A stretch of 64,000 nucleotides of DNA from a virus (IMGVR_UViG_3300023180_000042:1-64000); one strand, 5' to 3'. Shown: positions 1-64,000, numbered from the stretch's first letter. Notes: generated from the sequence alone by a model not told the origin. Numbers and translations are program-made.

Positions 1-2
1 AC

Positions 3-779
3 CAGTTTACTCAAGGCACTACTGAAATTCTGGCAGGACAGAATTTGATCACTACTGCTGTGAATGAATGGGTAGCCGCATCGTCTACTGCAAACGTCAC
101 TGCACGTCATGTGAGTATGATTGGTCACAAAGGAACAATTGGTGGACCTTTGCTCGATCACTATGGCAAGACATACGGTGGTTTTCCTGCAGGTATTACA
201 AATCTTGCGACTTTCTATGGATCGCTTGTTGGTCGAGCGGTAGAAGCATTTCATGCAGACTATGCAATGTTTGCTTCGGGAGCAGGATTTTCTGTAAGTG
301 CAGGAAAGGCGGCTACAGCACTTAAAGCAATTGCATTGGGTGACGCACTGCCGCCTATTCCTGTGCCGCCTAAGCCTCCGATTATGCCTTTTATTCCACT
401 ACCGCCAACTGCACCAATTCCTAATCCAGCGATTGTCGAATTGCAGTTGTCATCGAGCAACTACGGTGTGCGCAACGTAGCAGTTGATCCTAAATTAAAG
501 GATAAGATACTTAAGTCTGATGATTATAAAGAACTCTTTAATTTCGATCCCACGATACATGAAGTTCGTTCGAAATTGCGTGATCCTCAACACTTCAACA
601 ACGGTGGGTTTACAAGTTATCTCGTGTCACAGGGTAAACTCAACAAAGACTTTAAAAAGAACATACCCAAGAACATCGGTCGATCTGCATCAAAGCAGGG
701 AACGATTCGATTTGGTACCAACTTAATTGGTAATAATCCTGCAGAAAACAGAAGCAAGCGATTCAGAGTGAATAAGTAA
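3..779 (+). CDS. C-terminal part of a baseplate hub (gp5-like) structural protein, 5'-truncated by the window
   Basis: Frame is open from position 3 (QFTQGTTEILAGQNLITTAV...). It lies upstream of gp25/gp6 as gp5 does in T4-like phages and contains a Pro-rich linker. Confidence 0.5.
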   Translation, partial: QFTQGTTEILAGQNLITTAVNEWVAASSTANVTARHVSMIGHKGTIGGPLLDHYGKTYGGFPAGITNLATFYGSLVGRAVEAFHADYAMFASGAGFSVSAGKAATALKAIALGDALPPIPVPPKPPIMPFIPLPPTAPIPNPAIVELQLSSSNYGVRNVAVDPKLKDKILKSDDYKELFNFDPTIHEVRSKLRDPQHFNNGGFTSYLVSQGKLNKDFKKNIPKNIGRSASKQGTIRFGTNLIGNNPAENRSKRFRVNK

Positions 780-1516
780 TGAAGATATTAGTTGATCCAC
801 AATATAATCCAGAGTTTGAGTCTACCATCACTTCAGCGACTAAACTAGGTCCCGGCATCACATGTGCTAAGTTTTTGGGCGCACGTGGTTCTCGTACACA
901 GTTTGAGAAGTTGTATGCACAAGGATTTTTTGGTGCGCCTGATCTAAAGCAGATTGCACGTAATCTTGTGCTACACGCAAACGCAATGAAGACTGTAATT
1001 GGTAACATAACATTCGGACAGCATCGACTAATTGTGTCTGAAGGCATCTACGAGCCAAATCCAAAATTTGAGATACAAGAAATACCAGCAGGCTCAAAAG
1101 ATCAAGCAAAGAAACTCGCACGTGAAAACGATGGTGGTTCTTTTGGTAAAGGACCTGATGGATGGATCGCACGTATTCCGTTATATGTTGGTGAACGACC
1201 CAGTGGTGGTAGCGTAAATGATCTAAGAAGAACAGGACGTGCAATCGTATATCAGTTGATTGATAAGAACGGCAAGACTGATCCACGCAAGACGTTTGAT
1301 CTAGCCGTGTTCTGGAAAGACTACATTGACTACGACAAACTGACCCTTGACTATGATACATTTGATCCAAACGGTGACTTGACTTGTCAGATTGTGTTGG
1401 AAATGCCCGAGGTTCCATCCAGCTACGATGTCTCTTATTCTTATAACGTTGAGACAACATATAACGGTGAACTTCAGACTAAAAACGAACTGCTTGAAAT
1501 TCTTCCTGAAGAATAA
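779..1516 (+). CDS. Baseplate-associated protein, possibly a degenerate peptidase M15-like fold
   Basis: 245-aa ORF coupled to the upstream stop (TAATG). The motif order KLGPGIT..ARNL..LIVSEGIY..GRAIVY..YDKLTLDY loosely resembles M15A peptidases but lacks clear Zn ligands. Confidence 0.4.
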   Translation: MKILVDPQYNPEFESTITSATKLGPGITCAKFLGARGSRTQFEKLYAQGFFGAPDLKQIARNLVLHANAMKTVIGNITFGQHRLIVSEGIYEPNPKFEIQEIPAGSKDQAKKLARENDGGSFGKGPDGWIARIPLYVGERPSGGSVNDLRRTGRAIVYQLIDKNGKTDPRKTFDLAVFWKDYIDYDKLTLDYDTFDPNGDLTCQIVLEMPEVPSSYDVSYSYNVETTYNGELQTKNELLEILPEE

Positions 1517-1524
1517 TATAAATA
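1517..1524 (+). promoter_or_regulatory. T4-type late promoter TATAAATA
   Basis: Exact TATAAATA just upstream of the gp25 gene; a gp55 late sigma factor is encoded in the window. Confidence 0.8.
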
Positions 1525-1549
1525 AACGAAAAAGGTTTTTAGGTTCACA

Positions 1550-2311
1550 ATGGCTAAAAAGTTTTCTACAGAAGATGGCAATCTAGACACGAGTATTCGC
1601 GTTGTTAAAAATCGTGACTACTCGGACCTTGACTTGTCTCTAAATGCCAGAACGCCAACTTCTGATGGAGATGTTTTTAAAAAGACTGACGCGGCTTCTG
1701 TAAAGCAAGCTGTCAAGAATTTGTTGATGACGAACAGATTCGAAAAGCCGTATCGTCCTAATTACGGTGCTGATCTTGGCGGTCTTTTATTTGAATTGAT
1801 GGATGAAGATACTGGTGAAGAAATCATCGGTAAAATCAAGAGCGCGATTCAACGTTATGAGCCTAGAGCTAAAGTATTAAATGTTAAAGTTGTAGCAACA
1901 CCAGATTACAATAACGTATCAGTAGTAGTTGAGTTTAGAGTAGTCGCCACTGGATTAGTTGAAACATTAAAAGTTTCTCTCAATCCTTCGACGCCGACTG
2001 AAATTCCTTCACTGCCGATTACGACTGAGCCGTTCATTATTTACAATGATATTATTAGAGGGGAAAATGGTGATCGTCTAGCAACTTATCGTGGCGATCT
2101 AGTTAAGCGTGATTTGGTAATACCGCCTCCTGATGCATTGCTGACAGATCCAGATTCGGACATGATCTTTGCACTGTTTAACGGCTTTATTGAAGGCGTG
2201 TTGTTGATTGACTCTGATCTTCTAGAAGGTATTCTTACTGTGCCTGATGAAGATCAGATTTCACTACAGAACGGTGTAGACTTCTTGCTACCAGAACAAG
2301 TTATCGATTAA
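1550..2311 (+). CDS. gp25: Baseplate wedge subunit gp25 with C-terminal extension
   Basis: YSDLDLSL..DVFKKTDAASVKQAVKNLLMTNRFEKPYRPNYGADL..LLFE..IQRYEPRAKV is the gp25/GPW motif; about 110 extra acidic residues follow. Confidence 0.9.
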   Translation: MAKKFSTEDGNLDTSIRVVKNRDYSDLDLSLNARTPTSDGDVFKKTDAASVKQAVKNLLMTNRFEKPYRPNYGADLGGLLFELMDEDTGEEIIGKIKSAIQRYEPRAKVLNVKVVATPDYNNVSVVVEFRVVATGLVETLKVSLNPSTPTEIPSLPITTEPFIIYNDIIRGENGDRLATYRGDLVKRDLVIPPPDALLTDPDSDMIFALFNGFIEGVLLIDSDLLEGILTVPDEDQISLQNGVDFLLPEQVID

Positions 2312-2323
2312 TCGGAGTAAAAA

Positions 2324-4108
2324 ATGGCGACTACCATTAAGTCAACAGAACTAGATTTTAACACGATCAAGAACAACTTGAAACTGTTCTTGGCACAGAA
2401 ACCGGAGTTTGCGGACTACAACTTCGAAGCATCTGGCTTGTCAAATCTATTGGATGTACTCGCCTATAATACGCACTACAATGCACTGATGGCAAACTTT
2501 GCTCTGAACGAATCGTTTCTGAGTTCTGCTCAATTGAGATCGTCGCTCGTTGGTCTTGCTGGAGGCTTGGGTTATAACGTCGGCTCAAGAAAAGCTTCGT
2601 TTGCAGTGGTAAATCTAAGCATCACGAATAACGATAATCCATCTTCAATGACCATTCCTTCTGGTACAAAATTCACTACGACAATTAACAGCAAAAGTTA
2701 TACTTTTCAAACACGAGATGCACTCATTGCACTCGCTGATGGCACAGGCGTTTATCAGTTTACGTTAAATGGTAATCGAAATATTCCTATCTATGAAGGC
2801 GTGACAAAACGTAAGACGTTTATTGCGGGCCCGTCAAGTGAGAACGACACCTATGTAATTCCTGTTAAGAACCTTGATCTTGACACTGTAATCGTACGTG
2901 TGTACGATAGTGTCACATCTAATCGATACGATCAATACATTAATATTTTTGACACAACCACAATTGATGAAACGTCACGAATCTACGTCATGAAAGAATC
3001 GCCCAACGGCTACTATGAATTGACATTTGGTAATGGCGTTCGTCTTGGTCGATTCCCTCAAGCAGGTGACAAGATCGAAGTCATTTACTCTGCTGTTGCT
3101 GGACCAGAAGCAAATGGTGGTAAAACGTTTGTTCCCACAACAACCATTGACGGAAAAACAGTAAACGTCACTACGGTTTCTGTATCTTCAGCTGGTTCGT
3201 TTAAGGAAGAAATTGAGTCTATTCGAAAGAATGCTCCTTTTCAATGGGCAGCCCAGAATAGAATGGTGACATCACAAGACTATGCCGCACTCATTAGACG
3301 AAACTTTTCTAATGTGGTAGGTGACATTAAAGCGTGGGGTGGTGAAGATAATATACCTGCTGATTATGGTTCAGTGTATCTGTCAATCGTGTTCAACACA
3401 GAGGATGACGTGGTGATTGAGAACACGAAAAGTGACATCACTGCACTTGCTGACGATTTGTCGATTGCCTCGTTTGATGTTAAATTCACAGATCCTGTCG
3501 AAACATTCCTTGAAGTTGCCACAGTATTTCAATTTAATCCACAATTAACATCACTAGATCAAACAACAGTTGAAAATCAAGTGTTGGCGGCGATGCAGAA
3601 TTATTTCGACACAAGCACAGGTGGATTTAATCAGTCTTTCCGTCGTTCTAATATGCTAACAGATATCGACGCTTCAGACGATTCGATTTTGTCGAGTAGG
3701 GCTGATATTAAGATGCAAGCTAGATTCGTACCAAACGGTTCTCCATCACAAACAATTTTTTACTCTTCTGCAATTTCTGTTCCAGATGATGCAACTTATA
3801 TCATACAGTCAGATCCATTTAATTTTAGAAGCAAAGTTTGTGTCTTAAGAAATCGTCTCGATTCTAATATTATGGAAATTATCGAAATTGCCACAGGAAA
3901 TCCTTTGATTGACAACATCGGTACGTACGATGCTATAAACGGAACAATTACATTGCTTAACTTTACTGGCACTATTTTAAATGGCGCATACATTAGAGTT
4001 GTGGCAACACCTGCGAATCCATCTGTGATTAGCCCTTTGAGAAATAACATTGTTCGTTATGATAATCAAGCATCACGTGCACGTGCAGTTATCACAGATA
4101 CGTTATAA
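2324..4108 (+). CDS. gp6: Baseplate wedge subunit gp6
   Basis: ELDFNTIKNNLK..DYNFEASGLSNLLDVLAYNTHYNA..ESFLSSAQLRSS and QNRMVTSQDY are gp6 hallmarks. Confidence 0.95.
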   Translation: MATTIKSTELDFNTIKNNLKLFLAQKPEFADYNFEASGLSNLLDVLAYNTHYNALMANFALNESFLSSAQLRSSLVGLAGGLGYNVGSRKASFAVVNLSITNNDNPSSMTIPSGTKFTTTINSKSYTFQTRDALIALADGTGVYQFTLNGNRNIPIYEGVTKRKTFIAGPSSENDTYVIPVKNLDLDTVIVRVYDSVTSNRYDQYINIFDTTTIDETSRIYVMKESPNGYYELTFGNGVRLGRFPQAGDKIEVIYSAVAGPEANGGKTFVPTTTIDGKTVNVTTVSVSSAGSFKEEIESIRKNAPFQWAAQNRMVTSQDYAALIRRNFSNVVGDIKAWGGEDNIPADYGSVYLSIVFNTEDDVVIENTKSDITALADDLSIASFDVKFTDPVETFLEVATVFQFNPQLTSLDQTTVENQVLAAMQNYFDTSTGGFNQSFRRSNMLTDIDASDDSILSSRADIKMQARFVPNGSPSQTIFYSSAISVPDDATYIIQSDPFNFRSKVCVLRNRLDSNIMEIIEIATGNPLIDNIGTYDAINGTITLLNFTGTILNGAYIRVVATPANPSVISPLRNNIVRYDNQASRARAVITDTL

Positions 4109-4111
4109 ATA
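4104..4111 (+). promoter_or_regulatory. T4-type late promoter TATAAATA
   Basis: Exact motif overlapping the gp6 stop, upstream of gp8. Confidence 0.8.
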
Positions 4112-4135
4112 GAACATCGTTAAAGAGAATTACTT

Positions 4136-5512
4136 ATGCCAGCATCCGCAACTAACAGTATGAGAGAACACTTATTGACTCTGTTTAAAGCAGATGTTGA
4201 TAGTTCGTCTCCACCTTATCATATAGGAATTGCTAGATCAGATCCCGTCGGTCCTGCTGATGGAATTACTGAGACGACTGTGGGCTCGCAATTCAATCAG
4301 GAAAAGTTTAGACACACGTTGCAGTCAGTCAAAATTATGAGTAATGCATCGTATGTAATTCCTGTTGTTAATTGGGAAAGTGGAGAAGTGTATGAAGCAT
4401 ACGATAACAATAATCCGTTTCAGACAAATTTCTACGTAATTAACAGTGCCCGTGAAGTGTTCTTGTGTCTTGAGCAAGGTCGCTTGGATGATGGCAGTAT
4501 TCAGCCTGCATTTACTGAGCCTACTTCTTTTCAAGCAAAGAATCAAGCAAAGTCTTTTAGAACGAGTGATGGCTATCTTTGGCGTTTCATGTACACGATC
4601 AGTAACTTTGCGGCTGGTAGTTTTCAGACAAGACAGTATGCACCAGTCAAGCAAATTGTAGACACAGGAACCACAATTCCTGAAGAGATTCAACAACTGA
4701 ATTTGCAAGATAGTGCTATTGGCGGACAGATTCTAGGCGTTATCATTGACAGTGGTGGTGATAATTATACGAACCCTACACTTACGTTCACAGGAAATGG
4801 TGCGGGCGCTCGATTCGTTGCTGATATTTTTGACAACAGAATCGTAAATGTAAGATGTGACTCAAACGGTATTGGTGGATTCTTGCACGGTGCTGACTAT
4901 GACTATGCATCGATCATTGTTACAGATCCAGGCGGTGGTTCAGGAGCATCTTTGAGGCCCGTAATTGCACCCAGAGTAGGACTTGGCGCAGATCCAGTTC
5001 GTGATCTTAAGTGTCGCCAACTCATGCTACAGACCGATTTTATTGGTCGTGAAGAAAACACTATCGTAGCCAATGATTGCGAGTTTTATCAAGTTGGTAT
5101 TATCAAGGGCTTAACACGATACGGTACTGATTCTGCATTTAATGGAAATACAGGACAAGTCTCAAAAATCTTGACCGTAAACGAAGTCACCGGCGCTTGG
5201 GTAGAAGGTGATACTTTTTCTAATGCTGAAGAAACAATCACTGGTAAAATTCTCTATCTAGATACACAGACTCTTTATTACTATCAAGACGTTGAAACAG
5301 GATTCGAAAGACCTCAAGCGGCTAACGGCTCTTTCGTTGCTGGAATGGCATTGACCAATGAGCAAGGTGGCACAGCAACGATTACAGGTGTTGTTAATCC
5401 CGATGTTGACGCATATTCAGGTGAAATTTTATACATAAATACACTTGAAGATGGAGTCACTCGGGAAGCAGATCAAACCGAAGACATTAGAATAGTTATT
5501 CAATTAGGATAA
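4136..5512 (+). CDS. gp8: Baseplate wedge subunit gp8
   Basis: NWESGEVYEAYD..FYVINS..VFLCL..EPT..TSDGYLWRFMYTI and the C-terminal SGEILYIN..R..DQTEDIRIVIQL are typical of gp8 in marine T4-like phages. Confidence 0.85.
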   Translation: MPASATNSMREHLLTLFKADVDSSSPPYHIGIARSDPVGPADGITETTVGSQFNQEKFRHTLQSVKIMSNASYVIPVVNWESGEVYEAYDNNNPFQTNFYVINSAREVFLCLEQGRLDDGSIQPAFTEPTSFQAKNQAKSFRTSDGYLWRFMYTISNFAAGSFQTRQYAPVKQIVDTGTTIPEEIQQLNLQDSAIGGQILGVIIDSGGDNYTNPTLTFTGNGAGARFVADIFDNRIVNVRCDSNGIGGFLHGADYDYASIIVTDPGGGSGASLRPVIAPRVGLGADPVRDLKCRQLMLQTDFIGREENTIVANDCEFYQVGIIKGLTRYGTDSAFNGNTGQVSKILTVNEVTGAWVEGDTFSNAEETITGKILYLDTQTLYYYQDVETGFERPQAANGSFVAGMALTNEQGGTATITGVVNPDVDAYSGEILYINTLEDGVTREADQTEDIRIVIQLG

Positions 5513-5515
5513 AAA

Positions 5516-8500
5516 ATGGCTACAGAATTTACATCCAATACGCTATCTGGTATTTACTCAGATGATTTTAATGAGGATAACAATTTTCATCAAATCCTCT
5601 TTAACAATGGTCGCGCTCTTCAAGCGCGGGAGCTAACACAGCTTCAATCAATCATCTTTCAAGAATTAGCCAGATTTGGTAAGAACGTCTTTAAAGAAGG
5701 CGCTGTAGTCAATACAGGCGGTATGGCTGTTAATGCCAACATTGACTATATTAAAGTCTCGGCTGTAAATGCTGGCGGTGCATTCGCAGACATTCCTATT
5801 GGCACTGTTTTTAAGAACACAAGCACCGGCTTAGAAGCAAAAGTACTAGATGTAAAACCCAGAAATGTTGACGATGGATTTGTTCTTGATACGCTTTATG
5901 TACAGTATGTAAATTCTGGTGGCACTACAAATTCACAATTTGGTGATGGTGATGTGCTGTTCGATCAGTCTGGTGGTGGCTATCAGATCACTACCGAAAT
6001 TCCTAATGCTACGGGTAAAGGAGTCAGGTTCACTATAGGTGAGGGCGATTTCTTTGTTCTTGGTCACTTTGTTCACACTGTTGAACAATCGATCATTCTG
6101 TCTCCTTATACACAATCAGCAACAACGACGATTGGTTTTAAAGTTATTCAAGATGTTGTTACTGTCAATGATGATGTCAATTTATTCGACAATGCAAATG
6201 GTATTGTCAATACGGCATCTCCTGGTGCAGATCGTTTAAGAATTAGACTACAACTTACTGAACTGAGTAAGATAACCGAGAACGACACCTTCGTATTCGT
6301 CTGCAACATTGAGAATTCAAAAATCGTTGAGCAAGTCAAAGAGATTGACGCTTACAACACTGTCAACGATTTGATTGCACAAAGAACGTTTGAAGAGTCT
6401 GGTAACTATGTAGTTGAACCATTCGTTGCAAGTGTTGATGAAGGTACTTTCGTGTATCTTGATTCTAGTTTTGATTTAATTTTATCATCTGGAATGGCAT
6501 ATGTCAACGGTTATCGTGTTGAAAAAATTGCACCAACTCGCTTAAAAGTACCTAAGCCTAAGACAACTGAAACAGTAGAAAACGATGTTATTCCTGTTAC
6601 CTATGGTAACTATCTACTTGCAGACAGTCAGCGTGGTTTGATGGGTGGTCAATTTCACGATAATGTATATGAGTTTTATGATGACTTTGCTGGTCCTGCT
6701 TCAGGCACTTCACTAGGTTCTGCAAGAATTAGACAGGTGGAGAAAGCCGACGGTAACTATCGAGTTTATGTCTATGACGTACGGATCGATTCGGACAAGT
6801 CGTTAAGAGATGCCAAAGTACTTGCGAATACTACATCTGACAAATGGAGCTTAAAGCTTGAAGATAATGGTGCACACTTATATGCATCAACTCAAGATAA
6901 CAATCTTTTGTTCCCGCTGTCCCGTCCTCGTCCTGAGTCTTTTTCTGATATTGTATTGACGAAACAAAGACTGCAAGAATTTATTGTAGCCGATGGTAGT
7001 GGTGTTCTTACATTAAACACTCTGCCTGTAGGACAATCATATGTCGATACAACTCTATGGATCGTTGCTGACTCTGCGGCTATTTCACACACCGTATTAA
7101 CACCTACGAACAGTGGTCGAGATGTGCAAATTTCGGGCGCAATTCCAGGCGATACTTACTCTGTTCTGTGCTATGTTCAAAAGACAGGCACACGAAAAGC
7201 TAAGACTGACACTTTCGTCAATGGCGGAAAACTTACAGTAGCATACGATTCAGCGGCTAGACAATACTACTATCAATTTCCATACGTCGATGTGCATGAA
7301 GTAAGGAACGTTAATGTAACCAACATCGATGGACGCGATATGTCAGGCGATGTCCGTTTAGATTGTGGTATACGTGATAATTACTATGCAAAGAGTAGAC
7401 TGATTCTGAATGGTGATTACGATAGTGTTCCCACAACATTGCACGTCGATTACTCTTACTATGCACGTGGTGGCGGTGGTGATTTTTATGACGCTACTTC
7501 TTATCCAGATAACATAATATTTGCTAATAATATTGGTGGTGTCGTAGATCAAATTCAGCAAGACGGTACTGTAATTAATATTGCTAACTATCTCGACTTT
7601 AGACCCGACGAAACGTCTGGTGCTTTTAGTGCTTTTGAACTTCCTAGAAATGGGAGCAACATTACAGCGGATGTTAGTTATTGGTTACCAAGAGCAGATA
7701 AAGTTATTCTGACTCAAGAGGGTGAAGTTCAAGTTCTGATGGGTCAACCAGCAGGCAATCCACAGTACAAGCCAACTCCAGACAATACGCTTGAACTTGC
7801 CAAAATCTTAATAAACGGCAATATGCATGCCTTTGATGACTTGCGTATTACACCTGTCGAGCATCGACGCTATACGATGGCTGACATTGCAAAACTTGAG
7901 GCAAAGGTCGATGAGTTACAAGAATACACCGATCTGAGTCTTTTAGAACTTGAGCAAAAATTGTTTGCGGCACTTGACAGTGTTGGTAATGCAAGAGCCG
8001 AGTGTTGCAATCTCTGTGATGATCACTCGGATCAGACGGGTGCGGATACGAACAATCCCGATTACTCTGCATCTCTGGATCCAGAAAACAAATTGATTCG
8101 TCCTACATTTGATGAGAACAACATTCGACTTATTATCGACACTTCACTTTCTTCGGGAATTGTTAAGAAGGGCGATAATGTCTATCTGACACATGACTCA
8201 GAAGCTTGGGCAACTCAGGATCTTGCTTCTACTACTGTTAAAGTTAATCCATTTGGATTGGTTGATAACGTAGGCACACTGAAGCTATCTCCCACTTCTG
8301 ACGAGTGGAAAGATCCAGCACGTGCTGATCGTGCTGTGCCTGGTCAAGGTCGTCTTGATCGTAGACAAGCATATCTATGGAACAACTGGACTTGGAACTG
8401 GGCAGGTCGTTCTGCTGAAGACCTCGAATATTGGAATCCTTACTTTGATAACTCGATTATTGGGATTCGTCGAAGAAGGCTCGTTGAGCTAAGAGAGCGT

Positions 8501-10987
8501 TATTATTCTGGTCGAAATCAGGTCTCTCGATTCAGTGGTCGATTTGTGTCACGAGTTGTGCCTTCTGACACTCTACGTCAAGCAGTTGGCAATCGTGTTA
8601 TCGATGTTGCATTAATTCCCTGGATGCGCTCTAGAAAGATTTATTTCCACGCTAAGGGATTGAAGCCAAACACTAGACATTATCCTTTCTTTGATGGGAA
8701 AGAAGTTTCTGAATGGTGTCGTGAAGAGCCTGCATTCTTGATGTGGTCTGATCGTGATGATCAAACTGATCCACAAACTAGTTATTGGACAGACGAACAT
8801 CCTGATGGACAATCGCAGTTGATTTCTGACGCGAACGGTGAAATCATTGGTTCTTTCTGGATTCCAAACCCCGCAATAGAATGGAACGTCAGAGCGACAG
8901 ATCGAGAAACACAGTATAAATCACCAAATTTTTATTTTAGAGCAGGCATTCGCGAATTCAAATTACTAGACACCAGTGTTAATGATTGGGGTCGAGCAGA
9001 TAGTAAGTGCTTTGCATACTATGCGGCTGTTGGTGCAATCTGGCATCACTGGAATAATTTGATTACGACTAGACCTTGGGGTTACTGGTGGCCATTGTCG
9101 TACTGGGTTCACTGGGCTCAGATTTACAGTCCAAAAGAACTCAGAAATACACTCGATCAAATACGATCATCGGCTATAAATCTTGTTGATCCTAAATTGT
9201 CAGGTCTCTATGGTCCTGCGCAAGCTGGACTATCAGCGGCAGCTCTTACTGGCCTTGATGCAAATGGTCAAATGTCGCAGATTCTTTCTGACTACATTGA
9301 CGTTGATGCAAATCAGTTTGCAGAAGGATCACCAGCTACTACTATTACAGCGCCACAGAATCCTATGGCACAAACATTTTTCGTTGACAATCAGTTTGGC
9401 GTTACACTGACAAGTCTGCAACTGTACTTCAAAGCAAAAGATGACACGCTTCCTGTTCAGATTCATTTGCGTCCTGTTATTAACGGTAAGCCTGCACACA
9501 ACGAAATTGTTCCTGATTCTCAAGTTGTTTTGAAATCGAGTCAGGTTAGAGTTGTTGGTGAAGATCCTACGTTGGCTGTTATTCAAGAGCGTCCCACAAC
9601 GTTTACGTTCGATGAGCCAGTCTATCTGAAGCCTTGGACATCGTACGCAATTGTTGTGACTTCACAGTCGACCGACTATGAACTGTTTAGTTCTAGAACA
9701 TTGCTACCCGTATTCGGTTCAACTTCGCGAATCACATCGACGCAGAATGCTCCCGGAGCATTGTATCTGCCTCAGAACGGTCTTTCTTGGATCGAAGCAA
9801 AGGATCAGGATCTGATGTATGTTTTGAATCGTGCGAAGTTTGATCTTGGTGGTGGTAGTTTGATTCTGAAAAATGCACCGTTACCTCCAAAACTTCTTGG
9901 TCAAGCTGATCCGACAAAACAATCGCCGAAGCCAAATATTGAAACATTTGCAGGAACGAGAAAAATCTACGTGCATCACGCTAATCATGGTTTAGAACCA
10001 GGCGATCTTTGTAGACTCGACAGTGTTGCTAGTCTTGACTTTGGCGTAAGCGGCTATGCAGGTAGCATTGAAGGTTCTGGTGTATTCACTAATTCAAGTT
10101 CAATCGTATCGTACATCGAAGGAGCACACACAGTGGACTCTGTTGATGTGAATGGTTACTCATTCACTTATGATGTCTTACATCCAGTAGAAACATCATC
10201 AGGTCTCGGTAGTAGTCATAAAACATTATCCAGACGCAACGCTATCTTTAGCACCGCGATGCCTACAATCGAAACTGTAGTTCCGAACTTTACATCAATC
10301 GATGCTGGAGCTAAGTGGTCAGAAGGCAAGATGTTGTCGAGTACTAGAATCAATGCGGCTGGACGATGGAGCCAAGATGCGGATTACTCTAGAGTCACAT
10401 TGATGCAAAACATCGACTTCGACACTCCAAAGGCTATTTACAATCTAGCGGCTGAGGAAGCGAATTTCGGTGCTGGAGTCAGATCAGTATACTTCAAGCT
10501 TGATTTGAAAACATCGAATGATTATGTTTCACCTATCGTCGATATGCAGAGAGCATCTTTGACGCTTGCTGGATTCAAGCTTGACAATCCAACCGTAACA
10601 CCAGGAATTATCTCAGTCGATGAGACAAATCCGACTTCAGGAACAACGGGTTCGAAGCACATTACAACACCTGTATTCCTCGAACAAGATGCTGTAGGCA
10701 TTGATGTCAGAGCGTTAGTAAATATTCCTAATGATGCTGATATCTTGTGTTACTACAGAACTGCTGGTGCAGACGAAAATATACAAGATAAGTATTGGAT
10801 ATATCAGGAGAAAGTTGATAATATCCCATACGACAATTCTCAAGTATATCGAGATGCACAATGGTTGCCTGGTGGTCTAGGTGGTACTCTGAAGCCATTT
10901 AATCAAGCACAGTTTAAGTTTGTGTTTGTGGGTGGCGATAGAGCACCCTCTATTAAGAACCTGAGATACAGATATCTGGCAGTGTAA
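5516..10987 (+). CDS. Large VrlC-like (DUF4815-type) virion structural protein
   Basis: YSDDFNEDNNFHQILFNNGRALQARELTQLQSI, PGADRLRI, RTFEESGNY, RRYTMADIAKLE and PMAQTFFV motifs; position after gp8. Confidence 0.85.
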   Translation: MATEFTSNTLSGIYSDDFNEDNNFHQILFNNGRALQARELTQLQSIIFQELARFGKNVFKEGAVVNTGGMAVNANIDYIKVSAVNAGGAFADIPIGTVFKNTSTGLEAKVLDVKPRNVDDGFVLDTLYVQYVNSGGTTNSQFGDGDVLFDQSGGGYQITTEIPNATGKGVRFTIGEGDFFVLGHFVHTVEQSIILSPYTQSATTTIGFKVIQDVVTVNDDVNLFDNANGIVNTASPGADRLRIRLQLTELSKITENDTFVFVCNIENSKIVEQVKEIDAYNTVNDLIAQRTFEESGNYVVEPFVASVDEGTFVYLDSSFDLILSSGMAYVNGYRVEKIAPTRLKVPKPKTTETVENDVIPVTYGNYLLADSQRGLMGGQFHDNVYEFYDDFAGPASGTSLGSARIRQVEKADGNYRVYVYDVRIDSDKSLRDAKVLANTTSDKWSLKLEDNGAHLYASTQDNNLLFPLSRPRPESFSDIVLTKQRLQEFIVADGSGVLTLNTLPVGQSYVDTTLWIVADSAAISHTVLTPTNSGRDVQISGAIPGDTYSVLCYVQKTGTRKAKTDTFVNGGKLTVAYDSAARQYYYQFPYVDVHEVRNVNVTNIDGRDMSGDVRLDCGIRDNYYAKSRLILNGDYDSVPTTLHVDYSYYARGGGGDFYDATSYPDNIIFANNIGGVVDQIQQDGTVINIANYLDFRPDETSGAFSAFELPRNGSNITADVSYWLPRADKVILTQEGEVQVLMGQPAGNPQYKPTPDNTLELAKILINGNMHAFDDLRITPVEHRRYTMADIAKLEAKVDELQEYTDLSLLELEQKLFAALDSVGNARAECCNLCDDHSDQTGADTNNPDYSASLDPENKLIRPTFDENNIRLIIDTSLSSGIVKKGDNVYLTHDSEAWATQDLASTTVKVNPFGLVDNVGTLKLSPTSDEWKDPARADRAVPGQGRLDRRQAYLWNNWTWNWAGRSAEDLEYWNPYFDNSIIGIRRRRLVELRERYYSGRNQVSRFSGRFVSRVVPSDTLRQAVGNRVIDVALIPWMRSRKIYFHAKGLKPNTRHYPFFDGKEVSEWCREEPAFLMWSDRDDQTDPQTSYWTDEHPDGQSQLISDANGEIIGSFWIPNPAIEWNVRATDRETQYKSPNFYFRAGIREFKLLDTSVNDWGRADSKCFAYYAAVGAIWHHWNNLITTRPWGYWWPLSYWVHWAQIYSPKELRNTLDQIRSSAINLVDPKLSGLYGPAQAGLSAAALTGLDANGQMSQILSDYIDVDANQFAEGSPATTITAPQNPMAQTFFVDNQFGVTLTSLQLYFKAKDDTLPVQIHLRPVINGKPAHNEIVPDSQVVLKSSQVRVVGEDPTLAVIQERPTTFTFDEPVYLKPWTSYAIVVTSQSTDYELFSSRTLLPVFGSTSRITSTQNAPGALYLPQNGLSWIEAKDQDLMYVLNRAKFDLGGGSLILKNAPLPPKLLGQADPTKQSPKPNIETFAGTRKIYVHHANHGLEPGDLCRLDSVASLDFGVSGYAGSIEGSGVFTNSSSIVSYIEGAHTVDSVDVNGYSFTYDVLHPVETSSGLGSSHKTLSRRNAIFSTAMPTIETVVPNFTSIDAGAKWSEGKMLSSTRINAAGRWSQDADYSRVTLMQNIDFDTPKAIYNLAAEEANFGAGVRSVYFKLDLKTSNDYVSPIVDMQRASLTLAGFKLDNPTVTPGIISVDETNPTSGTTGSKHITTPVFLEQDAVGIDVRALVNIPNDADILCYYRTAGADENIQDKYWIYQEKVDNIPYDNSQVYRDAQWLPGGLGGTLKPFNQAQFKFVFVGGDRAPSIKNLRYRYLAV

Positions 10988-11220
10988 TGAGCAGATATGT
11001 ACCTGTGAAGGGGCACTCTGGCTTAGTTCGTGACACATATTCCAACGCATTGATTAACACCAATGCTCAGGAGATCGAACAAGCCAGAGAGCGTAAACGC
11101 CTCCGTCAACTTGAAAAAGCCCAAAAACAATCACTTGAACAAAAGGTAGAGACTATCGAAAAGGATCTGGATGAAATAAAAAGTATGTTGAAAGACTTGA
11201 TCCACAATTCTTATAAATAA
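10987..11220 (+). CDS. Small coiled-coil protein usually found after the VrlC-like gene
   Basis: VKGHSGLVRD..SNALIN followed by a coiled coil (EIKSMLKDL); TAATG coupling. Confidence 0.7.
   Translation: MSRYVPVKGHSGLVRDTYSNALINTNAQEIEQARERKRLRQLEKAQKQSLEQKVETIEKDLDEIKSMLKDLIHNSYK
11212..11219 (+). promoter_or_regulatory. T4-type late promoter TATAAATA
   Basis: Exact motif just upstream of the 2080-aa fibre gene. Confidence 0.8.
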
Positions 11221-11252
11221 AGAATAATTGTTTTTGTGCTGTCGGAAAATTA

Positions 11253-14200
11253 ATGTCTTATCGTCCTCTCAAACACTTAAATGAAGGTGCGTTCAAAGAG
11301 CTACTGACTTCTGAAGAAGACTATCTGGCTTATCGAGCGGGTGTTCATTTAAGTAAAATGACAACAAGTGATTTGTCTGCGCTTTCTACTAACGCGGCAG
11401 GCGAACTTGTTGGTACGTTTGAAGACACTTTTTATACCTCTGGTCTAGGTCCCATTCCTGGCTCGACAATTACTCGCACAATTGCGATTACTCATGCATC
11501 TGATCCTGCTGGATCAACGCACACTTCTACGTTTGGTGCTTTCACGCCTTTACCCACTGTTGTTTATGTGGGAGACACAATTGAACTAACAATTCAAGGC
11601 ACAGCGACAAACACAGGCATTGGATTTGAAGAGATTGAATATCAGTTAGGTATTTCTGGTAGCGCGGCTATAGGAACTATTACTACGACTCCTTCGCCAG
11701 CGGCAACGAGTACGAGTGCAAACGGTCGAGAAGTATCGTGGGAAAATTATCCTGACGGCAATCTTAGCGGTTCTTATCAAGTCACGTGGTCTATTCCGAT
11801 TACCGATGATGGCGTAATCAACTTCACACTCAACGGTACTACTACTGATTTTCAAAACAGTGTTGTAAGTTCTACCGATGCTGAAGTGCTACCTTCTGTT
11901 CGTGTAGAGCCACAGTTGAAGCCAACTACTTCGGCTACACTGTATGAATTATATCAGAACGATGCGAATGTAGCAACCATCGACAACGACAATGCTCTAA
12001 AAAGAAATCCACTCTATTGGGATCGAACTGCAACGCCTGCTGGCTTGAAAGAAATGAGCGATGCAGAACTCGATATTGTAGTTCAAAGACTTCTTTTAAA
12101 AATCTTTGCAAACGATCTTCCCGGTCAGTATCGCCTTGCTACAGTATCTCCGGGCGCACAGTGGTCAGAGTTTATCGCAGATGTATTTGAAGACACTCGT
12201 GGTGACGGTTCACTTGTTACTTATTCTATCTGGGTCAAAACAACCGCAACAGTTCCGACAGTAGTTAAACCTATTTCGCCTTTACGTCAACCGTTGACTA
12301 ACAAGTTTCAAGGTATAAAGGATCTTAATGATTTAGAACTTGAAATGACTTTCGGCGAACGAATGAAGCAGGTTATTCAAGACACTGGCATTGGTAAGTA
12401 TCAACTTCGATCTTCTGCTGACGGACCACCTACAGATCCAGGTACGTGGGAAGCACGTGGTAGTGCAATCGATACAAACCTAACTTACGAATCTGAAACG
12501 GCTTATATTTCAACCGATTCGTATGATATTAACTACGCTTCGCAGTATCAAGGTTCATATGTTCCTGATTACATAGGCGAGTACATTGACACATACGAAT
12601 CCAACTATCTTGGTGAATACGGCGCTACTTATACATCATCTTATACTGGCAATTACGAGGCTACGTACATCGGTACGTTTAGTGGTGATTACGCGCAGAG
12701 TTATATAGGCGATTATCTTCTTGAGTACGCTCAATCTTATGAGAGTGGTTATGAAGGTGAATATGTTCCCAATTATTCGGGTCTTACTGTTGAAGAGCAG
12801 TACACGACCATTTACGAAGCTGAGGACGCGATTGAATTTTATGCGTCAGCATACGCAGAACTTTATGGTGATCTTCCTGTAATTTATACGGGCAACTATG
12901 TTACTCAGTACGTCGAGGAAGTTTATACAGGTAACTTTACGGAACTGTATGTCGGCGATTACGTCATAGACTATAGTGGTAACTTTACAGAAAATTACAT
13001 CGATGATGTCTATACAGGTAACTATATTGACGTATACACTGGCGACTACACAGAAAATTATGAAGGCAACTTTACCGTTAACTATATTCAAACTGAATAT
13101 GCCGGTAACTTTACACAGCCGTACACTGGTGATTTTACAGCCGCATACTCTACGTCTTATGCAGTTACTTACGCACAAGAAAACTATACTGGTAACTATC
13201 AATCAGATTATGCTTCTGAATATCAAGTGCCTTACACAGGCGACTTCTTAGCCACTTATATTCAGTTGATTTACGGTGGTAATTTCATCGAACAATACAG
13301 CGGTGACTTTACTGCAACTTATGCGGGCAACTTTACCGAAACTTATACTCAAGCCCAATATACTGGTAACTACTTGTCACAGTACGCTGGCAACTATCAG
13401 TCTGATTATTCTGGCGATTATATTGGAACTTATGAGCAACAGACTTACACGGGTAACTATATTTCTGATTACACGGGTAACTATCAGTCTCAGTATTCTG
13501 GTGACTTTACTGCCACTTATGCTCAAGCACAATACACAGGTGACTTCATTGTAAGTTACTCTGGTGACTTTATTGCTACATTCCAAGGACAGTATGAAGG
13601 CAATTATCAGTCTCAATACACTGGTAACTTCTTACAGGACTATACTGGTAACTTTATTCAAGGTTTTGAAGGACAATATCAAGGTAACTATCAAGTCAAC
13701 TATGACGGTAATTACATTTCGGACTATGTTACTGCTAGTTACACAGGCGACTTCTTGGCTGTTTATTCGGGCAACTTTGTAGAAACGTTCGAAGGTCAGT
13801 ACACTGGTAACTATCTTTCGACGTATGCTGGCAACTATACTTCAGATTACGTCGGCGATTTTGTTCAGACATTCCAAGGGCAATATGTCACTGTTTACGA
13901 AGAGCCGTATACCGGTAACTTTGTAAACACATTTATTTCTGCTGACTATACAGGCGATTACATCTCGCAATACGAGAGTAATTTCTTGCAAGCGTATTCT
14001 GGTAATTACGTCTCACTTTATGTGCAAGCCAACTATACTGGCAACTTCGCGGCTCAATATACTGGCGACTTTACCGCAAACTATCAAGGCGATTTTCTAA
14101 CTACATTCGTTGATGCGAACTACACTGGTAACTATGCTTCGGATTATGTTCGTGCGTCTTATACCGGTAACTTCCTAGCCACATATTCTGGCGATTTTCT

Positions 14201-17200
14201 TGCCTCTTATACCGGTGACTTTGTTACAACGTTCGTTGATGCGAACTATACTGGTAACTATGTTAGTCAATATTTGGGGACTCGGAATGTAACTTATTCG
14301 GGTAACTACATTTCGAATTACGCACAGGCGAACTATACGGGTAACTTCCTTGCAACATTCGTTGATGCAAACTACACAGGCAACTTCCTAGTAACTTATG
14401 CTGGCGACTTTACTGCTACATTCCAAGGGCAGTATCAAGGTGACTATGAGTCGGGCTATGCTGGCTCATTCGTCGCTCGATATACTGGTGACTTCTTAGG
14501 AACATTCCAGGGTCAATATGTTGGTGATTTCTTAGCCAACTATGATGGCAACTTTATTGCAAATTACGCTGGCGACTTCCTTGCTACGTTCCAAGGGCAG
14601 TATGTTGGTGACTATGTTGGTCAGTATACAAGACAAATCAACGTAGGCTATACAGGAAGCTTTCTGGCGACATTCCAGGGACAGTACACAGGTTCGTTTT
14701 CTCAAACTTATGTAGGGACTTACACAGGCACATATGTCGGTAACTACACTGGTACATATGTCGGAAACTATGCTGGTGCTTATGTATCGGCGGCAGCCAC
14801 TTATCAAGGTGGCTACGCCGGTGCTGCCGCTTGGACATCGTACTTCTTCAGTCTTAGTTCTCCTCGTTATTACTGGTATACGACACAAGCAAGATTTGCT
14901 TTTCCCGTAAACCGTTGGTTTTATTGGAATAATTCATTTCAATCATTGGCGAGCATTGCCAATGACGGATTAGTTCCCTTTTTTAGTCGCGGTTTTGAAT
15001 ATGAAGCGGGTACCATACAATATCAGACAGGATCGTCTTTAAGCACTCTCCGCAACTATTACAATATCAGACGCCGGTCAATTTTTGGTGGCTCAACATA
15101 CACTGGCGGATATACCGGCGGTGGCGGCACTTATACAGGAACATATGTTGGTTCGATTCAGCAAACCTATACTGGCTCGATTCAACAGTCGTACGATGGT
15201 AATTATATTGGCTCTGTTAACATAACATTCGTTGACGCAAACTATACTGGTGACTATCTTGGTCAGTATATACGAGCAATTAATCAAAGTTACACAAGTG
15301 TGTTCCAACAAACATTCGTTGATGCAAACTACACTGGTAACTTTATTGTTAATTATTCAGGCGATTATGTTTCTCGTTATACGGGCAACTTCCTTGCAAC
15401 GTTCGTTGATGCAAACTACTCTGGTAACTTCTTAGCGACATATACCGGCAACTATACTGGTGTATATGTTGGTAGCTTCCTTGCAACGTTTGTTGATGCA
15501 AACTATGTGGGTAACTATGTTTCGAACTATACCGGTGACTTCTTAGGAACGTTCCAGGGTCAGTACGTTGGTGATTTCTTAGCAACATTCCAAGGTCAGT
15601 ATCAAGGCGATTTTATTGCGAACTACGTTGCAACGTTCGAACAAAATTACACTGGTGACTTCCTTGCTACGTTCCAAGGCCAGTATCTGGGTAACTTTGT
15701 AACGCCTTATACTGGCAACTATATTTCAAATTATGCTGGCGACTTTACGGCGGCGTATACTGGAAACTATGTTGGCGATTTCTTAGCCACGTTCCAGGGA
15801 CAATATCTGGGTAACTTTACTGTACAATATACCGGTAATTATCTGAGTCAATATACTTCTGATTTCTTAGCCACGTTCCAGGGACAGTATGTCGGTGATT
15901 ACATTTCGAACTATAATGCAGACTTCAATACTCAGTATCAGTCAAACTTTACGGCAACGTTCCAGGGTCAGTACATTGGTGATTTCTTAGCAACATACAC
16001 TGGCACTTATGACACAATATATGTTCAAGCCGACTACACTGGTAACTTCGTCACAACATACAGTGGTGATTATATCTCTGATTACACCGGTGACTTTACT
16101 GCCAACTTCGTTTCACAGCAATACACTGGTGATTATATCTCTGATTACACTGGTAACTTTGCAGTAACGTATACTGGTAATTATCTCGGCGATTACGTTT
16201 CGCGATACACTGGCGACTACGTTGGAAATTACGCCGATCAAGTGTACGGTGGTGACTTTACTCAAGTCTATACTGGCGACTTTACGAATAACTACGTTGG
16301 CGATTATATTTCTACATACGCTCAAGCAGATTATTCTGGTAACTACGTATCAAATTATCAGGGTAACTTCACGGCGCAGTTCGAAGGTCAATACGTAGGC
16401 AACTTCTTAGAAGATTATACGGGCGACTTTACAGCTATTTACTCTGGTGACTTCCTTCAAGGATTTGCTGGTCAATACGAAGGTAATTATATTACTCCGT
16501 ATACCGGTGATTATATTTCAGCCTATACTGGTGATTTTCTTGCAACGTTTGAAGGTCAATATGTTGGCGATTTCATCGTACAATACACTGGTAACTTCAT
16601 CGAAACTTATGAAGCAGACTTCGTACAAGATTTTGAAGGTCAGTATACTGGTAACTATCAGTCTGACTATACTGGCGATTATGTCGCAATTTATACTGGT
16701 GACTTCTTACAGATTTTCCAAGGGCAATATGTCGGCGATTACGTAAAAGCATATATCGGCAATTATCAGTCAGCCTATACGGGCGATTTCGTATCGATAT
16801 TTGAAGGTCAGTACACCGGTGATTATCTGTCTGATTACACTGGTAACTATCAAGCAAATTATTCAGGCGACTATCTGTCTAACTTCGAAGGTCAGTACAC
16901 TGGTGACTTTATCGTAACATACACAGGCAATTACGAAGTAGACTACACGGGCGACTTTGTTGAATCATACACCCAAGATTATGAGCAAGACTACATAGAA
17001 GATTATGTTGCTCAAGAAGCATACGTAACGGCTTATGCTGGAAACTACACTCCAACATACGAAACAGTTTATACTGGTGATTATACTCCTGATTACGAAG
17101 GTCCATCGGGCGACTATTTAGGAACCTATCTTTCGAATTACACTGAAGAGTTGTATGCGCAAGAGTTTACGGTTGACTACATATCATTAGACTATACGAG

Positions 17201-17495
17201 AAATCGCGAAGAAAGTTACACTGGTGATTCTTATATAGAAACGTACACAACTGATTTCGAATCAAGTACTGATTACGCCACTTATTTGGGCGGTGATGAT
17301 AATGAAGAATATGTAGGAACATTTGAGGGCGCGGGAGATGCAGAAGTTTATGGTGGTTCTCCTTATGAAGGATCTAGTTACGTATCTGATTACAATCGAG
17401 TAGTTACCATCGCAGAAGCATATTTGGATGACGCTAAATTAACATCAACACCAGTAACAATTGAGACATTTACATTATACGTACGTGTTGCTTAA
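11253..17495 (+). CDS. Giant Tyr/Gly-rich repeat fibre protein with mirror-symmetric arms and a central tip domain
   Basis: 2080 aa: about 415-aa globular N-terminus, aromatic-every-4th-residue repeats (YxG[DN] / [FY]xxx) at about aa 416-1193 and 1282-2050, and a unique aromatic/basic domain at about aa 1194-1281; preceded by a late promoter. Confidence 0.8.
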   Translation: MSYRPLKHLNEGAFKELLTSEEDYLAYRAGVHLSKMTTSDLSALSTNAAGELVGTFEDTFYTSGLGPIPGSTITRTIAITHASDPAGSTHTSTFGAFTPLPTVVYVGDTIELTIQGTATNTGIGFEEIEYQLGISGSAAIGTITTTPSPAATSTSANGREVSWENYPDGNLSGSYQVTWSIPITDDGVINFTLNGTTTDFQNSVVSSTDAEVLPSVRVEPQLKPTTSATLYELYQNDANVATIDNDNALKRNPLYWDRTATPAGLKEMSDAELDIVVQRLLLKIFANDLPGQYRLATVSPGAQWSEFIADVFEDTRGDGSLVTYSIWVKTTATVPTVVKPISPLRQPLTNKFQGIKDLNDLELEMTFGERMKQVIQDTGIGKYQLRSSADGPPTDPGTWEARGSAIDTNLTYESETAYISTDSYDINYASQYQGSYVPDYIGEYIDTYESNYLGEYGATYTSSYTGNYEATYIGTFSGDYAQSYIGDYLLEYAQSYESGYEGEYVPNYSGLTVEEQYTTIYEAEDAIEFYASAYAELYGDLPVIYTGNYVTQYVEEVYTGNFTELYVGDYVIDYSGNFTENYIDDVYTGNYIDVYTGDYTENYEGNFTVNYIQTEYAGNFTQPYTGDFTAAYSTSYAVTYAQENYTGNYQSDYASEYQVPYTGDFLATYIQLIYGGNFIEQYSGDFTATYAGNFTETYTQAQYTGNYLSQYAGNYQSDYSGDYIGTYEQQTYTGNYISDYTGNYQSQYSGDFTATYAQAQYTGDFIVSYSGDFIATFQGQYEGNYQSQYTGNFLQDYTGNFIQGFEGQYQGNYQVNYDGNYISDYVTASYTGDFLAVYSGNFVETFEGQYTGNYLSTYAGNYTSDYVGDFVQTFQGQYVTVYEEPYTGNFVNTFISADYTGDYISQYESNFLQAYSGNYVSLYVQANYTGNFAAQYTGDFTANYQGDFLTTFVDANYTGNYASDYVRASYTGNFLATYSGDFLASYTGDFVTTFVDANYTGNYVSQYLGTRNVTYSGNYISNYAQANYTGNFLATFVDANYTGNFLVTYAGDFTATFQGQYQGDYESGYAGSFVARYTGDFLGTFQGQYVGDFLANYDGNFIANYAGDFLATFQGQYVGDYVGQYTRQINVGYTGSFLATFQGQYTGSFSQTYVGTYTGTYVGNYTGTYVGNYAGAYVSAAATYQGGYAGAAAWTSYFFSLSSPRYYWYTTQARFAFPVNRWFYWNNSFQSLASIANDGLVPFFSRGFEYEAGTIQYQTGSSLSTLRNYYNIRRRSIFGGSTYTGGYTGGGGTYTGTYVGSIQQTYTGSIQQSYDGNYIGSVNITFVDANYTGDYLGQYIRAINQSYTSVFQQTFVDANYTGNFIVNYSGDYVSRYTGNFLATFVDANYSGNFLATYTGNYTGVYVGSFLATFVDANYVGNYVSNYTGDFLGTFQGQYVGDFLATFQGQYQGDFIANYVATFEQNYTGDFLATFQGQYLGNFVTPYTGNYISNYAGDFTAAYTGNYVGDFLATFQGQYLGNFTVQYTGNYLSQYTSDFLATFQGQYVGDYISNYNADFNTQYQSNFTATFQGQYIGDFLATYTGTYDTIYVQADYTGNFVTTYSGDYISDYTGDFTANFVSQQYTGDYISDYTGNFAVTYTGNYLGDYVSRYTGDYVGNYADQVYGGDFTQVYTGDFTNNYVGDYISTYAQADYSGNYVSNYQGNFTAQFEGQYVGNFLEDYTGDFTAIYSGDFLQGFAGQYEGNYITPYTGDYISAYTGDFLATFEGQYVGDFIVQYTGNFIETYEADFVQDFEGQYTGNYQSDYTGDYVAIYTGDFLQIFQGQYVGDYVKAYIGNYQSAYTGDFVSIFEGQYTGDYLSDYTGNYQANYSGDYLSNFEGQYTGDFIVTYTGNYEVDYTGDFVESYTQDYEQDYIEDYVAQEAYVTAYAGNYTPTYETVYTGDYTPDYEGPSGDYLGTYLSNYTEELYAQEFTVDYISLDYTRNREESYTGDSYIETYTTDFESSTDYATYLGGDDNEEYVGTFEGAGDAEVYGGSPYEGSSYVSDYNRVVTIAEAYLDDAKLTSTPVTIETFTLYVRVA
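12500..17400 (+). repeat. Imperfect 12/24-nt coding tandem repeats (e.g. TACACTGGTAACTTC, ACGTTCCAGGGACAGTAT, TTCGTTGATGCAAACTAC)
   Basis: Degenerate tetrapeptide units throughout, interrupted only by the unique segment at about 14830-15095. Confidence 0.9.
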
Positions 17496-17510
17496 AATAT
17501 GGAGTAAATT

Positions 17511-17990
17511 ATGGCAAAGTATGAGTACTTAGATAATGCATTTTGGGAAGCAGAAGATCGCTCAATCGTAAAATGCATTAGGCTAACTACGCTTGAAGGT
17601 CAAGAAGGCAAGAAGAAAAAAGACGTTATGGAGTTTCGCAAGATTCGTCCTGATGGCTCTGAATGCCCTCACTATAAAGAAGTGGTAACAAAAGTAGGCA
17701 TTCCAAAGATTGATGAGAATACTGCTGAACGTAAAGAAAGAAAAGAGCGTGAAGTAAGAGAAAAACGCGCTCATCACGAGCAAAAGAAAAAGACTGCTGA
17801 ACTAGAGCAACTTTTCAATCTTAAGCTTCAAGCCTTTGAAATTGAAGAGATTAAAAATTCTGAAGATCGTGTATTACGTGGCAAGATTCGTAGAGCGCAA
17901 AATGTAGTAGAAATGAATGCGTTGTGTGCAGTTTTGATCGCAAAAGAATTGGGCTATTATGGAGACAAAGATGACGCAGGAGCCAACTAA
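17511..17990 (+). CDS. Charged coiled-coil protein, putative fibre assembly chaperone
   Basis: 159 aa, GGAG RBS, K/E/R-rich helices, directly after the fibre gene; function inferred from position only. Confidence 0.5.
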   Translation: MAKYEYLDNAFWEAEDRSIVKCIRLTTLEGQEGKKKKDVMEFRKIRPDGSECPHYKEVVTKVGIPKIDENTAERKERKEREVREKRAHHEQKKKTAELEQLFNLKLQAFEIEEIKNSEDRVLRGKIRRAQNVVEMNALCAVLIAKELGYYGDKDDAGAN

Positions 17991-18708
17991 GGGTTACGTA
18001 ATCGTTGCGTCACGGCGAAGTTTCTTTTATGTGTCTGCACTTAATTTGATGGAATCAATTCGCGATTTTTATCCTGATGCAAATATCTGTCTAGTCTGTG
18101 AAGAAAAGTTTCTTGATGATCGAGGACGAAAACTCGCCAACGAAATAATTTTCTGTAACGATCACAAGCGAGCCAAACTTTGGGGCATGGCAAAGTCTCC
18201 ATGGGATATTACATTCTATATTGACGCAGACACAGAAGTCGAGCATGAAGACATTGAACATGTCTTTGGCGAACTGAATGGCTATGATGTCATGTACACT
18301 GGTCTTCCCGAAGAACGTTCTTACTGTTATGCAGAACTGAAGTTTCCTGGTGGTCAATTCGAACTGTGTGGGGCAGTGTGTCTGTATGACATGCGCAATC
18401 CATTAGTGCGCGAGTTTATGTGGGACTGGTATGATCTGACTGTTCAACAATACGCAGGCACTTGGTGGCCACAGAAAGAAGATGGAACAGAAGATACTGA
18501 ATTATATCCTGCAACGTTGAAGCGTTGGGATCAATTCTCTCTTTGGTGGCTTGTAAACAAAGAGCCCAAGTATCAAGACTTGAAAGTGGGTATCTTTGAA
18601 GATGACGCCAGATGGAACTATTTTTCACGCTATAAATATGCTCACAACAAGAAGCCTGTTGTTATTAGACATTATTCTGCTTCTGAAGCGAAGCATATGG
18701 AGTTTTGA
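17971..18708 (+). CDS. GT-A fold glycosyltransferase (nucleotide-diphospho-sugar transferase-like)
   Basis: GYVIVAS, SIRDFYPDANICL, a DxD motif (TFYIDADT) and a WDQFSLW motif. The ATG at 17971 has GGAG upstream. Confidence 0.75.
   Translation: MTQEPTKGYVIVASRRSFFYVSALNLMESIRDFYPDANICLVCEEKFLDDRGRKLANEIIFCNDHKRAKLWGMAKSPWDITFYIDADTEVEHEDIEHVFGELNGYDVMYTGLPEERSYCYAELKFPGGQFELCGAVCLYDMRNPLVREFMWDWYDLTVQQYAGTWWPQKEDGTEDTELYPATLKRWDQFSLWWLVNKEPKYQDLKVGIFEDDARWNYFSRYKYAHNKKPVVIRHYSASEAKHMEF
18631..18638 (+). promoter_or_regulatory. Probable internal late promoter TATAAATA for the oxygenase gene
   Basis: Exact motif inside the GT gene, about 70 nt upstream of the next start. Confidence 0.5.
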
Positions 18709-19385
18709 TGAGAGATATTCCACTTAACGATTTTGCATTAGACATCTTAGATGATGCGCTTTGGTTCACTCAAGACAAGAACTATGAGACTGTTGTGCTA
18801 ACAAAGAAAGATAAGCACACCAAAGAAGATGCTGACTGGTATACCGGCGAAGCATACTTCAAACAAATTATGGCGCAAGGTACAGGTCATAATGGATTTC
18901 CAGAAATTGTGGTATCTCATGGTTTTGGCATTGGTCAAATGCATTTCTCTAAAGAGAGAACTTCGCAGGCAAGAATTCCTGAAGTCTCTATGAAACAGGA
19001 TGCGTTTTTGCAAAAAATACAAACTACGTTCAATTTGAAACGTAATGCTCTATTTGCGGTTTATCCGCCAGGTGGTTACATTTCTTGGCACAACAATGCG
19101 AATGCTTCTGCATTCAACTGCGTCTTTACTTGGAGCGAAACCGGCGATGGTTGGTGGAAGCACTGGGATAATGAAAAGAAAGAAATGGTAACGATACCTG
19201 ATAAGAAAGGCTGGCAATGTAAAGTTGGTTACTTTGGTGCGTACGAAGATCCTGCCGAAAAGCTAGTGTATCACACAGCACGAAATGGCGACACAGGTTT
19301 ACGCATGACAGTTGCATTTGTGCTTGACAGATCAGAGATGGCTATAGGAATGCAAGATTGGATTATTGAAGATATTCACGCCTAA
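18708..19385 (+). CDS. 2OG-Fe(II) oxygenase / cupin-like protein
   Basis: YPPGGYISWHNN (H-x-N variant of HxD), distal YHTA and RMTVAF (typical 2OG-binding Arg strand); TGATG coupling to the GT gene. Confidence 0.65.
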   Translation: MRDIPLNDFALDILDDALWFTQDKNYETVVLTKKDKHTKEDADWYTGEAYFKQIMAQGTGHNGFPEIVVSHGFGIGQMHFSKERTSQARIPEVSMKQDAFLQKIQTTFNLKRNALFAVYPPGGYISWHNNANASAFNCVFTWSETGDGWWKHWDNEKKEMVTIPDKKGWQCKVGYFGAYEDPAEKLVYHTARNGDTGLRMTVAFVLDRSEMAIGMQDWIIEDIHA

Positions 19386-19390
19386 ATTAT

Positions 19391-19398
19391 TATAAATA
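19391..19398 (+). promoter_or_regulatory. T4-type late promoter TATAAATA
   Basis: Exact intergenic motif. Confidence 0.8.
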
Positions 19399-19432
19399 GA
19401 GCCATAAGATTCATTTTTTAGGTTAGAGACTT

Positions 19433-19786
19433 ATGGCAAGGTATGAAGAATTAACTATCGATCAGGGAACAGATGTTTCTCTTGACGTGTATCTTACGAA
19501 CATCGATGGTTCACCAAAAGATTTGTCTGGCTATTCAGCCGCGGCTAAAATGAGTACGCGGTATGACGTTGATAGCTCAGATAAAATCTCTTTCGACGCT
19601 TATGTCACTGTCCCTCCAACTGCCGGCATTGTTAACTTATCTTTGACAAACACCGTCACAGATACGCTAAATAGTAAAAGAAAATATGTTTACGATATGG
19701 AAATTTCATATCAAGACAGCGATGCCAACACTATCGTAGAAAGAGTTCTTGAAGGACTTATAACAGTAACGCCTTCGGTAACATGA
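19433..19786 (+). CDS. Small virion structural protein (BppU-like adaptor)
   Basis: LTIDQGTD..DLSGYSAAAKM..G.VNLSLT..T..L...KYVYDMEI..RVLEGLITVTPSVT pattern, common before fibre genes in marine T4-like phages. Confidence 0.7.
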   Translation: MARYEELTIDQGTDVSLDVYLTNIDGSPKDLSGYSAAAKMSTRYDVDSSDKISFDAYVTVPPTAGIVNLSLTNTVTDTLNSKRKYVYDMEISYQDSDANTIVERVLEGLITVTPSVT

Positions 19787-19793
19787 GGTCAGT

Positions 19794-20945
19794 ATGTCAG
19801 TACAAGTAGGAAACAGGACATTAGTAAGCAAGATAACGTACGGTACACCTTATCGTACTGCTGTCATTTCTGCTAGTGCCGACATTGATGCAATCACAGG
19901 TCTTGTCACATCAGGTGCAGTAGACGGCTCTCTCTTTGAATACGACTCAGCGTCAGGCAACTGGAAAGCCACGTTAACACTTCGAAAGCAGATTATCGAT
20001 GGTCGTGTTTATCCGTCTGACTCAGATCGTGCACAGATTCTTATTCGGCGCTCGGGCACTCAGGGCGATCCACTTGTTTTAAGAACAGGTGAATTAGCAT
20101 ACTCATATCTTTCAGACTCTGGTAGTTCCGCAGACGGCTTCGGCTTAGGCGGTGATCGTCTGTTTATTGGTGCTGGCGGCGATTCGTCAGTTGCGGGTGT
20201 ACTACAAGCAGAGCGCATCGATGTAATCGGTGGTAAGTATTTTACTGATCTACTGAATCATCCACATGGTGTGCTAACTGCTTCTAGTGCGATTATAACA
20301 GACTCCGAAGGTAAAGTCAATACTTTAAAAGCTGGCTCGCTAGAACTAGACAGTGCTACGCTGGGTAGACTGGCGGTATCTGATTCTGCAATCTTTAACG
20401 ATCTGCAAGTTCTTGGCACACAAACCATTGTAGAAATTATTGCTGATCGTATCAACGTTGACAACCTCACTGTTGATAGTAGTCTGAGTGTTCTAGGACT
20501 AGCCTCGTTCAACGACAGTGCAACCTTTGCTGGTAAAATTACTGTAAGTGGTGCTGGTGTATTTGATGATACACTCGATGTAGCAGGACTTACCACACTC
20601 GATTCTGCTGTTATAAACAATCTGAGGGTTGATTCTAGCCTTGAAATTCCTGGCTCATTGACCATTGCAGGCACTACTACGTTTGACTCTACTGCAACGT
20701 TCAATGGTGAAGTCAACATTGGCGAAAGAACACTAAGCGAGTTTATTGATAGCGATGTGTTCCAATTGTTACGTGCAGGTCAGGCTATCATCTTAACATA
20801 TGCAGATGATAGTGACAAATTAACGATTTCAGTTCCAACAGCTACGGCTAATACACCTGGAGTTGCGTTCTTCGACTCAGCGCAGTTCACTGTCGATTCA
20901 AACGGTCAGGTTTCATTGCTGGAATTTGAAGGCGGTGACTTTTAA
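19794..20945 (+). CDS. Tail fibre-like structural protein
   Basis: ILIRRSGTQGDP..LRTGELAYSY..GGDRLFIG fibre-attachment motif followed by beta-rich repeats; DS-rich. Confidence 0.65.
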   Translation: MSVQVGNRTLVSKITYGTPYRTAVISASADIDAITGLVTSGAVDGSLFEYDSASGNWKATLTLRKQIIDGRVYPSDSDRAQILIRRSGTQGDPLVLRTGELAYSYLSDSGSSADGFGLGGDRLFIGAGGDSSVAGVLQAERIDVIGGKYFTDLLNHPHGVLTASSAIITDSEGKVNTLKAGSLELDSATLGRLAVSDSAIFNDLQVLGTQTIVEIIADRINVDNLTVDSSLSVLGLASFNDSATFAGKITVSGAGVFDDTLDVAGLTTLDSAVINNLRVDSSLEIPGSLTIAGTTTFDSTATFNGEVNIGERTLSEFIDSDVFQLLRAGQAIILTYADDSDKLTISVPTATANTPGVAFFDSAQFTVDSNGQVSLLEFEGGDF

Positions 20946-20980
20946 TAAATAGAACAATATCGGTAGGATAGAGACTTAAC

Positions 20981-23900
20981 ATGGCAATAACAAAAATTAT
21001 CCATAAAAAGACGAGTGTCCCGGAGAAACGTCCGGGCATCGCCGATATCGAGCTTGGTGAAATTGCGATCAATACGTTTGATGGCAAGATGTTCATCAAA
21101 CAAGATAGAAATGGTGAGGTTGACATTGTTCAAGTCGGTGACGATCCTACACCCAACGTATACTATGTTTCTAAATCAGGTAAGAATGGAAACTTAGGTA
21201 CGTCTCTTTCTGATGCATTCCGCACAATTGACTCTGCTGTCGATCTTATCACAACACTCAAAGATTTTGATTTTGACGAAGGTATTTGTCGAAGAGACTT
21301 GGGTCTCATTCTTGATGGTCTACAGTTTGATATTGCTTTTGGAACAAACTATAACGCAGTAACGTCTGGTCTCGCATATCAAAGAGGCAGTGTAAGTGCG
21401 GTCAAAGTTATTGAAGAGCAAATCGTTGCTACACGAAGTGCATTCAACGAAGCAAAGGGTGCTATCGCTTCCCTAGATCCTGTTAAAGCAAGCACTGGCG
21501 ATGATGGTGCACTTGCAAGAAATGCTAGACACTGGGCAGAGGTTGTTGATATTCTTGTCAACGGAACGCAAAGCACAGAAAACTTTGCTGACTCTATCGA
21601 ATATCCAGTTCCTGTTGTTCTGCCTACAGCAGACGCAGATGATGCGGCTGTCATTCTACAGAACAACCGTGAGTATCTAAAGAACGAATTAGTCCAGTAC
21701 ATTGCAGAGAACTTCCCTGCTCTTACTTATGACCGAGACTTGTGTTCGCGTGACACAGGATACATCATCGATGCTGTAACGCTCGATTTGATGCTCGGTA
21801 CAAACTTCAACTCCGTCACTGCGGGCTCTGCATATTATAGAGGAAATGCATCTGCGCAGTTGGTGATCAGTGATCAGCTAGAAGGAACAGTTGGTGCAAT
21901 CAACGAATTAGGTCGTTTGATTGGCGAACTTGCCATCGACTCTGATTCTCGGGTAAATGTTACAAGCAGTATTGCAGAGATTACTGACATTATTAGCAAC
22001 GGTCTTGATGGTGCTGATGCGTTTACTTATCCTGCGGCTCCTGCATCTACAGCAAATCAACAAACAGCCGCTACTGCAATTCAGTCTAATCGAACAGCAA
22101 TCATCAACTCGACGATTGCTTGGATCGACAGTAACTATCCAGCATTGTCTTACAACTCTGCTACTTGTGGTCGTGACGTAGGATTTGTACTTGACGGCTT
22201 GACACACGATATTCTCTATGGTGGTAACTATCAGTCTCGTAGAAGTGCTGATGCATACTTCTCTAATGCTGTAAGTCAGTTGGGCGATTCTGAAACATTA
22301 CCTACTGTTGCGGCATATGACGAACTAAAGAACATCGTCAACACTTATGTCACAACTTCAACAGAGCAAGCCCGTGTCAACGACTTGATCGAAATTGTAA
22401 ACGAAGTTCTTGAAGCCGGTAATGTTGCTGTACTCAGACCTCTCGTTTATCCAAACTTTACAGGTATTGACGGCACAACAACTGCATCTTACAATTTGAT
22501 TCTAGCCGACTCTGCTAATCTTAAAGCGGGCGTGATTGCATATGCCGATCAGAATGGTCCTGCAACGTATGATCGTGTTCGCTGTAAGCGAGACGTTGGT
22601 TTCATCGTAGACGGCTTGACATTTGACGTTCTGTATGGTGGTAACTTTGCGAGCGATATTGTTGCACGTGCATACTTCTCGTTTGGCACAAATCAGTTGG
22701 GAGACAGTGCTTCTGATCCTGAAGTTGTCGCGACAGTATCGACTTATCAGCACCTGAAGCAGATTGTTGACGAATTGCTTTCTAACAGCCTGTCTTCTAA
22801 TTTGTACGAGCAAGGAACTTGGCCAGGTGCTGGTGTTGGTCCTGACTCTTCTGGTAATGGCGGTAACTACTCTACTGCAACTGAAGCGCAGGTCACAAAT
22901 GACTTGCTAGACAATTTGATCACTGTTATTACAGAGGGAAGTCTTGCCAGTATCGATTCTGTACAAGAGCCTAGCCTTGCGGCTCGTGCTGTTCCTATCG
23001 AGTTAAGAAACGCTGTTCAGTCTATTAACGACGAACGAAACCTCATTATTACTCAATCAGTACAGCGAGCGCAAGCTACAAATGATATTACAATTTATCT
23101 CAAGTCGGGTGATTATGTAATTAATAACCCAATTCAGCTACCTGAGAAGGTTGCTATCGTGGGCGACAACTTGAGAACAACGACGATTCGTCCGTTTAGC
23201 GTAGACTCTGATTTGTTCTATGTGAGAAGCGGATGTTTCTTGAAAGACATTACGTTCCGAGATCATCAAAGCGGAGCGGCTTGCGTAGCATTTAACCCGA
23301 ACGTTGACTCGCCAAGAGCAGGTCCGTTTATTGTACAGTCTCCTTACGTACAGAACTGTACGTCGATTACTACTGACGGTATTGGTATGAAGATCGACGG
23401 TTCGAAATGTTGGGGTCTGCGTTCGATGGTATCTGACGCATTCACTCAGTACAACGCGGCTGGTACTGGCGTATATCTACTCAATCGTGGTTATGCGCAG
23501 TTGGTATCGATCTTTACGATTTCGACTGCAACATCTATTCTTGCTGAAACTGGTGGTCAGTGTTCTATCACTAACTCTAACACCAGCTTTGGTGACTTTG
23601 GTCTTATCGCACGAGGTAGTAGCCCAGTTCTTTACTCTGGTATTCTCGACTCTGATTATGCCAAGTTTGATGATGTGATGCAAGTGAATGAGATTATTAA
23701 TCTTGATTCGGCAGACTGGCTAAATCCATACGGCGAGTATAAGAAGCCGAACTATGGTGATGCGATAAAGTTTGACTCAGAAGATTACTATTACACATGT
23801 CTTGGCGTCGATTCAGTTGCACCTGGTGTTTATAACATCACATTCCAGCCACCGTTGAACCAAGACATGAGACGTAATCAGAAAATTAGTTTTGTTCAAC

Positions 23901-24190
23901 GTTCTGTTATCACATCATCTTCACACACGTTTGAATACGTGGGTGCGGGTACGAACACCTTTACTGCTATTCCTCAGAATGGTGGTATTCCTGATCCTAC
24001 AAAAGAAGTTATTTTCGATTCTGAGACGAACGAAGGTCTGGTGGTATTCACGAGTACGGACCAGCTGGGTGACTTTAGAATTGGTGCTGAACTGACAATT
24101 CGTAGACAGGCAGGTCGAATCGAGGGCGAGACGTTCGAAAGATCGTTGTACGCAATTCTAACTCCATACATTCTAGCACTAGAGGGTTGA
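20981..24190 (+). CDS. Virion protein: fibre N-terminal motif plus pectin-lyase-like beta-helix, interrupted by four helical CxRD repeats
   Basis: GEIAINTFDGKMFIK; YYVSKSG..AFRTI; ITIYLKSGDY..IVGDNLRTTTIRP; SPYVQNCTS; four C-x-R-D-x-G repeats. Confidence 0.65.
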   Translation: MAITKIIHKKTSVPEKRPGIADIELGEIAINTFDGKMFIKQDRNGEVDIVQVGDDPTPNVYYVSKSGKNGNLGTSLSDAFRTIDSAVDLITTLKDFDFDEGICRRDLGLILDGLQFDIAFGTNYNAVTSGLAYQRGSVSAVKVIEEQIVATRSAFNEAKGAIASLDPVKASTGDDGALARNARHWAEVVDILVNGTQSTENFADSIEYPVPVVLPTADADDAAVILQNNREYLKNELVQYIAENFPALTYDRDLCSRDTGYIIDAVTLDLMLGTNFNSVTAGSAYYRGNASAQLVISDQLEGTVGAINELGRLIGELAIDSDSRVNVTSSIAEITDIISNGLDGADAFTYPAAPASTANQQTAATAIQSNRTAIINSTIAWIDSNYPALSYNSATCGRDVGFVLDGLTHDILYGGNYQSRRSADAYFSNAVSQLGDSETLPTVAAYDELKNIVNTYVTTSTEQARVNDLIEIVNEVLEAGNVAVLRPLVYPNFTGIDGTTTASYNLILADSANLKAGVIAYADQNGPATYDRVRCKRDVGFIVDGLTFDVLYGGNFASDIVARAYFSFGTNQLGDSASDPEVVATVSTYQHLKQIVDELLSNSLSSNLYEQGTWPGAGVGPDSSGNGGNYSTATEAQVTNDLLDNLITVITEGSLASIDSVQEPSLAARAVPIELRNAVQSINDERNLIITQSVQRAQATNDITIYLKSGDYVINNPIQLPEKVAIVGDNLRTTTIRPFSVDSDLFYVRSGCFLKDITFRDHQSGAACVAFNPNVDSPRAGPFIVQSPYVQNCTSITTDGIGMKIDGSKCWGLRSMVSDAFTQYNAAGTGVYLLNRGYAQLVSIFTISTATSILAETGGQCSITNSNTSFGDFGLIARGSSPVLYSGILDSDYAKFDDVMQVNEIINLDSADWLNPYGEYKKPNYGDAIKFDSEDYYYTCLGVDSVAPGVYNITFQPPLNQDMRRNQKISFVQRSVITSSSHTFEYVGAGTNTFTAIPQNGGIPDPTKEVIFDSETNEGLVVFTSTDQLGDFRIGAELTIRRQAGRIEGETFERSLYAILTPYILALEG

Positions 24191-24193
24191 TAC

Positions 24194-24562
24194 ATGGCTA
24201 TCCCACTAAATACATTTAAAACGACAACTGCGGTAGTTCCGGAGGAACCCCCCGGCGGATTTACCGGGGATAGCGATGTCATCTACGTTGTTCCTGCGGG
24301 GATTACAGCAATTGTGCTTATGGCGCAGATTGCGAATCTAGACTCTGCTGAACACACAGTAACGTTCACTCACTATGATCGTGACGAAGTACTGAACACA
24401 GAACTTGTGAAGGATCTTCCTGTTCTGCCGAAAGACGCTGTTGGTGTGATTACTGGTAAGTTGATCGTAGAAGAAACAAATAGAGTTAGATGCTCGGGTT
24501 CTACTGGCTCAAGTGGCAAACTCAAACTAGTATTAAGTTATCTGGAATCTCTAAATGGCTAA
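24194..24562 (+). CDS. Small virion structural protein
   Basis: LNTFKTTT..IYVVPAGITAIVLMAQIAN..GKLIVEE..LKLVLSYLESLN pattern within the fibre cluster. Confidence 0.6.
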   Translation: MAIPLNTFKTTTAVVPEEPPGGFTGDSDVIYVVPAGITAIVLMAQIANLDSAEHTVTFTHYDRDEVLNTELVKDLPVLPKDAVGVITGKLIVEETNRVRCSGSTGSSGKLKLVLSYLESLNG

Positions 24563-25781
24563 ACGAATAGAACACGTTAGCGGACGTGTAAAACTAAGAG
24601 ATCCGAGTCAGTTAGATTCTGATCGCTTTATTTACATTACGCTAGATCAAGCGGAAGCAAACTTTGGACGACCTGATTCAGATCGTCTATTAGTCATTTC
24701 TAATGTCGATGGCACGAGACTGTTCACCGACGAAATTGCGCTGGGCGGTCTTGCTTTCAAACCCGGCTCGCTTGATTCTGCGGATTCTGCTTCGCTATAT
24801 GCTCTATTTGTTAAAGGCGATCCTTTCGACGGTACAGTTGATAGTGTTGCCGTCAAGAAACTTTCTGAAGCTTTCTTCGAAGAAGACACACTTGATACGG
24901 TCACAACTCGTGGCAATACTACGACAAACACAATCGATGTTGGCAGAGTTATTGCTGACAGTGCGTTTATTTCTGGTCGATTAATTGTAGGCGGTGATCT
25001 TCAGGTCAACGGCACAACTACCACGATCAATTCTACAGAACTGTCTATTAACGACAAGAACATTGTACTGGCTGACAGCGCCCTAAGTGCGGCAGCCGCA
25101 GACAGTGCAGGTATTACGGTTGCTGGTGCAAACGCACAAATTTACTACAAAGCCGCCAGCGACACATGGAATCTAAACAAAGCAACGATCTTTGACTCTA
25201 CCGTTGAAATCAACAACACGTTGACTCTTAACAATGTAGAAAGAAGACAGACGACTTTAGTTCTTTATCTTGATGAAATTACAGGTGAAGTAGTTGCAGG
25301 CGATCCTTCGGGTGATAGTGCAGAAGGTGCAATTGCATCGAAGCAGATACAAGTTGTCAATGTCAATGACAGCAACGAATATCATCCATTATTCGTACGT
25401 GATTATATCGGCATTGACAGTATCAACACTGATATTCAATTCACATACAATCCTGGTCTAGACAGAATTAGTGTTGGTCGACTTGAACTGAATCAACTCG
25501 ATTCACAAGAAGGCGTTACTCGATTCTTGGTACTGAACGATTCTGATCAGGTACGTTTTAGAAACTTAGGCGGTCTTTCTCTTCTCGACTCAGAAACAGA
25601 TACACTGCAAACTGTAACAAGACGTGGTGATTCTACTGATCAGCCAATTACCGTTAAGAAACTTACGACAGTTGACAGTGCATCAATTGGAGGCGACTTG
25701 CAGTTCCAAGGTGCACTCCGAGACGAACAAGGCTTCAGACTAGTAATCTATGATTCTGCTGGACTTGTGCTTTGGGGCTAA
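24555..25781 (+). CDS. Tail fibre-like structural protein
   Basis: GDLQVNGTTTTINSTELSINDKNIVLA and two DTL(D/Q)TVT(T/R)RG motifs typical of phage fibres; DS-rich. Confidence 0.65.
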   Translation: MAKRIEHVSGRVKLRDPSQLDSDRFIYITLDQAEANFGRPDSDRLLVISNVDGTRLFTDEIALGGLAFKPGSLDSADSASLYALFVKGDPFDGTVDSVAVKKLSEAFFEEDTLDTVTTRGNTTTNTIDVGRVIADSAFISGRLIVGGDLQVNGTTTTINSTELSINDKNIVLADSALSAAAADSAGITVAGANAQIYYKAASDTWNLNKATIFDSTVEINNTLTLNNVERRQTTLVLYLDEITGEVVAGDPSGDSAEGAIASKQIQVVNVNDSNEYHPLFVRDYIGIDSINTDIQFTYNPGLDRISVGRLELNQLDSQEGVTRFLVLNDSDQVRFRNLGGLSLLDSETDTLQTVTRRGDSTDQPITVKKLTTVDSASIGGDLQFQGALRDEQGFRLVIYDSAGLVLWG

Positions 25782-25793
25782 TAGGAGAAATCG

Positions 25794-26549
25794 ATGGCAT
25801 CACCTACAACACGCAACGAACTGATTGATTTTTGCTTGCGCAGACTCGGAGAGCCTGTGCTTGAAATCAACGTGGACGTTGATCAGATTGAAGATAAAGT
25901 AGATGATGCGATTCAAAAATATCAAGAGTTTCACAGTGATGCTACGATTCGAACTTATCTGAAGCACCAAATCACTGCGACTGATGTGGCGAACAAGTAC
26001 ATTCCTGTTTCGTCTGACATTATTTTTGTTTCGAAAGTATTTCCGATCTCTACTACATTCAGCACCACAGGTAATCTTTTTGATATTCGCTATCAGATGT
26101 TCTTAAACAATATGGGCGACTTCATTAATTTTGCTGGTGACTTATCTTATCTGTATCAGATGGAACAGTACTTAAGTATGATCGACATGCAGTTGCATGG
26201 TCATCCTCAAGTAACGTTCTCTCGTAGACAGAATCGTCTTTATGTGTTTGGCGATTTTGAAGACGAAGATTTGCAAGAAGGAGATTATTTGGTTGCAGAG
26301 ATTTATCAAACCATTGATCCCGAAACACATACAAGCATCTACAATGATATGTTTATCAAAGACTATACGACCGCTTTGATCAAACAACAATGGGGTGCTA
26401 ATCTCAGTAAATTCGAAGGTATGCAATTACCTGGTGGAGTTACGATGAACGGTCGTCAAATCTACGAAGACGCAACGGCTGACATTGAACGACTTGAAGA
26501 GAAACTGAGAAACGAACAAGAACTTCCGGTCGATTTCTTTGTAGGGTAA
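25794..26549 (+). CDS. gp13: Neck protein gp13
   Basis: LIDFCLRRLGEPVLEINVD..QIEDKVDDA and KQQWGANLSKFEGMQLPGGVTMNG. Confidence 0.95.
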   Translation: MASPTTRNELIDFCLRRLGEPVLEINVDVDQIEDKVDDAIQKYQEFHSDATIRTYLKHQITATDVANKYIPVSSDIIFVSKVFPISTTFSTTGNLFDIRYQMFLNNMGDFINFAGDLSYLYQMEQYLSMIDMQLHGHPQVTFSRRQNRLYVFGDFEDEDLQEGDYLVAEIYQTIDPETHTSIYNDMFIKDYTTALIKQQWGANLSKFEGMQLPGGVTMNGRQIYEDATADIERLEEKLRNEQELPVDFFVG

Positions 26550-26550
26550 G

Positions 26551-27438
26551 ATGGCGACGAATAGGTATTTCAGACAAGGTGCGACATCGGAGCAGATTCT
26601 CTATGAAGATTTAATCATCGAGTCTCTTAAGATATATGGTCAAGATGTTTACTACCTGCCTCGCGAGATAGTCAAAAGAGACACAATCTTTGGCGACGAT
26701 TCGACTTCGCGTTTTGATAATGCCTATCGATTAGAAATGTATATTGAAAACGTCGAAGGATTCGACGGCGAGGGTGATCTGTTCACAAAGTTTGGTGTAG
26801 AAATTCGTGATGCCGCAACGTTCATTGTAGCACGGCGTCGATGGAAAAGTCAAGTACAATTCTACGAAAATACTGATGAAAAGCCCATGTATCGTCCACG
26901 CGAGGGCGATCTGATCTATCTCACGCTGTCAGATTCTTTCTTTGAGATTACAAAGGTAGAGACTGAGAATCCATTCTATCAGTTAAAAGATTTGCCTGTC
27001 TTTAGAATTCGTGCAGAACTCTTTGAGTACAATGATGAAGACTTTGATACAGGTCTTGATCTCGATGACATTGAACAACAAGCATTCCAGAGACTGGTCA
27101 CATTTGATCTTGCGAACATGACAGGTAAATTTGAAGTGGGCGACACGTTGACACAGACAAATCCAAATGGCTTCACTATTACAGGTGATGTTGTGAAGAT
27201 TGATGCTTCGATTCCTTCGTCGTATAAAGTCTATATTGCTCACGCAGGCGCAGATGATGGTGCGTATCATACATTCAGTGCTGACTATCGTATTGAAAAC
27301 GAAGACGGTATTGGTGGAAAACCTTCTATAGTGAATCAAGAAATACTAGAAGAAGGTGCGCAGAACACAGACTTCGACACTGAAGCGTCTGGCATCATCG
27401 ATTTCTCTGAATCTAATCCGTTTGGAGATCCTGCATAA
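26551..27438 (+). CDS. gp14: Neck protein gp14
   Basis: EQILYEDLIIESLKIYGQDVYYLPR, KFGVEIRD, RPREGDLIY and the C-terminal DFSESNPFG. Confidence 0.95.
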   Translation: MATNRYFRQGATSEQILYEDLIIESLKIYGQDVYYLPREIVKRDTIFGDDSTSRFDNAYRLEMYIENVEGFDGEGDLFTKFGVEIRDAATFIVARRRWKSQVQFYENTDEKPMYRPREGDLIYLTLSDSFFEITKVETENPFYQLKDLPVFRIRAELFEYNDEDFDTGLDLDDIEQQAFQRLVTFDLANMTGKFEVGDTLTQTNPNGFTITGDVVKIDASIPSSYKVYIAHAGADDGAYHTFSADYRIENEDGIGGKPSIVNQEILEEGAQNTDFDTEASGIIDFSESNPFGDPA

Positions 27439-28820
27439 TGTTTGGCACTTACTTCTATCATCAAAGAATTCGAAAAGCAGTGGCTGTGTTTGGCTCGCTG
27501 TTTAATAATCTAAATGTTCTTAGAACAAATGCGGCTGGTGATATTATCAGTCAAGTTAAGGTGCCTTTATCTTATGCACCCAAGAGAGACTTTCTGGCTA
27601 GAATCGACGCAATGAACAACGGCGAAGAGGCTGAGCGTCAGATCGCAATCAAGTTGCCAAGAATGTCCTTTGAAATTATGTCGATGAACTACGATGCTAC
27701 TCGACAGTTACCTAAGATGAATAAGTGTGTGACGTTTCCTGATAACTTTTCGGGAAGTGCACAAGAGATTTACACACCAGTACCCTACTCGATTGGCTTT
27801 CAACTGAACGTATACGCAAAGTCGCAAGACGATGCACTACAAATTGTAGAGCAAATCTTGCCCTACTTTACGCCTCAGTACACCGTTACAGTCAAGCCAC
27901 TTTCTGATTTTGACACGAAAGAAGATACGCCGATCACACTAACTGGTATTACGTTCCAAGACGATTACGATGGACCATTAGAAGCGCGTAGAACGATTAT
28001 ATACACACTCGACTTTGAAATGAAGTTGAGTCTGTATAAAAATGTTTCGTCTTCCAGTTCGATCATTACACAAGCCACTGTTAACTTTTACGAAATTGAT
28101 AAGACTGATATTCTATCGTCTGTTGTTCTTGATTCGTTCACTACAGAAGGTCTGAGCGGTAAGATTGCAGAAGATGATGGTACGTTAACAAACAACAATT
28201 TTAAGATTCGATTTGCACCAAGAGAAATTACTTCAATAGAAGTGTCATCAAATCCACAGAATGGAACAGCCACAGCATCACTGACATCAAATACAACAAC
28301 CACAACTGGTCGTATTACTGCGAACGGTTCATGGTCTTATACACCGAACGCTGACTGGCACGGCACAGACACATTTACAATTCGTGCTAACATTACTGGT
28401 GGTGGTAGCGTAGAGCGTACAGTTACCGTTGTTGTTGGTCCGACTGAACGTGACACATTCGATCAAACTGAATTTATTAATGTTGGTGCAGGTGAGGCGT
28501 TCCTTGATATCTTTGTAGGAACAACCGATCAATTTGAAACGACTGGCGGCGTAACATATTCTATTGCCGCTGGTGGATATCCAAACCATGGTTCTTTGTC
28601 AGTAACCAACGCAAATACTGGCGAATTTAAATATATACCAGATGCAGGCTTTGATGGCTCAGATAGTTTTGTTTACAGAGCGACTCCAGCTGGCGGCAAG
28701 TCTGAAGTAGGAATTGTTTCTATTACCGTTGTTTCAACAGCAAACATTATGGCGGCTGAAAACGGAGAAATCTTAACAATCGAACAAGCTTCTGATGACA
28801 TCTTAGAACTAGAACAATAA
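27438..28820 (+). CDS. gp15: Tail sheath stabiliser/terminator gp15 with C-terminal tandem Ig-like domains
   Basis: MFGTYFYHQRIRKAVAVFGSLFN, VPLSYAPK, LPRMSFE, QIVEQILPYFTP; extension with two YTPNADWHGTDTFT / YIPDAGFDGSDSFVY repeats. Confidence 0.9.
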   Translation: MFGTYFYHQRIRKAVAVFGSLFNNLNVLRTNAAGDIISQVKVPLSYAPKRDFLARIDAMNNGEEAERQIAIKLPRMSFEIMSMNYDATRQLPKMNKCVTFPDNFSGSAQEIYTPVPYSIGFQLNVYAKSQDDALQIVEQILPYFTPQYTVTVKPLSDFDTKEDTPITLTGITFQDDYDGPLEARRTIIYTLDFEMKLSLYKNVSSSSSIITQATVNFYEIDKTDILSSVVLDSFTTEGLSGKIAEDDGTLTNNNFKIRFAPREITSIEVSSNPQNGTATASLTSNTTTTTGRITANGSWSYTPNADWHGTDTFTIRANITGGGSVERTVTVVVGPTERDTFDQTEFINVGAGEAFLDIFVGTTDQFETTGGVTYSIAAGGYPNHGSLSVTNANTGEFKYIPDAGFDGSDSFVYRATPAGGKSEVGIVSITVVSTANIMAAENGEILTIEQASDDILELEQ

Positions 28821-28832
28821 CGAGGAATAGAA

Positions 28833-29567
28833 ATGGCAACTGTAAAAATATCGCAACTGGCACCAATGATCGGGACTCCTGATAGCGATGATTTTATTGC
28901 AATCGTTGACGCCAGTTTGTCAGAGACAAAAAGAATTCTGGTCAGTGATTTTCTTTCAGGAATTGATAGCGTTGCGAATGCAACATTTGCCATTCAAGCC
29001 ACTTATGCTGATAGCGCACTTGATGCTAGATTTGCAGTTGTAGCAAATAGAGCATTTGTCGCTGATAGCGTTGCAGTTGCGGCTTCGGCATTAACTGCTG
29101 ACGCCGCTGACAGTGCAACAAATGCAACGAATGCAATCCTTGCTCTAAGGGCAAACAGTGCTGACAGTGCGACAAACGCAACTTTCGCTAATTATGCTCA
29201 ACGGGCTGAAACTGCCGACAGCGCCACAACAGCCGCTTTTGCATTCAGAGCGGATTACTTAACGTTAGATAGTGTTGGTAACGCCACTTTCGCATTTACT
29301 GCTGACAGTGCAAATAGAGCAACGCGAGCAATTTTTGCTGATCGAGCAGGATTTGCAGATTATGTCAGTCAAGATAGCGACCTTATTTGGGGCGCCGCGG
29401 CGCCATCATCTGTTGATAGTGCACTTGATTATTTGAAAAACAATCTGAATGCTTATTCTACTGACAGTGCTGCCCTCTGGACTGGTTCAGCACCAACAAC
29501 GATTGATAGTGCTTTAGACAGATTGGCACTTGTTGTTAGAACATTGAATGGCGGTACTGGCGCATAA
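28833..29567 (+). CDS. Ala-rich fibre protein (KISQL N-terminal family)
   Basis: MATVKISQL..D.DFIAIVD..TKRI start followed by A-x-x-A-D-S-A repeats. Confidence 0.6.
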   Translation: MATVKISQLAPMIGTPDSDDFIAIVDASLSETKRILVSDFLSGIDSVANATFAIQATYADSALDARFAVVANRAFVADSVAVAASALTADAADSATNATNAILALRANSADSATNATFANYAQRAETADSATTAAFAFRADYLTLDSVGNATFAFTADSANRATRAIFADRAGFADYVSQDSDLIWGAAAPSSVDSALDYLKNNLNAYSTDSAALWTGSAPTTIDSALDRLALVVRTLNGGTGA

Positions 29568-29571
29568 CCTA

Positions 29572-29579
29572 TATAAATA
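29572..29579 (+). promoter_or_regulatory. T4-type late promoter TATAAATA
   Basis: Exact intergenic motif. Confidence 0.8.
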
Positions 29580-29608
29580 AGAGAAAGATTTTCAATTGAG
29601 GATATAAA

Positions 29609-30322
29609 ATGGCAATTGCAGGCGTTAAAATATCGAGTCTTCGGGAGCTGACTAATGCCGAAGATAATGATTACATCGTCATCAATGACTTTAGCACGAC
29701 CACTACTAAGAAGATTAGTAGGGAAAATTTTCTTAGGAACTCTACTAACGTAAGAGACTCTGGTGAGAATGGCGCGTTTATCCAAACGCTTACGTGCAAC
29801 TCCCTTGACGTAAACGTGGATGCGGCTATTAATGGATCGACAACTATTGGTGCTGATCTTAGTGTTAATGGCACCATTACTTTTGATAATCTAAAAGACG
29901 CTGTTGAGAACATTATCATCACTAAGTTTGTTGATGAAGCGGACGGTATTTCGTCTAATGACGATGACGTTTCTATTCCTACATCTGCGGCTGTTAAAGA
30001 TTACGTCGATGGTGCTGTATCTGACCATCGTGCAAAAATTGTACATGGCGAAACTCAGAATGGTTTGAGTCTTGTCAATCAACTGAAAGTCTATCAAACA
30101 GAATATGTAAAAGAAGTAGGCGCCTTTGAAGAAGGAATCTTTGATTCGTTAATTGCACATGAGGTACAAGAGATTGTTCCTTATGTTGTGCTTGGTGAAA
30201 AAGATGCTGTACATCGTGACGGTAAGCCTAACTATCAGAAAATTAATTATCAGAAATTGGTACCCATATTGATCACTGCTATTCAGGAGTTGTCAAGACA
30301 AATTGAAGAACTTAGGAGCTAA
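29609..30322 (+). CDS. Short fibre protein with C-terminal peptidase S74 intramolecular chaperone
   Basis: SDHRAK (S-D-x-R-x-K autocleavage motif), then LIAHEVQEIVPYVV.G.KDA..YQKLVPILITAIQELS; KISSL N-terminus. Confidence 0.75.
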   Translation: MAIAGVKISSLRELTNAEDNDYIVINDFSTTTTKKISRENFLRNSTNVRDSGENGAFIQTLTCNSLDVNVDAAINGSTTIGADLSVNGTITFDNLKDAVENIIITKFVDEADGISSNDDDVSIPTSAAVKDYVDGAVSDHRAKIVHGETQNGLSLVNQLKVYQTEYVKEVGAFEEGIFDSLIAHEVQEIVPYVVLGEKDAVHRDGKPNYQKINYQKLVPILITAIQELSRQIEELRS

Positions 30323-30325
30323 ACA

Positions 30326-31798
30326 ATGCCAGGCGTAAAGATTACAGACTTAGAAGAATTAGCACAAGCGCCTGCTGATGATGACATTCTTGTCATTGTC
30401 GATCTTGATGCAAACGCTACTAAGTTTATTTCAGTTGAAAATCTTCTAGAGCCAGCAAGTGCGGCGGCATCTGCCGGCACTGCTGACAAACTTCTGATCG
30501 AAGCGACTGATGCAGATGTTACATTTTATCTGGGTATGTTTCCTAACGCGCCTGGCACACCAGCGGCAGACTCCTGTAAAGTTGATACTGACTTAAGATA
30601 TAACGCACTTACAAACACGCTGACAACTGGATTCTTTGCAGGTAACGGTGCTAATCTAACGGGCGTTCTTGCAGATAGTGCCGCAAGAGCAACAACTGCG
30701 ATTGAAGCCCAACGAGCATTATTTGCAGAAGCCGCTCTAAGTGCTGATAGCGCAGACTTTGCGACTCAAGCAGTTTCAGCAGAACGAGCAGACAGTGCAA
30801 CAAACGCGACCAATGCTGTGTTTGCAACAACTGCGAACTTTGCGTTTGGTGCTGACAGTGCAAACAGAGCGACCACAGCAATTCAAGCGGATCGCGCAAC
30901 TCAAGCAGATAGTGCAATCAATGCCACTTTAGCAAATACTGCTTTGACTGCAAACTTTGCTATCGATGCAGATAGCGCAAACTATGCTACAACTGCTGGC
31001 TTTGCGCTAACTGCTGGCAATGCTGAAACTGCTGATAGTGCTGTCAATGCTACATTTGCAAACACCGCATTAACTGCTGAGAACGCAATTACTGCTGACA
31101 GTGCTATTAATGCATCGAATGCGGTATTAGCCGATGTTGCTGAACTTGCTAGACGCCTTGGAAACTTTATTGATTCTGCAACAGGATCAAGAGCCCTTGG
31201 TGATCTGAAAGTAGATAGCGATTTGATTGTACAAGGCGACATTCGAAGCGTAAACGGAATTTTTTACGGTGATGGATCTGGCTTAACAAACGTTACTAGT
31301 ACGACTGTGGCTTTGGCGACTCAGCAAACCGATGCCAAAGCTATTGACTCGGCGGGCAAACACTATCTCATGTTGCGTACCGTAGAGTTAGGATATGATA
31401 GTGTTGCCACTACTGCACTTCTTACTTATGATCCCGCAACATTTACACTCAGCGCAAATGCATTCTCTGGCGATGGCTCTAACTTAACAAACGTTACTGC
31501 TATTCAAGCGACCAACGCAGAAAACGTTGATGTAACAACTGTTGGCGATAGTGCGCTTTATTTTGTGCATTTAGGAAGTACCACATCTGGTAATGATAAC
31601 GTCAACGTAAACACAAACCTAACCTACAATCCATTAAGAGGCAGACTATCTGCAACAATTTTCGATACTGGCGAATGGGAAGTGTACGAGAGTGCGGGTA
31701 ACTTAACTTTTGCACACAACGGTACGAAACAGATGAGTCTTTCTGAGAATGGTGATCTTGCTATTGCTGGCACACTGTCTCAAAGTGCAACAATATAA
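30326..31798 (+). CDS. Ala-rich fibre protein (KITDL N-terminal family)
   Basis: VKITDL..DDDILVIVD..TKFI start, ADSA repeats, LxYNP and GDGSxLTNV fibre motifs. Confidence 0.65.
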   Translation: MPGVKITDLEELAQAPADDDILVIVDLDANATKFISVENLLEPASAAASAGTADKLLIEATDADVTFYLGMFPNAPGTPAADSCKVDTDLRYNALTNTLTTGFFAGNGANLTGVLADSAARATTAIEAQRALFAEAALSADSADFATQAVSAERADSATNATNAVFATTANFAFGADSANRATTAIQADRATQADSAINATLANTALTANFAIDADSANYATTAGFALTAGNAETADSAVNATFANTALTAENAITADSAINASNAVLADVAELARRLGNFIDSATGSRALGDLKVDSDLIVQGDIRSVNGIFYGDGSGLTNVTSTTVALATQQTDAKAIDSAGKHYLMLRTVELGYDSVATTALLTYDPATFTLSANAFSGDGSNLTNVTAIQATNAENVDVTTVGDSALYFVHLGSTTSGNDNVNVNTNLTYNPLRGRLSATIFDTGEWEVYESAGNLTFAHNGTKQMSLSENGDLAIAGTLSQSATI

Positions 31799-31801
31799 AT
31801 A
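31794..31801 (+). promoter_or_regulatory. T4-type late promoter TATAAATA
   Basis: Exact motif overlapping a stop codon. Confidence 0.75.
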
Positions 31802-31831
31802 TTGACAGCCGCAAAGTATTGAGGAAATAAA

Positions 31832-33253
31832 ATGGCAGACATTAGAATTTCAGAATTGCAAGAATTGATCAACGTTCAAGACAGTGACGTTCTTGTGATC
31901 AATGATATTACTGCGGCTACTACCAAAAAGATTACTCGTGATCGCTTTCTTGTAGGCATCACACGGAACGTTTTTGACTCCGCAAATAACGCAGTTGTAA
32001 AGCAAGACTTAAAGGTCAACAACGATCTGATCGTTGGTGGTGATATCGAAGCGACAGGTGATATTTCGTTTGGTTCATTGACCGACGTTACTGCTGGTAT
32101 TACAGCACTTCGATTTATTGGCACTGGTATTGAAAATAATGACAGTAATGGTGCTATTCCAACTGCGGCGGCTGTTGCTGATTATCTCGATTACTTCTTG
32201 CAGGATCTTTATGACTCTGCTACACTACCAGTCACGCTCAATGCGTTGACAGATGTTAGTATTGTCACGCCACTCGCAAATGAAGTTCTAAAGTACGATG
32301 GCTCAAACTGGATCAATGCGATTGACTCTGCGGGTATTACAAATCTTGGTGCACTTGATGATGTAATCATTTCAAGTCTTACTGACGGTCAGGCACTGAA
32401 GTATAATGGATCTTACTGGGTAAACGCAACTGACTCAGCCGGTCCAACTAATCTTTATCAGCTAGACGATATTTTTATCGACTCAGCACTGTCGGCTAAT
32501 CCTCTTACGACTGGACAAGTTCTCAAGTGGAACGGAACTAAGTGGGCTAACGCTAACGACTCTAGCGGTGGTGGCGGTGGTGCTGGCGGTGGACTCGACA
32601 GTGCGCTGACATTGCAACTGATTAGTTCGTCTGTCAATCTGAATACGCTTTCTGGTGTAGCAATCTCTGCACCCTCGACAAATCAGGTTCTCAAGTACAA
32701 TGGGTCTCAGTGGGTAAATGCCGCTGACTCTGTTGGTGCTGGCGGAAGTAATGCTCTCAACGATTTGACCGATGTTGTCATCTCAACACCTAGCACGAAT
32801 CAAGTTCTGAAGTATAATGGTTCTAACTGGGTAAATGCGGCTGACTCCGTTGGCGGAGCTGGCGCTGGTTTATCGTCTCGCGGCACATTCAATACTGTCA
32901 CCGCTTCGTTGAGCAATAATGACTCAGTAGACGTGAACATTACTGGAGCATATAAAGGTTATTCGATGCTCAAGATTCAAACAGACGTTGCGGCATGGGT
33001 AAGAGTCTACACTGATTCGGCTTCGCGTACTGCTGATCTCGGTCGGCTTTCGTCAGAAGATCCAGCACCAGGCTCTGGTGTTGTAACTGAGGTAATCACA
33101 TCGGGTGCAGAGACAATCAACTTGGCTCCTGGACCTATCGGCTTTAACAATTCGTCGCCCGTAACTGACACTATTCCTATCAAGATCGTAAATCTAAGTG
33201 GAGGTGCATCCGCGGTCGACGTTACACTTACGGCGTTGAAGCTTGAAGCATGA
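31832..33253 (+). CDS. Fibre protein with five L-x-D-V..LK(Y/W)(N/D)G..W-x-N-A-x-D-S repeats
   Basis: RISEL N-terminus; five repeats at about 32235-32860; C-terminal WVRVYTD..R..D..DPAPGSGVVTEVIT domain. Confidence 0.7.
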   Translation: MADIRISELQELINVQDSDVLVINDITAATTKKITRDRFLVGITRNVFDSANNAVVKQDLKVNNDLIVGGDIEATGDISFGSLTDVTAGITALRFIGTGIENNDSNGAIPTAAAVADYLDYFLQDLYDSATLPVTLNALTDVSIVTPLANEVLKYDGSNWINAIDSAGITNLGALDDVIISSLTDGQALKYNGSYWVNATDSAGPTNLYQLDDIFIDSALSANPLTTGQVLKWNGTKWANANDSSGGGGGAGGGLDSALTLQLISSSVNLNTLSGVAISAPSTNQVLKYNGSQWVNAADSVGAGGSNALNDLTDVVISTPSTNQVLKYNGSNWVNAADSVGGAGAGLSSRGTFNTVTASLSNNDSVDVNITGAYKGYSMLKIQTDVAAWVRVYTDSASRTADLGRLSSEDPAPGSGVVTEVITSGAETINLAPGPIGFNNSSPVTDTIPIKIVNLSGGASAVDVTLTALKLEA

Positions 33254-36200
33254 CATTAAAAGTCTATCACGTCATATTGCATCGTACAGAGGATCTGGAT
33301 GCATTTTATGCTGATATGGAGACGCCGGGAGGCTATCTCCATATACCAGATCGTGCTGTTGATTATGCCGCAAGGCTTCCTTTCAGTAAAGTCACTGCAT
33401 ATCGTCTAACAGACGAAGAAGCGGAACAAGTAAAACAAGATCCTCGTGTTCGTGCAGTTGAACCTGCACTTGAAGACCACGGCATTTTTGCGAAGCCCAC
33501 TTGGACCGATACTGGTCAATGGCGCAAAGATGACGGCGCAAACGCAACAAACAGTCAACAAAACTGGGCTTTGTATCAGTGTACCCGAGATACAATCTCT
33601 ACCACATATGGCACAGACGGCACAGCACTTGTCATATCACAAACTTCAGCCAATGCTGAAGGAAAAGACGTTGATGTCATTGTTGTCGATGGCATTCCCA
33701 ATTTAGATCACCCAGAATTTGCTGTCAATGCTGACGGCACGGGTGGATCACGCATCATTCAATACAACTGGTTTCAACATACTGATTCTGTTACGGGCGG
33801 TGCATATGCAAATGGAACGTGGGATTATACTACAGAATCGCTAGGTGATTCAGAAAACAATAACCATGGCACACACGTCATGGGCACAGTTGCGGGTAAT
33901 AGACAGGGTTGGGCACGAAAAGCAAATCTGTACTCGATCAGTCCGTATGGTTCTAACTACAATTGGACATCTACTGGCATTAGTTCTAGTTATGTATTTG
34001 ACTACGTACGAGCGTTTCATCGAAATAAAAGCATCAATCCTAGAACTGGTCGAAAGAATCCAACGATTATTAACAACAGTTGGGGTTACTCGTACCCTGA
34101 TACAGGCAATATCATCGACTCAGCTGGATCAGTAGAGCGAATTGTCTTTCGAGGAACAACGTACAACGGTCCCTTTACGACCGAGCAAATGCTAAACTAT
34201 GGTGTTCCACCTTATTGGGCTTACACAAAAGCCGCGGTCGACGCTGGTATTCCTATTGAAGTTGCTGATGGTGTCTATACCACTCCGCCAGCAAAAGTCA
34301 CAAGCATTGGATGGAAGCTTACAACTCCCGCAACAAAAACACAAGAGTGCATCGACGATGGAATCATTGTGGTTTCTGCGGCGGGTAACAGTTCTCAGTA
34401 CATTGATTCGTCGAATGGCGATGATTATAATAATAAGTTGTTTTTAAAATATAATGCGTTTCCTGCTACCATCTCTGCATTTCAAGGAGCGAGCGATTCA
34501 GCGATATACTATCATCGAGGGTCAGCACCCGGAAATACTTCGTTGTGTATTGGTAATGCATCCATCTATCAAAACAATCAGAGAGAATTTTCAAGCAACT
34601 TCGGTCCTAGAATCGATCTCTTTGCGCCTGGTGATGAGATCATTAGCGCAATTCGTCACAATGATTTTTATGACAACATCGTAACTGATCCAAGAAATGC
34701 ATCATACTATTACGGAATCATTGGTGGCACAAGTATGTCTGCACCTCAGGTGACAGGTGTTCTTGCATCTATTCTTCAGATTAATCCAGACTTTAGACAA
34801 GCAGACGCAAAGAGATACATTCAAGGCACAGCATTCACAGGTGCGATGTTCGATTCTTCAACTGATTGGGGAAATGTCACAACGTATGGCTGGAATACTC
34901 TTTATGCTTTGAGTACAGATTTAAAAGATACAGTTGACTTGTATCTTCGTTATAGAGAAGAACGTGCAAGTGTTGGTGTCACACTTCCAAAAATAAATAA
35001 TAGAGAAAGACCAACAACGGGTGTTCTTTGGCCTAGACCTAAAGTTATTAAGACACGCAGAAGCACTGGTGATATTCTTTATCCTTCGCCTGATGCTGAT
35101 CTTGCACTAGCACCGCTTGACGCTCAAACTTCATATGCGGGTACTTTCACGGCTAACTTTGTGGGCGATTCTGCTATTACATATACGGGTGACTTCACAA
35201 CTGATTACACAAGTATTGACATATACGTCAATGACAGCACAGGACTAGATTATAGCCCAGCCTATGCGAGTGGTTATATTGGCGACTTTACTGCTGTTTA
35301 TACGGGAAATTATCTTGGAGCGTATGAAGGAAATTATAATCTAACTTATGCAAGTACAGCGTATCTAAGTCGTTATAGTGCGACAGACTACATTGGGTCG
35401 GATGGTTCATATGAAACCAGTTATAATAGCTTTTACGAAGGTCCATCGGGCACCTATTTAGCAACTTACGTGGGCACGATGGCGTACTTTGGTGATTATG
35501 TGGTATCACCCGACGAACTAGATTACACTACTGACTACGGCGTTGGCATAAAGTATACGGGAGATTATCAAGGTCCTGCACATCCGGGCTTTGAAACAAA
35601 TTATATTGGTTCTTATCAGTCTGAAGTTCAAGAAGGTGGTGGCACGTTCTTGGATTCAGTAACATACTCCGGTAACTTTATTAGTGATTACTCAAATCCA
35701 ACAGACTATGTATCTGATTATACAGGTAACTATGTAGCAAACTACCTTGCTACTATTATAGTTTACTCGTCTGAGTATATTTCCAATTACGCCGGTAATT
35801 ATACTCTTGAAGGCTATACTGGAGACTTTCTTGCCAACTTTACTGGAACTGAAGCATATACTTCAGACAGTGCGGGTGACGGCGCTATCATAATTTCAGA
35901 TTATCTGGGAACATATACTGGAAACTATGTTGACTCTGGTGATGCATCATACATTGGATCTTACTTGGGCGACTTCAGTGCGAATTACACAGGTAACTTC
36001 TCATCTAATCTAGAATACACTGGTGGAGATGGCGGCACATATTTGGGCGCATATCTAGGAAACTTTAGTGCGATTTACACAGGCAATTATGTCGGTGGGG
36101 CTTACCAGGCAACTTATGTCGGTGCATCGAACACTTCGTTGAATGTAACGAACAATGGTGCTTCTAACTACATTATTGATAGTGCATCGAACCCAACGTT

Positions 36201-36531
36201 GACACTTGAAAGAGACACTACATATACATTTAACTTAAGTGTCGGTGGACATCCGTTCTGGATTAAGACAGCGGCAACTACTGGAACTGGCGATCAGTTC
36301 AATACTGGTGTGACAAACAACGGCGCAGAAACAGGCACGTTGACGTTTACTCCTGACTCTGCCGCACCAAGTACTCTCTACTACATCTGTCAGTACCATA
36401 GCGGAATGGTAGGCACTATAAATATTGTTGCCGCCGGTTCTACAGACTACGTTACTGTCTTTACCGGTGTCGATCAAGAAAATTATATAGGTGACTTTAC
36501 AACATCGTTTACAGGCGGCTACAATGCATAA
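33250..36531 (+). CDS. Subtilisin-like (S8) serine protease fused to YxG[DN] repeats and a cupredoxin-like domain
   Basis: Catalytic triad DVIVVDG, HGTHVMGTVAG and GTSMSAPQVTG; oxyanion motif AAGNS; repeats at about 35130-36130; HPFWI...YICQYHSGM type-1 copper-like ligands. Confidence 0.85.
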   Translation: MTLKVYHVILHRTEDLDAFYADMETPGGYLHIPDRAVDYAARLPFSKVTAYRLTDEEAEQVKQDPRVRAVEPALEDHGIFAKPTWTDTGQWRKDDGANATNSQQNWALYQCTRDTISTTYGTDGTALVISQTSANAEGKDVDVIVVDGIPNLDHPEFAVNADGTGGSRIIQYNWFQHTDSVTGGAYANGTWDYTTESLGDSENNNHGTHVMGTVAGNRQGWARKANLYSISPYGSNYNWTSTGISSSYVFDYVRAFHRNKSINPRTGRKNPTIINNSWGYSYPDTGNIIDSAGSVERIVFRGTTYNGPFTTEQMLNYGVPPYWAYTKAAVDAGIPIEVADGVYTTPPAKVTSIGWKLTTPATKTQECIDDGIIVVSAAGNSSQYIDSSNGDDYNNKLFLKYNAFPATISAFQGASDSAIYYHRGSAPGNTSLCIGNASIYQNNQREFSSNFGPRIDLFAPGDEIISAIRHNDFYDNIVTDPRNASYYYGIIGGTSMSAPQVTGVLASILQINPDFRQADAKRYIQGTAFTGAMFDSSTDWGNVTTYGWNTLYALSTDLKDTVDLYLRYREERASVGVTLPKINNRERPTTGVLWPRPKVIKTRRSTGDILYPSPDADLALAPLDAQTSYAGTFTANFVGDSAITYTGDFTTDYTSIDIYVNDSTGLDYSPAYASGYIGDFTAVYTGNYLGAYEGNYNLTYASTAYLSRYSATDYIGSDGSYETSYNSFYEGPSGTYLATYVGTMAYFGDYVVSPDELDYTTDYGVGIKYTGDYQGPAHPGFETNYIGSYQSEVQEGGGTFLDSVTYSGNFISDYSNPTDYVSDYTGNYVANYLATIIVYSSEYISNYAGNYTLEGYTGDFLANFTGTEAYTSDSAGDGAIIISDYLGTYTGNYVDSGDASYIGSYLGDFSANYTGNFSSNLEYTGGDGGTYLGAYLGNFSAIYTGNYVGGAYQATYVGASNTSLNVTNNGASNYIIDSASNPTLTLERDTTYTFNLSVGGHPFWIKTAATTGTGDQFNTGVTNNGAETGTLTFTPDSAAPSTLYYICQYHSGMVGTINIVAAGSTDYVTVFTGVDQENYIGDFTTSFTGGYNA

Positions 36532-39500
36532 TGGATTTCTAGACAAAAGAAGAAGACATCTCAACCTGCGTGAAATGCAGGTCGAGAACGTGTTGCCTGA
36601 ACATTTTGCTCAGTTCTATCCTAAGTTTATCGCTCTGCTAAAAAACTACTACGAGTGGCAAGATCAGAACGATCCTAACGAGTTGTTAAATCATCTCTTC
36701 GCTGTTCGTGATATTAACGAAACTGACATCACACTACTCTCGTTTATCGAGGACGAGTTTCTTTTGGGTGAAGCATACTTCGAAGGCTTTGGTACAGAAG
36801 ACTTTGAAAAGCGAGCCGCCGCAAACTTCTCTAATACTCTGTTCAGATCAAAGGGTACAAAGTTTGCTATCGAATGGTTCTTTAGATCATTCTACGGTCT
36901 AGACGCTGACGTAATTTATCCAAAAGAAAACGTTTTCACACTAAACAATCCAAATTCGCAGGTTGGTCCTGACTCGTTGAGATACTTGACCAATGATAAG
37001 TTATATCAAACGTTCGCTCTGTTAATACGTGTTGGTGTGCCTATTTCAAAGTGGCGAGATATTTTCAAACTGTTTGTTCATCCTGCGGGCATGTATCTTG
37101 GTGCTGAAGTGTCGGTTGACGATGTTGTTACTCCAGCAATCAACGCTGTCATGCAAGACTCTGCTGTGGATCAGAGACCTTCTCCTGTTTGGACGCTAAC
37201 ACGCTTTCTTGATAGTGCGGGTCGTTACGGTGAAGCTTACATCGGCGATCCTGTATACAACACACTGACAGGTAATATCGATAGTGTTCCAGAAGGAACA
37301 ATATTTAAGTATAAAATTAGCGGCACAAATATTCCAGCTGGTACAGGCACTGTTCGTTATTTTGTTGATCCTGCTGGTGGTGATCTTGCCAGTGATACAT
37401 CAACAAATGACTTCTACAATTTCGATTCGGCGGGCGCATTCAACTACACGCCGCCGTATGAAGTGCCTCTTAGAAGCAGTAAAGCAATTTTGCAGTTACA
37501 GCAAGACAGTCCGCTGGGACCTGCGTTTGGTTACTTTACAATACCAACAGGCATTGATAGTGTCGAAACAGAAGGTCAAGAAGCATTTACTGTATTCGTT
37601 GAAGACGTTGGTGAAAGAACCATCGCGTCCGATCGTGTAGTGTTAAACGATGTCATTACAAGATATCAAATGACACCCTTTGATCCTGTTGACGAAGGAA
37701 ATAATCTTTCGATTTTTGTATCGCACGGCTCAGGTTCTCTTTATGATGGTAACCCCAATACGAAAGCGTGGAATAGCACAACGCTGTACTGGTATGGTAA
37801 ACATATTTCAACAACCGATTCTGATTTTGTCACGCCGTTGCCTGACTCAAGCAGTCCACAACCCGTAAATATTAGACCAGCATCGATCAGTGGAAATCCT
37901 CCTAACGTCGGAACTGTGTCAGAAGGTTTAATCACTATTCCGATTCGTGGCGACACGGTATCAGAAAGCACAGAGCATTTCGCTGTAATACTTGAGACGT
38001 TCGAAGGAATTAAGAAAGACTCTGTAACTGTTGCGATTAACAACACAGCGGCTACGTTTACGGTCACACCGAGCGCGGCGAGCTATACTGAAGGTGATAC
38101 TCTTTCATTTACAATCAATCATAGTTCGCAAGATGGTGGCGATACAGTCACATGGCAATTTACTGGCGGGATAGCTAGTGATCCACGTCCACTTGCAACT
38201 TCTGGATCGTTTAACTTAAATAGCGGCACATCGACAACATTTAGCATTCAAGTTCGGGCTGATACTATTCAACGAGGTACAGTCGGAGGATTTTTTCAAG
38301 TTACGAATAGTAAATACAGTCCTGCTCTCGTAGCAACCTCTTCTGGTTTCAACGTGTTCGATCAAAATCCAGTATACAATCTTACGATGAATCCTACAAC
38401 CGCAAATGAAGGTGATACTGTTACATTCGATGTGTCTGGAAGCAACATTACTGACGGCACTTATTATCTTCAGATTGGTAATGTCGGCACAAATAATTTA
38501 GATTTCTTAACGTATGCTGGCAATGGAGGAGCTCCTGGACAAGGATTAAACTCACGTGCTTCAATTACGGTAACAAACAATAGTGGAACAAGTTCATCTC
38601 TTGTTTTTGCTGACAGTTCCGAAACTGCTGATGAATCTTTTTATGCGTATCTTCATTCAGATCCTGTAGTGTTCGATCCGCTTGTTTCTTCGTTAAATCA
38701 GATTCGTGGTGGTGCGGCGGCTACTTACACTCTTACTCCGAACAAAACACGTGTTCCAGAAGGTGAGACTTTAACGTTTACATTTACAACGACTGGCGCT
38801 GACGGAATATTCGATTGGCAAGTACGAACGTCCGACACTTTCTTAACTTTTGATGGATTACGAGGCTTAACGCCAAATGACTTTGGTAAACTAAATCCCA
38901 CCACAGGCGAGTGGGATGTCGATGAGCCTACAAATGTAGGACTGTATTCCTATTCGCAATTGCCATACGGAGATGAAGCAAGCGAAGGAAATGGAATGGT
39001 AGTTTCTGGTGGAACAGGAACGTTCTCGTTGCTAATTCGTGATGATGGTCAAGACGAAGATTCAGACGAACAAGATTTCTGGGCAATTGTTAAAAACAGT
39101 TCGGGTGTAACACTCGCTCAGTCTGCTTCTGTTCGTATCATCGATGCAGACGCAGTTGATTATAATCTGTACGTTGTTGAGCAAACGGGTGTGCGCGATA
39201 GTGCTGTTACAGAAGGTACTGAGAGTCTTGTATTAAACTTTACGACGAATGCGGCAGTTGACGAAAACTTGTATTTTGAATTGCAAAAGTCAGATGCTCT
39301 TGGTAGCCCTTGGTCTAGCAAATGGACAAACAATGCACAAAAATACATACCCTTTGCTGAAACTGATCCAGCATCTACAGCGATAAAACTTTTGTATACG
39401 CAAAATGGTGGTGCTGACATGGGCGCACCAATATTTGATGGCACATACGAAGGCGAGCAATTTGGCGTAGCGTATCTATCACGAAACGATTTTGCAAGTA

Positions 39501-40600
39501 ATGGTGGTGACGTACTCGACACAATGACGTTCTCTGTACTAGATGCGCCTGCAACATGGACATTAACTGCTAGCCCTTCGACTACTGTAGACGAAGGTGA
39601 TGCAATTTCGTGGAGTGTTGGTGGAACTAATATTCAAGACGGCACGTACTATTATAACATTACTGACTATGATGTAATTGAAACCGATCAAAGTGGTTCC
39701 GGTTCGGGGCAGTCTGCGATTCGCACAAGTGATCCAGAAGCACTGAACATTCCAAATGGCAGTGTATGTATTAACAATGCAAATGTGCCAGGAACTGTTA
39801 CAGGCGCATTTGCTGTGACCGTCAGTGGTTCTATATTATATTATCAAATCAACATGAGCGAAAACTTAACTGCAACCGTTCAGAACGCACGGCTAGTATT
39901 TGGCAGTGAAGAAGCTTTGGCTGACTTTAACTCAGGATCGGCAGGCACGTTCACTATGACAAGTAATAGTGGTGGATTTGCTACGTCTACAGCCACAAAT
40001 GACGATACGATTGATGACACATACACAATGGCTATATATGATCGAGCAGGTCCAACAGCACCAGCGGCAAGTGTAGGATTTACAATCACTGATACGACTG
40101 TGGGCGGTCCTGGTGGACAATCTACAGTGAACTTTGTTGCCGAACCCAGCATTGGCGGGTTCTTTGTCGCTGATCTGAAAGTTGTTACTGATGCAGATGC
40201 TCTTGCTACGGCGATATCATCCGTAGAGATTCGACCAGATGGTGGAGTATACGGAAAAGGCAATCTTGATCCTTTAGGCAGTAATGGAGTAACATTTATT
40301 AAGATCGGCACATGGCATCAATCAGCGACTACTACAGGTAACTTTACCGTAAGGGCTGAAATTATTTCTGGTCCTACTCTCACGTCAGTAGCACAGGGTA
40401 GCTACGGAACAGACTTATCATTGTCTTCTACTCAGTCTTGGTCGCATCAAGTGCGAGTCCGAGCGCCGAATTCTAGATTTACTTCAATGCAAGTTAGATA
40501 TACGATTACCGATGATGCTGATCCTACAAACACAGCTAGCCAAAACATAGTGTTTAACAGCGAAGTTGAATACATCGGAAATGCAGTAGAAACTCCATAA
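36524..40600 (+). CDS. gp7: Baseplate wedge initiator gp7-like protein with long Calx-beta/Ig-like C-terminal repeats
   Basis: LPEHFAQFYPKFIALLKNYYEW, SKGTKFAIEWFFRSFYG and FVHPAGMYL are gp7-like; followed by repeated (V/A)xEGxT.TF..D..DF..E..E.F.V units. ATG at 36524 overlaps the upstream stop. Confidence 0.7.
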   Translation: MHNGFLDKRRRHLNLREMQVENVLPEHFAQFYPKFIALLKNYYEWQDQNDPNELLNHLFAVRDINETDITLLSFIEDEFLLGEAYFEGFGTEDFEKRAAANFSNTLFRSKGTKFAIEWFFRSFYGLDADVIYPKENVFTLNNPNSQVGPDSLRYLTNDKLYQTFALLIRVGVPISKWRDIFKLFVHPAGMYLGAEVSVDDVVTPAINAVMQDSAVDQRPSPVWTLTRFLDSAGRYGEAYIGDPVYNTLTGNIDSVPEGTIFKYKISGTNIPAGTGTVRYFVDPAGGDLASDTSTNDFYNFDSAGAFNYTPPYEVPLRSSKAILQLQQDSPLGPAFGYFTIPTGIDSVETEGQEAFTVFVEDVGERTIASDRVVLNDVITRYQMTPFDPVDEGNNLSIFVSHGSGSLYDGNPNTKAWNSTTLYWYGKHISTTDSDFVTPLPDSSSPQPVNIRPASISGNPPNVGTVSEGLITIPIRGDTVSESTEHFAVILETFEGIKKDSVTVAINNTAATFTVTPSAASYTEGDTLSFTINHSSQDGGDTVTWQFTGGIASDPRPLATSGSFNLNSGTSTTFSIQVRADTIQRGTVGGFFQVTNSKYSPALVATSSGFNVFDQNPVYNLTMNPTTANEGDTVTFDVSGSNITDGTYYLQIGNVGTNNLDFLTYAGNGGAPGQGLNSRASITVTNNSGTSSSLVFADSSETADESFYAYLHSDPVVFDPLVSSLNQIRGGAAATYTLTPNKTRVPEGETLTFTFTTTGADGIFDWQVRTSDTFLTFDGLRGLTPNDFGKLNPTTGEWDVDEPTNVGLYSYSQLPYGDEASEGNGMVVSGGTGTFSLLIRDDGQDEDSDEQDFWAIVKNSSGVTLAQSASVRIIDADAVDYNLYVVEQTGVRDSAVTEGTESLVLNFTTNAAVDENLYFELQKSDALGSPWSSKWTNNAQKYIPFAETDPASTAIKLLYTQNGGADMGAPIFDGTYEGEQFGVAYLSRNDFASNGGDVLDTMTFSVLDAPATWTLTASPSTTVDEGDAISWSVGGTNIQDGTYYYNITDYDVIETDQSGSGSGQSAIRTSDPEALNIPNGSVCINNANVPGTVTGAFAVTVSGSILYYQINMSENLTATVQNARLVFGSEEALADFNSGSAGTFTMTSNSGGFATSTATNDDTIDDTYTMAIYDRAGPTAPAASVGFTITDTTVGGPGGQSTVNFVAEPSIGGFFVADLKVVTDADALATAISSVEIRPDGGVYGKGNLDPLGSNGVTFIKIGTWHQSATTTGNFTVRAEIISGPTLTSVAQGSYGTDLSLSSTQSWSHQVRVRAPNSRFTSMQVRYTITDDADPTNTASQNIVFNSEVEYIGNAVETP

Positions 40601-40601
40601 T

Positions 40602-40952
40602 ATGAAAAAAGACGATCCTAACATTAAGTCAGACTACGATTATTCCCGAGCAACTTACTATGAGTTGATTGACAAGGGAAGAGAATCGCTCGATCTGATG
40701 ATCGAGGTTGCTCGCGAGTCTGAGCATCCAAGAGCCTTTGAAGTTCTGTCGAATATGATCAAGAACATTTCAGATGTCAATGACAAGTTGATGGAACTAA
40801 ATAAGAAAACCAAAGACATTACACAAGAAAAAGAAGAGCCTAAAGCAATTACCAATAATAATGTTTTTATAGGAAGTACAACTGATCTGCAACGTCTGTT
40901 GCAACAAAGCGAAGATGAAAAGGTGATTGATGTTAGCCCATCGAATGAGTGA
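40602..40952 (+). CDS. gp16: Terminase small subunit
   Basis: DYDYSRATYYELI, ESEHPRAFEV and NNNVFIGSTTDLQRLL. Confidence 0.92.
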   Translation: MKKDDPNIKSDYDYSRATYYELIDKGRESLDLMIEVARESEHPRAFEVLSNMIKNISDVNDKLMELNKKTKDITQEKEEPKAITNNNVFIGSTTDLQRLLQQSEDEKVIDVSPSNE

Positions 40953-42549
40953 TCACGAACATTATTTAGGTAATATCAATGTAAAACGTGACGGGGTACA
41001 GCAAGAGTGGACTCAGCATCAAGTGCTAGAGTACGCGAAGTGCATGAAAGATCCTGCATATTTTGCAAAGACTTACGTAAAGATTATATCACTTGATAAA
41101 GGACTTGTCAACTTTGACCTATACCCATATCAAGAAAAAATGTTCAACCATTTTAACGATAATCGGTTTTCTATCGTCTTGGCTTGTCGTCAGTCTGGTA
41201 AAAGTATTTCGTCAGTTGTTTACTTACTTTGGTACGCTATATTCCATCCTGAGAAAACGATTGCGGTTCTTGCCAACAAAGGCGCAACTGCAAGAGAAAT
41301 GCTTGCACGTGTCACGTTGGCTCTTGAAAACTTACCCTTCTTTTTACAGCCTGGTTGCCGCGCTCTCAACAAAGGTAGTATTGAGTTTTCAAATAATTCT
41401 CGCATCATTGCTTCTGCTACTTCAGGCAGTTCTATTCGTGGTATGTCTGTCAATCTATTGTTTCTTGACGAGTTTGCTTTTGTTGAAAGAGCTAGTGAGT
41501 TTTACACCTCGACATATCCGGTAATCTCTGCGGGTAAAGATACAAAAGTTATCATAACATCTACCGCTAACGGTATTGGTAATACGTTCCACAAAATCTG
41601 GGAAGGCGCTGTACAAAAGACTAACGAGTATCAAGCCTTTACAGTTAACTGGTGGGACGTGCCAGGACGTGATGAAGAGTGGAAGAAGCAGACGATTTCG
41701 AACACGTCACAGATGCAGTTCGATCAAGAATTTGGTAATACGTTTTTCGGAACGGGCGATACACTGATCAATGCAGAAACACTGCTTAATCTAAGAGCAA
41801 TGCCACCTCTCAAAATGCTTGAGGGCGGTGATGTAAAAATCTACGAAGAAACATCAAAGAATCACGAATATCTCATGATGGTCGACGTAGCAAAAGGAAG
41901 AGGACAGGACTATTCGACGTTTAACGTAATCGATATATCTGTGCGACCCTTCAAACAGGTCGCTGTGTATCGGAACAATACTATTTCTCCAATACTCTTC
42001 CCTGACATTATCTATAAGTTTGCGAAAGTCTACAATAACGCATATGTGATCGTTGAATCAAATGATCAAGGTAGCGTGGTTTGTAGAGGCTTGTATTATG
42101 ATCTAGAATACGAAAATGTTCACGTGGAGTCAACAGTAAAGGCAAATGCTGTTGGCATTGAAATGACACGGAAGACAAAACGTCTTGGTTGTTCTGGCAT
42201 CAAAGACCTTCTTGAAAACAATAAATTAGATATTGTTGACGATGATACCATCTTAGAGATTTCTACGTTCGTATCGAAGGGACAGTCTTACGAAGCCGCT
42301 GATGGCAACCACGACGATTTGATGATGAACTTAGTGATGCTTGGTTACTTTATATCGACACAGATGTTCTCAGACATGACAGACATCAATCTCAAGCAGA
42401 TGATGTTCGAACAGCAGATGAGACGTATCGAAGAAGATGTGGTGCCGTTTGGTTTTCATGATGATGGGTCTAGTGCCATTCAAGAAATCGAAGATAGAGA
42501 ACGTATGAAGTACGAACCGTGGCAGTTGTCATGGGACGAACCATACTGA
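40945..42549 (+). CDS. gp17: Terminase large subunit
   Basis: Walker A CRQSGKS, LLFLDEFAF, TSTANG, VDVAKGRGQDYS and HDDLMM; the track start at 40927 is an alternative. Confidence 0.97.
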   Translation: MSDHEHYLGNINVKRDGVQQEWTQHQVLEYAKCMKDPAYFAKTYVKIISLDKGLVNFDLYPYQEKMFNHFNDNRFSIVLACRQSGKSISSVVYLLWYAIFHPEKTIAVLANKGATAREMLARVTLALENLPFFLQPGCRALNKGSIEFSNNSRIIASATSGSSIRGMSVNLLFLDEFAFVERASEFYTSTYPVISAGKDTKVIITSTANGIGNTFHKIWEGAVQKTNEYQAFTVNWWDVPGRDEEWKKQTISNTSQMQFDQEFGNTFFGTGDTLINAETLLNLRAMPPLKMLEGGDVKIYEETSKNHEYLMMVDVAKGRGQDYSTFNVIDISVRPFKQVAVYRNNTISPILFPDIIYKFAKVYNNAYVIVESNDQGSVVCRGLYYDLEYENVHVESTVKANAVGIEMTRKTKRLGCSGIKDLLENNKLDIVDDDTILEISTFVSKGQSYEAADGNHDDLMMNLVMLGYFISTQMFSDMTDINLKQMMFEQQMRRIEEDVVPFGFHDDGSSAIQEIEDRERMKYEPWQLSWDEPY

Positions 42550-42561
42550 AAACAGGTAATT

Positions 42562-42569
42562 TATAAATA
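42562..42569 (+). promoter_or_regulatory. T4-type late promoter TATAAATA
   Basis: Exact motif upstream of gp18. Confidence 0.85.
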
Positions 42570-42633
42570 AATACATTGAAATTATCCGTATTATGTTCTC
42601 TTATCATATATTAACGAAAAAAAGGACACGACC

Positions 42634-44376
42634 ATGGCATTAATACCATCTGAGTCTCCAAGCATTCTCGTAAAGGAATTCGATCTGTCTGGTGTTGTGC
42701 CGGCAGTCACTTCTTCAACGGGAGCGTTTGTAGGGGACTTTAACTGGGGTCCAGCTAATCAGCCTATTCTGGTAAGTAGTGAAGCAGAATTGGCTTCGCA
42801 ATTTGGATCTCCTTCTGACGATTCTGCGGCGGCAGTATCGGATTTTCTCTCCGCTTCAATGTTTTTGAAGTATTCAAGTAGCGCGTACGTAACACGTACC
42901 GTAGACGATTCAGCACAAAACGCAATTGCGGCTGGTGCTGACCAAGTGTTGATTAGAAATCGTGCTGATTGGGATGCGCGTAGCGTCACAACTCTCAACA
43001 ACTATGTTATCGCAAAATATCCTGGCACTTTAGGTAACAGCCTTAAGATTTCAATGTGCCCATACAGCGAAGGTGATAGTGCGTTCGATAACTGGACTAT
43101 TGACGGCGCTAATATCTCTACACTGTTTGATGGTGCACCAAGATCATCGGCTAACGTAGCTGGTTTTGGCTTTGCGGCTGACTCTGAAGTTGGTGATGAA
43201 GTGCACGTTGTCATTCTCGACGAGGATGGTAAAATTTCAGGAACACCGGGAACAGTACTAGAGAAGTATGAGTATCTTTCTCTAGCCACTGACGCAAAAA
43301 CTTCTAATGGCTCAACAAACTTTATTCAGAACGTTTTGAATAACAAGTCTGAATATGTTTGGGCACCCAACTTGTCGGATGCTTTCCCAGGAATTACAAG
43401 TGCGGCATCGTTTAGAGGTTCTCAAGCGGCTCGTGTAGCGAACTATTCTCTTGATCGAGGTAGAGCGGCTAATCCGGGCATAAACGATTATCTGATTAGT
43501 TTTGGTGAATACAACGATCCTGATGTAATTCAAGTGGACTTCTTAGTTGCACCAGAAATTTCAGACAGTGCTGACTGTAGAACTATGGCCAACAGCTTGA
43601 CTGCACAAGCGGTAGCACGTAAAGACTGCGTTGTTGTAACTTCACCTCCTGCAGAAATTGTGACAGGAAGAGGTTCGAATACCAGTACAATTGCTTCTGC
43701 TACAGCGGCATGGGCTAATACGCTGAACGCTTCTTCCTACTTGATCGTCGATGGCAACTACTTGAAAGTATACGATAAGTATAACGATGAGTATGTGAAT
43801 ATTCCTGCGGCTGCCGCAACAGCGGGTGTGATGGCGTCTACCGATCTGAATGCAGATCCGTGGTACTCTCCTGCAGGCTCTAGAAGAGGGCAGTACTTTG
43901 GAGTGACATCTCTGGTGTACAACCCTGCTAAGGCTCAAAGAGATACGCTGTATAAAGCCGGTGTTAACCCAATCGTTAACTTGCCAGGACAAGGAATTTT
44001 GTTGTACGGAGATAAGACTAAGTTAGGTCGTCCTTCTGCGTTTGATCGCATTAACGTTCGTCGCCTCTTCTTGGTGATCGAGCGAGCAATCAAAGGCGCC
44101 GCACAGAACGTTATGTTCGAATTCAATGATGAATTCACTCGTGCGGAATTCGTTAATATCATCGAGCCTTTCTTGAGAGAGATCAAGGGTCGAAGGGGTA
44201 TCACTGACTTCAGAGTGGTGTGTGATGAAACAAACAACACTCCGAACATCATTGATAACAATCAATTTGTCGCATCGGTCTTCATTAAGCCTGCACGTTC
44301 TATCAACTACGTAACATTGAACTTCGTAGCAGTTAGAACTGGCGTAGACTTTGATGAAGTCGTTGGACTGGTTTAA
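42634..44376 (+). CDS. gp18: Tail sheath protein
   Basis: SPSILVKEFDLS, FNWGP, PWYSPAG.RRG, FDRINVRRLF and FIKPARSINYVTLNFVA. Confidence 0.97.
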   Translation: MALIPSESPSILVKEFDLSGVVPAVTSSTGAFVGDFNWGPANQPILVSSEAELASQFGSPSDDSAAAVSDFLSASMFLKYSSSAYVTRTVDDSAQNAIAAGADQVLIRNRADWDARSVTTLNNYVIAKYPGTLGNSLKISMCPYSEGDSAFDNWTIDGANISTLFDGAPRSSANVAGFGFAADSEVGDEVHVVILDEDGKISGTPGTVLEKYEYLSLATDAKTSNGSTNFIQNVLNNKSEYVWAPNLSDAFPGITSAASFRGSQAARVANYSLDRGRAANPGINDYLISFGEYNDPDVIQVDFLVAPEISDSADCRTMANSLTAQAVARKDCVVVTSPPAEIVTGRGSNTSTIASATAAWANTLNASSYLIVDGNYLKVYDKYNDEYVNIPAAAATAGVMASTDLNADPWYSPAGSRRGQYFGVTSLVYNPAKAQRDTLYKAGVNPIVNLPGQGILLYGDKTKLGRPSAFDRINVRRLFLVIERAIKGAAQNVMFEFNDEFTRAEFVNIIEPFLREIKGRRGITDFRVVCDETNNTPNIIDNNQFVASVFIKPARSINYVTLNFVAVRTGVDFDEVVGLV

Positions 44377-44394
44377 GCGCAAGGAGAATAACTC

Positions 44395-44922
44395 ATGGCG
44401 ATTTTAGGAGTAGATGACTTTAAGTCGAAGCTGAGAGGTGGTGGCGCAAGACCTAATCTGTTCAAGGCGACACTTAACTTTCCAGTATACGCAGGGGGTG
44501 ACGTAGAACTTACGTCATTCCTCTGTAAGACTGCGCAGTTGCCACAATCCTCAACTAACTCGTTTGCAGTACCGTTTCGCGGTCGCGAACTAAAAGTTGC
44601 GGGTGATCGTACATTCGAAGATTGGACAGTCACTATCATTAACGATACTGACTTTACCATTCGTGATTCGTTTGAGCGATGGATGAATGGCATCAACGCA
44701 CACAGTGCTAACACAGGCTTGACAAACCCAGTTGATTATCAATCAGACTTGCTGGTTGATCAATTGGATCGTGACGAATCTGTGATCAAGCGTTATACGT
44801 TTAGAGGTGCATTCCCGACAGTTGTTGGACCAATCACCCTTGACTATGACCAGCGTGATCAGATCGAAACGTTTGATGTCACGTTCTCGTATCAGTATTG
44901 GGAAAGCAATACGACATCTTAA
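44395..44922 (+). CDS. gp19: Tail tube protein
   Basis: GGGARPNLF, FRGRELKVAGDRTFEDWTVTIINDTDF. Confidence 0.97.
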   Translation: MAILGVDDFKSKLRGGGARPNLFKATLNFPVYAGGDVELTSFLCKTAQLPQSSTNSFAVPFRGRELKVAGDRTFEDWTVTIINDTDFTIRDSFERWMNGINAHSANTGLTNPVDYQSDLLVDQLDRDESVIKRYTFRGAFPTVVGPITLDYDQRDQIETFDVTFSYQYWESNTTS

Positions 44923-44933
44923 TGGTGTACTAA

Positions 44934-44970
44934 ATATAAGGGAGTCTTCGGGCTCCCTTATATAATTTTT
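44934..44970 (+). terminator. Stem-loop with cUUCGg tetraloop after gp19 (terminator/processing site)
   Basis: ATATAAGGGAGTC-TTCG-GGCTCCCTTATAT, a 13-bp stem followed by an A/T run; overlaps an ACTAAATA late-promoter variant. Confidence 0.75.
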
Positions 44971-44981
44971 TAGGAATACGT

Positions 44982-46568
44982 ATGGCAGATAACGTAAACA
45001 CATTGAAACTTTTTGGCTTCGAAATCAAGCGAGCCAAAAAAGATGACAAAGACAAAGAGAAATTACAGTCTGTTGTCCCACCAACTGACACTGACGGCGC
45101 GGGTTATGTAACTGCGACGGCGGGTCATTTTGGTCAGTACATTAATATGGATGGAGATGAGTCGAAAGACAACCATCATCTTATTTTGCGCTATCGTGGT
45201 GTAGCCATGCATCCTGAAGTAGATATGGCAATTGACGAAATTGTCAACGAAGGCATTTCTGCTTCTGAACTATCATCTTCTGTAGAAATTTCACTTGATG
45301 ACATTGAAGCTGGTGAAAAGATCAAAGAGCAGATTCGTGAAGAGTTTGAAAACATTATCGGTATGCTCCGATTCAATGAGATCGGTCACGAAATCTTTAG
45401 GTCTTGGTACGTAGATGGTCGTATCTATCATCATCTTCTTATCAATGATGCACAACCAAAAGCAGGCATTCAAGAGATTCGAAACATTGACTCGACTCGC
45501 ATTCGAAAGGTGCGCGAAGTCAAATACAAGAAAGATCCAACAACTGGCGTCAAGGTCGTAGACAAAGTTGATGAATACTATATCTACGAAGACAAGCCAG
45601 GCAACACGCAAACTGGTGTAAAACTGTCTAATGATTCGATCAGTTATGTCACTAGTGGTCTATTAGATGAGACAAAAAAGAAAGTTGTTTCGCATCTCCA
45701 TAAAGCACTGAAGCCAATCAACCAGTTGCGCATGATGGAAGACTCGTTGGTCATCTATCGTCTCGCACGTGCACCCGAACGTCGAATTTTTTACATCGAC
45801 GTAGGTTCTTTGCCTCGTGGTAAAGCAGAGCAGTACATGTCGGACATCATGTCCAAGTATCGCAACAAGCTGGTCTATGATGCAAACACTGGTCAGATCA
45901 AAGATGATCGCAAGCACATGTCAATGCTTGAAGACTTCTGGCTACCACGTCGAGAGAACGGACGTGGAACAGAGATCACAACACTGCCAGGCGGCGAGAA
46001 TCTGGGACAGATAGATGACATCATCTATTTCCAGAAGCGACTGTATCGTTCTCTGAATGTCCCAGTGAATCGTTTAGAGCAAGAAGCACAATTCTCGCTT
46101 GGCAGATCGACTGAAATTTCTAGAGATGAGGTTAAGTTCCAAAAATTCATTGATCGGCTTCGTAGAAGATTCTCTTGGGTGTTCTTGGGTATTCTCAAGA
46201 AGCAACTCATACTTAAAGGTATTATCACCGAGCAAGACTGGGAAGAGTGGAAAGACAACATCTATGTTGACTTCGTAAAAGACAACCACTTTACCGAACT
46301 GAAAGAGATGGAGATTCTTCGCGAACGTATCGGTATCATGAACGAAATTACACAGTTCGTTGGTGAGTACTATTCGAAAGAATGGGTTATGCGTAACGTC
46401 TTGCGCATGTCCGATGATGATCTAGAAGCAATGAAAAAAGAGATCGATCAAGAAACTAAAGACGGTGAAATTGAAGATAAAGATGAAGAAGAGCAACAAG
46501 AGCCAGCGGCGCCTAAACCCGTACCTGTTCAAGTTGTTCCCGATGAACCAAAAGATGAGGAAAAATAA
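44982..46568 (+). CDS. gp20: Portal protein
   Basis: WYVDGRIY, LHKALKPINQLRMMEDSLVIYRLARAPERRIFYIDVG and EDFWLPRRE.GRGTEITTLPGG. Confidence 0.97.
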   Translation: MADNVNTLKLFGFEIKRAKKDDKDKEKLQSVVPPTDTDGAGYVTATAGHFGQYINMDGDESKDNHHLILRYRGVAMHPEVDMAIDEIVNEGISASELSSSVEISLDDIEAGEKIKEQIREEFENIIGMLRFNEIGHEIFRSWYVDGRIYHHLLINDAQPKAGIQEIRNIDSTRIRKVREVKYKKDPTTGVKVVDKVDEYYIYEDKPGNTQTGVKLSNDSISYVTSGLLDETKKKVVSHLHKALKPINQLRMMEDSLVIYRLARAPERRIFYIDVGSLPRGKAEQYMSDIMSKYRNKLVYDANTGQIKDDRKHMSMLEDFWLPRRENGRGTEITTLPGGENLGQIDDIIYFQKRLYRSLNVPVNRLEQEAQFSLGRSTEISRDEVKFQKFIDRLRRRFSWVFLGILKKQLILKGIITEQDWEEWKDNIYVDFVKDNHFTELKEMEILRERIGIMNEITQFVGEYYSKEWVMRNVLRMSDDDLEAMKKEIDQETKDGEIEDKDEEEQQEPAAPKPVPVQVVPDEPKDEEK

Positions 46569-46924
46569 TGTCTGACGAAGATGTAGTAATTGACGAATTG
46601 CAAGCAGAGCCTATTCAACCAAACTCTAAAGCAGTTGAAGATTTTCTAAAGGCGATTGAAGATCAAAACTTCACTCAAGCCGAGCGACAGTTTAATGATA
46701 TGGTAGGTGATCGTTTGCAAGATACTTTGGATCAAGCCAAAGCAAGAATTGCGGCGTCTCTGGGTCAAGAAGAGCCAGAAGCTGAAGAAGATGATCTAGA
46801 TGCTGTTGAGGACTCGCTTGACGATGACGAAGAAATTAGTCTTGATGATCTTGACTTAGACATCGATGATAATGAAGATGACGTGGATGAGGATGACGAC
46901 GAAGACCTCGTTGCTCCTGTTTAA
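46568..46924 (+). CDS. Acidic prohead core protein (gp67-like)
   Basis: Directly after the portal gene, with a very D/E-rich C-terminus. Confidence 0.6.
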   Translation: MSDEDVVIDELQAEPIQPNSKAVEDFLKAIEDQNFTQAERQFNDMVGDRLQDTLDQAKARIAASLGQEEPEAEEDDLDAVEDSLDDDEEISLDDLDLDIDDNEDDVDEDDDEDLVAPV

Positions 46925-46936
46925 AAATCATTATTT

Positions 46937-46944
46937 TATAAATA
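46937..46944 (+). promoter_or_regulatory. T4-type late promoter TATAAATA
   Basis: Exact intergenic motif. Confidence 0.8.
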
Positions 46945-46960
46945 AATAACACGAGACAAA

Positions 46961-47605
46961 ATGTCAAAGGTAACTGATAAAGAAATTAAATTATTGGAAA
47001 AAGTTGCTAACGCCCATCTGTATGAAGTAATGGGCAACAAAGACAGGTATATAGACAAGCCTGATAATTTTAGCACAGTCCAATATATGAATGCAAGAGG
47101 ACATGTTGATCAACTCAAATTAAAGGAGATGATCGTAAAATGTATCATAGATCATGTTGGAACGTCTGAAGCGTTTCTAAACATGGGAACAGCATGTGGT
47201 CATTTAGAGTATGCTAATCGATTGAACCACGGGCGATTGACAATCAGTTCATGCGAATGGGATTATCAATATGAGTGCTGTGAAAAGATACGTGACATGC
47301 TGGGCGTTCAGATCAGTTACAGATGTAATGACGTTTTAGGTGATGATTTTGAAATACGTGATTGTAAGACGTATTTCGATCACGTTATTTTAGATAGGTT
47401 TTTTCCTGTGTATCGAGCAGATACACACCACAGAACAGAAGAGGTATTGAAGAAATTTAAACCATACGCAAGGAGAGCAATTTTAATTGAGTCCGATGGC
47501 AACTGGTCAAAAGAACAATGGTCTTGGTTAGTCAAGACAGCCGAACGAAGAATTAAAATCTCAGGCGAATGGAATATGTTTCTGATAAAACTGGAAAACT
47601 TATGA
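46961..47605 (+). CDS. Putative class I SAM-dependent methyltransferase-like protein
   Basis: FLNMGTACGHLEY (motif I-like), ISSCEWD (motif II-like), CNDV and FDHVILDRF. Confidence 0.5.
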   Translation: MSKVTDKEIKLLEKVANAHLYEVMGNKDRYIDKPDNFSTVQYMNARGHVDQLKLKEMIVKCIIDHVGTSEAFLNMGTACGHLEYANRLNHGRLTISSCEWDYQYECCEKIRDMLGVQISYRCNDVLGDDFEIRDCKTYFDHVILDRFFPVYRADTHHRTEEVLKKFKPYARRAILIESDGNWSKEQWSWLVKTAERRIKISGEWNMFLIKLENL

Positions 47606-47808
47606 AGACGTTTAAGAGCATCCGCGAAGCGAAGAAAAAAATGCCAGCAGGTGAACATGTCTTCGACAAGAAAGTGAATCGTCACTCAGTGATGATCCAC
47701 AAAGACAACAAAGGGTTTACTGTCTATATTGACGGTGACAAACTAGACACCTATCGTTCTCAGAAAGAAGCTGAGAAGATGGGTGTAGCTTTCGCTAAGG
47801 AAATGTAA
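47602..47808 (+). CDS. Small prohead-associated protein (gp68-position)
   Basis: MKTFKSIREA.. start with ATGA overlap; sits immediately before gp21. Confidence 0.55.
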   Translation: MKTFKSIREAKKKMPAGEHVFDKKVNRHSVMIHKDNKGFTVYIDGDKLDTYRSQKEAEKMGVAFAKEM

Positions 47809-48474
47809 ATGAAACTTATTACCGAATATCATGAAAACGACTTACAGTGCATCGTCGAAGCAAAGGATGGTGGTGAAAAGTCTTATATGATTGAAGGTAT
47901 CTTTGCGCAAGCAGAACAAAAGAATCGTAACGGGCGTATCTATCCTAAAACAATTATGGAAAAGGCTGTAAATACGTACGTTGAACAACAGGTTAGCAAA
48001 AAGCGGGCTGTGGGTGAATTGAATCATCCCGAAGGTCCCACTGTTAACTTAGACAAAGTTTCTCACCTCATCACTGATCTTCGATTCGAAGGCAATGATG
48101 TAGTAGGAAAGGCACAAATATTGGATACTCCAATGGGCAAGATCGTTAAAGGCTTGCTTGATGGTGGCGTTCAACTAGGCGTGTCAACTCGTGGCATGGG
48201 TAGTCTTGAGCAAAGAAATGGCACAATGTATGTGCGAGAAGACTTTATTTTGAATACTGTCGATATCGTACAAGATCCTTCCGCGCCTGCGGCTTTCGTT
48301 AATGGTATTATGGAAGGCGTAGAGTGGGTATGGAATAACGGTGTTATTGAGGCTCAAGAAATTGAAAAAATGGAGACTGAAATTAAATCGGCTCCGACAA
48401 AGCATCTCTATGAGACGCAAGTTCGTGAGTACAAAAATTTCCTCTCGTTGCTCAAATCAAACTTTAAGGAGTAA
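47809..48474 (+). CDS. gp21: Prohead core scaffold protease
   Basis: MKLITE, IEGIFAQAE.KNRNGRIYP, GELNHP, GVSTRGMGSL and DIVQDPSAP.AFV. Confidence 0.97.
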   Translation: MKLITEYHENDLQCIVEAKDGGEKSYMIEGIFAQAEQKNRNGRIYPKTIMEKAVNTYVEQQVSKKRAVGELNHPEGPTVNLDKVSHLITDLRFEGNDVVGKAQILDTPMGKIVKGLLDGGVQLGVSTRGMGSLEQRNGTMYVREDFILNTVDIVQDPSAPAAFVNGIMEGVEWVWNNGVIEAQEIEKMETEIKSAPTKHLYETQVREYKNFLSLLKSNFKE

Positions 48475-48479
48475 AACAT

Positions 48480-49520
48480 ATGTCTGATCTAGACCAAAAT
48501 GTTGAGCTTCCTATCGATGAGGACAACCAAATCGAGGAAGCAAGTGCTCAGAAGATGCCTGTTGGTACAGAGGCGGACTCTATTGCGTCTGTAGACAAGA
48601 CTGACGCTCCTGTTAAGAAAGCTCCCGCTCGTAAAGGGGATCAGACTAAACAGGATCCGATGCCTAAGACCAAAGCAGGAATGCTAAACGCTATGTACAG
48701 CAAGATGTCTGGTATGAAAAAAGACCAACTGACTGCTATGTTCAGCAAGATGTCTGAAGAGTTCGAAGATGTAGAAGAAGGCGAAGCAGTTGAACTGCCC
48801 GAGTTCTCTTACAACGATGAACTGTCTGCTCTTGTAGAAAGCGAAGCTACTTTATCTGATGAGTTCAAAGCGAAAACTGCTGTGATCTTTGAAACTGCTA
48901 TTCGTTCTAAGCTGTCCGAGGAAATCGAACGCCTAGAGGATGAATATCAAACTCGACTCGACGAAGAGCTGGACGCTACGCGCACAGACCTCGTAGAGAA
49001 AGTTGATAGCTACCTCAACTACGTAGTTGAGAACTGGATGCAGGAAAACAAACTCGCTGTTGAGACTGGCTTGCGCACTGAAATCGCTGAAGATTTCATG
49101 GGCAAACTGAAGGATCTGTTCCTTGAGTCTTACATCGAAGTTCCTGAGTCTAAAGTTGACCTAGTTGATGAACTTGCAGAGCAGGTTGAAGAGCTTGAAG
49201 AAAAGCTTAACAGCCAAACTGCAACTGTTCTTGAAATGTCTGAGAAGGTTGAGATTTATCAGCGTGAAGCGATTATTCGCGAAGCGTCTCGTGATCTCGC
49301 CGAAACTCAGGTAGAAAAACTCGCGTCTTTGGTGAGTTCTCTCGACTTCGAAGATGAAGAATCTTTCGCATCTAAAGTCAAGACTGTAAAAGAGTCTTAC
49401 TTCAAGAAGGAAGTTGCTTCTACAGAAGAAGAGATCGTCGAAGACTGGGATACAAACAACACAGAGGTTTCTTCTGTGATGGACATGTATCTCAACGCCA
49501 TCAAAAAATCTAATAAGTAA
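48480..49520 (+). CDS. gp22: Prohead core scaffolding protein
   Basis: LSDEFKAKTAVIFETA, KVDSYLNYVVENWM.EN.LA and IKESYF-like VKESYF. Confidence 0.93.
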   Translation: MSDLDQNVELPIDEDNQIEEASAQKMPVGTEADSIASVDKTDAPVKKAPARKGDQTKQDPMPKTKAGMLNAMYSKMSGMKKDQLTAMFSKMSEEFEDVEEGEAVELPEFSYNDELSALVESEATLSDEFKAKTAVIFETAIRSKLSEEIERLEDEYQTRLDEELDATRTDLVEKVDSYLNYVVENWMQENKLAVETGLRTEIAEDFMGKLKDLFLESYIEVPESKVDLVDELAEQVEELEEKLNSQTATVLEMSEKVEIYQREAIIREASRDLAETQVEKLASLVSSLDFEDEESFASKVKTVKESYFKKEVASTEEEIVEDWDTNNTEVSSVMDMYLNAIKKSNK

Positions 49521-49531
49521 GGAGTACTAAG

Positions 49532-50911
49532 ATGACTGTTCAAGTATCTTATGACAAACTCATCGAGAAGTGGAGCCCAGTTCTCGAGGAAACGTCTGCT
49601 GGTGAGATCAAAGATCATCACCGTAAAGCTGTAACTGCCGCTGTTCTTGAGAACCAAGAGCAAGCATTCCGGGAAGAAGCAGGCATGCTTGCTGAAGCCC
49701 CAACCAACACCAACTTCAGCGCAACTGGCGCTGCCGCTGGCGTAACTGGCGCAAACTGGAACCCTGTTCTGATTGCTCTCGTTCGACGTGCTATGCCTAA
49801 CCTCATGGCTTACGATCTCGCAGGCGTTCAGCCTATGACTGGTCCTACTGGCTTGATCTTCGCAATGAAGGCTCGTCACAAGACTACTCGTGGTGGTGCA
49901 ACTGCTGACACTGAAGCTTTGTTCCAAGAAGCGCACACTCCGTTCTCTGGCGACTCTTCTGTGTCGCAAGATTCGGCTAATGCCGCTGGTAACAAGGGTC
50001 CTTCTGGTCTGACTGGTGTTTCTGACACTGACAACGACTCTTCTATCGTTGACTCTGGTTCGTCTTACGTTCCTGGTGTTGGCGGTGGTATGTCTACGGC
50101 TGATGCTGAAGCCCTCGGTTCTACCGGTTCTGCATTCGCAGAGATGGGATTCACCATCGAAAAGAGCACGGTTACTGCGAAGTCTCGTGCACTGAAAGCA
50201 GAATACAGCCTCGAATTGGCTCAAGACTTGAAAGCGATTCACGGTCTTGACGCTGAGACAGAGCTGGCTAACATTCTGTCTACTGAGATCCTCGCTGAAA
50301 TCAACCGTGAGATCATCCGTACTATCAACAGCCAAGCCAAGATTGGTTGCCGACAAGCTGGTCTCCAGACTGCTGGTATCTTCGATCTTAGCACTGACGC
50401 TGATGGTCGTTGGTCTGTTGAGAAGTTCAAGGGTCTGTTGGTTCAACTTGAGCGTGAAGCAAACGTAATCGCGAAAGAAACTCGTCGCGGTAAGGGTAAC
50501 ATCGTTGTATGTTCTTCTGACGTTGCTACTGCTCTCGTTGCGGCTGGTATGCTCGACTACGCTCCTGCACTCAGCACGAACCTGCAAGTCGATGACACTG
50601 GTAACACCTTCGCTGGTGTTCTGAACGGACGTACTCGCGTCTACATCGATCCGTATGCAACTTCTGACTACGTAACTGTAGGCTACAAGGGTACTAACCC
50701 TTATGACGCTGGTGTGTTCTACTGCCCATACGTGCCTCTCCAGATGGTACGTGCAGTTGGCGAGAATGACTTCCAGCCACGGATCGGCTTTAAGACTCGT
50801 TACGGCATGGCTTCTAACCCATTCGTGGGCGCGACTCCTGCTGACGGTCTTGCTACCGCTCGTACTAACCAGTACTACCGTATCTTCCGCGTGGACAACA
50901 TCCTCGCCTAA
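49532..50911 (+). CDS. gp23: Major capsid protein
   Basis: LVRRAMPNLMAYDLAGVQPMTGPTGLIFAM, KSRALKAEYSLELAQDLKAIHGLDAE and FQPRIGFKTRYG. Confidence 0.98.
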   Translation: MTVQVSYDKLIEKWSPVLEETSAGEIKDHHRKAVTAAVLENQEQAFREEAGMLAEAPTNTNFSATGAAAGVTGANWNPVLIALVRRAMPNLMAYDLAGVQPMTGPTGLIFAMKARHKTTRGGATADTEALFQEAHTPFSGDSSVSQDSANAAGNKGPSGLTGVSDTDNDSSIVDSGSSYVPGVGGGMSTADAEALGSTGSAFAEMGFTIEKSTVTAKSRALKAEYSLELAQDLKAIHGLDAETELANILSTEILAEINREIIRTINSQAKIGCRQAGLQTAGIFDLSTDADGRWSVEKFKGLLVQLEREANVIAKETRRGKGNIVVCSSDVATALVAAGMLDYAPALSTNLQVDDTGNTFAGVLNGRTRVYIDPYATSDYVTVGYKGTNPYDAGVFYCPYVPLQMVRAVGENDFQPRIGFKTRYGMASNPFVGATPADGLATARTNQYYRIFRVDNILA

Positions 50912-50951
50912 GAGATACAATAAAAAGAATCTCTTTAGAGATCATTTTTGG

Positions 50952-50976
50952 GGGAGCCGCAAGGCTCCCTTTTTTT
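50952..50976 (+). terminator. Rho-independent terminator after gp23
   Basis: GGGAGCC-GCAA-GGCTCCC followed by 7 T. Confidence 0.9.
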
Positions 50977-50983
50977 ATAAATA
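50976..50983 (+). promoter_or_regulatory. T4-type late promoter TATAAATA
   Basis: Exact motif fused to the terminator T-run. Confidence 0.75.
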
Positions 50984-51061
50984 TTTTCAGTCCTATGCTT
51001 GATACTGCATATGTGCCTGGTGCAGGTACATATCCGCGGTCTCACATATAGGAGAAATGAA

Positions 51062-51442
51062 ATGAGATATACTCTGCTAGTATTAGCATTTTTAAGTACT
51101 TTTGCTATGGCGCATACAATTACGTATGACAATGGAGATGTTTATACAGTGGCTGATGACGAATTCGTTTTTGTGGCAAAGCAAAGCGAATTGTGGACTC
51201 GCCAAGTTTATAACAATGGCAACACGAATCAGTTTAAGAAAATTGTCCCATGGACGAAGGTAGACTATACGCCGCCTGATAATGGGACAAACACTGGCAT
51301 GGTGTTTGGTTCGCACGAGTGGTGTGCGGCCTATGTGCCTTGGTCAGAAGGATACACTTTTGCAATGCAAGCATGGCAACGTTATTGTGATAGCAATAAC
51401 GATGGAGTCTATGACGAAGACGATGAACGCTGGGAAGGATAA
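51062..51442 (+). CDS. Secreted hypothetical protein with a C-terminal EF-hand-like loop
   Basis: AGGAG RBS; signal peptide MRYTLLVLAFLSTFAMA; DSNNDGVYDE loop; two Cys. Confidence 0.65.
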   Translation: MRYTLLVLAFLSTFAMAHTITYDNGDVYTVADDEFVFVAKQSELWTRQVYNNGNTNQFKKIVPWTKVDYTPPDNGTNTGMVFGSHEWCAAYVPWSEGYTFAMQAWQRYCDSNNDGVYDEDDERWEG

Positions 51443-51444
51443 AG

Positions 51445-51468
51445 AAAAGGGGCTTGCGCCCCTTTTTT
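51445..51468. terminator. Bidirectional intrinsic terminator between convergent genes
   Basis: AAAAGGGGC-TTGC-GCCCCTTTTTT, with A and T runs on both sides. Confidence 0.85.
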
Positions 51469-52876
51469 AATAGTAGCAAACTGGATTTTCAAAGTAATAC
51501 ACAAGAGGGTCAGGACTAGGTGCTGGCGAAAAAGCGACGATGTAATCGTCTTCAGCCAGTTGACTCATTCTATATCTGACTCTGTTTAGATGTTTCACAG
51601 CCTGTGTTTCTGGTGGTTGTGTTTCAATAGGCTGTAGGCAGAAACAGCCACCTTTTGTGCCAAGTCTTACTGTTTTACTGTTTTCAGGTATTTCAAAATA
51701 TGCATCATAGTCTGAAAATCTACCAGTAGGCAGATCAGAGTATGACATAACGGTGCCGTAGCCAGCCCAGATCGAATTATCTTCTTTCTCTACTGGTGCT
51801 CGATATTCTGGTAGCAGATAGCCAAACGAATATTCAAAAATGTTTACTGTGCCTTGATGATCACCAAAGTGATGATCGAGTCCTAAAATGTGACCGACTT
51901 CGTGCACGAATGTTTCATGCGCTCGCTCATAGTATCGTGTTGCGGCATAATCCTGAAAGACTGTGTTCTGAAAACATTGTGTGATTCCTCGTGTTTTTTG
52001 GACTCCTCGTGTTCCATCTACTTGAGCAACACCACACGCAATAGGATCTTCCTCTTTCTTTTTAAACAGAAATGCAATGTCAGCCTCTGCGTTTCGTTGC
52101 CACTTTTCGACATCACTAAATTCGTAACGATCACCAAAGAATGCTGTGTACTGCCGCCTTAGATCACCTGCACCAACTTCTACCATTTTTAAATCGACAA
52201 GTCGAAGAACAATATAAACACCAGAATCAGCAAAGACTTTGTTGGCAAAATCCAATTCACGGCGAATGTATTCTTCATGTGTCAAGCCTTCCATGTCTTC
52301 TTCGGTGAGTTTGCTATCAACAACTGCGAGTAAATCGATTACTGCTAGTTGCTCATTATCCACTTCATATGGAAAGTCAACGCCTGTTCGCTGAAGCACA
52401 CCATCACAATTCATGTAGTCATACCAAGGGTGTTTAGTGTCAGTTGGATCAGAAGGGCAAGATGCTGGCGGATCCATCTGAGGAATAAAACCACATTCTT
52501 CAGCATCTTCTTGTATAGTCTCAACCTGTTTGCCACCGTTTCCATCAGCTACGTCTTGCACAAGTGTAAGAAGCTGAATAAATCTATTCTCAGGACTAGG
52601 CTCTTCTACACAGTATGGTTCTGATAAAGGTGTGCCAAATGCGGGTGGAGGTTCATAGCCACATTCTTCTGAATTTTCTGTTTTTTCTACGATCTCGCCG
52701 CCAGCACCATCTGCTGTGACAATTACTAATGTGTGCGGATCTTCACAGTACTCATCTAAAACAGTGCCTTGTGCGGGATGATTAACAACTGGTGGTTGCT
52801 CTATAATAGCAGAAGATTCGTTACCGCCTGAACAACCTACAAGCAGAGCGAATACAAAGGGCATGTACTTAATCAT
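51467..52876 (-). CDS. Lipoprotein zinc metalloprotease (metzincin, reprolysin-like)
   Basis: Lipobox LLVGC; HEVGHILGLDH (HExxHxxGxxH); Met-turn GTVMSY; two Cys-containing ADGxGG..EECG repeats. Confidence 0.85.
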   Translation of the reverse strand: MIKYMPFVFALLVGCSGGNESSAIIEQPPVVNHPAQGTVLDEYCEDPHTLVIVTADGAGGEIVEKTENSEECGYEPPPAFGTPLSEPYCVEEPSPENRFIQLLTLVQDVADGNGGKQVETIQEDAEECGFIPQMDPPASCPSDPTDTKHPWYDYMNCDGVLQRTGVDFPYEVDNEQLAVIDLLAVVDSKLTEEDMEGLTHEEYIRRELDFANKVFADSGVYIVLRLVDLKMVEVGAGDLRRQYTAFFGDRYEFSDVEKWQRNAEADIAFLFKKKEEDPIACGVAQVDGTRGVQKTRGITQCFQNTVFQDYAATRYYERAHETFVHEVGHILGLDHHFGDHQGTVNIFEYSFGYLLPEYRAPVEKEDNSIWAGYGTVMSYSDLPTGRFSDYDAYFEIPENSKTVRLGTKGGCFCLQPIETQPPETQAVKHLNRVRYRMSQLAEDDYIVAFSPAPSPDPLVYYFENPVCYY

Positions 52877-52903
52877 ATTATTAGTCCAAATAGTGCCTTA
52901 ATT

Positions 52904-52917
52904 TATTTATATAAATA
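52904..52917. promoter_or_regulatory. Overlapping divergent late promoters (palindrome TATTTATATAAATA)
   Basis: TATAAATA on + (52910-52917) and on - (52904-52911), between the divergent metalloprotease and gp3 genes. Confidence 0.75.
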
Positions 52918-52948
52918 CCATTATAAAGCAACTCACTTGGGAATATCA

Positions 52949-53458
52949 ATGGCTGATTTTACATGCGATCCTACATATCTTGCGCCGACTGGATTTAAGG
53001 TTGCGCTTGATCGAAAGAACTATCCAAACATTCAGTTCTTTGCTCAACAAGTACAGCATCCTTCTATGGACATGACTGCTACTGAATTGCCTTATCGTAG
53101 AGTGGGTAATGTTGTTACACCGGGCGATACTTTGTCTTTCGGCACTGTCAGCATGGATATTCTGATGGACGAAAACATGAACGTCTATCAAGAAATCTAT
53201 GACTGGATGCGCAGACTTGTCGAAGAAGAATATAAGTCAAATACAGGCAGACTGCTGTCCACTAATGCGGATGAAATTGGATCATTCTGTGATATCAGTG
53301 TGTCTGTATTGACAAGTCACAATAATATTGGTCGAACAATCAAGTATGTAAATGCACTGCCTACTTCGCTAGGTGACGTACAGTTTGCGGCTACGAGTCA
53401 GGGTGAATACATCACGTTCCCTGTCTCATTCAGATTTGATTATTTTGAGCTAGTGTGA
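52949..53458 (+). CDS. gp3: Tail tube terminator/completion protein gp3
   Basis: YLAPTGFK..YPNIQFFAQQVQHPS..PGDTLSFG..MDENMNVYQEIYDWM..PTSLGDVQF; usual position before uvsY. Confidence 0.85.
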   Translation: MADFTCDPTYLAPTGFKVALDRKNYPNIQFFAQQVQHPSMDMTATELPYRRVGNVVTPGDTLSFGTVSMDILMDENMNVYQEIYDWMRRLVEEEYKSNTGRLLSTNADEIGSFCDISVSVLTSHNNIGRTIKYVNALPTSLGDVQFAATSQGEYITFPVSFRFDYFELV

Positions 53459-53501
53459 TATAATACACTTTGTGTATCTTTTAATACAGTAATGGTATAT
53501 T

Positions 53502-53945
53502 ATGAATTTAGAAAACATTCTTCAGGAGTGGAAGAAAGACTCACATATCGAGTATAACAAACTTGATGTGACTTCGCAAGAGACTCCTAAACTACACGCA
53601 AAATATCTTGAGCTATATAGTAACGCAAAGCTTAAACTCAAAGACGCGGAGTTTAAGCAGAAGGTATTGCTCAAAGACAAGTGGCTATATTACAACGGGA
53701 AGATGCCCGTCGAAACAGTGATTGAGAAAGGTTGGAATCCTGATCCGTTCGATGGTCTAAAAATTCTCAAAGGCGAGATGGATTACTACTACGATAGTGA
53801 TCCTGAGATTATGGCAAGTGAAGCAAAACTCGCTTACATGAAAGAGGTTGTCGATACTCTCAAAGAGATTATGGACAACATTAAGTGGCGTCATTCGACG
53901 ATAAAGAACATGATCGATTGGAAAAAGTTTGAGGCTGGATTTTGA
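53502..53945 (+). CDS. uvsY: Recombination mediator UvsY
   Basis: EWKKDS.I, TPKLHAKYL, KWLYYNGK and IKNMIDWKKFEAG. Confidence 0.93.
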   Translation: MNLENILQEWKKDSHIEYNKLDVTSQETPKLHAKYLELYSNAKLKLKDAEFKQKVLLKDKWLYYNGKMPVETVIEKGWNPDPFDGLKILKGEMDYYYDSDPEIMASEAKLAYMKEVVDTLKEIMDNIKWRHSTIKNMIDWKKFEAGF

Positions 53946-54082
53946 TTGGATTGCTAGGACTACTGGCTGTGTTTATGTGTCCGATGGTATTTGGTGGCAT
54001 TACGTTTGTTTACTCGCACAGTGCAATACATCAAGAAACCTTAGACCGCTGGAAGCGACAAGAGTACGATGCAAATAATTAA
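53942..54082 (+). CDS. Small membrane protein (46 aa)
   Basis: Read by hand: TTG start overlapping the uvsY stop, MIGLLGLLAVFMCPMVFGGITFVYSH...; fills the uvsY-uvsW gap. Confidence 0.5.
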   Translation: MIGLLGLLAVFMCPMVFGGITFVYSHSAIHQETLDRWKRQEYDANN

Positions 54083-55550
54083 ACTCAAAATGAAAGACTA
54101 TGCGATGCTTCAGTTGACCGAGTGTGAACCACACATTGTCACTGAACTGTCCGAGCATTTCACGTTTGAGGTACCAGGCGCTAAGTTTATGCCCGCTGTC
54201 AAACGCAGAGTTTGGGACGGCAAGATTCGTATGCTTGATCGAACTACTGGTCAGATAAATGCTGGCTTGTACTGGGCGATTAAGAAGTTTGCGATGGAGC
54301 GCGGCTATGGTATTAAAGTCGAAGAAGGACCATATGGCTATCCATACGCGACCAACAAAGTAAATCATCTCAAAACAATCGAGTGGCTTGACTCGCTCGA
54401 TATGCCTTACAAGCCTCGTGACTATCAGTACGAAGCACTGACACACGCAATCAAATATCGTCGCGCTATTCTGCTGTCGCCCACTGGCTCTGGTAAGTCT
54501 TTTATCATCTACATGTTGATGCGATGGTACTTAGAAAATCGACAGGCGGGCAAAAAGATTCTACTGATTGTGCCTACGACCTCTCTTGTAGAGCAAATGT
54601 ATTCAGACTTCAAAGACTATGGCTTTGACGTTGACAATAATTGTCATCGAATCTACAGCGGCAAAGATAAAGAGACGGACAAAGATATAGTCATCACAAC
54701 ATGGCAATCTATTTACAAACTGCACCCTGTTTGGTTTCACGAGTTTGGTTGCATCTTTGGCGATGAGGTACATGGATTCAAATCAAAATCGCTCTCATCA
54801 ATTATGAACAAAGCTGTAAACGCTGAGTATCGATTCGGCACAACAGGTACACTTGACGGCACACAGGTACACAAATTGGTGCTTGAAGGTCTATTTGGTC
54901 CTGTTCATCGTGTGACTACAACGCACGAACTTCAGCAGAAAGATACGCTGGCTAAACTAAATATAGATATACTATTGCTTCAGTATTCTAAAGAACAGTG
55001 TAAAGAAATGGAGGGCAAGACCTATCAAGAAGAAATTGACTTCATCGTCTCAAACGAAAAGCGAAACAAATTCATTTCAAATCTTGCGGTCGATAGGAAC
55101 GGAAATACGTTGGTTTTATTTAACTTGGTGGATCGTCATGGCAAGGTGTTGCGGGATCTGATTGAAACCAAGCTGAAAGATGGGCAACGATTATTTTACG
55201 TCTCTGGTGAAACCAAAACCAGCGACAGAGAGCAGATTCGGAATATTGTGGAGAAGCAAAAGGATTCTATTATACTCGCTAGTCTGGGTACTTTCTCCAC
55301 TGGCATTAATATCAAAAATATACATAATATTATATTTGCGTCTCCTTCAAAAAGCCAAATCCGTGTCTTACAATCAATCGGAAGAGGACTAAGAAAATCT
55401 GATGATGGTACTGACGCACACTTGTTTGATATTGCAGATGATCTGCATTGGAAGTCACGAAAGAATTTTACATTGTTGCACAGTGCCGAGCGAATTAAAA
55501 TTTATAATAATGAAAAGTTTCCTTACAAAATAACACAAATAGGAATGTGA
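54069..55550 (+). CDS. uvsW: DNA helicase UvsW (SF2)
   Basis: WDGKIR, SPTGSGKS, DEVH and QSIGRGLR. Confidence 0.96.
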   Translation: MQIIKLKMKDYAMLQLTECEPHIVTELSEHFTFEVPGAKFMPAVKRRVWDGKIRMLDRTTGQINAGLYWAIKKFAMERGYGIKVEEGPYGYPYATNKVNHLKTIEWLDSLDMPYKPRDYQYEALTHAIKYRRAILLSPTGSGKSFIIYMLMRWYLENRQAGKKILLIVPTTSLVEQMYSDFKDYGFDVDNNCHRIYSGKDKETDKDIVITTWQSIYKLHPVWFHEFGCIFGDEVHGFKSKSLSSIMNKAVNAEYRFGTTGTLDGTQVHKLVLEGLFGPVHRVTTTHELQQKDTLAKLNIDILLLQYSKEQCKEMEGKTYQEEIDFIVSNEKRNKFISNLAVDRNGNTLVLFNLVDRHGKVLRDLIETKLKDGQRLFYVSGETKTSDREQIRNIVEKQKDSIILASLGTFSTGINIKNIHNIIFASPSKSQIRVLQSIGRGLRKSDDGTDAHLFDIADDLHWKSRKNFTLLHSAERIKIYNNEKFPYKITQIGM

Positions 55551-55551
55551 C

Positions 55552-56001
55552 ATGGATTATCAAGACAATTTAGCACAGTTCAAATTTAGTAACGGCCAAG
55601 AAGTTGTTTGTGAAGTCATGGAGTGGCCTGAAGATAAAACTCAAGATATCATTGTTCGAAATGCCATGTCAATCATTATGGGCGAAGATCAAGATGGTGA
55701 TAGAGTCTATATGTTTAGACCATGGGCGCATTATCTAGAAGCGCCTGACGAATATATTTTGGTGAACACTCTCCATGTTGTGAGTACAAATCGCCCTAGT
55801 GTTCATCTTGAAGAAGAGTATAAGTATGCTGTTACAGAGATGCACAAACACAGGCGACTCAGAGATGCTGCCGCAAGAAAAGAGCAGAATGAAGCCTTTG
55901 AAAGATTACAAAACGCTATGGTAAAAATGATTGAAAATGACTCTACTGGAATCTTATCAAACGTGCTACCATTTCCTAAACGCGATGACACATTGCATTA
56001 G
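55552..56001 (+). CDS. Conserved hypothetical protein between uvsW and gp55
   Basis: FKFSNGQEVVCEV..FRPW pattern; conserved position in marine T4-like phages. Confidence 0.65.
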   Translation: MDYQDNLAQFKFSNGQEVVCEVMEWPEDKTQDIIVRNAMSIIMGEDQDGDRVYMFRPWAHYLEAPDEYILVNTLHVVSTNRPSVHLEEEYKYAVTEMHKHRRLRDAAARKEQNEAFERLQNAMVKMIENDSTGILSNVLPFPKRDDTLH

Positions 56002-56123
56002 TATATTCTGTCGCCCTGCGCGTGGAGTTAGATTTTAACACGATTTTTTTAATCTGTCAAGCTTTTTTTTAAACTAATTTTAGTTTATAATAGTAACAAT
56101 ATGTAAACCGTGAGTAGACATTT

Positions 56124-56702
56124 ATGAAAGAAAACAAACCACATTACGTCAACAACGCTCAGTTTTCTGAGGCTGTTGTCGAGTACGTAAGACACGCCAA
56201 CTCTGAAACCGAGGCTGGTAATCCAAAACCCATCGTGCCAAACTACGTTGCAGAGTGTTTTCTGAAGATCGCAGAAGGCTTGTCTCATAAGGCTAACTTT
56301 GTGCGGTACACGTACCGTGAAGAGATGGTCATGGACGCTGTAGAAAACTGTCTTAAGGCTATCGAGAACTACAATCTTGAAACTGCTACTCGCACAGGCA
56401 AACCCAACGCATTCGCATACTTTACACAGATTGCATGGTACGCATTTTTGCGCCGTATCGAGAAAGAGAAAAAGCAACAGGACGTTAAACTCAAGTTCAT
56501 TGCCGAAGCAGATATCAGTCAATTTATGGAAAACGCTGATGACATTGATATGAGTGACGATACCACATTCTCTTTCATTGAAGAATTACGCTATCGAATT
56601 GACGCTGTAAAAGAAAGCGATCGAATGTTCAAAGAATATGCTACAAAAGAAAAGCGCCGCCGTAAAGCAAAAGTAGACTCAGACTTGACACAGTGGTTAT
56701 AA
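56124..56702 (+). CDS. gp55: Late transcription sigma factor
   Basis: HYVNN..F, CFLKIAEGLSHK.NF..YTYREEMVMDAVENCL and NAFAYFTQI.WYAFLRRIEKEKKQ. Confidence 0.96.
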   Translation: MKENKPHYVNNAQFSEAVVEYVRHANSETEAGNPKPIVPNYVAECFLKIAEGLSHKANFVRYTYREEMVMDAVENCLKAIENYNLETATRTGKPNAFAYFTQIAWYAFLRRIEKEKKQQDVKLKFIAEADISQFMENADDIDMSDDTTFSFIEELRYRIDAVKESDRMFKEYATKEKRRRKAKVDSDLTQWL

Positions 56703-56714
56703 ATGGAGTATACT
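56685..56714 (+). promoter_or_regulatory. Sigma70-like early/middle promoter
   Basis: TTGACA-N18-TATACT upstream of the gp47 operon. Confidence 0.55.
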
Positions 56715-56717
56715 TGT

Positions 56718-56837
56718 ATGTGGAAGTATGAGTGTAAGTCAGGCACGTACGCAGAGACGAGTCTACTTGCTTTGTTATGGACTATCTTTACTCACCGTTT
56801 GCATCATCTGATCGAGGACGGTAAGTTTACGGACTAA
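56718..56837 (+). CDS. Small hypothetical protein (39 aa)
   Basis: Read by hand: MWKYECKSGTYAETSLLALLWTIFTHRLHHLIEDGKFTD; GGAG upstream; fills the gp55-gp47 gap. Confidence 0.5.
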   Translation: MWKYECKSGTYAETSLLALLWTIFTHRLHHLIEDGKFTD

Positions 56838-56838
56838 T

Positions 56839-57912
56839 ATGAAAATAGCATTGCTAAACGATACGCATTGTGGCATCCGCAATTCATCGGATATCATGAT
56901 GAAGTATCAAGAGAAATTCTATTCTGAAGTATTCTTTCCTTATCTGTTAGAGAACAACATCACCAAGATTCTACACCTTGGTGACTACTACGATAATCGA
57001 AAGTTTATCAACTTCAAAGCCCTTGAACACAATCGTAAAATCTTCCTTGAGAAGTTGCGTGAACACAAGATACACATGGACATCATTCCTGGTAACCATG
57101 ACGTATTCTACAAGAACACGAACGATCTGAGTTCACTGAAAGAACTGCTCGGTCACTACATGGCTGAAGTTCGTATCATCGAGAAGCCAACTGTGGTTGA
57201 GTATGATGGCACACCGGTTGCACTCGTGCCATGGATCAATGATGAGAACGAAGCAGAGACCGAAAAGTTTCTGAAGACGTGCAAAGCGTCTATCGTCGGC
57301 GCTCACCTAGAGTTAGAAGGCTTTGAGATGCAAGCAGGCATTCCATGTACGCATGGCATGAGTGCAGATGATTTCAAAAGATTTGACACAGTACTCACTG
57401 GTCACTTCCATACGAAATCAAATCACGGCAACATTCACTATCTTGGCTCACAGATGGAGTTCTTCTGGTCAGATGCACATGATCCAAAGTACTTTCACAT
57501 CTTCGATACCAAGACACGTGAACTGACACCTGTACAAAACACCGTCACACTGTTTCATCGGCTGTACTACGATGATACCGTAGAGAAGGCTGAGTATAAG
57601 TATCGTACAGGCAAACTGCCCGACATCACTGACAAGTTCGTCAAGGTTGTTGTGGCTAACAAATCTAATCCAAAACTATTTGAACACTGGCTTGATCGTA
57701 TTCAGTCCAAGCGTATTCATGAACTGAAGATCGCAGAGAACTTCGAAGAGTTCGTTGGTTCGTCGGTCGAAGATGATCGAGTATCTGTAGAGTCAACTGA
57801 ACAATTGTTAAGCAGTTATATTGACGCTGTTGAAACACCTCTTGATAAAGGACATATTAAAAAACTTGTCCATGAATTAATGATAGAGGCTCAGACAGCA
57901 GATATAGTATAG
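56839..57912 (+). CDS. gp47: Recombination endonuclease subunit (Mre11/SbcD-like)
   Basis: LNDTHCG, HLGDYYDNRK, GNHD and GHFH phosphoesterase motifs. Confidence 0.96.
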   Translation: MKIALLNDTHCGIRNSSDIMMKYQEKFYSEVFFPYLLENNITKILHLGDYYDNRKFINFKALEHNRKIFLEKLREHKIHMDIIPGNHDVFYKNTNDLSSLKELLGHYMAEVRIIEKPTVVEYDGTPVALVPWINDENEAETEKFLKTCKASIVGAHLELEGFEMQAGIPCTHGMSADDFKRFDTVLTGHFHTKSNHGNIHYLGSQMEFFWSDAHDPKYFHIFDTKTRELTPVQNTVTLFHRLYYDDTVEKAEYKYRTGKLPDITDKFVKVVVANKSNPKLFEHWLDRIQSKRIHELKIAENFEEFVGSSVEDDRVSVESTEQLLSSYIDAVETPLDKGHIKKLVHELMIEAQTADIV

Positions 57913-57949
57913 AAACGCACCTGCCGTATTACCAGAGGTCTGGTGATGC

Positions 57950-57978
57950 TTGACACACTACTTTCGGTATGATATAGT
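57950..57978 (+). promoter_or_regulatory. Sigma70-like promoter upstream of gp46
   Basis: TTGACA-N17-TATAGT with an extended TG. Confidence 0.65.
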
Positions 57979-57984
57979 ACACAT

Positions 57985-59691
57985 ATGATTAAATTTACAA
58001 ATTTGCGTTACCGTAACTTTTTGTCTACGGGCGATCAATTCACTGAAATTTCCTTAGATCGTGCTAGGTCTACTCTAGTCGTTGGACAAAACGGCGCTGG
58101 CAAATCGACAATGCTGGATGCGTTGTCGTTTGCCCTTTTTGGCAAAGCACATCGAAGCATCAACAAGGGTCAGTTAGTCAACTCAATCAACGGCAAAGCC
58201 ATGCTAGTCGAAGTCGAGTTCTCAATTGGTCCATCAAACTATAAGATTGTGCGTGGCGTCAAGCCCAACAAGTTTGAAATCTGGAAAGATAATGTACTGA
58301 TCAACCAAGACAGTCACAGTAAAGAGTACCAGAAAGTTCTTGAGCAGAACATTTTGAAATTGAATCACAAATCGTTTCACCAGATTGTGGTGCTTGGTAG
58401 TTCATCGTTCATTCCGTTCATGCAACTACCGGCACAGCATCGCCGTGAGGTGATTGAAGACTTGCTCGACATTAACGTGTTCTCTAAGATGAACACCATT
58501 TTGAAAGAACGCATTTCGATTCTGCGCGAGCGCGAGCGAGCCAACAAAGTTGCGTTAGAACTGATCGAAGAAAAGATCAAGACACAGCGCGACTACGTGG
58601 CTAAACTAGAAAAACTTAGCCGTGAGCAGAAGACCGAACGCCTAAAAGAAATTGCTGTACTGCAAGAGTCAATCACAACTCTTGGTCTTGGTCGTGTCTC
58701 TGTGTCTCAAGATCAGATGAAGAATCTGAAGAGTCAGATGGATGAGCTAAATAGTAAGATTCGTGAGGTCGAGAAATTCGACACACAATTTTCTACGAAG
58801 CAAAAAGCACTGAACAAAGAGATTAAGTTTTATGAAAGTAACTCCACTTGTCCCACCTGTGACCAAAGTATCGAGCCAGAGGTTAAGCAAGCAAAGACTG
58901 AAACAGCGGCTAGAAAGTGGGACGAATTCGAAGAAGCAAGACACCAAGCCTCAGCCCAAATCAAATCACTCTCGGATCGACATCGAAGTGTAGAAGAAAA
59001 CATTGCGAAGATTCAAGAGCAGTTGAATCGCGAGTTTGAAATCAACACACAGATCACTCAGGCTCAAAATAGAATCGAGCAGTTACAACGAGAGGTCGAT
59101 AAGGTTGAGACTGAGACTGACTCTGTAGAAGATTCGCTTTCGCAGTTAGAAATTTACACCAAAGAAGAGCAAGCCCTAACTAAAGACAGACGCCAACTGT
59201 CCGAAGAGGGTGCGTACAATACTGTCATCACAGAACTGTTAAAAGATACTGGCATCAAGACTAAGATCATCAAACAGTATTTGCCCGTGATCAATAATCT
59301 GGTCAACAAGTATCTGCAAGTTCTGGACTTCTATGTGTCGTTTCATCTGGACGATACGTTTAAAGAGTCTATTCGTTCTCGTTACAGAGACGAATTTTCG
59401 TACGACTCATTCAGCGAAGGAGAGAAACAGCGAATCGATTTAGCCTTGCTGTTCACTTGGCGTATGGTCGCAAAGATGAAGAATAGTGTCGCAACCAATC
59501 TTCTCATTCTTGACGAAACTTTCGATAGCAGTTTGGACGCTGACGGCGTAGACAACCTGTCGAAGATTCTTGAGACGCTTGACGAAGATACGTGCGTATT
59601 TGTTATTTCACACAAAGGAGAAATGCTTGACGGTAAATTTGATGAGAAAATTGAGTTCGTTAAATCAAAGAACTTCAGCAAAGTCGCTTGA
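57985..59691 (+). CDS. gp46: Recombination endonuclease ATPase subunit (Rad50/SbcC-like)
   Basis: GQNGAGKST, CPTC zinc hook, FSEGEKQRIDLALLF and LILDETFD. Confidence 0.97.
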   Translation: MIKFTNLRYRNFLSTGDQFTEISLDRARSTLVVGQNGAGKSTMLDALSFALFGKAHRSINKGQLVNSINGKAMLVEVEFSIGPSNYKIVRGVKPNKFEIWKDNVLINQDSHSKEYQKVLEQNILKLNHKSFHQIVVLGSSSFIPFMQLPAQHRREVIEDLLDINVFSKMNTILKERISILRERERANKVALELIEEKIKTQRDYVAKLEKLSREQKTERLKEIAVLQESITTLGLGRVSVSQDQMKNLKSQMDELNSKIREVEKFDTQFSTKQKALNKEIKFYESNSTCPTCDQSIEPEVKQAKTETAARKWDEFEEARHQASAQIKSLSDRHRSVEENIAKIQEQLNREFEINTQITQAQNRIEQLQREVDKVETETDSVEDSLSQLEIYTKEEQALTKDRRQLSEEGAYNTVITELLKDTGIKTKIIKQYLPVINNLVNKYLQVLDFYVSFHLDDTFKESIRSRYRDEFSYDSFSEGEKQRIDLALLFTWRMVAKMKNSVATNLLILDETFDSSLDADGVDNLSKILETLDEDTCVFVISHKGEMLDGKFDEKIEFVKSKNFSKVA

Positions 59692-59716
59692 CCTCAAGCG
59701 CAGAAAAGTGTATAAT
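59688..59716 (+). promoter_or_regulatory. Sigma70-like promoter upstream of gp45
   Basis: TTGACC-N17-TATAAT with an extended TG. Confidence 0.7.
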
Positions 59717-59753
59717 TTATTGAAATTAACGTGCATAAAAGTGCGAGGATATT

Positions 59754-60428
59754 ATGGAACTAACTGAAAAGACGTTGACTGTTCTGAAGAACTATGCAAC
59801 GATTAACCCTAACGTTGTGATCAACAATGGCAACGTAATCAAAACAATCTCTGAGGCTAAGAATGTTCTTAGCAGTGCTGAGGTTGACGTTGAGTTTCCC
59901 AAGCAGGTCGGCATCTATGACCTGAGCGAGTTTCTCAGCGTCTTGTCTTTGGTTGATTCGCCACGTCTTACATTTGAAGACAACAACTTTTTGATCAGTG
60001 ACGGTAGTGGTCGCACTCGTATCAAGTACTTTTACTCTGATATAGATATGCTTACTGTCCCGAGCAAAGACATCATCATGCCTGAGTGTGAGGTATCTTT
60101 CTCTCTGGATCGTGAGACGTTGACCCGAGTGAAGCGAGCGGCTTCTGTTCTTGGTCACACTGAAATGTCTTTGTCTGTTGTGAATGATGTATTGCAGTTG
60201 TCTGTAATCGATCAGAACGACAAGACTTCGAACGTATTCTCTATCGACGTTGATGGTGAGTACAAAGACGCAAATTTCAACTTCGTATTCAACATTGCGA
60301 ACTTGAAGATGGTTGATGATGATTATCGAGTTGATATCTCATCTAAATTGATTTCTCATTTTGTCAATGAGATTAGCGGTATCCAATACTGGGTAGCACT
60401 TGAAAAAACTAGCACTTACGGAGAATAA
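59754..60428 (+). CDS. gp45: DNA polymerase sliding clamp
   Basis: TLTVLKNYATINPN, GIYDLSEFL and YWVALE. Confidence 0.95.
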   Translation: MELTEKTLTVLKNYATINPNVVINNGNVIKTISEAKNVLSSAEVDVEFPKQVGIYDLSEFLSVLSLVDSPRLTFEDNNFLISDGSGRTRIKYFYSDIDMLTVPSKDIIMPECEVSFSLDRETLTRVKRAASVLGHTEMSLSVVNDVLQLSVIDQNDKTSNVFSIDVDGEYKDANFNFVFNIANLKMVDDDYRVDISSKLISHFVNEISGIQYWVALEKTSTYGE

Positions 60429-60432
60429 TGCT

Positions 60433-60639
60433 ATGGCTAAGAATGAAACGAACGAAAGCGTCGAGCAACTGATGGAACTCGCTAATCGCGTGACCCGCAG
60501 TACTGTCGCTGTAATTGATACCGTGACCGGACGTGGTGGCTTTCGCGGTGAAGAACTCTCGACTATCGGCCAGTTGCGAGATCAATCTATTCAGTTGATT
60601 CAACTTGTTGAACAAATGCAAGGTGAATCTGGCGAATAA
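60433..60639 (+). CDS. Conserved hypothetical protein (68 aa)
   Basis: RSTVAVIDTVTGRGGFRGEELSTIGQLRD; GGAG upstream. Confidence 0.65.
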   Translation: MAKNETNESVEQLMELANRVTRSTVAVIDTVTGRGGFRGEELSTIGQLRDQSIQLIQLVEQMQGESGE

Positions 60640-60657
60640 TTCTGATATAATACTCCT

Positions 60658-60819
60658 ATGAACAAACTCTGGACTATCTGGAAGTACGCTATCGGTAGCT
60701 TCAGTGATGACAAGACCGCAGACTATGACAATCATGTCGCGGTTATTCGAACGTTTGTTGTCGTAATCAATGTTGGCTGTGCTTGCATGATTATGGCAAA
60801 CATCGTTCACAAATGGTAA
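60658..60819 (+). CDS. Small membrane protein (53 aa)
   Basis: Read by hand: MNKLWTIWKYAIGSFSDDKTADYDNHVAVIRTFVVVINVGCACMIMANIVHKW. Confidence 0.6.
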   Translation: MNKLWTIWKYAIGSFSDDKTADYDNHVAVIRTFVVVINVGCACMIMANIVHKW

Positions 60820-60843
60820 TTTTATTATGATGCGGAGTAATTT

Positions 60844-61782
60844 ATGTCTAAAGATTTTCTCTGGGTTGAGAAGTATCGTCCTCGCAAGGTAGAAGACACA
60901 ATTCTACCAAAAAAACTGAAAGAAGTTTTTACAAAGATCGTGCAGTCTGGTGAATTGCCTAACATGCTTTTTACCGGCACTGCTGGTCTTGGTAAAACTA
61001 CCGTAGCACGAGCAATCTGTGATGAACTTGGCTATGACTACATTGTCATCAATGGTTCTGAAGAAGGTAACATCGATACGCTACGTGGCAAAATCAAGCG
61101 TTTTGCATCCTCTGTCTCTCTAGGTGGCGATGTCAAGGTCGTCATCCTAGACGAGGCTGATTATCTAAATCCTCAATCGACACAGCCAGCTCTTCGTGGC
61201 TTCATTGAAGAGTTTTCTGATAACTGTCGATTCATTCTGACTTGTAACTTCAAGAATCGAATCATCGAGCCGCTTCACTCTCGGTGTGGTGTATATGAAT
61301 TCAATACGACCAAGAAAGAGATGCAGACTCTCTGTGCCGATTTCTTTGTGCGATTGATCCACATTCTTGAATCTGAGCAAGTCGCATTCAACAAAGACCT
61401 GCTTGCACAACTGATCATGAAGTACGCCCCAGACTGGCGGCGTGTAATCAATGAGTGTCAGCGGTACTCGATTGGCGGTCAATTGGAAACTACAGTTCTC
61501 AATAATGATGCAAGTGGTAACTACGATTCTCTTTTCAAGTCGCTCAAAGACAAAGACTTTAAAAAGATGCGCAGTTGGGTCGCTCAGAACGTAGACGTTG
61601 ATGTGTCTGCAATCTTTCGTCAAATCTATGACAACATGTACGAGAAAGTGGACGCATCTTCGATTCCGCAACTGGTGTTGATTCTTGCTGACTACCAGTA
61701 CAAGAATGCCTTCGTTGCTGATCATGAGTTGAACATCGTCGCATGTATGACTGAGATCATGGCAAACGTGGAGTTTAAATAA
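60844..61782 (+). CDS. gp44: Clamp loader large subunit (AAA+)
   Basis: LWVEKYRP, GTAGLGKTT, ILDEADYL and PLHSRC. Confidence 0.97.
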   Translation: MSKDFLWVEKYRPRKVEDTILPKKLKEVFTKIVQSGELPNMLFTGTAGLGKTTVARAICDELGYDYIVINGSEEGNIDTLRGKIKRFASSVSLGGDVKVVILDEADYLNPQSTQPALRGFIEEFSDNCRFILTCNFKNRIIEPLHSRCGVYEFNTTKKEMQTLCADFFVRLIHILESEQVAFNKDLLAQLIMKYAPDWRRVINECQRYSIGGQLETTVLNNDASGNYDSLFKSLKDKDFKKMRSWVAQNVDVDVSAIFRQIYDNMYEKVDASSIPQLVLILADYQYKNAFVADHELNIVACMTEIMANVEFK

Positions 61783-62159
61783 TGAATCCGTTTGACTATG
61801 TGACAGCCATTAATCATGGCAAGCAAGACATCATGGACGATGATTTGAAAGAGAAAGCCTATAACTCTTTTCTGACAAATCGATCACTAAGTTATTTTCC
61901 TGATACCGTTGCCGCGGCTAACGTTATGAATCAGTTTCACCACTTGGATAACAAGTTACAATTTCATTTTTTACTAAATATAGTAAGAAAGCGAAAGCGG
62001 TTCTCTAAGTGGGAGAAACAAGAGACTTTCGATGACGTGGAAGCGGTAAAGGAGTATTATGGATACAGCAACGAAAAAGCACGTTCGGCTTTATCCCTCC
62101 TTTCACCTGATCAAATTAATGAAATAAGAACAAGGATCTACAAAGGTGGAAGAAAATAG
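61782..62159 (+). CDS. gp62: Clamp loader small subunit
   Basis: FDYVTAIN, NRSLSYFPDT, RKRKRFSKW and VKEYYGYSNEKA. Confidence 0.95.
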   Translation: MNPFDYVTAINHGKQDIMDDDLKEKAYNSFLTNRSLSYFPDTVAAANVMNQFHHLDNKLQFHFLLNIVRKRKRFSKWEKQETFDDVEAVKEYYGYSNEKARSALSLLSPDQINEIRTRIYKGGRK

Positions 62160-62553
62160 AATTTGGAAACCAGCAGATATGCTGGAAGTGACGTTGAACG
62201 AACCCGATGATTTTCTCAAGGTTCGTGAGACATTGACAAGAATGGGTGTAGCATCTCGACGTGAAAACAAACTGTTTCAGTCATGTCATATCTTGCACAA
62301 ACAAGGTCGGTACTTTATCGTGCACTTCAAAGAATTGTTTCTACTCGACGGCAAGAAGTCTAATCTAGAAGAGGCTGATGTTCTAAGAAGAAACACCATC
62401 GCTACTTTGTTAGCAGATTGGGGACTCGTGCAGATCGTCGATAAGGCTCAGGTAGCAGAGTGTGCACCACTGCGACAAGTGAAGATCATTTCTCACAAGG
62501 ATAAAGATCAGTGGGAGTTGTGTCCAAAATATAATATCGGTAATAAGGCTTGA
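62146..62553 (+). CDS. regA: Translational repressor RegA
   Basis: PDDFLKVRETLTRMGVASR..LFQSCHILHKQGRYFIVHFKELF. Confidence 0.97.
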   Translation: MEENRIWKPADMLEVTLNEPDDFLKVRETLTRMGVASRRENKLFQSCHILHKQGRYFIVHFKELFLLDGKKSNLEEADVLRRNTIATLLADWGLVQIVDKAQVAECAPLRQVKIISHKDKDQWELCPKYNIGNKA

Positions 62554-62699
62554 CAGTCCAAGAACATTACGCTAGAATGGAAAAGATATTCGGCAAACTA
62601 CCTAATCCCTATCATGAGCCTAAGCAGTTTGCCTATTTCGTCAAGCTATACAAATACTACCATTTCAGTAGAGATGGAAAGAATCACTGGGTTGCTTAA
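62550..62699 (+). CDS. Small hypothetical protein (about 40-49 aa)
   Basis: Read by hand: ..MEKIFGKLPNPYHEPKQFAYFVKLYKYYH..; start is TTG 62550 or ATG 62577. A TTGACA-N17-TAGAAT promoter-like sequence overlaps its 5' end. Confidence 0.45.
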   Translation: MTVQEHYARMEKIFGKLPNPYHEPKQFAYFVKLYKYYHFSRDGKNHWVA

Positions 62700-62980
62700 A
62701 TTCTCGCAATCGATTCAACGTGACAAGTTTTCTTGCGTGAGAACTTGATCGGTGTTCCTTCTCTGACTTGACGCGAACGAAATTGAAACTGAGTGATTTC
62801 TTCTACGTCATATTCGCAGTTTGTTTTGATAGCGTACTTATTACCTTGCTTGTCTCTGATCTGAATTAAGTCGCTAGACGTATCAAACATGACAATCGGA
62901 GTAAGATTGGCAGTGACAACACTCTCATTAGCGAATGAGATTAGCGGTAACATAAGTAATACGAGGATGATGTTTTTCAT
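62696..62980 (-). CDS. Small secreted protein
   Basis: GGAGG RBS; signal peptide MKNIILVLLMLPLISFA; two Cys. Confidence 0.65.
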   Translation of the reverse strand: MKNIILVLLMLPLISFANESVVTANLTPIVMFDTSSDLIQIRDKQGNKYAIKTNCEYDVEEITQFQFRSRQVREGTPIKFSRKKTCHVESIARI

Positions 62981-63068
62981 ATTTGCCTCCAGTCGCCTCA
63001 CGGCGTAGTTATTGTTACAGTTTTATTACACTGTATATACATTATATATAGGTTTTTGGACTTAGACC

Positions 63069-63227
63069 ATGAAAAAAGATGACAATCTTCTTGTGAAAAT
63101 CAATAAGGAAGATAAGAAAGAATTTATTGCGCTGTGTAAAGAAATGGACACAAGCGCATCTCGTGAAGTGAGACACTTCATAAAAAAATTTATACAAGAG
63201 AACCAAAAGCAAACTTCTCGCGTATAA
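63069..63227 (+). CDS. Ribbon-helix-helix (CopG-like) DNA-binding protein, 52 aa
   Basis: Read by hand: MKKDDNLLVKINKEDKKEFIALCKEMDTSASREVRHFIKKFI.., a beta-strand plus two helices pattern. Confidence 0.6.
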   Translation: MKKDDNLLVKINKEDKKEFIALCKEMDTSASREVRHFIKKFIQENQKQTSRV

Positions 63228-63230
63228 ATA
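63223..63230 (+). promoter_or_regulatory. T4-type late promoter TATAAATA upstream of hsp20
   Basis: Exact motif. Confidence 0.7.
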
Positions 63231-63235
63231 ACCGC

Positions 63236-63299
63236 GTGATGCCTTTATAGGGTCACATATACAACACAACCTTGCTTAATTAATTAGGAGGTACCGTTT
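63236..63299 (+). promoter_or_regulatory. ROSE-like RNA thermometer in the hsp20 leader
   Basis: A 5' hairpin (63236-63256), then CCTTGCT...TAGGAGG (63270-63291), where UUGCU can pair with the SD leaving a bulged G. Confidence 0.55.
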
Positions 63300-63737
63300 A
63301 TGGTAACTAAAGCATTTACCTTTCCACGTTCGCATTTTATTGGCTTCGATCACGTTTGGTCTGAGATTGAACGTCTTTCAGAGATGTCAGACAACAAACT
63401 TTTTCCTCCACACAACGTAGTCAAGCATGACGAATCAACGTTTTCAATCGAACTTGCACTGGCTGGTTATAGCAGAGACAACCTAGAAATTGAAGTGAAA
63501 GAAGGCAACGCTCTTCTTGTGATTTCTGGCGACAACCGAGTCGAAGAGTTTGAAAACGAGCGATCAAAGGAGTACCTGCATCGTGGAATCTCAGGTAAGA
63601 AGTTTACTCGCACCTTTAGACTGTCAGAACATGTTGTTGTTGATGGAGCAGACTTCGTGGACGGATTACTCGTCATTAACTTGAGAGTAGAGATTCCTGA
63701 AGAAAAGCGTCCGAGAAAAATCTCAATCTCATCTTAA
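63300..63737 (+). CDS. hsp20: Small heat shock protein Hsp20 (IbpA-like)
   Basis: FIGFD, FPPHNVVK, IELALAGY, YLHRGIS.KKFTRTFRL, DGLLVI.L and IPEEKRPRKI.I. Confidence 0.95.
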   Translation: MVTKAFTFPRSHFIGFDHVWSEIERLSEMSDNKLFPPHNVVKHDESTFSIELALAGYSRDNLEIEVKEGNALLVISGDNRVEEFENERSKEYLHRGISGKKFTRTFRLSEHVVVDGADFVDGLLVINLRVEIPEEKRPRKISISS

Positions 63738-63751
63738 AGGACGTAATACAA

Positions 63752-64000
63752 TTGAAAAGAATTTTAGCCCTCGCACTTGCATTGGGTTTATCTGCTAGTG
63801 TTAGCGCCAATGATGTTGAAGAAGTAAAAGTGTATGCGACAAAGATCGACAACTCAGGCTATACTATGAGAGCCGGTCTGACGAACGTTGCGCTGTTGCA
63901 CGAATACGACGAAAGACTTGACACTTGGCATTACATTGGTTATACTGATGAATACGGTCAAACTGTAACAGTTGATGTTGATAAATCTATCAACAAAGCT
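63752..64000 (+). CDS. Secreted protein with a TonB-box-like N-terminus, 3'-truncated
   Basis: Read by hand: TTG start, MKRILALALALGLSASVSA/NDVEEVKVYATK...; frame is open to the window end. Confidence 0.55.
   Translation, partial: MKRILALALALGLSASVSANDVEEVKVYATKIDNSGYTMRAGLTNVALLHEYDERLDTWHYIGYTDEYGQTVTVDVDKSINKA

Follow-up and report, generated by a model that had tools for sequence, protein, structure and literature searches.

A probable late-expressed fold-back fibre with mirror-complementary arms in a T4-like marine myophage

Background

The needle of phage T4 gp37 (PDB 2XGF) comprises domains D10 (residues 811-881 and 1010-1026) and D11 (residues 882-1009), and its strand glycine G921 must face the core residue F970 of the neighbouring chain (PMC6957217). 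From a collar domain the gp37 chain extends to a turn, where it forms the receptor-binding tip, and then returns; the needle is held by seven His-coordinated iron ions. The protein described here, P0001, was predicted from a 64,000-nt stretch of viral DNA (IMGVR_UViG_3300023180_000042, hereafter the window); like gp37 it belongs to a T4-like myophage, appears to follow the same course, and places a small residue opposite an aromatic one where gp37 sets a strand Gly against a core aromatic. They differ in size, the needle of gp37 having about 128 residues versus about 1670 in P0001, and the four-residue lattice, the Asn/Asp rule and the bulge/F.GQ rule described below are features of P0001 and not of gp37. 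His was missing from both arms and from the tip of P0001, as were the His-x-His iron motifs of gp37, and iron sites of the gp37 type are thus absent from the arms. Searches of Pfam, PHROGs and the PDB revealed no homology, by sequence or by profile, with gp37 or with the gp10/11/12 collar.

Single-layer or coreless beta rods are known in the central sheet of Borrelia OspA and in the E-G5 repeats of staphylococcal SasG. These resemble P0001 in being long, thin beta structures with cross-strand side-chain ladders and no globular core, but they are built from cross-axis meander strands or tandem domains instead of a fold-back ladder, and are neither phage proteins nor relatives of P0001. No described fibre family is built as a fold-back hairpin at such a scale.

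Gene and domain layout

An earlier note on this DNA had described the ORF at 11253-17495 as encoding 2080 aa, with two arms of units carrying an aromatic residue at every fourth position, and this was reproduced by translation and parsing. The gene was divided as follows.

11253..17495, + strand: whole fibre gene, 2080 aa, from ORF translation
11253..12485, + strand: base domain, aa 1-411, conserved (homologue identity, and an AlphaFold2 [AF2] model of the homologue P0078)
12438-12449, + strand: PGTW anchor closing the base domain, W399, from sequence
12486..14831, + strand: N arm, aa 412-1193, the putative outgoing strand, with 16 five-residue bulges and 8 F.GQ units
14832..15098, + strand: tip domain at the putative turn, aa 1194-1282, hypervariable (conservation, composition)
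15099..17402, + strand: C arm, aa 1283-2050, the putative returning strand, with 8 bulges and 13 F.GQ units in mirror-complementary order
17403..17495, + strand: C-terminal end including the stop codon, assigned by the family motif
17463-17492, + strand: motif ETFTLYVRVA, aa 2071-2080, conserved family-wide

Every fourth residue was aromatic across aa 412-1195 and aa 1283-2050, and within the four-residue unit position 1 was aromatic, position 2 beta-branched or hydrophobic, position 3 small, and position 4 polar. The tip, flanked by the two arms, had 89 aa and was rich in Trp, Phe, Tyr and Arg. A forward super-repeat of 28 residues was common to both arms, and the direct DNA repeats within the gene were diverged (60-88% identity). 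Inverted DNA repeats were sought within the gene and none was found, which bore out the earlier statement that the mirror order does not lie in the DNA; since the direct repeats are merely 60-88% identical and inverted repeats are absent, an assembly artefact is ruled out.

Complementary order of the special units

From the tip outward, the order in the N arm was Q4 B7 Q2 B Q2 B8 (B, bulge; Q, F.GQ), whereas the C arm showed the complement, B4 first, then Q facing each B and B facing each Q, as the earlier note had read them. The parsed alignment likewise contained the two exceptions reported there, namely plain YTGN units facing the YVRAS and YVTAS bulges and a YTQD unit facing the outermost bulge. 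The 23 hand-counted intervals between special units (6,6,6,4,2,6,6,2,6,6,4,6,4,4,6,4, followed by 6 seven times) were recomputed identically, the underlying indices being 0, 7, 14, 21, 26, 29, 36, 43, 46 and so on to 143. Irregular spots also mirrored each other, with YTRQ/INVG against YIRA/INQS at indices 3-4, as noted earlier; further irregular units lay at index -9 (7-mer in both arms), index 146 (7-mer vs 6-mer), and index 153 (9-mer vs 7-mer).

Alignment of the N arm to the reversed C arm, the check suggested with the original description, required no gap, and all 21 C-arm special units landed on N-arm special units, each of the 21 coincident pairs consisting of a five-residue bulge and an F.GQ unit. 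When the order of the C-arm intervals was shuffled 200,000 times, 21 coincidences were never obtained, the maximum of 20 being reached 5 times, and the chance of opposite types in all 21 pairs was 1 in 203,490. In the direct, non-mirror orientation no more than 10 complementary pairs were formed.

Asn/Asp pairing and register

At position 4 of facing units, counted over all units, 55 of the 56 pairs matched Asn with Asp, and the 47 pairs of G-type units were without exception Asn-Asp or Asp-Asn. The 55:1 count was distributed over 23 distinct interval patterns, and at other shifts, from -42 to +42, Asn and Asp were mixed at about 50:50, with no second good register. Position 2 covaried with position 2 as well (z 3.3-4.1). 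The resulting register, i+j = a_k+c_k+2, sets aromatic against small residues, position 2 against 2 and position 4 against 4, and may be off by 2, as covariation does not separate direct from diagonal cross-strand pairs. Paired units summed to 2459-2467, and the two anchors (PGTW and the C-terminal motif) to 2470. The anti-diagonal covariation foreseen in the earlier note was therefore found, in the form of the 55:1 ratio at one register only, together with the both-sided swaps between homologues described below.

The irregular spacing of special units (3, 5 or 7 units), together with the one unique register, argues against a beta-solenoid with local contacts only, the outcome that had been named beforehand as contrary to the fold-back reading; neither the constant coil length of a beta-solenoid or beta-helix nor a restriction to local contacts was seen in P0001.

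Comparison with close relatives

The homologue L006 (3237 aa, IMG/VR) was regular up to unit 295 and had arms of 1214 and 1184 residues. All 40 coincident special pairs were complementary bulge/F.GQ pairs, including an irregular B..B facing Q..Q at indices 185/188; Asn/Asp complementarity at position 4 was 115:4 (115/119), and the strongest covariation was anti-diagonal, linking residues up to about 2500 apart. Since both rules hold in L006 along its 295 units, its arms have been lengthened in step: each is about 150 units longer than in P0001 with the 40/40 complementary pairs kept, which agrees with the matched insertions and deletions anticipated earlier. Among 34 orthologous Asn/Asp pairs compared between P0001 and L006, 27 were the same, 6 were swapped on both sides and 1 had become Thr-Asn, with no one-sided change to Asn-Asn or Asp-Asp (0/34). 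The comparison with L004 gave one both-sided swap and one break. The clean code of bulge/F.GQ and Asn/Asp pairs was seen only in the subfamily of P0001, L003-L005 and L006.

Base and arms were 85-92% conserved among the close relatives (base domain identity to L004, 87%) versus 51-61% for the mid-chain tip, and in close and distant homologues alike the chain ends were conserved and the middle variable.

The mirror pattern could in principle be a by-product of repeat evolution in two independent arrays that make no contact, as the arms have a common forward super-repeat and diverged direct DNA repeats. A single DNA event, however, cannot copy matching pieces 1-3 kb apart in mirror order, and the opposite types at 21/21 and 40/40 sites, the Asn/Asp complementarity at one register only and the both-sided swaps already contradict this explanation, which retains a negligible probability.

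The wider family

The metagenomic family to which P0001 belongs contained 521 cluster representatives, all with the layout of base, arm, variable middle, arm and ETYTLYVR. The base domain was 43-61% identical in all 19 first homologues; PGTW followed by G.A.[DN]T was present at aa 396-407 of P0001, which also had the family ending E-T-[YF]-T-L-Y-V-R-x-x found in about 90 of 165 collected proteins. The sole sequenced phage with a member was C48C1 (Kyanoviridae, OQ984149), whose CDS0201 (3347 aa) is annotated as 'hypothetical protein', and this was the one match in tblastn with the base domain. The base domain, the C-terminal motif and the order arm, middle, arm are common to P0001 and the family, as is a syntenic neighbourhood of fibre genes and three small downstream ORFs. 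Most members differ from P0001 in their unit types, rich in Arg and Thr or repeating every 12 residues, and in their middles, which are large and either irregular or composed of several domains; Gly-free units occurred in some.

Scanning other members by i+j for the Asn/Asp rule gave no readable signal, because other unit types are used there. The regular stretch of one arm correlated in length with that of the other (r 0.62, p 1e-9, n=79; this measure supersedes an earlier crude arm segmentation, which gave r 0.25), and in 9 members tandem-repeat blocks were equidistant from both anchors (Fisher p 0.001). Indels between P0031 and P0035 were balanced (109 and 113). Those between P0036 and P0044 were unbalanced, the N half differing by +14 and the C half by +147, a figure that includes a 61-aa insertion at the midpoint; these two proteins have irregular middles and an identity of 42%, at which the alignment is unreliable.

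No match was found for P0001 in Pfam and PHROGs, for 40 family members in Pfam, in sequence and profile searches of the PDB, or for the fibre gene in megablast against 50,697 phage records. The tip had no homologue in the distant members or, as a query, among proteins of 169-2000 aa. The ESM Atlas search gave only unnamed viral clusters, and no description of the PGTW/ETYTLYVR family was found in the literature. The marine phage fibres represented by P0001 make up a large family that has so far escaped annotation, with more than 500 clusters, no Pfam model and one sequenced phage.

Structure prediction

AF2 with an alignment was applied to the 404-aa member P0078. The base domain was predicted with pLDDT >90, along with two continuous strands of 27-29 residues, one leaving the PGTW anchor (E242-268, beginning at its W) and one entering via the C-terminal motif (E374-402, passing through it); residues 269-376 had pLDDT <50 throughout. 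In this model the C-terminal motif pairs back onto the base. Foldseek searches of the model against PDB and BFVD gave no match at E<=0.001. The best structural alignments were to MACPF/MABP beta-prism domains (Z 6-6.9), weak and below the level meaning more than a common arrangement, and the similarity to T4 gp11 was also weak (Z 2.8 over 49 residues). A complex prediction with three copies of aa 1073-1400 scored 0.00 in a run made without controls, and is evidence neither way.

The antiparallel pairing may instead join subunits, the N arm of one chain to the C arm of its neighbour in a swapped dimer or trimer hairpin, which would keep the out-and-back shape. Covariation reports a contact in the same way for an intra-chain and an inter-chain partner and does not tell the partner's chain, and the key Gly-Phe contact of the T4 gp37 needle lies between subunits (PMC6957217). 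The P0078 monomer, however, docks its own C-terminal strand on its own base beside the outgoing strand, and the short tip linkers favour the nearest partner; pairing between subunits was accordingly judged improbable.

AF2 without an alignment, applied to the turn region of P0001 (aa 1036-1437), broke the arms into strands of 5-6 residues at G[DN] with a period of 28/29 residues; its mean pLDDT was 46 and the model was unusable. Gly-Asn and Gly-Asp are good turn formers. Such strands, the 28-residue super-repeat and the seemingly extreme length of more than 400 nm for L006 would suit a paired ribbon that is wound or stacked, as a superhelix, a cross-beta sandwich or a two-start solenoid, in a fibre several-fold shorter (about 50-100 nm). 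Apart from the low confidence of that model, the irregular spacing of 3, 5 and 7 units misfits a constant coil, other members have 12-residue repeats and Gly-free units, AF2 with an alignment gives strands at the base that run unbroken for 27-29 residues, and a continuous ladder would be expected to keep i+j as strict over 1200 residues as was observed. A wound or stacked ribbon was considered unlikely, though deserving some weight.

Proposed architecture

The mirror code, the unique register, the compensatory changes, the lengthening of both arms in step and the hypervariable mid-chain tip were all observed directly, and taken together with the irregular spacing they strongly support, at the level of sequence, the core proposal of the earlier note, that the arms pair antiparallel and the chain runs out and back with a unique domain at the turn; a gp37-type course with a distal head agrees with the same features. 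P0001 is thus very probably a late-expressed fold-back fibre of an uncultured T4-like marine myophage, with arms paired antiparallel and the tip at the turn.

In the proposed fibre, the chain would leave the base (aa 1-411) as a beta strand of about 790-795 residues, form the small, basic, aromatic-rich, fast-evolving tip at the turn, and return over about 789 residues antiparallel to the outgoing strand, its last ten residues docking on the base. At every 3, 5 or 7 units one strand has a one-residue insertion (F-V-D-A-N), presumably a classic beta bulge, and the opposite strand has F-x-G-Q at that place. The aperiodic order of special units and the Asn/Asp pattern may serve as a barcode, singling out one register in a repeat that could otherwise slip; in a ladder this would be the protein analogue of base-pair complementarity. 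The arms would adopt a beta-ribbon geometry with the aromatic face buried in an oligomer, probably a trimer, and a length of about 240-270 nm.

The chances that the arms build one unbroken antiparallel ladder of two beta strands, about 250 nm long in P0001 and above 400 nm in L006, registered by the barcode and tuned in length only by matched insertions, are even in our estimation. The net negative charge of about 80 per arm counts against a needle of paired arms, and we know of no documented counterpart on T4-like phages to a thin fibre of 240-270 nm, or of more than 400 nm as for L006. If the arms are an extended ladder, it would be by far the longest known intramolecular beta hairpin, and its length would perhaps widen the radius within which sparse marine hosts are captured. 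P0001 is also one of the rare repeat proteins whose pairing register is legible in a single sequence and open to a check by covariation, and its rules (aromatic over small, Asn over Asp, bulge over F.GQ) offer a natural set for the design of register-locked beta nanofibres.

Genomic context and expression

The neighbourhood of the fibre gene contained the following features.

11212..11219, + strand: T4-type late promoter motif TATAAATA, 34 nt upstream of the ATG, from a motif scan
10987..11220, + strand: upstream helical ORF of 77 aa, phrog_473 'virion structural protein' (PHROGs, E 2.4e-20)
17511..19385, + strand: three tightly coupled downstream ORFs of 159, 249 and 226 aa, travelling with the fibre gene
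19433..19786, + strand: ORF of 117 aa, tail-fibre assembly chaperone-like (phrog_3304 'L-shaped tail fiber protein assembly', E 1.6e-12)

The late promoter motif had 14 matches in the window versus 2.4 expected, 13 of them on the + strand. The fibre gene lies directly after baseplate wedge genes and before a tail-fibre gene and the chaperone-like ORF, and the fibre is probably attached to the baseplate, with a tip that probably binds the receptor. A fold-back fibre with another function, such as a whisker, a collar fibre or a scaffold for virion proteins, would accord with the finding of no known receptor-binding domain type by Pfam, PHROGs and the tip search, and with possible co-assembly with the S8 protease mentioned below. 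Its position among baseplate wedge, fibre and chaperone genes makes such a function rather unlikely, as does the several-fold higher rate of divergence of the tip, a pattern that host recognition usually leaves. A receptor-binding element located mid-gene and not at the C-terminus, as the sequence pattern suggests, would matter for host prediction and for the evolution of fibre length.

The three downstream ORFs had no Pfam match at E<=0.01, and the same set follows the fibre homologue in phage C48C1. In the virion module of the window, an S8 protease ORF (33250-36531) was found to carry similar four-residue units, and its product could co-assemble with the fibre.

Mirrored complementary units in the two arms of the fibre

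The 2080-aa fibre protein (P0001) was cut at every aromatic residue, which gave 185 units in the N arm (aa 412-1195) and 178 in the C arm (aa 1283-2050), nearly all four residues long. Two special units occur among them, the bulge, a 5-residue unit such as FVDAN, and F.GQ, a four-residue FxGQ unit. The N arm was reversed and laid beside the C arm in a gapless mirror alignment with FQGQ(1141) and FVDAN(1326) as anchors, the units being numbered by an index k, with a_k and c_k the starts of the facing units. In this alignment, special units shared an index in both arms without exception, as listed below.

Facing units of the two arms of P0001 (indices: N arm; C arm)
0, 7, 14, 21: F.GQ; bulge
26, 29, 36, 46, 53, 60: bulge; F.GQ
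43 and 77: YVRAS and YVTAS; plain YTGN
65, 72, 82, 89: F.GQ; bulge
94 to 136, in steps of 7: bulge; F.GQ
143: YVEEV; YTQD

Units of odd length also coincided between the arms at indices -9, 3-4, 146 and 153. The 21 coincidences were reached in none of 200,000 shuffles of the C-arm interval order, and the chance of all 21 pairs being of opposite type was 1 in 203,490; the direct (non-mirror) orientation gave at most 10 complementary pairs. The mirrored, complementary arms described in the earlier note were thus confirmed by the gapless alignment, the opposite-type pairs and the shuffles, and its hand-counted string of 23 intervals was exact on recount. Its statement that the DNA is not an inverted repeat also held, as no inverted repeats were found in the fibre gene. 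The direct DNA repeats of the gene, 60-88% identical, are old. One of them, 14601-14654/15243-15296 (74% identity), encodes YVGDYVGQYTRQINVGYT and YTGDYLGQYIRAINQSYT; since these copies are symmetric about unit index 3.5, the motif pairs head-to-tail with itself just below the tip, which is a local two-fold.

Pairing rule and register

Ordinary units of P0001 were of two kinds, G-type (Y-x-G-N/D) and A-type (F/Y-hydrophobic-A/S-T/N), with G-type opposite A-type at 104 of 122 indices. This rule extends to the special units, which are phase slips in the G/A alternation: F.GQ belongs to the G-type, and the bulge is A-type with a single residue added, as in FV-D-AN. Mutual information, computed between unit positions across the two arms, gave a single outstanding signal (z 27), linking position 4 of N-arm unit k to position 4 of C-arm unit k-1. 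All 47 position-4 pairs of G-type units were Asn-Asp or Asp-Asn, none being Asn-Asn or Asp-Asp, and over all units complementary pairs stood to non-complementary ones as 55 to 1, across 23 different interval patterns. At all other shifts, from -42 to +42 units and including whole super-repeats, the Asn/Asp ratio was about 1:1. Complementarity at one shift only thus fixes the antiparallel register as i+j = a_k+c_k+2, with a possible error of 2 should the contact between Asn and Asp be diagonal and not directly opposite. This register places the aromatic residue against the small position-3 residue and position 4 against position 4, while position 2 faces position 2, a pair that also covaries (z 3.3-4.1). 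V-D of the bulge would lie opposite the first Gln of F-Q-G-Q, in classic beta bulge geometry.

In the proposed mechanism, the four-residue lattice of the arms would place aromatic rings, alternately from one strand and the other, on one face, each above a small residue of the partner strand. Slippage of such a lattice by multiples of four residues could cost little, and the aperiodic bulge and F.GQ marks, together with the Asn/Asp pattern, would penalise all wrong registers; a slip of one super-repeat in P0001 would give about 24 like pairs. We infer that the code acts as negative design, disfavouring mis-registered pairing while the protein folds.

Matched lengthening and compensatory changes in homologues

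Three homologues, L004, L005 and L006, were taken from IMG/VR. The first two are one identical 2078-aa orthologue, in which the special-unit code was as in P0001 at 21 of 21 positions. L006 (3237 aa), whose base domain shares 60% identity with that in the window, had the inner pattern of P0001 up to index 94, beyond which both arms were extended, regular to unit 295 and 1214 and 1184 residues in length. Its C-arm special units faced N-arm special units of the other type in 40 of 40 cases, among them an irregular B..B (bulges) facing Q..Q (F.GQ units) at indices 185 and 188, and 115 of its Asn/Asp pairs were complementary and 4 were not. As the code was retained over both extended arms, length has changed through matched insertions in the two arms, which bears out the expectation of the earlier note. 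At six orthologous indices, both partners differed between P0001 and L006, swapping Asn-Asp for Asp-Asn, and no one-sided change yielded a like pair; P0001 and L004 differed by one both-sided swap and one break. The both-sided swaps are the anti-diagonal covariation that had been proposed as a check, linking residues that lie hundreds to thousands of positions from each other.

A large family of relatives

Among 1.84 billion cluster representatives searched, 521 were relatives of the fibre, including 166 at E<=1e-30. Relatives with complete ends possessed a base domain ending in PGTW, a variable middle flanked by two arms of four-residue units, and ETYTLYVR at the C-terminus (ETFTLYVRVA in P0001). 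Nothing similar was found in Pfam, PHROGs or PDB, and a literature search for this fibre family found no description. Among 50,697 phage records, the base domain was present in C48C1 only, the homologue being a 3347-aa 'hypothetical protein' in a gene neighbourhood matching that of the window. Nine members whose repeat sequences differ considerably had tandem-repeat blocks equidistant from PGTW (N arm) and the C-terminal motif (C arm), for example 166-246 and 163-246, respectively, in the member P0036 (combined p 0.001, failures counted). Across 79 members, the regular stretches of the N and C arms were correlated in length (r 0.62).

The C48C1 protein (CDS0201, nt 6012-16055 of L002) had Arg/Thr/Ser-rich units, at least 4 globular insertions and a duplicated stretch of about 60 residues (aa ~2011-2076 and 2083-2156). 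This layout suggests a branched or multi-domain form of the fibre.

Identities between P0001 and L004 were 87% in the base, 85-92% in the arms, 78% in the last 130 residues and 51% in the tip region (aa 1177-1297); the tip was 61% identical to that of the close relative L003. The tip, a basic region with many Trp, Phe and Tyr residues, had no match in distant homologues or the wider database. Each arm of P0001 carried about 80 net negative charges and was devoid of His, Cys and Trp. Conserved ends around a hypervariable middle are the pattern expected of a fold-back fibre that carries its host-recognition element at the turn.

Predicted fold and comparison with the T4 gp37 needle

AF2 without an alignment gave a pLDDT of 46 for the turn region of P0001. 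The smallest member, P0078 (404 aa), modelled by AF2 with a 40-sequence family alignment, had pLDDT above 90 in the base and below 50 in the distal part. This model contained two uninterrupted strands (27 and 29 residues), of which one began at the PGTW Trp and the second passed through the C-terminal motif; since no other element is long enough to be a partner, the two most likely pair with each other. The base showed a weak likeness to beta-prism domains (Z 6.9) and a still weaker one to T4 gp11 (Z 2.8). A solenoid or a meander would be an alternative arrangement of the arms; the P0078 strands, the irregular 3/5/7-unit spacing and the 12-residue, Gly-free repeats used by other family members favour a continuous axial ladder over either. 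At 0.30-0.345 nm per residue, the 795-residue arm would measure 238-274 nm and that of L006 more than 400 nm.

The fibre is like the T4 gp37 needle in that its chain runs out, turns at the tip and returns, and in that it pairs Gly against an aromatic residue, as G921 and F970 do in the Gly-against-Phe logic of gp37 (PMC6957217). However, it has no His-iron sites, shares no detectable homology with gp37 and is more than 10 times longer. We regard it as a new form of fibre built on the fold-back principle; the family to which it belongs is large and unnamed.

Genomic neighbourhood of the fibre gene

The window is a portion of a 74,322-bp contig, and its source is a T4-like marine myophage. For the baseplate gene, the nearest sequenced relatives were phage C48C1 (Kyanoviridae, 40%), Methylophilales phage Melnitz, Pelagibacter phage HTVC008M and cyanophages. 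ORFs upstream of the fibre gene matched the baseplate wedge families phrog_219 and phrog_438, and the following features were noted.

5516-10987, + strand: DUF4815 and phrog_358 protein, 1823 aa, between the baseplate wedge genes and the fibre gene
10987-11220, + strand: 77-aa ORF, phrog_473 'virion structural protein' (E 2.4e-20), between the DUF4815 gene and the fibre gene
34 nt upstream of the fibre gene start: T4-type late promoter motif TATAAATA
11253-17495, + strand: fibre gene, 2080 aa
17511-19385, + strand: three overlapping or abutting ORFs (159, 249 and 226 aa), directly behind the fibre gene
Downstream of the fibre gene: tail-fibre ORF, 1069 aa
Downstream of the fibre gene: fibre-assembly chaperone-like ORF
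33250-36531, + strand: virion-module protein, 1093 aa, with a Pfam Peptidase_S8 domain (aa 138-535, E 5e-27)

The promoter motif occurred 14 times in the whole window versus 2.4 expected, 13 of the 14 on the + strand and several shortly upstream of ORF starts, consistent with the whole structural module being driven by T4-type late promoters. The DUF4815 protein is probably a large baseplate or fibre-socket protein, the putative attachment site for the fibre base. The 77-aa ORF product, charged in its C-terminal half, is probably helical; in size and position it recalls small fibre-assembly helpers, e.g. T4 gp57A. The same set of three ORFs lay behind the fibre homologue in C48C1, and those in the window had no match in Pfam (E<=0.01) or PHROGs.

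The Peptidase_S8 protein could be a protease co-assembling with the fibre or processing it; no peptide of 8 aa or longer was common to the two proteins. Its protease domain was followed by a stretch of Tyr/Phe four-residue units, irregular and about 250 residues long, that carried a motif, YEGPSGTYLATY, near to YEGPSGDYLGTY of the fibre.
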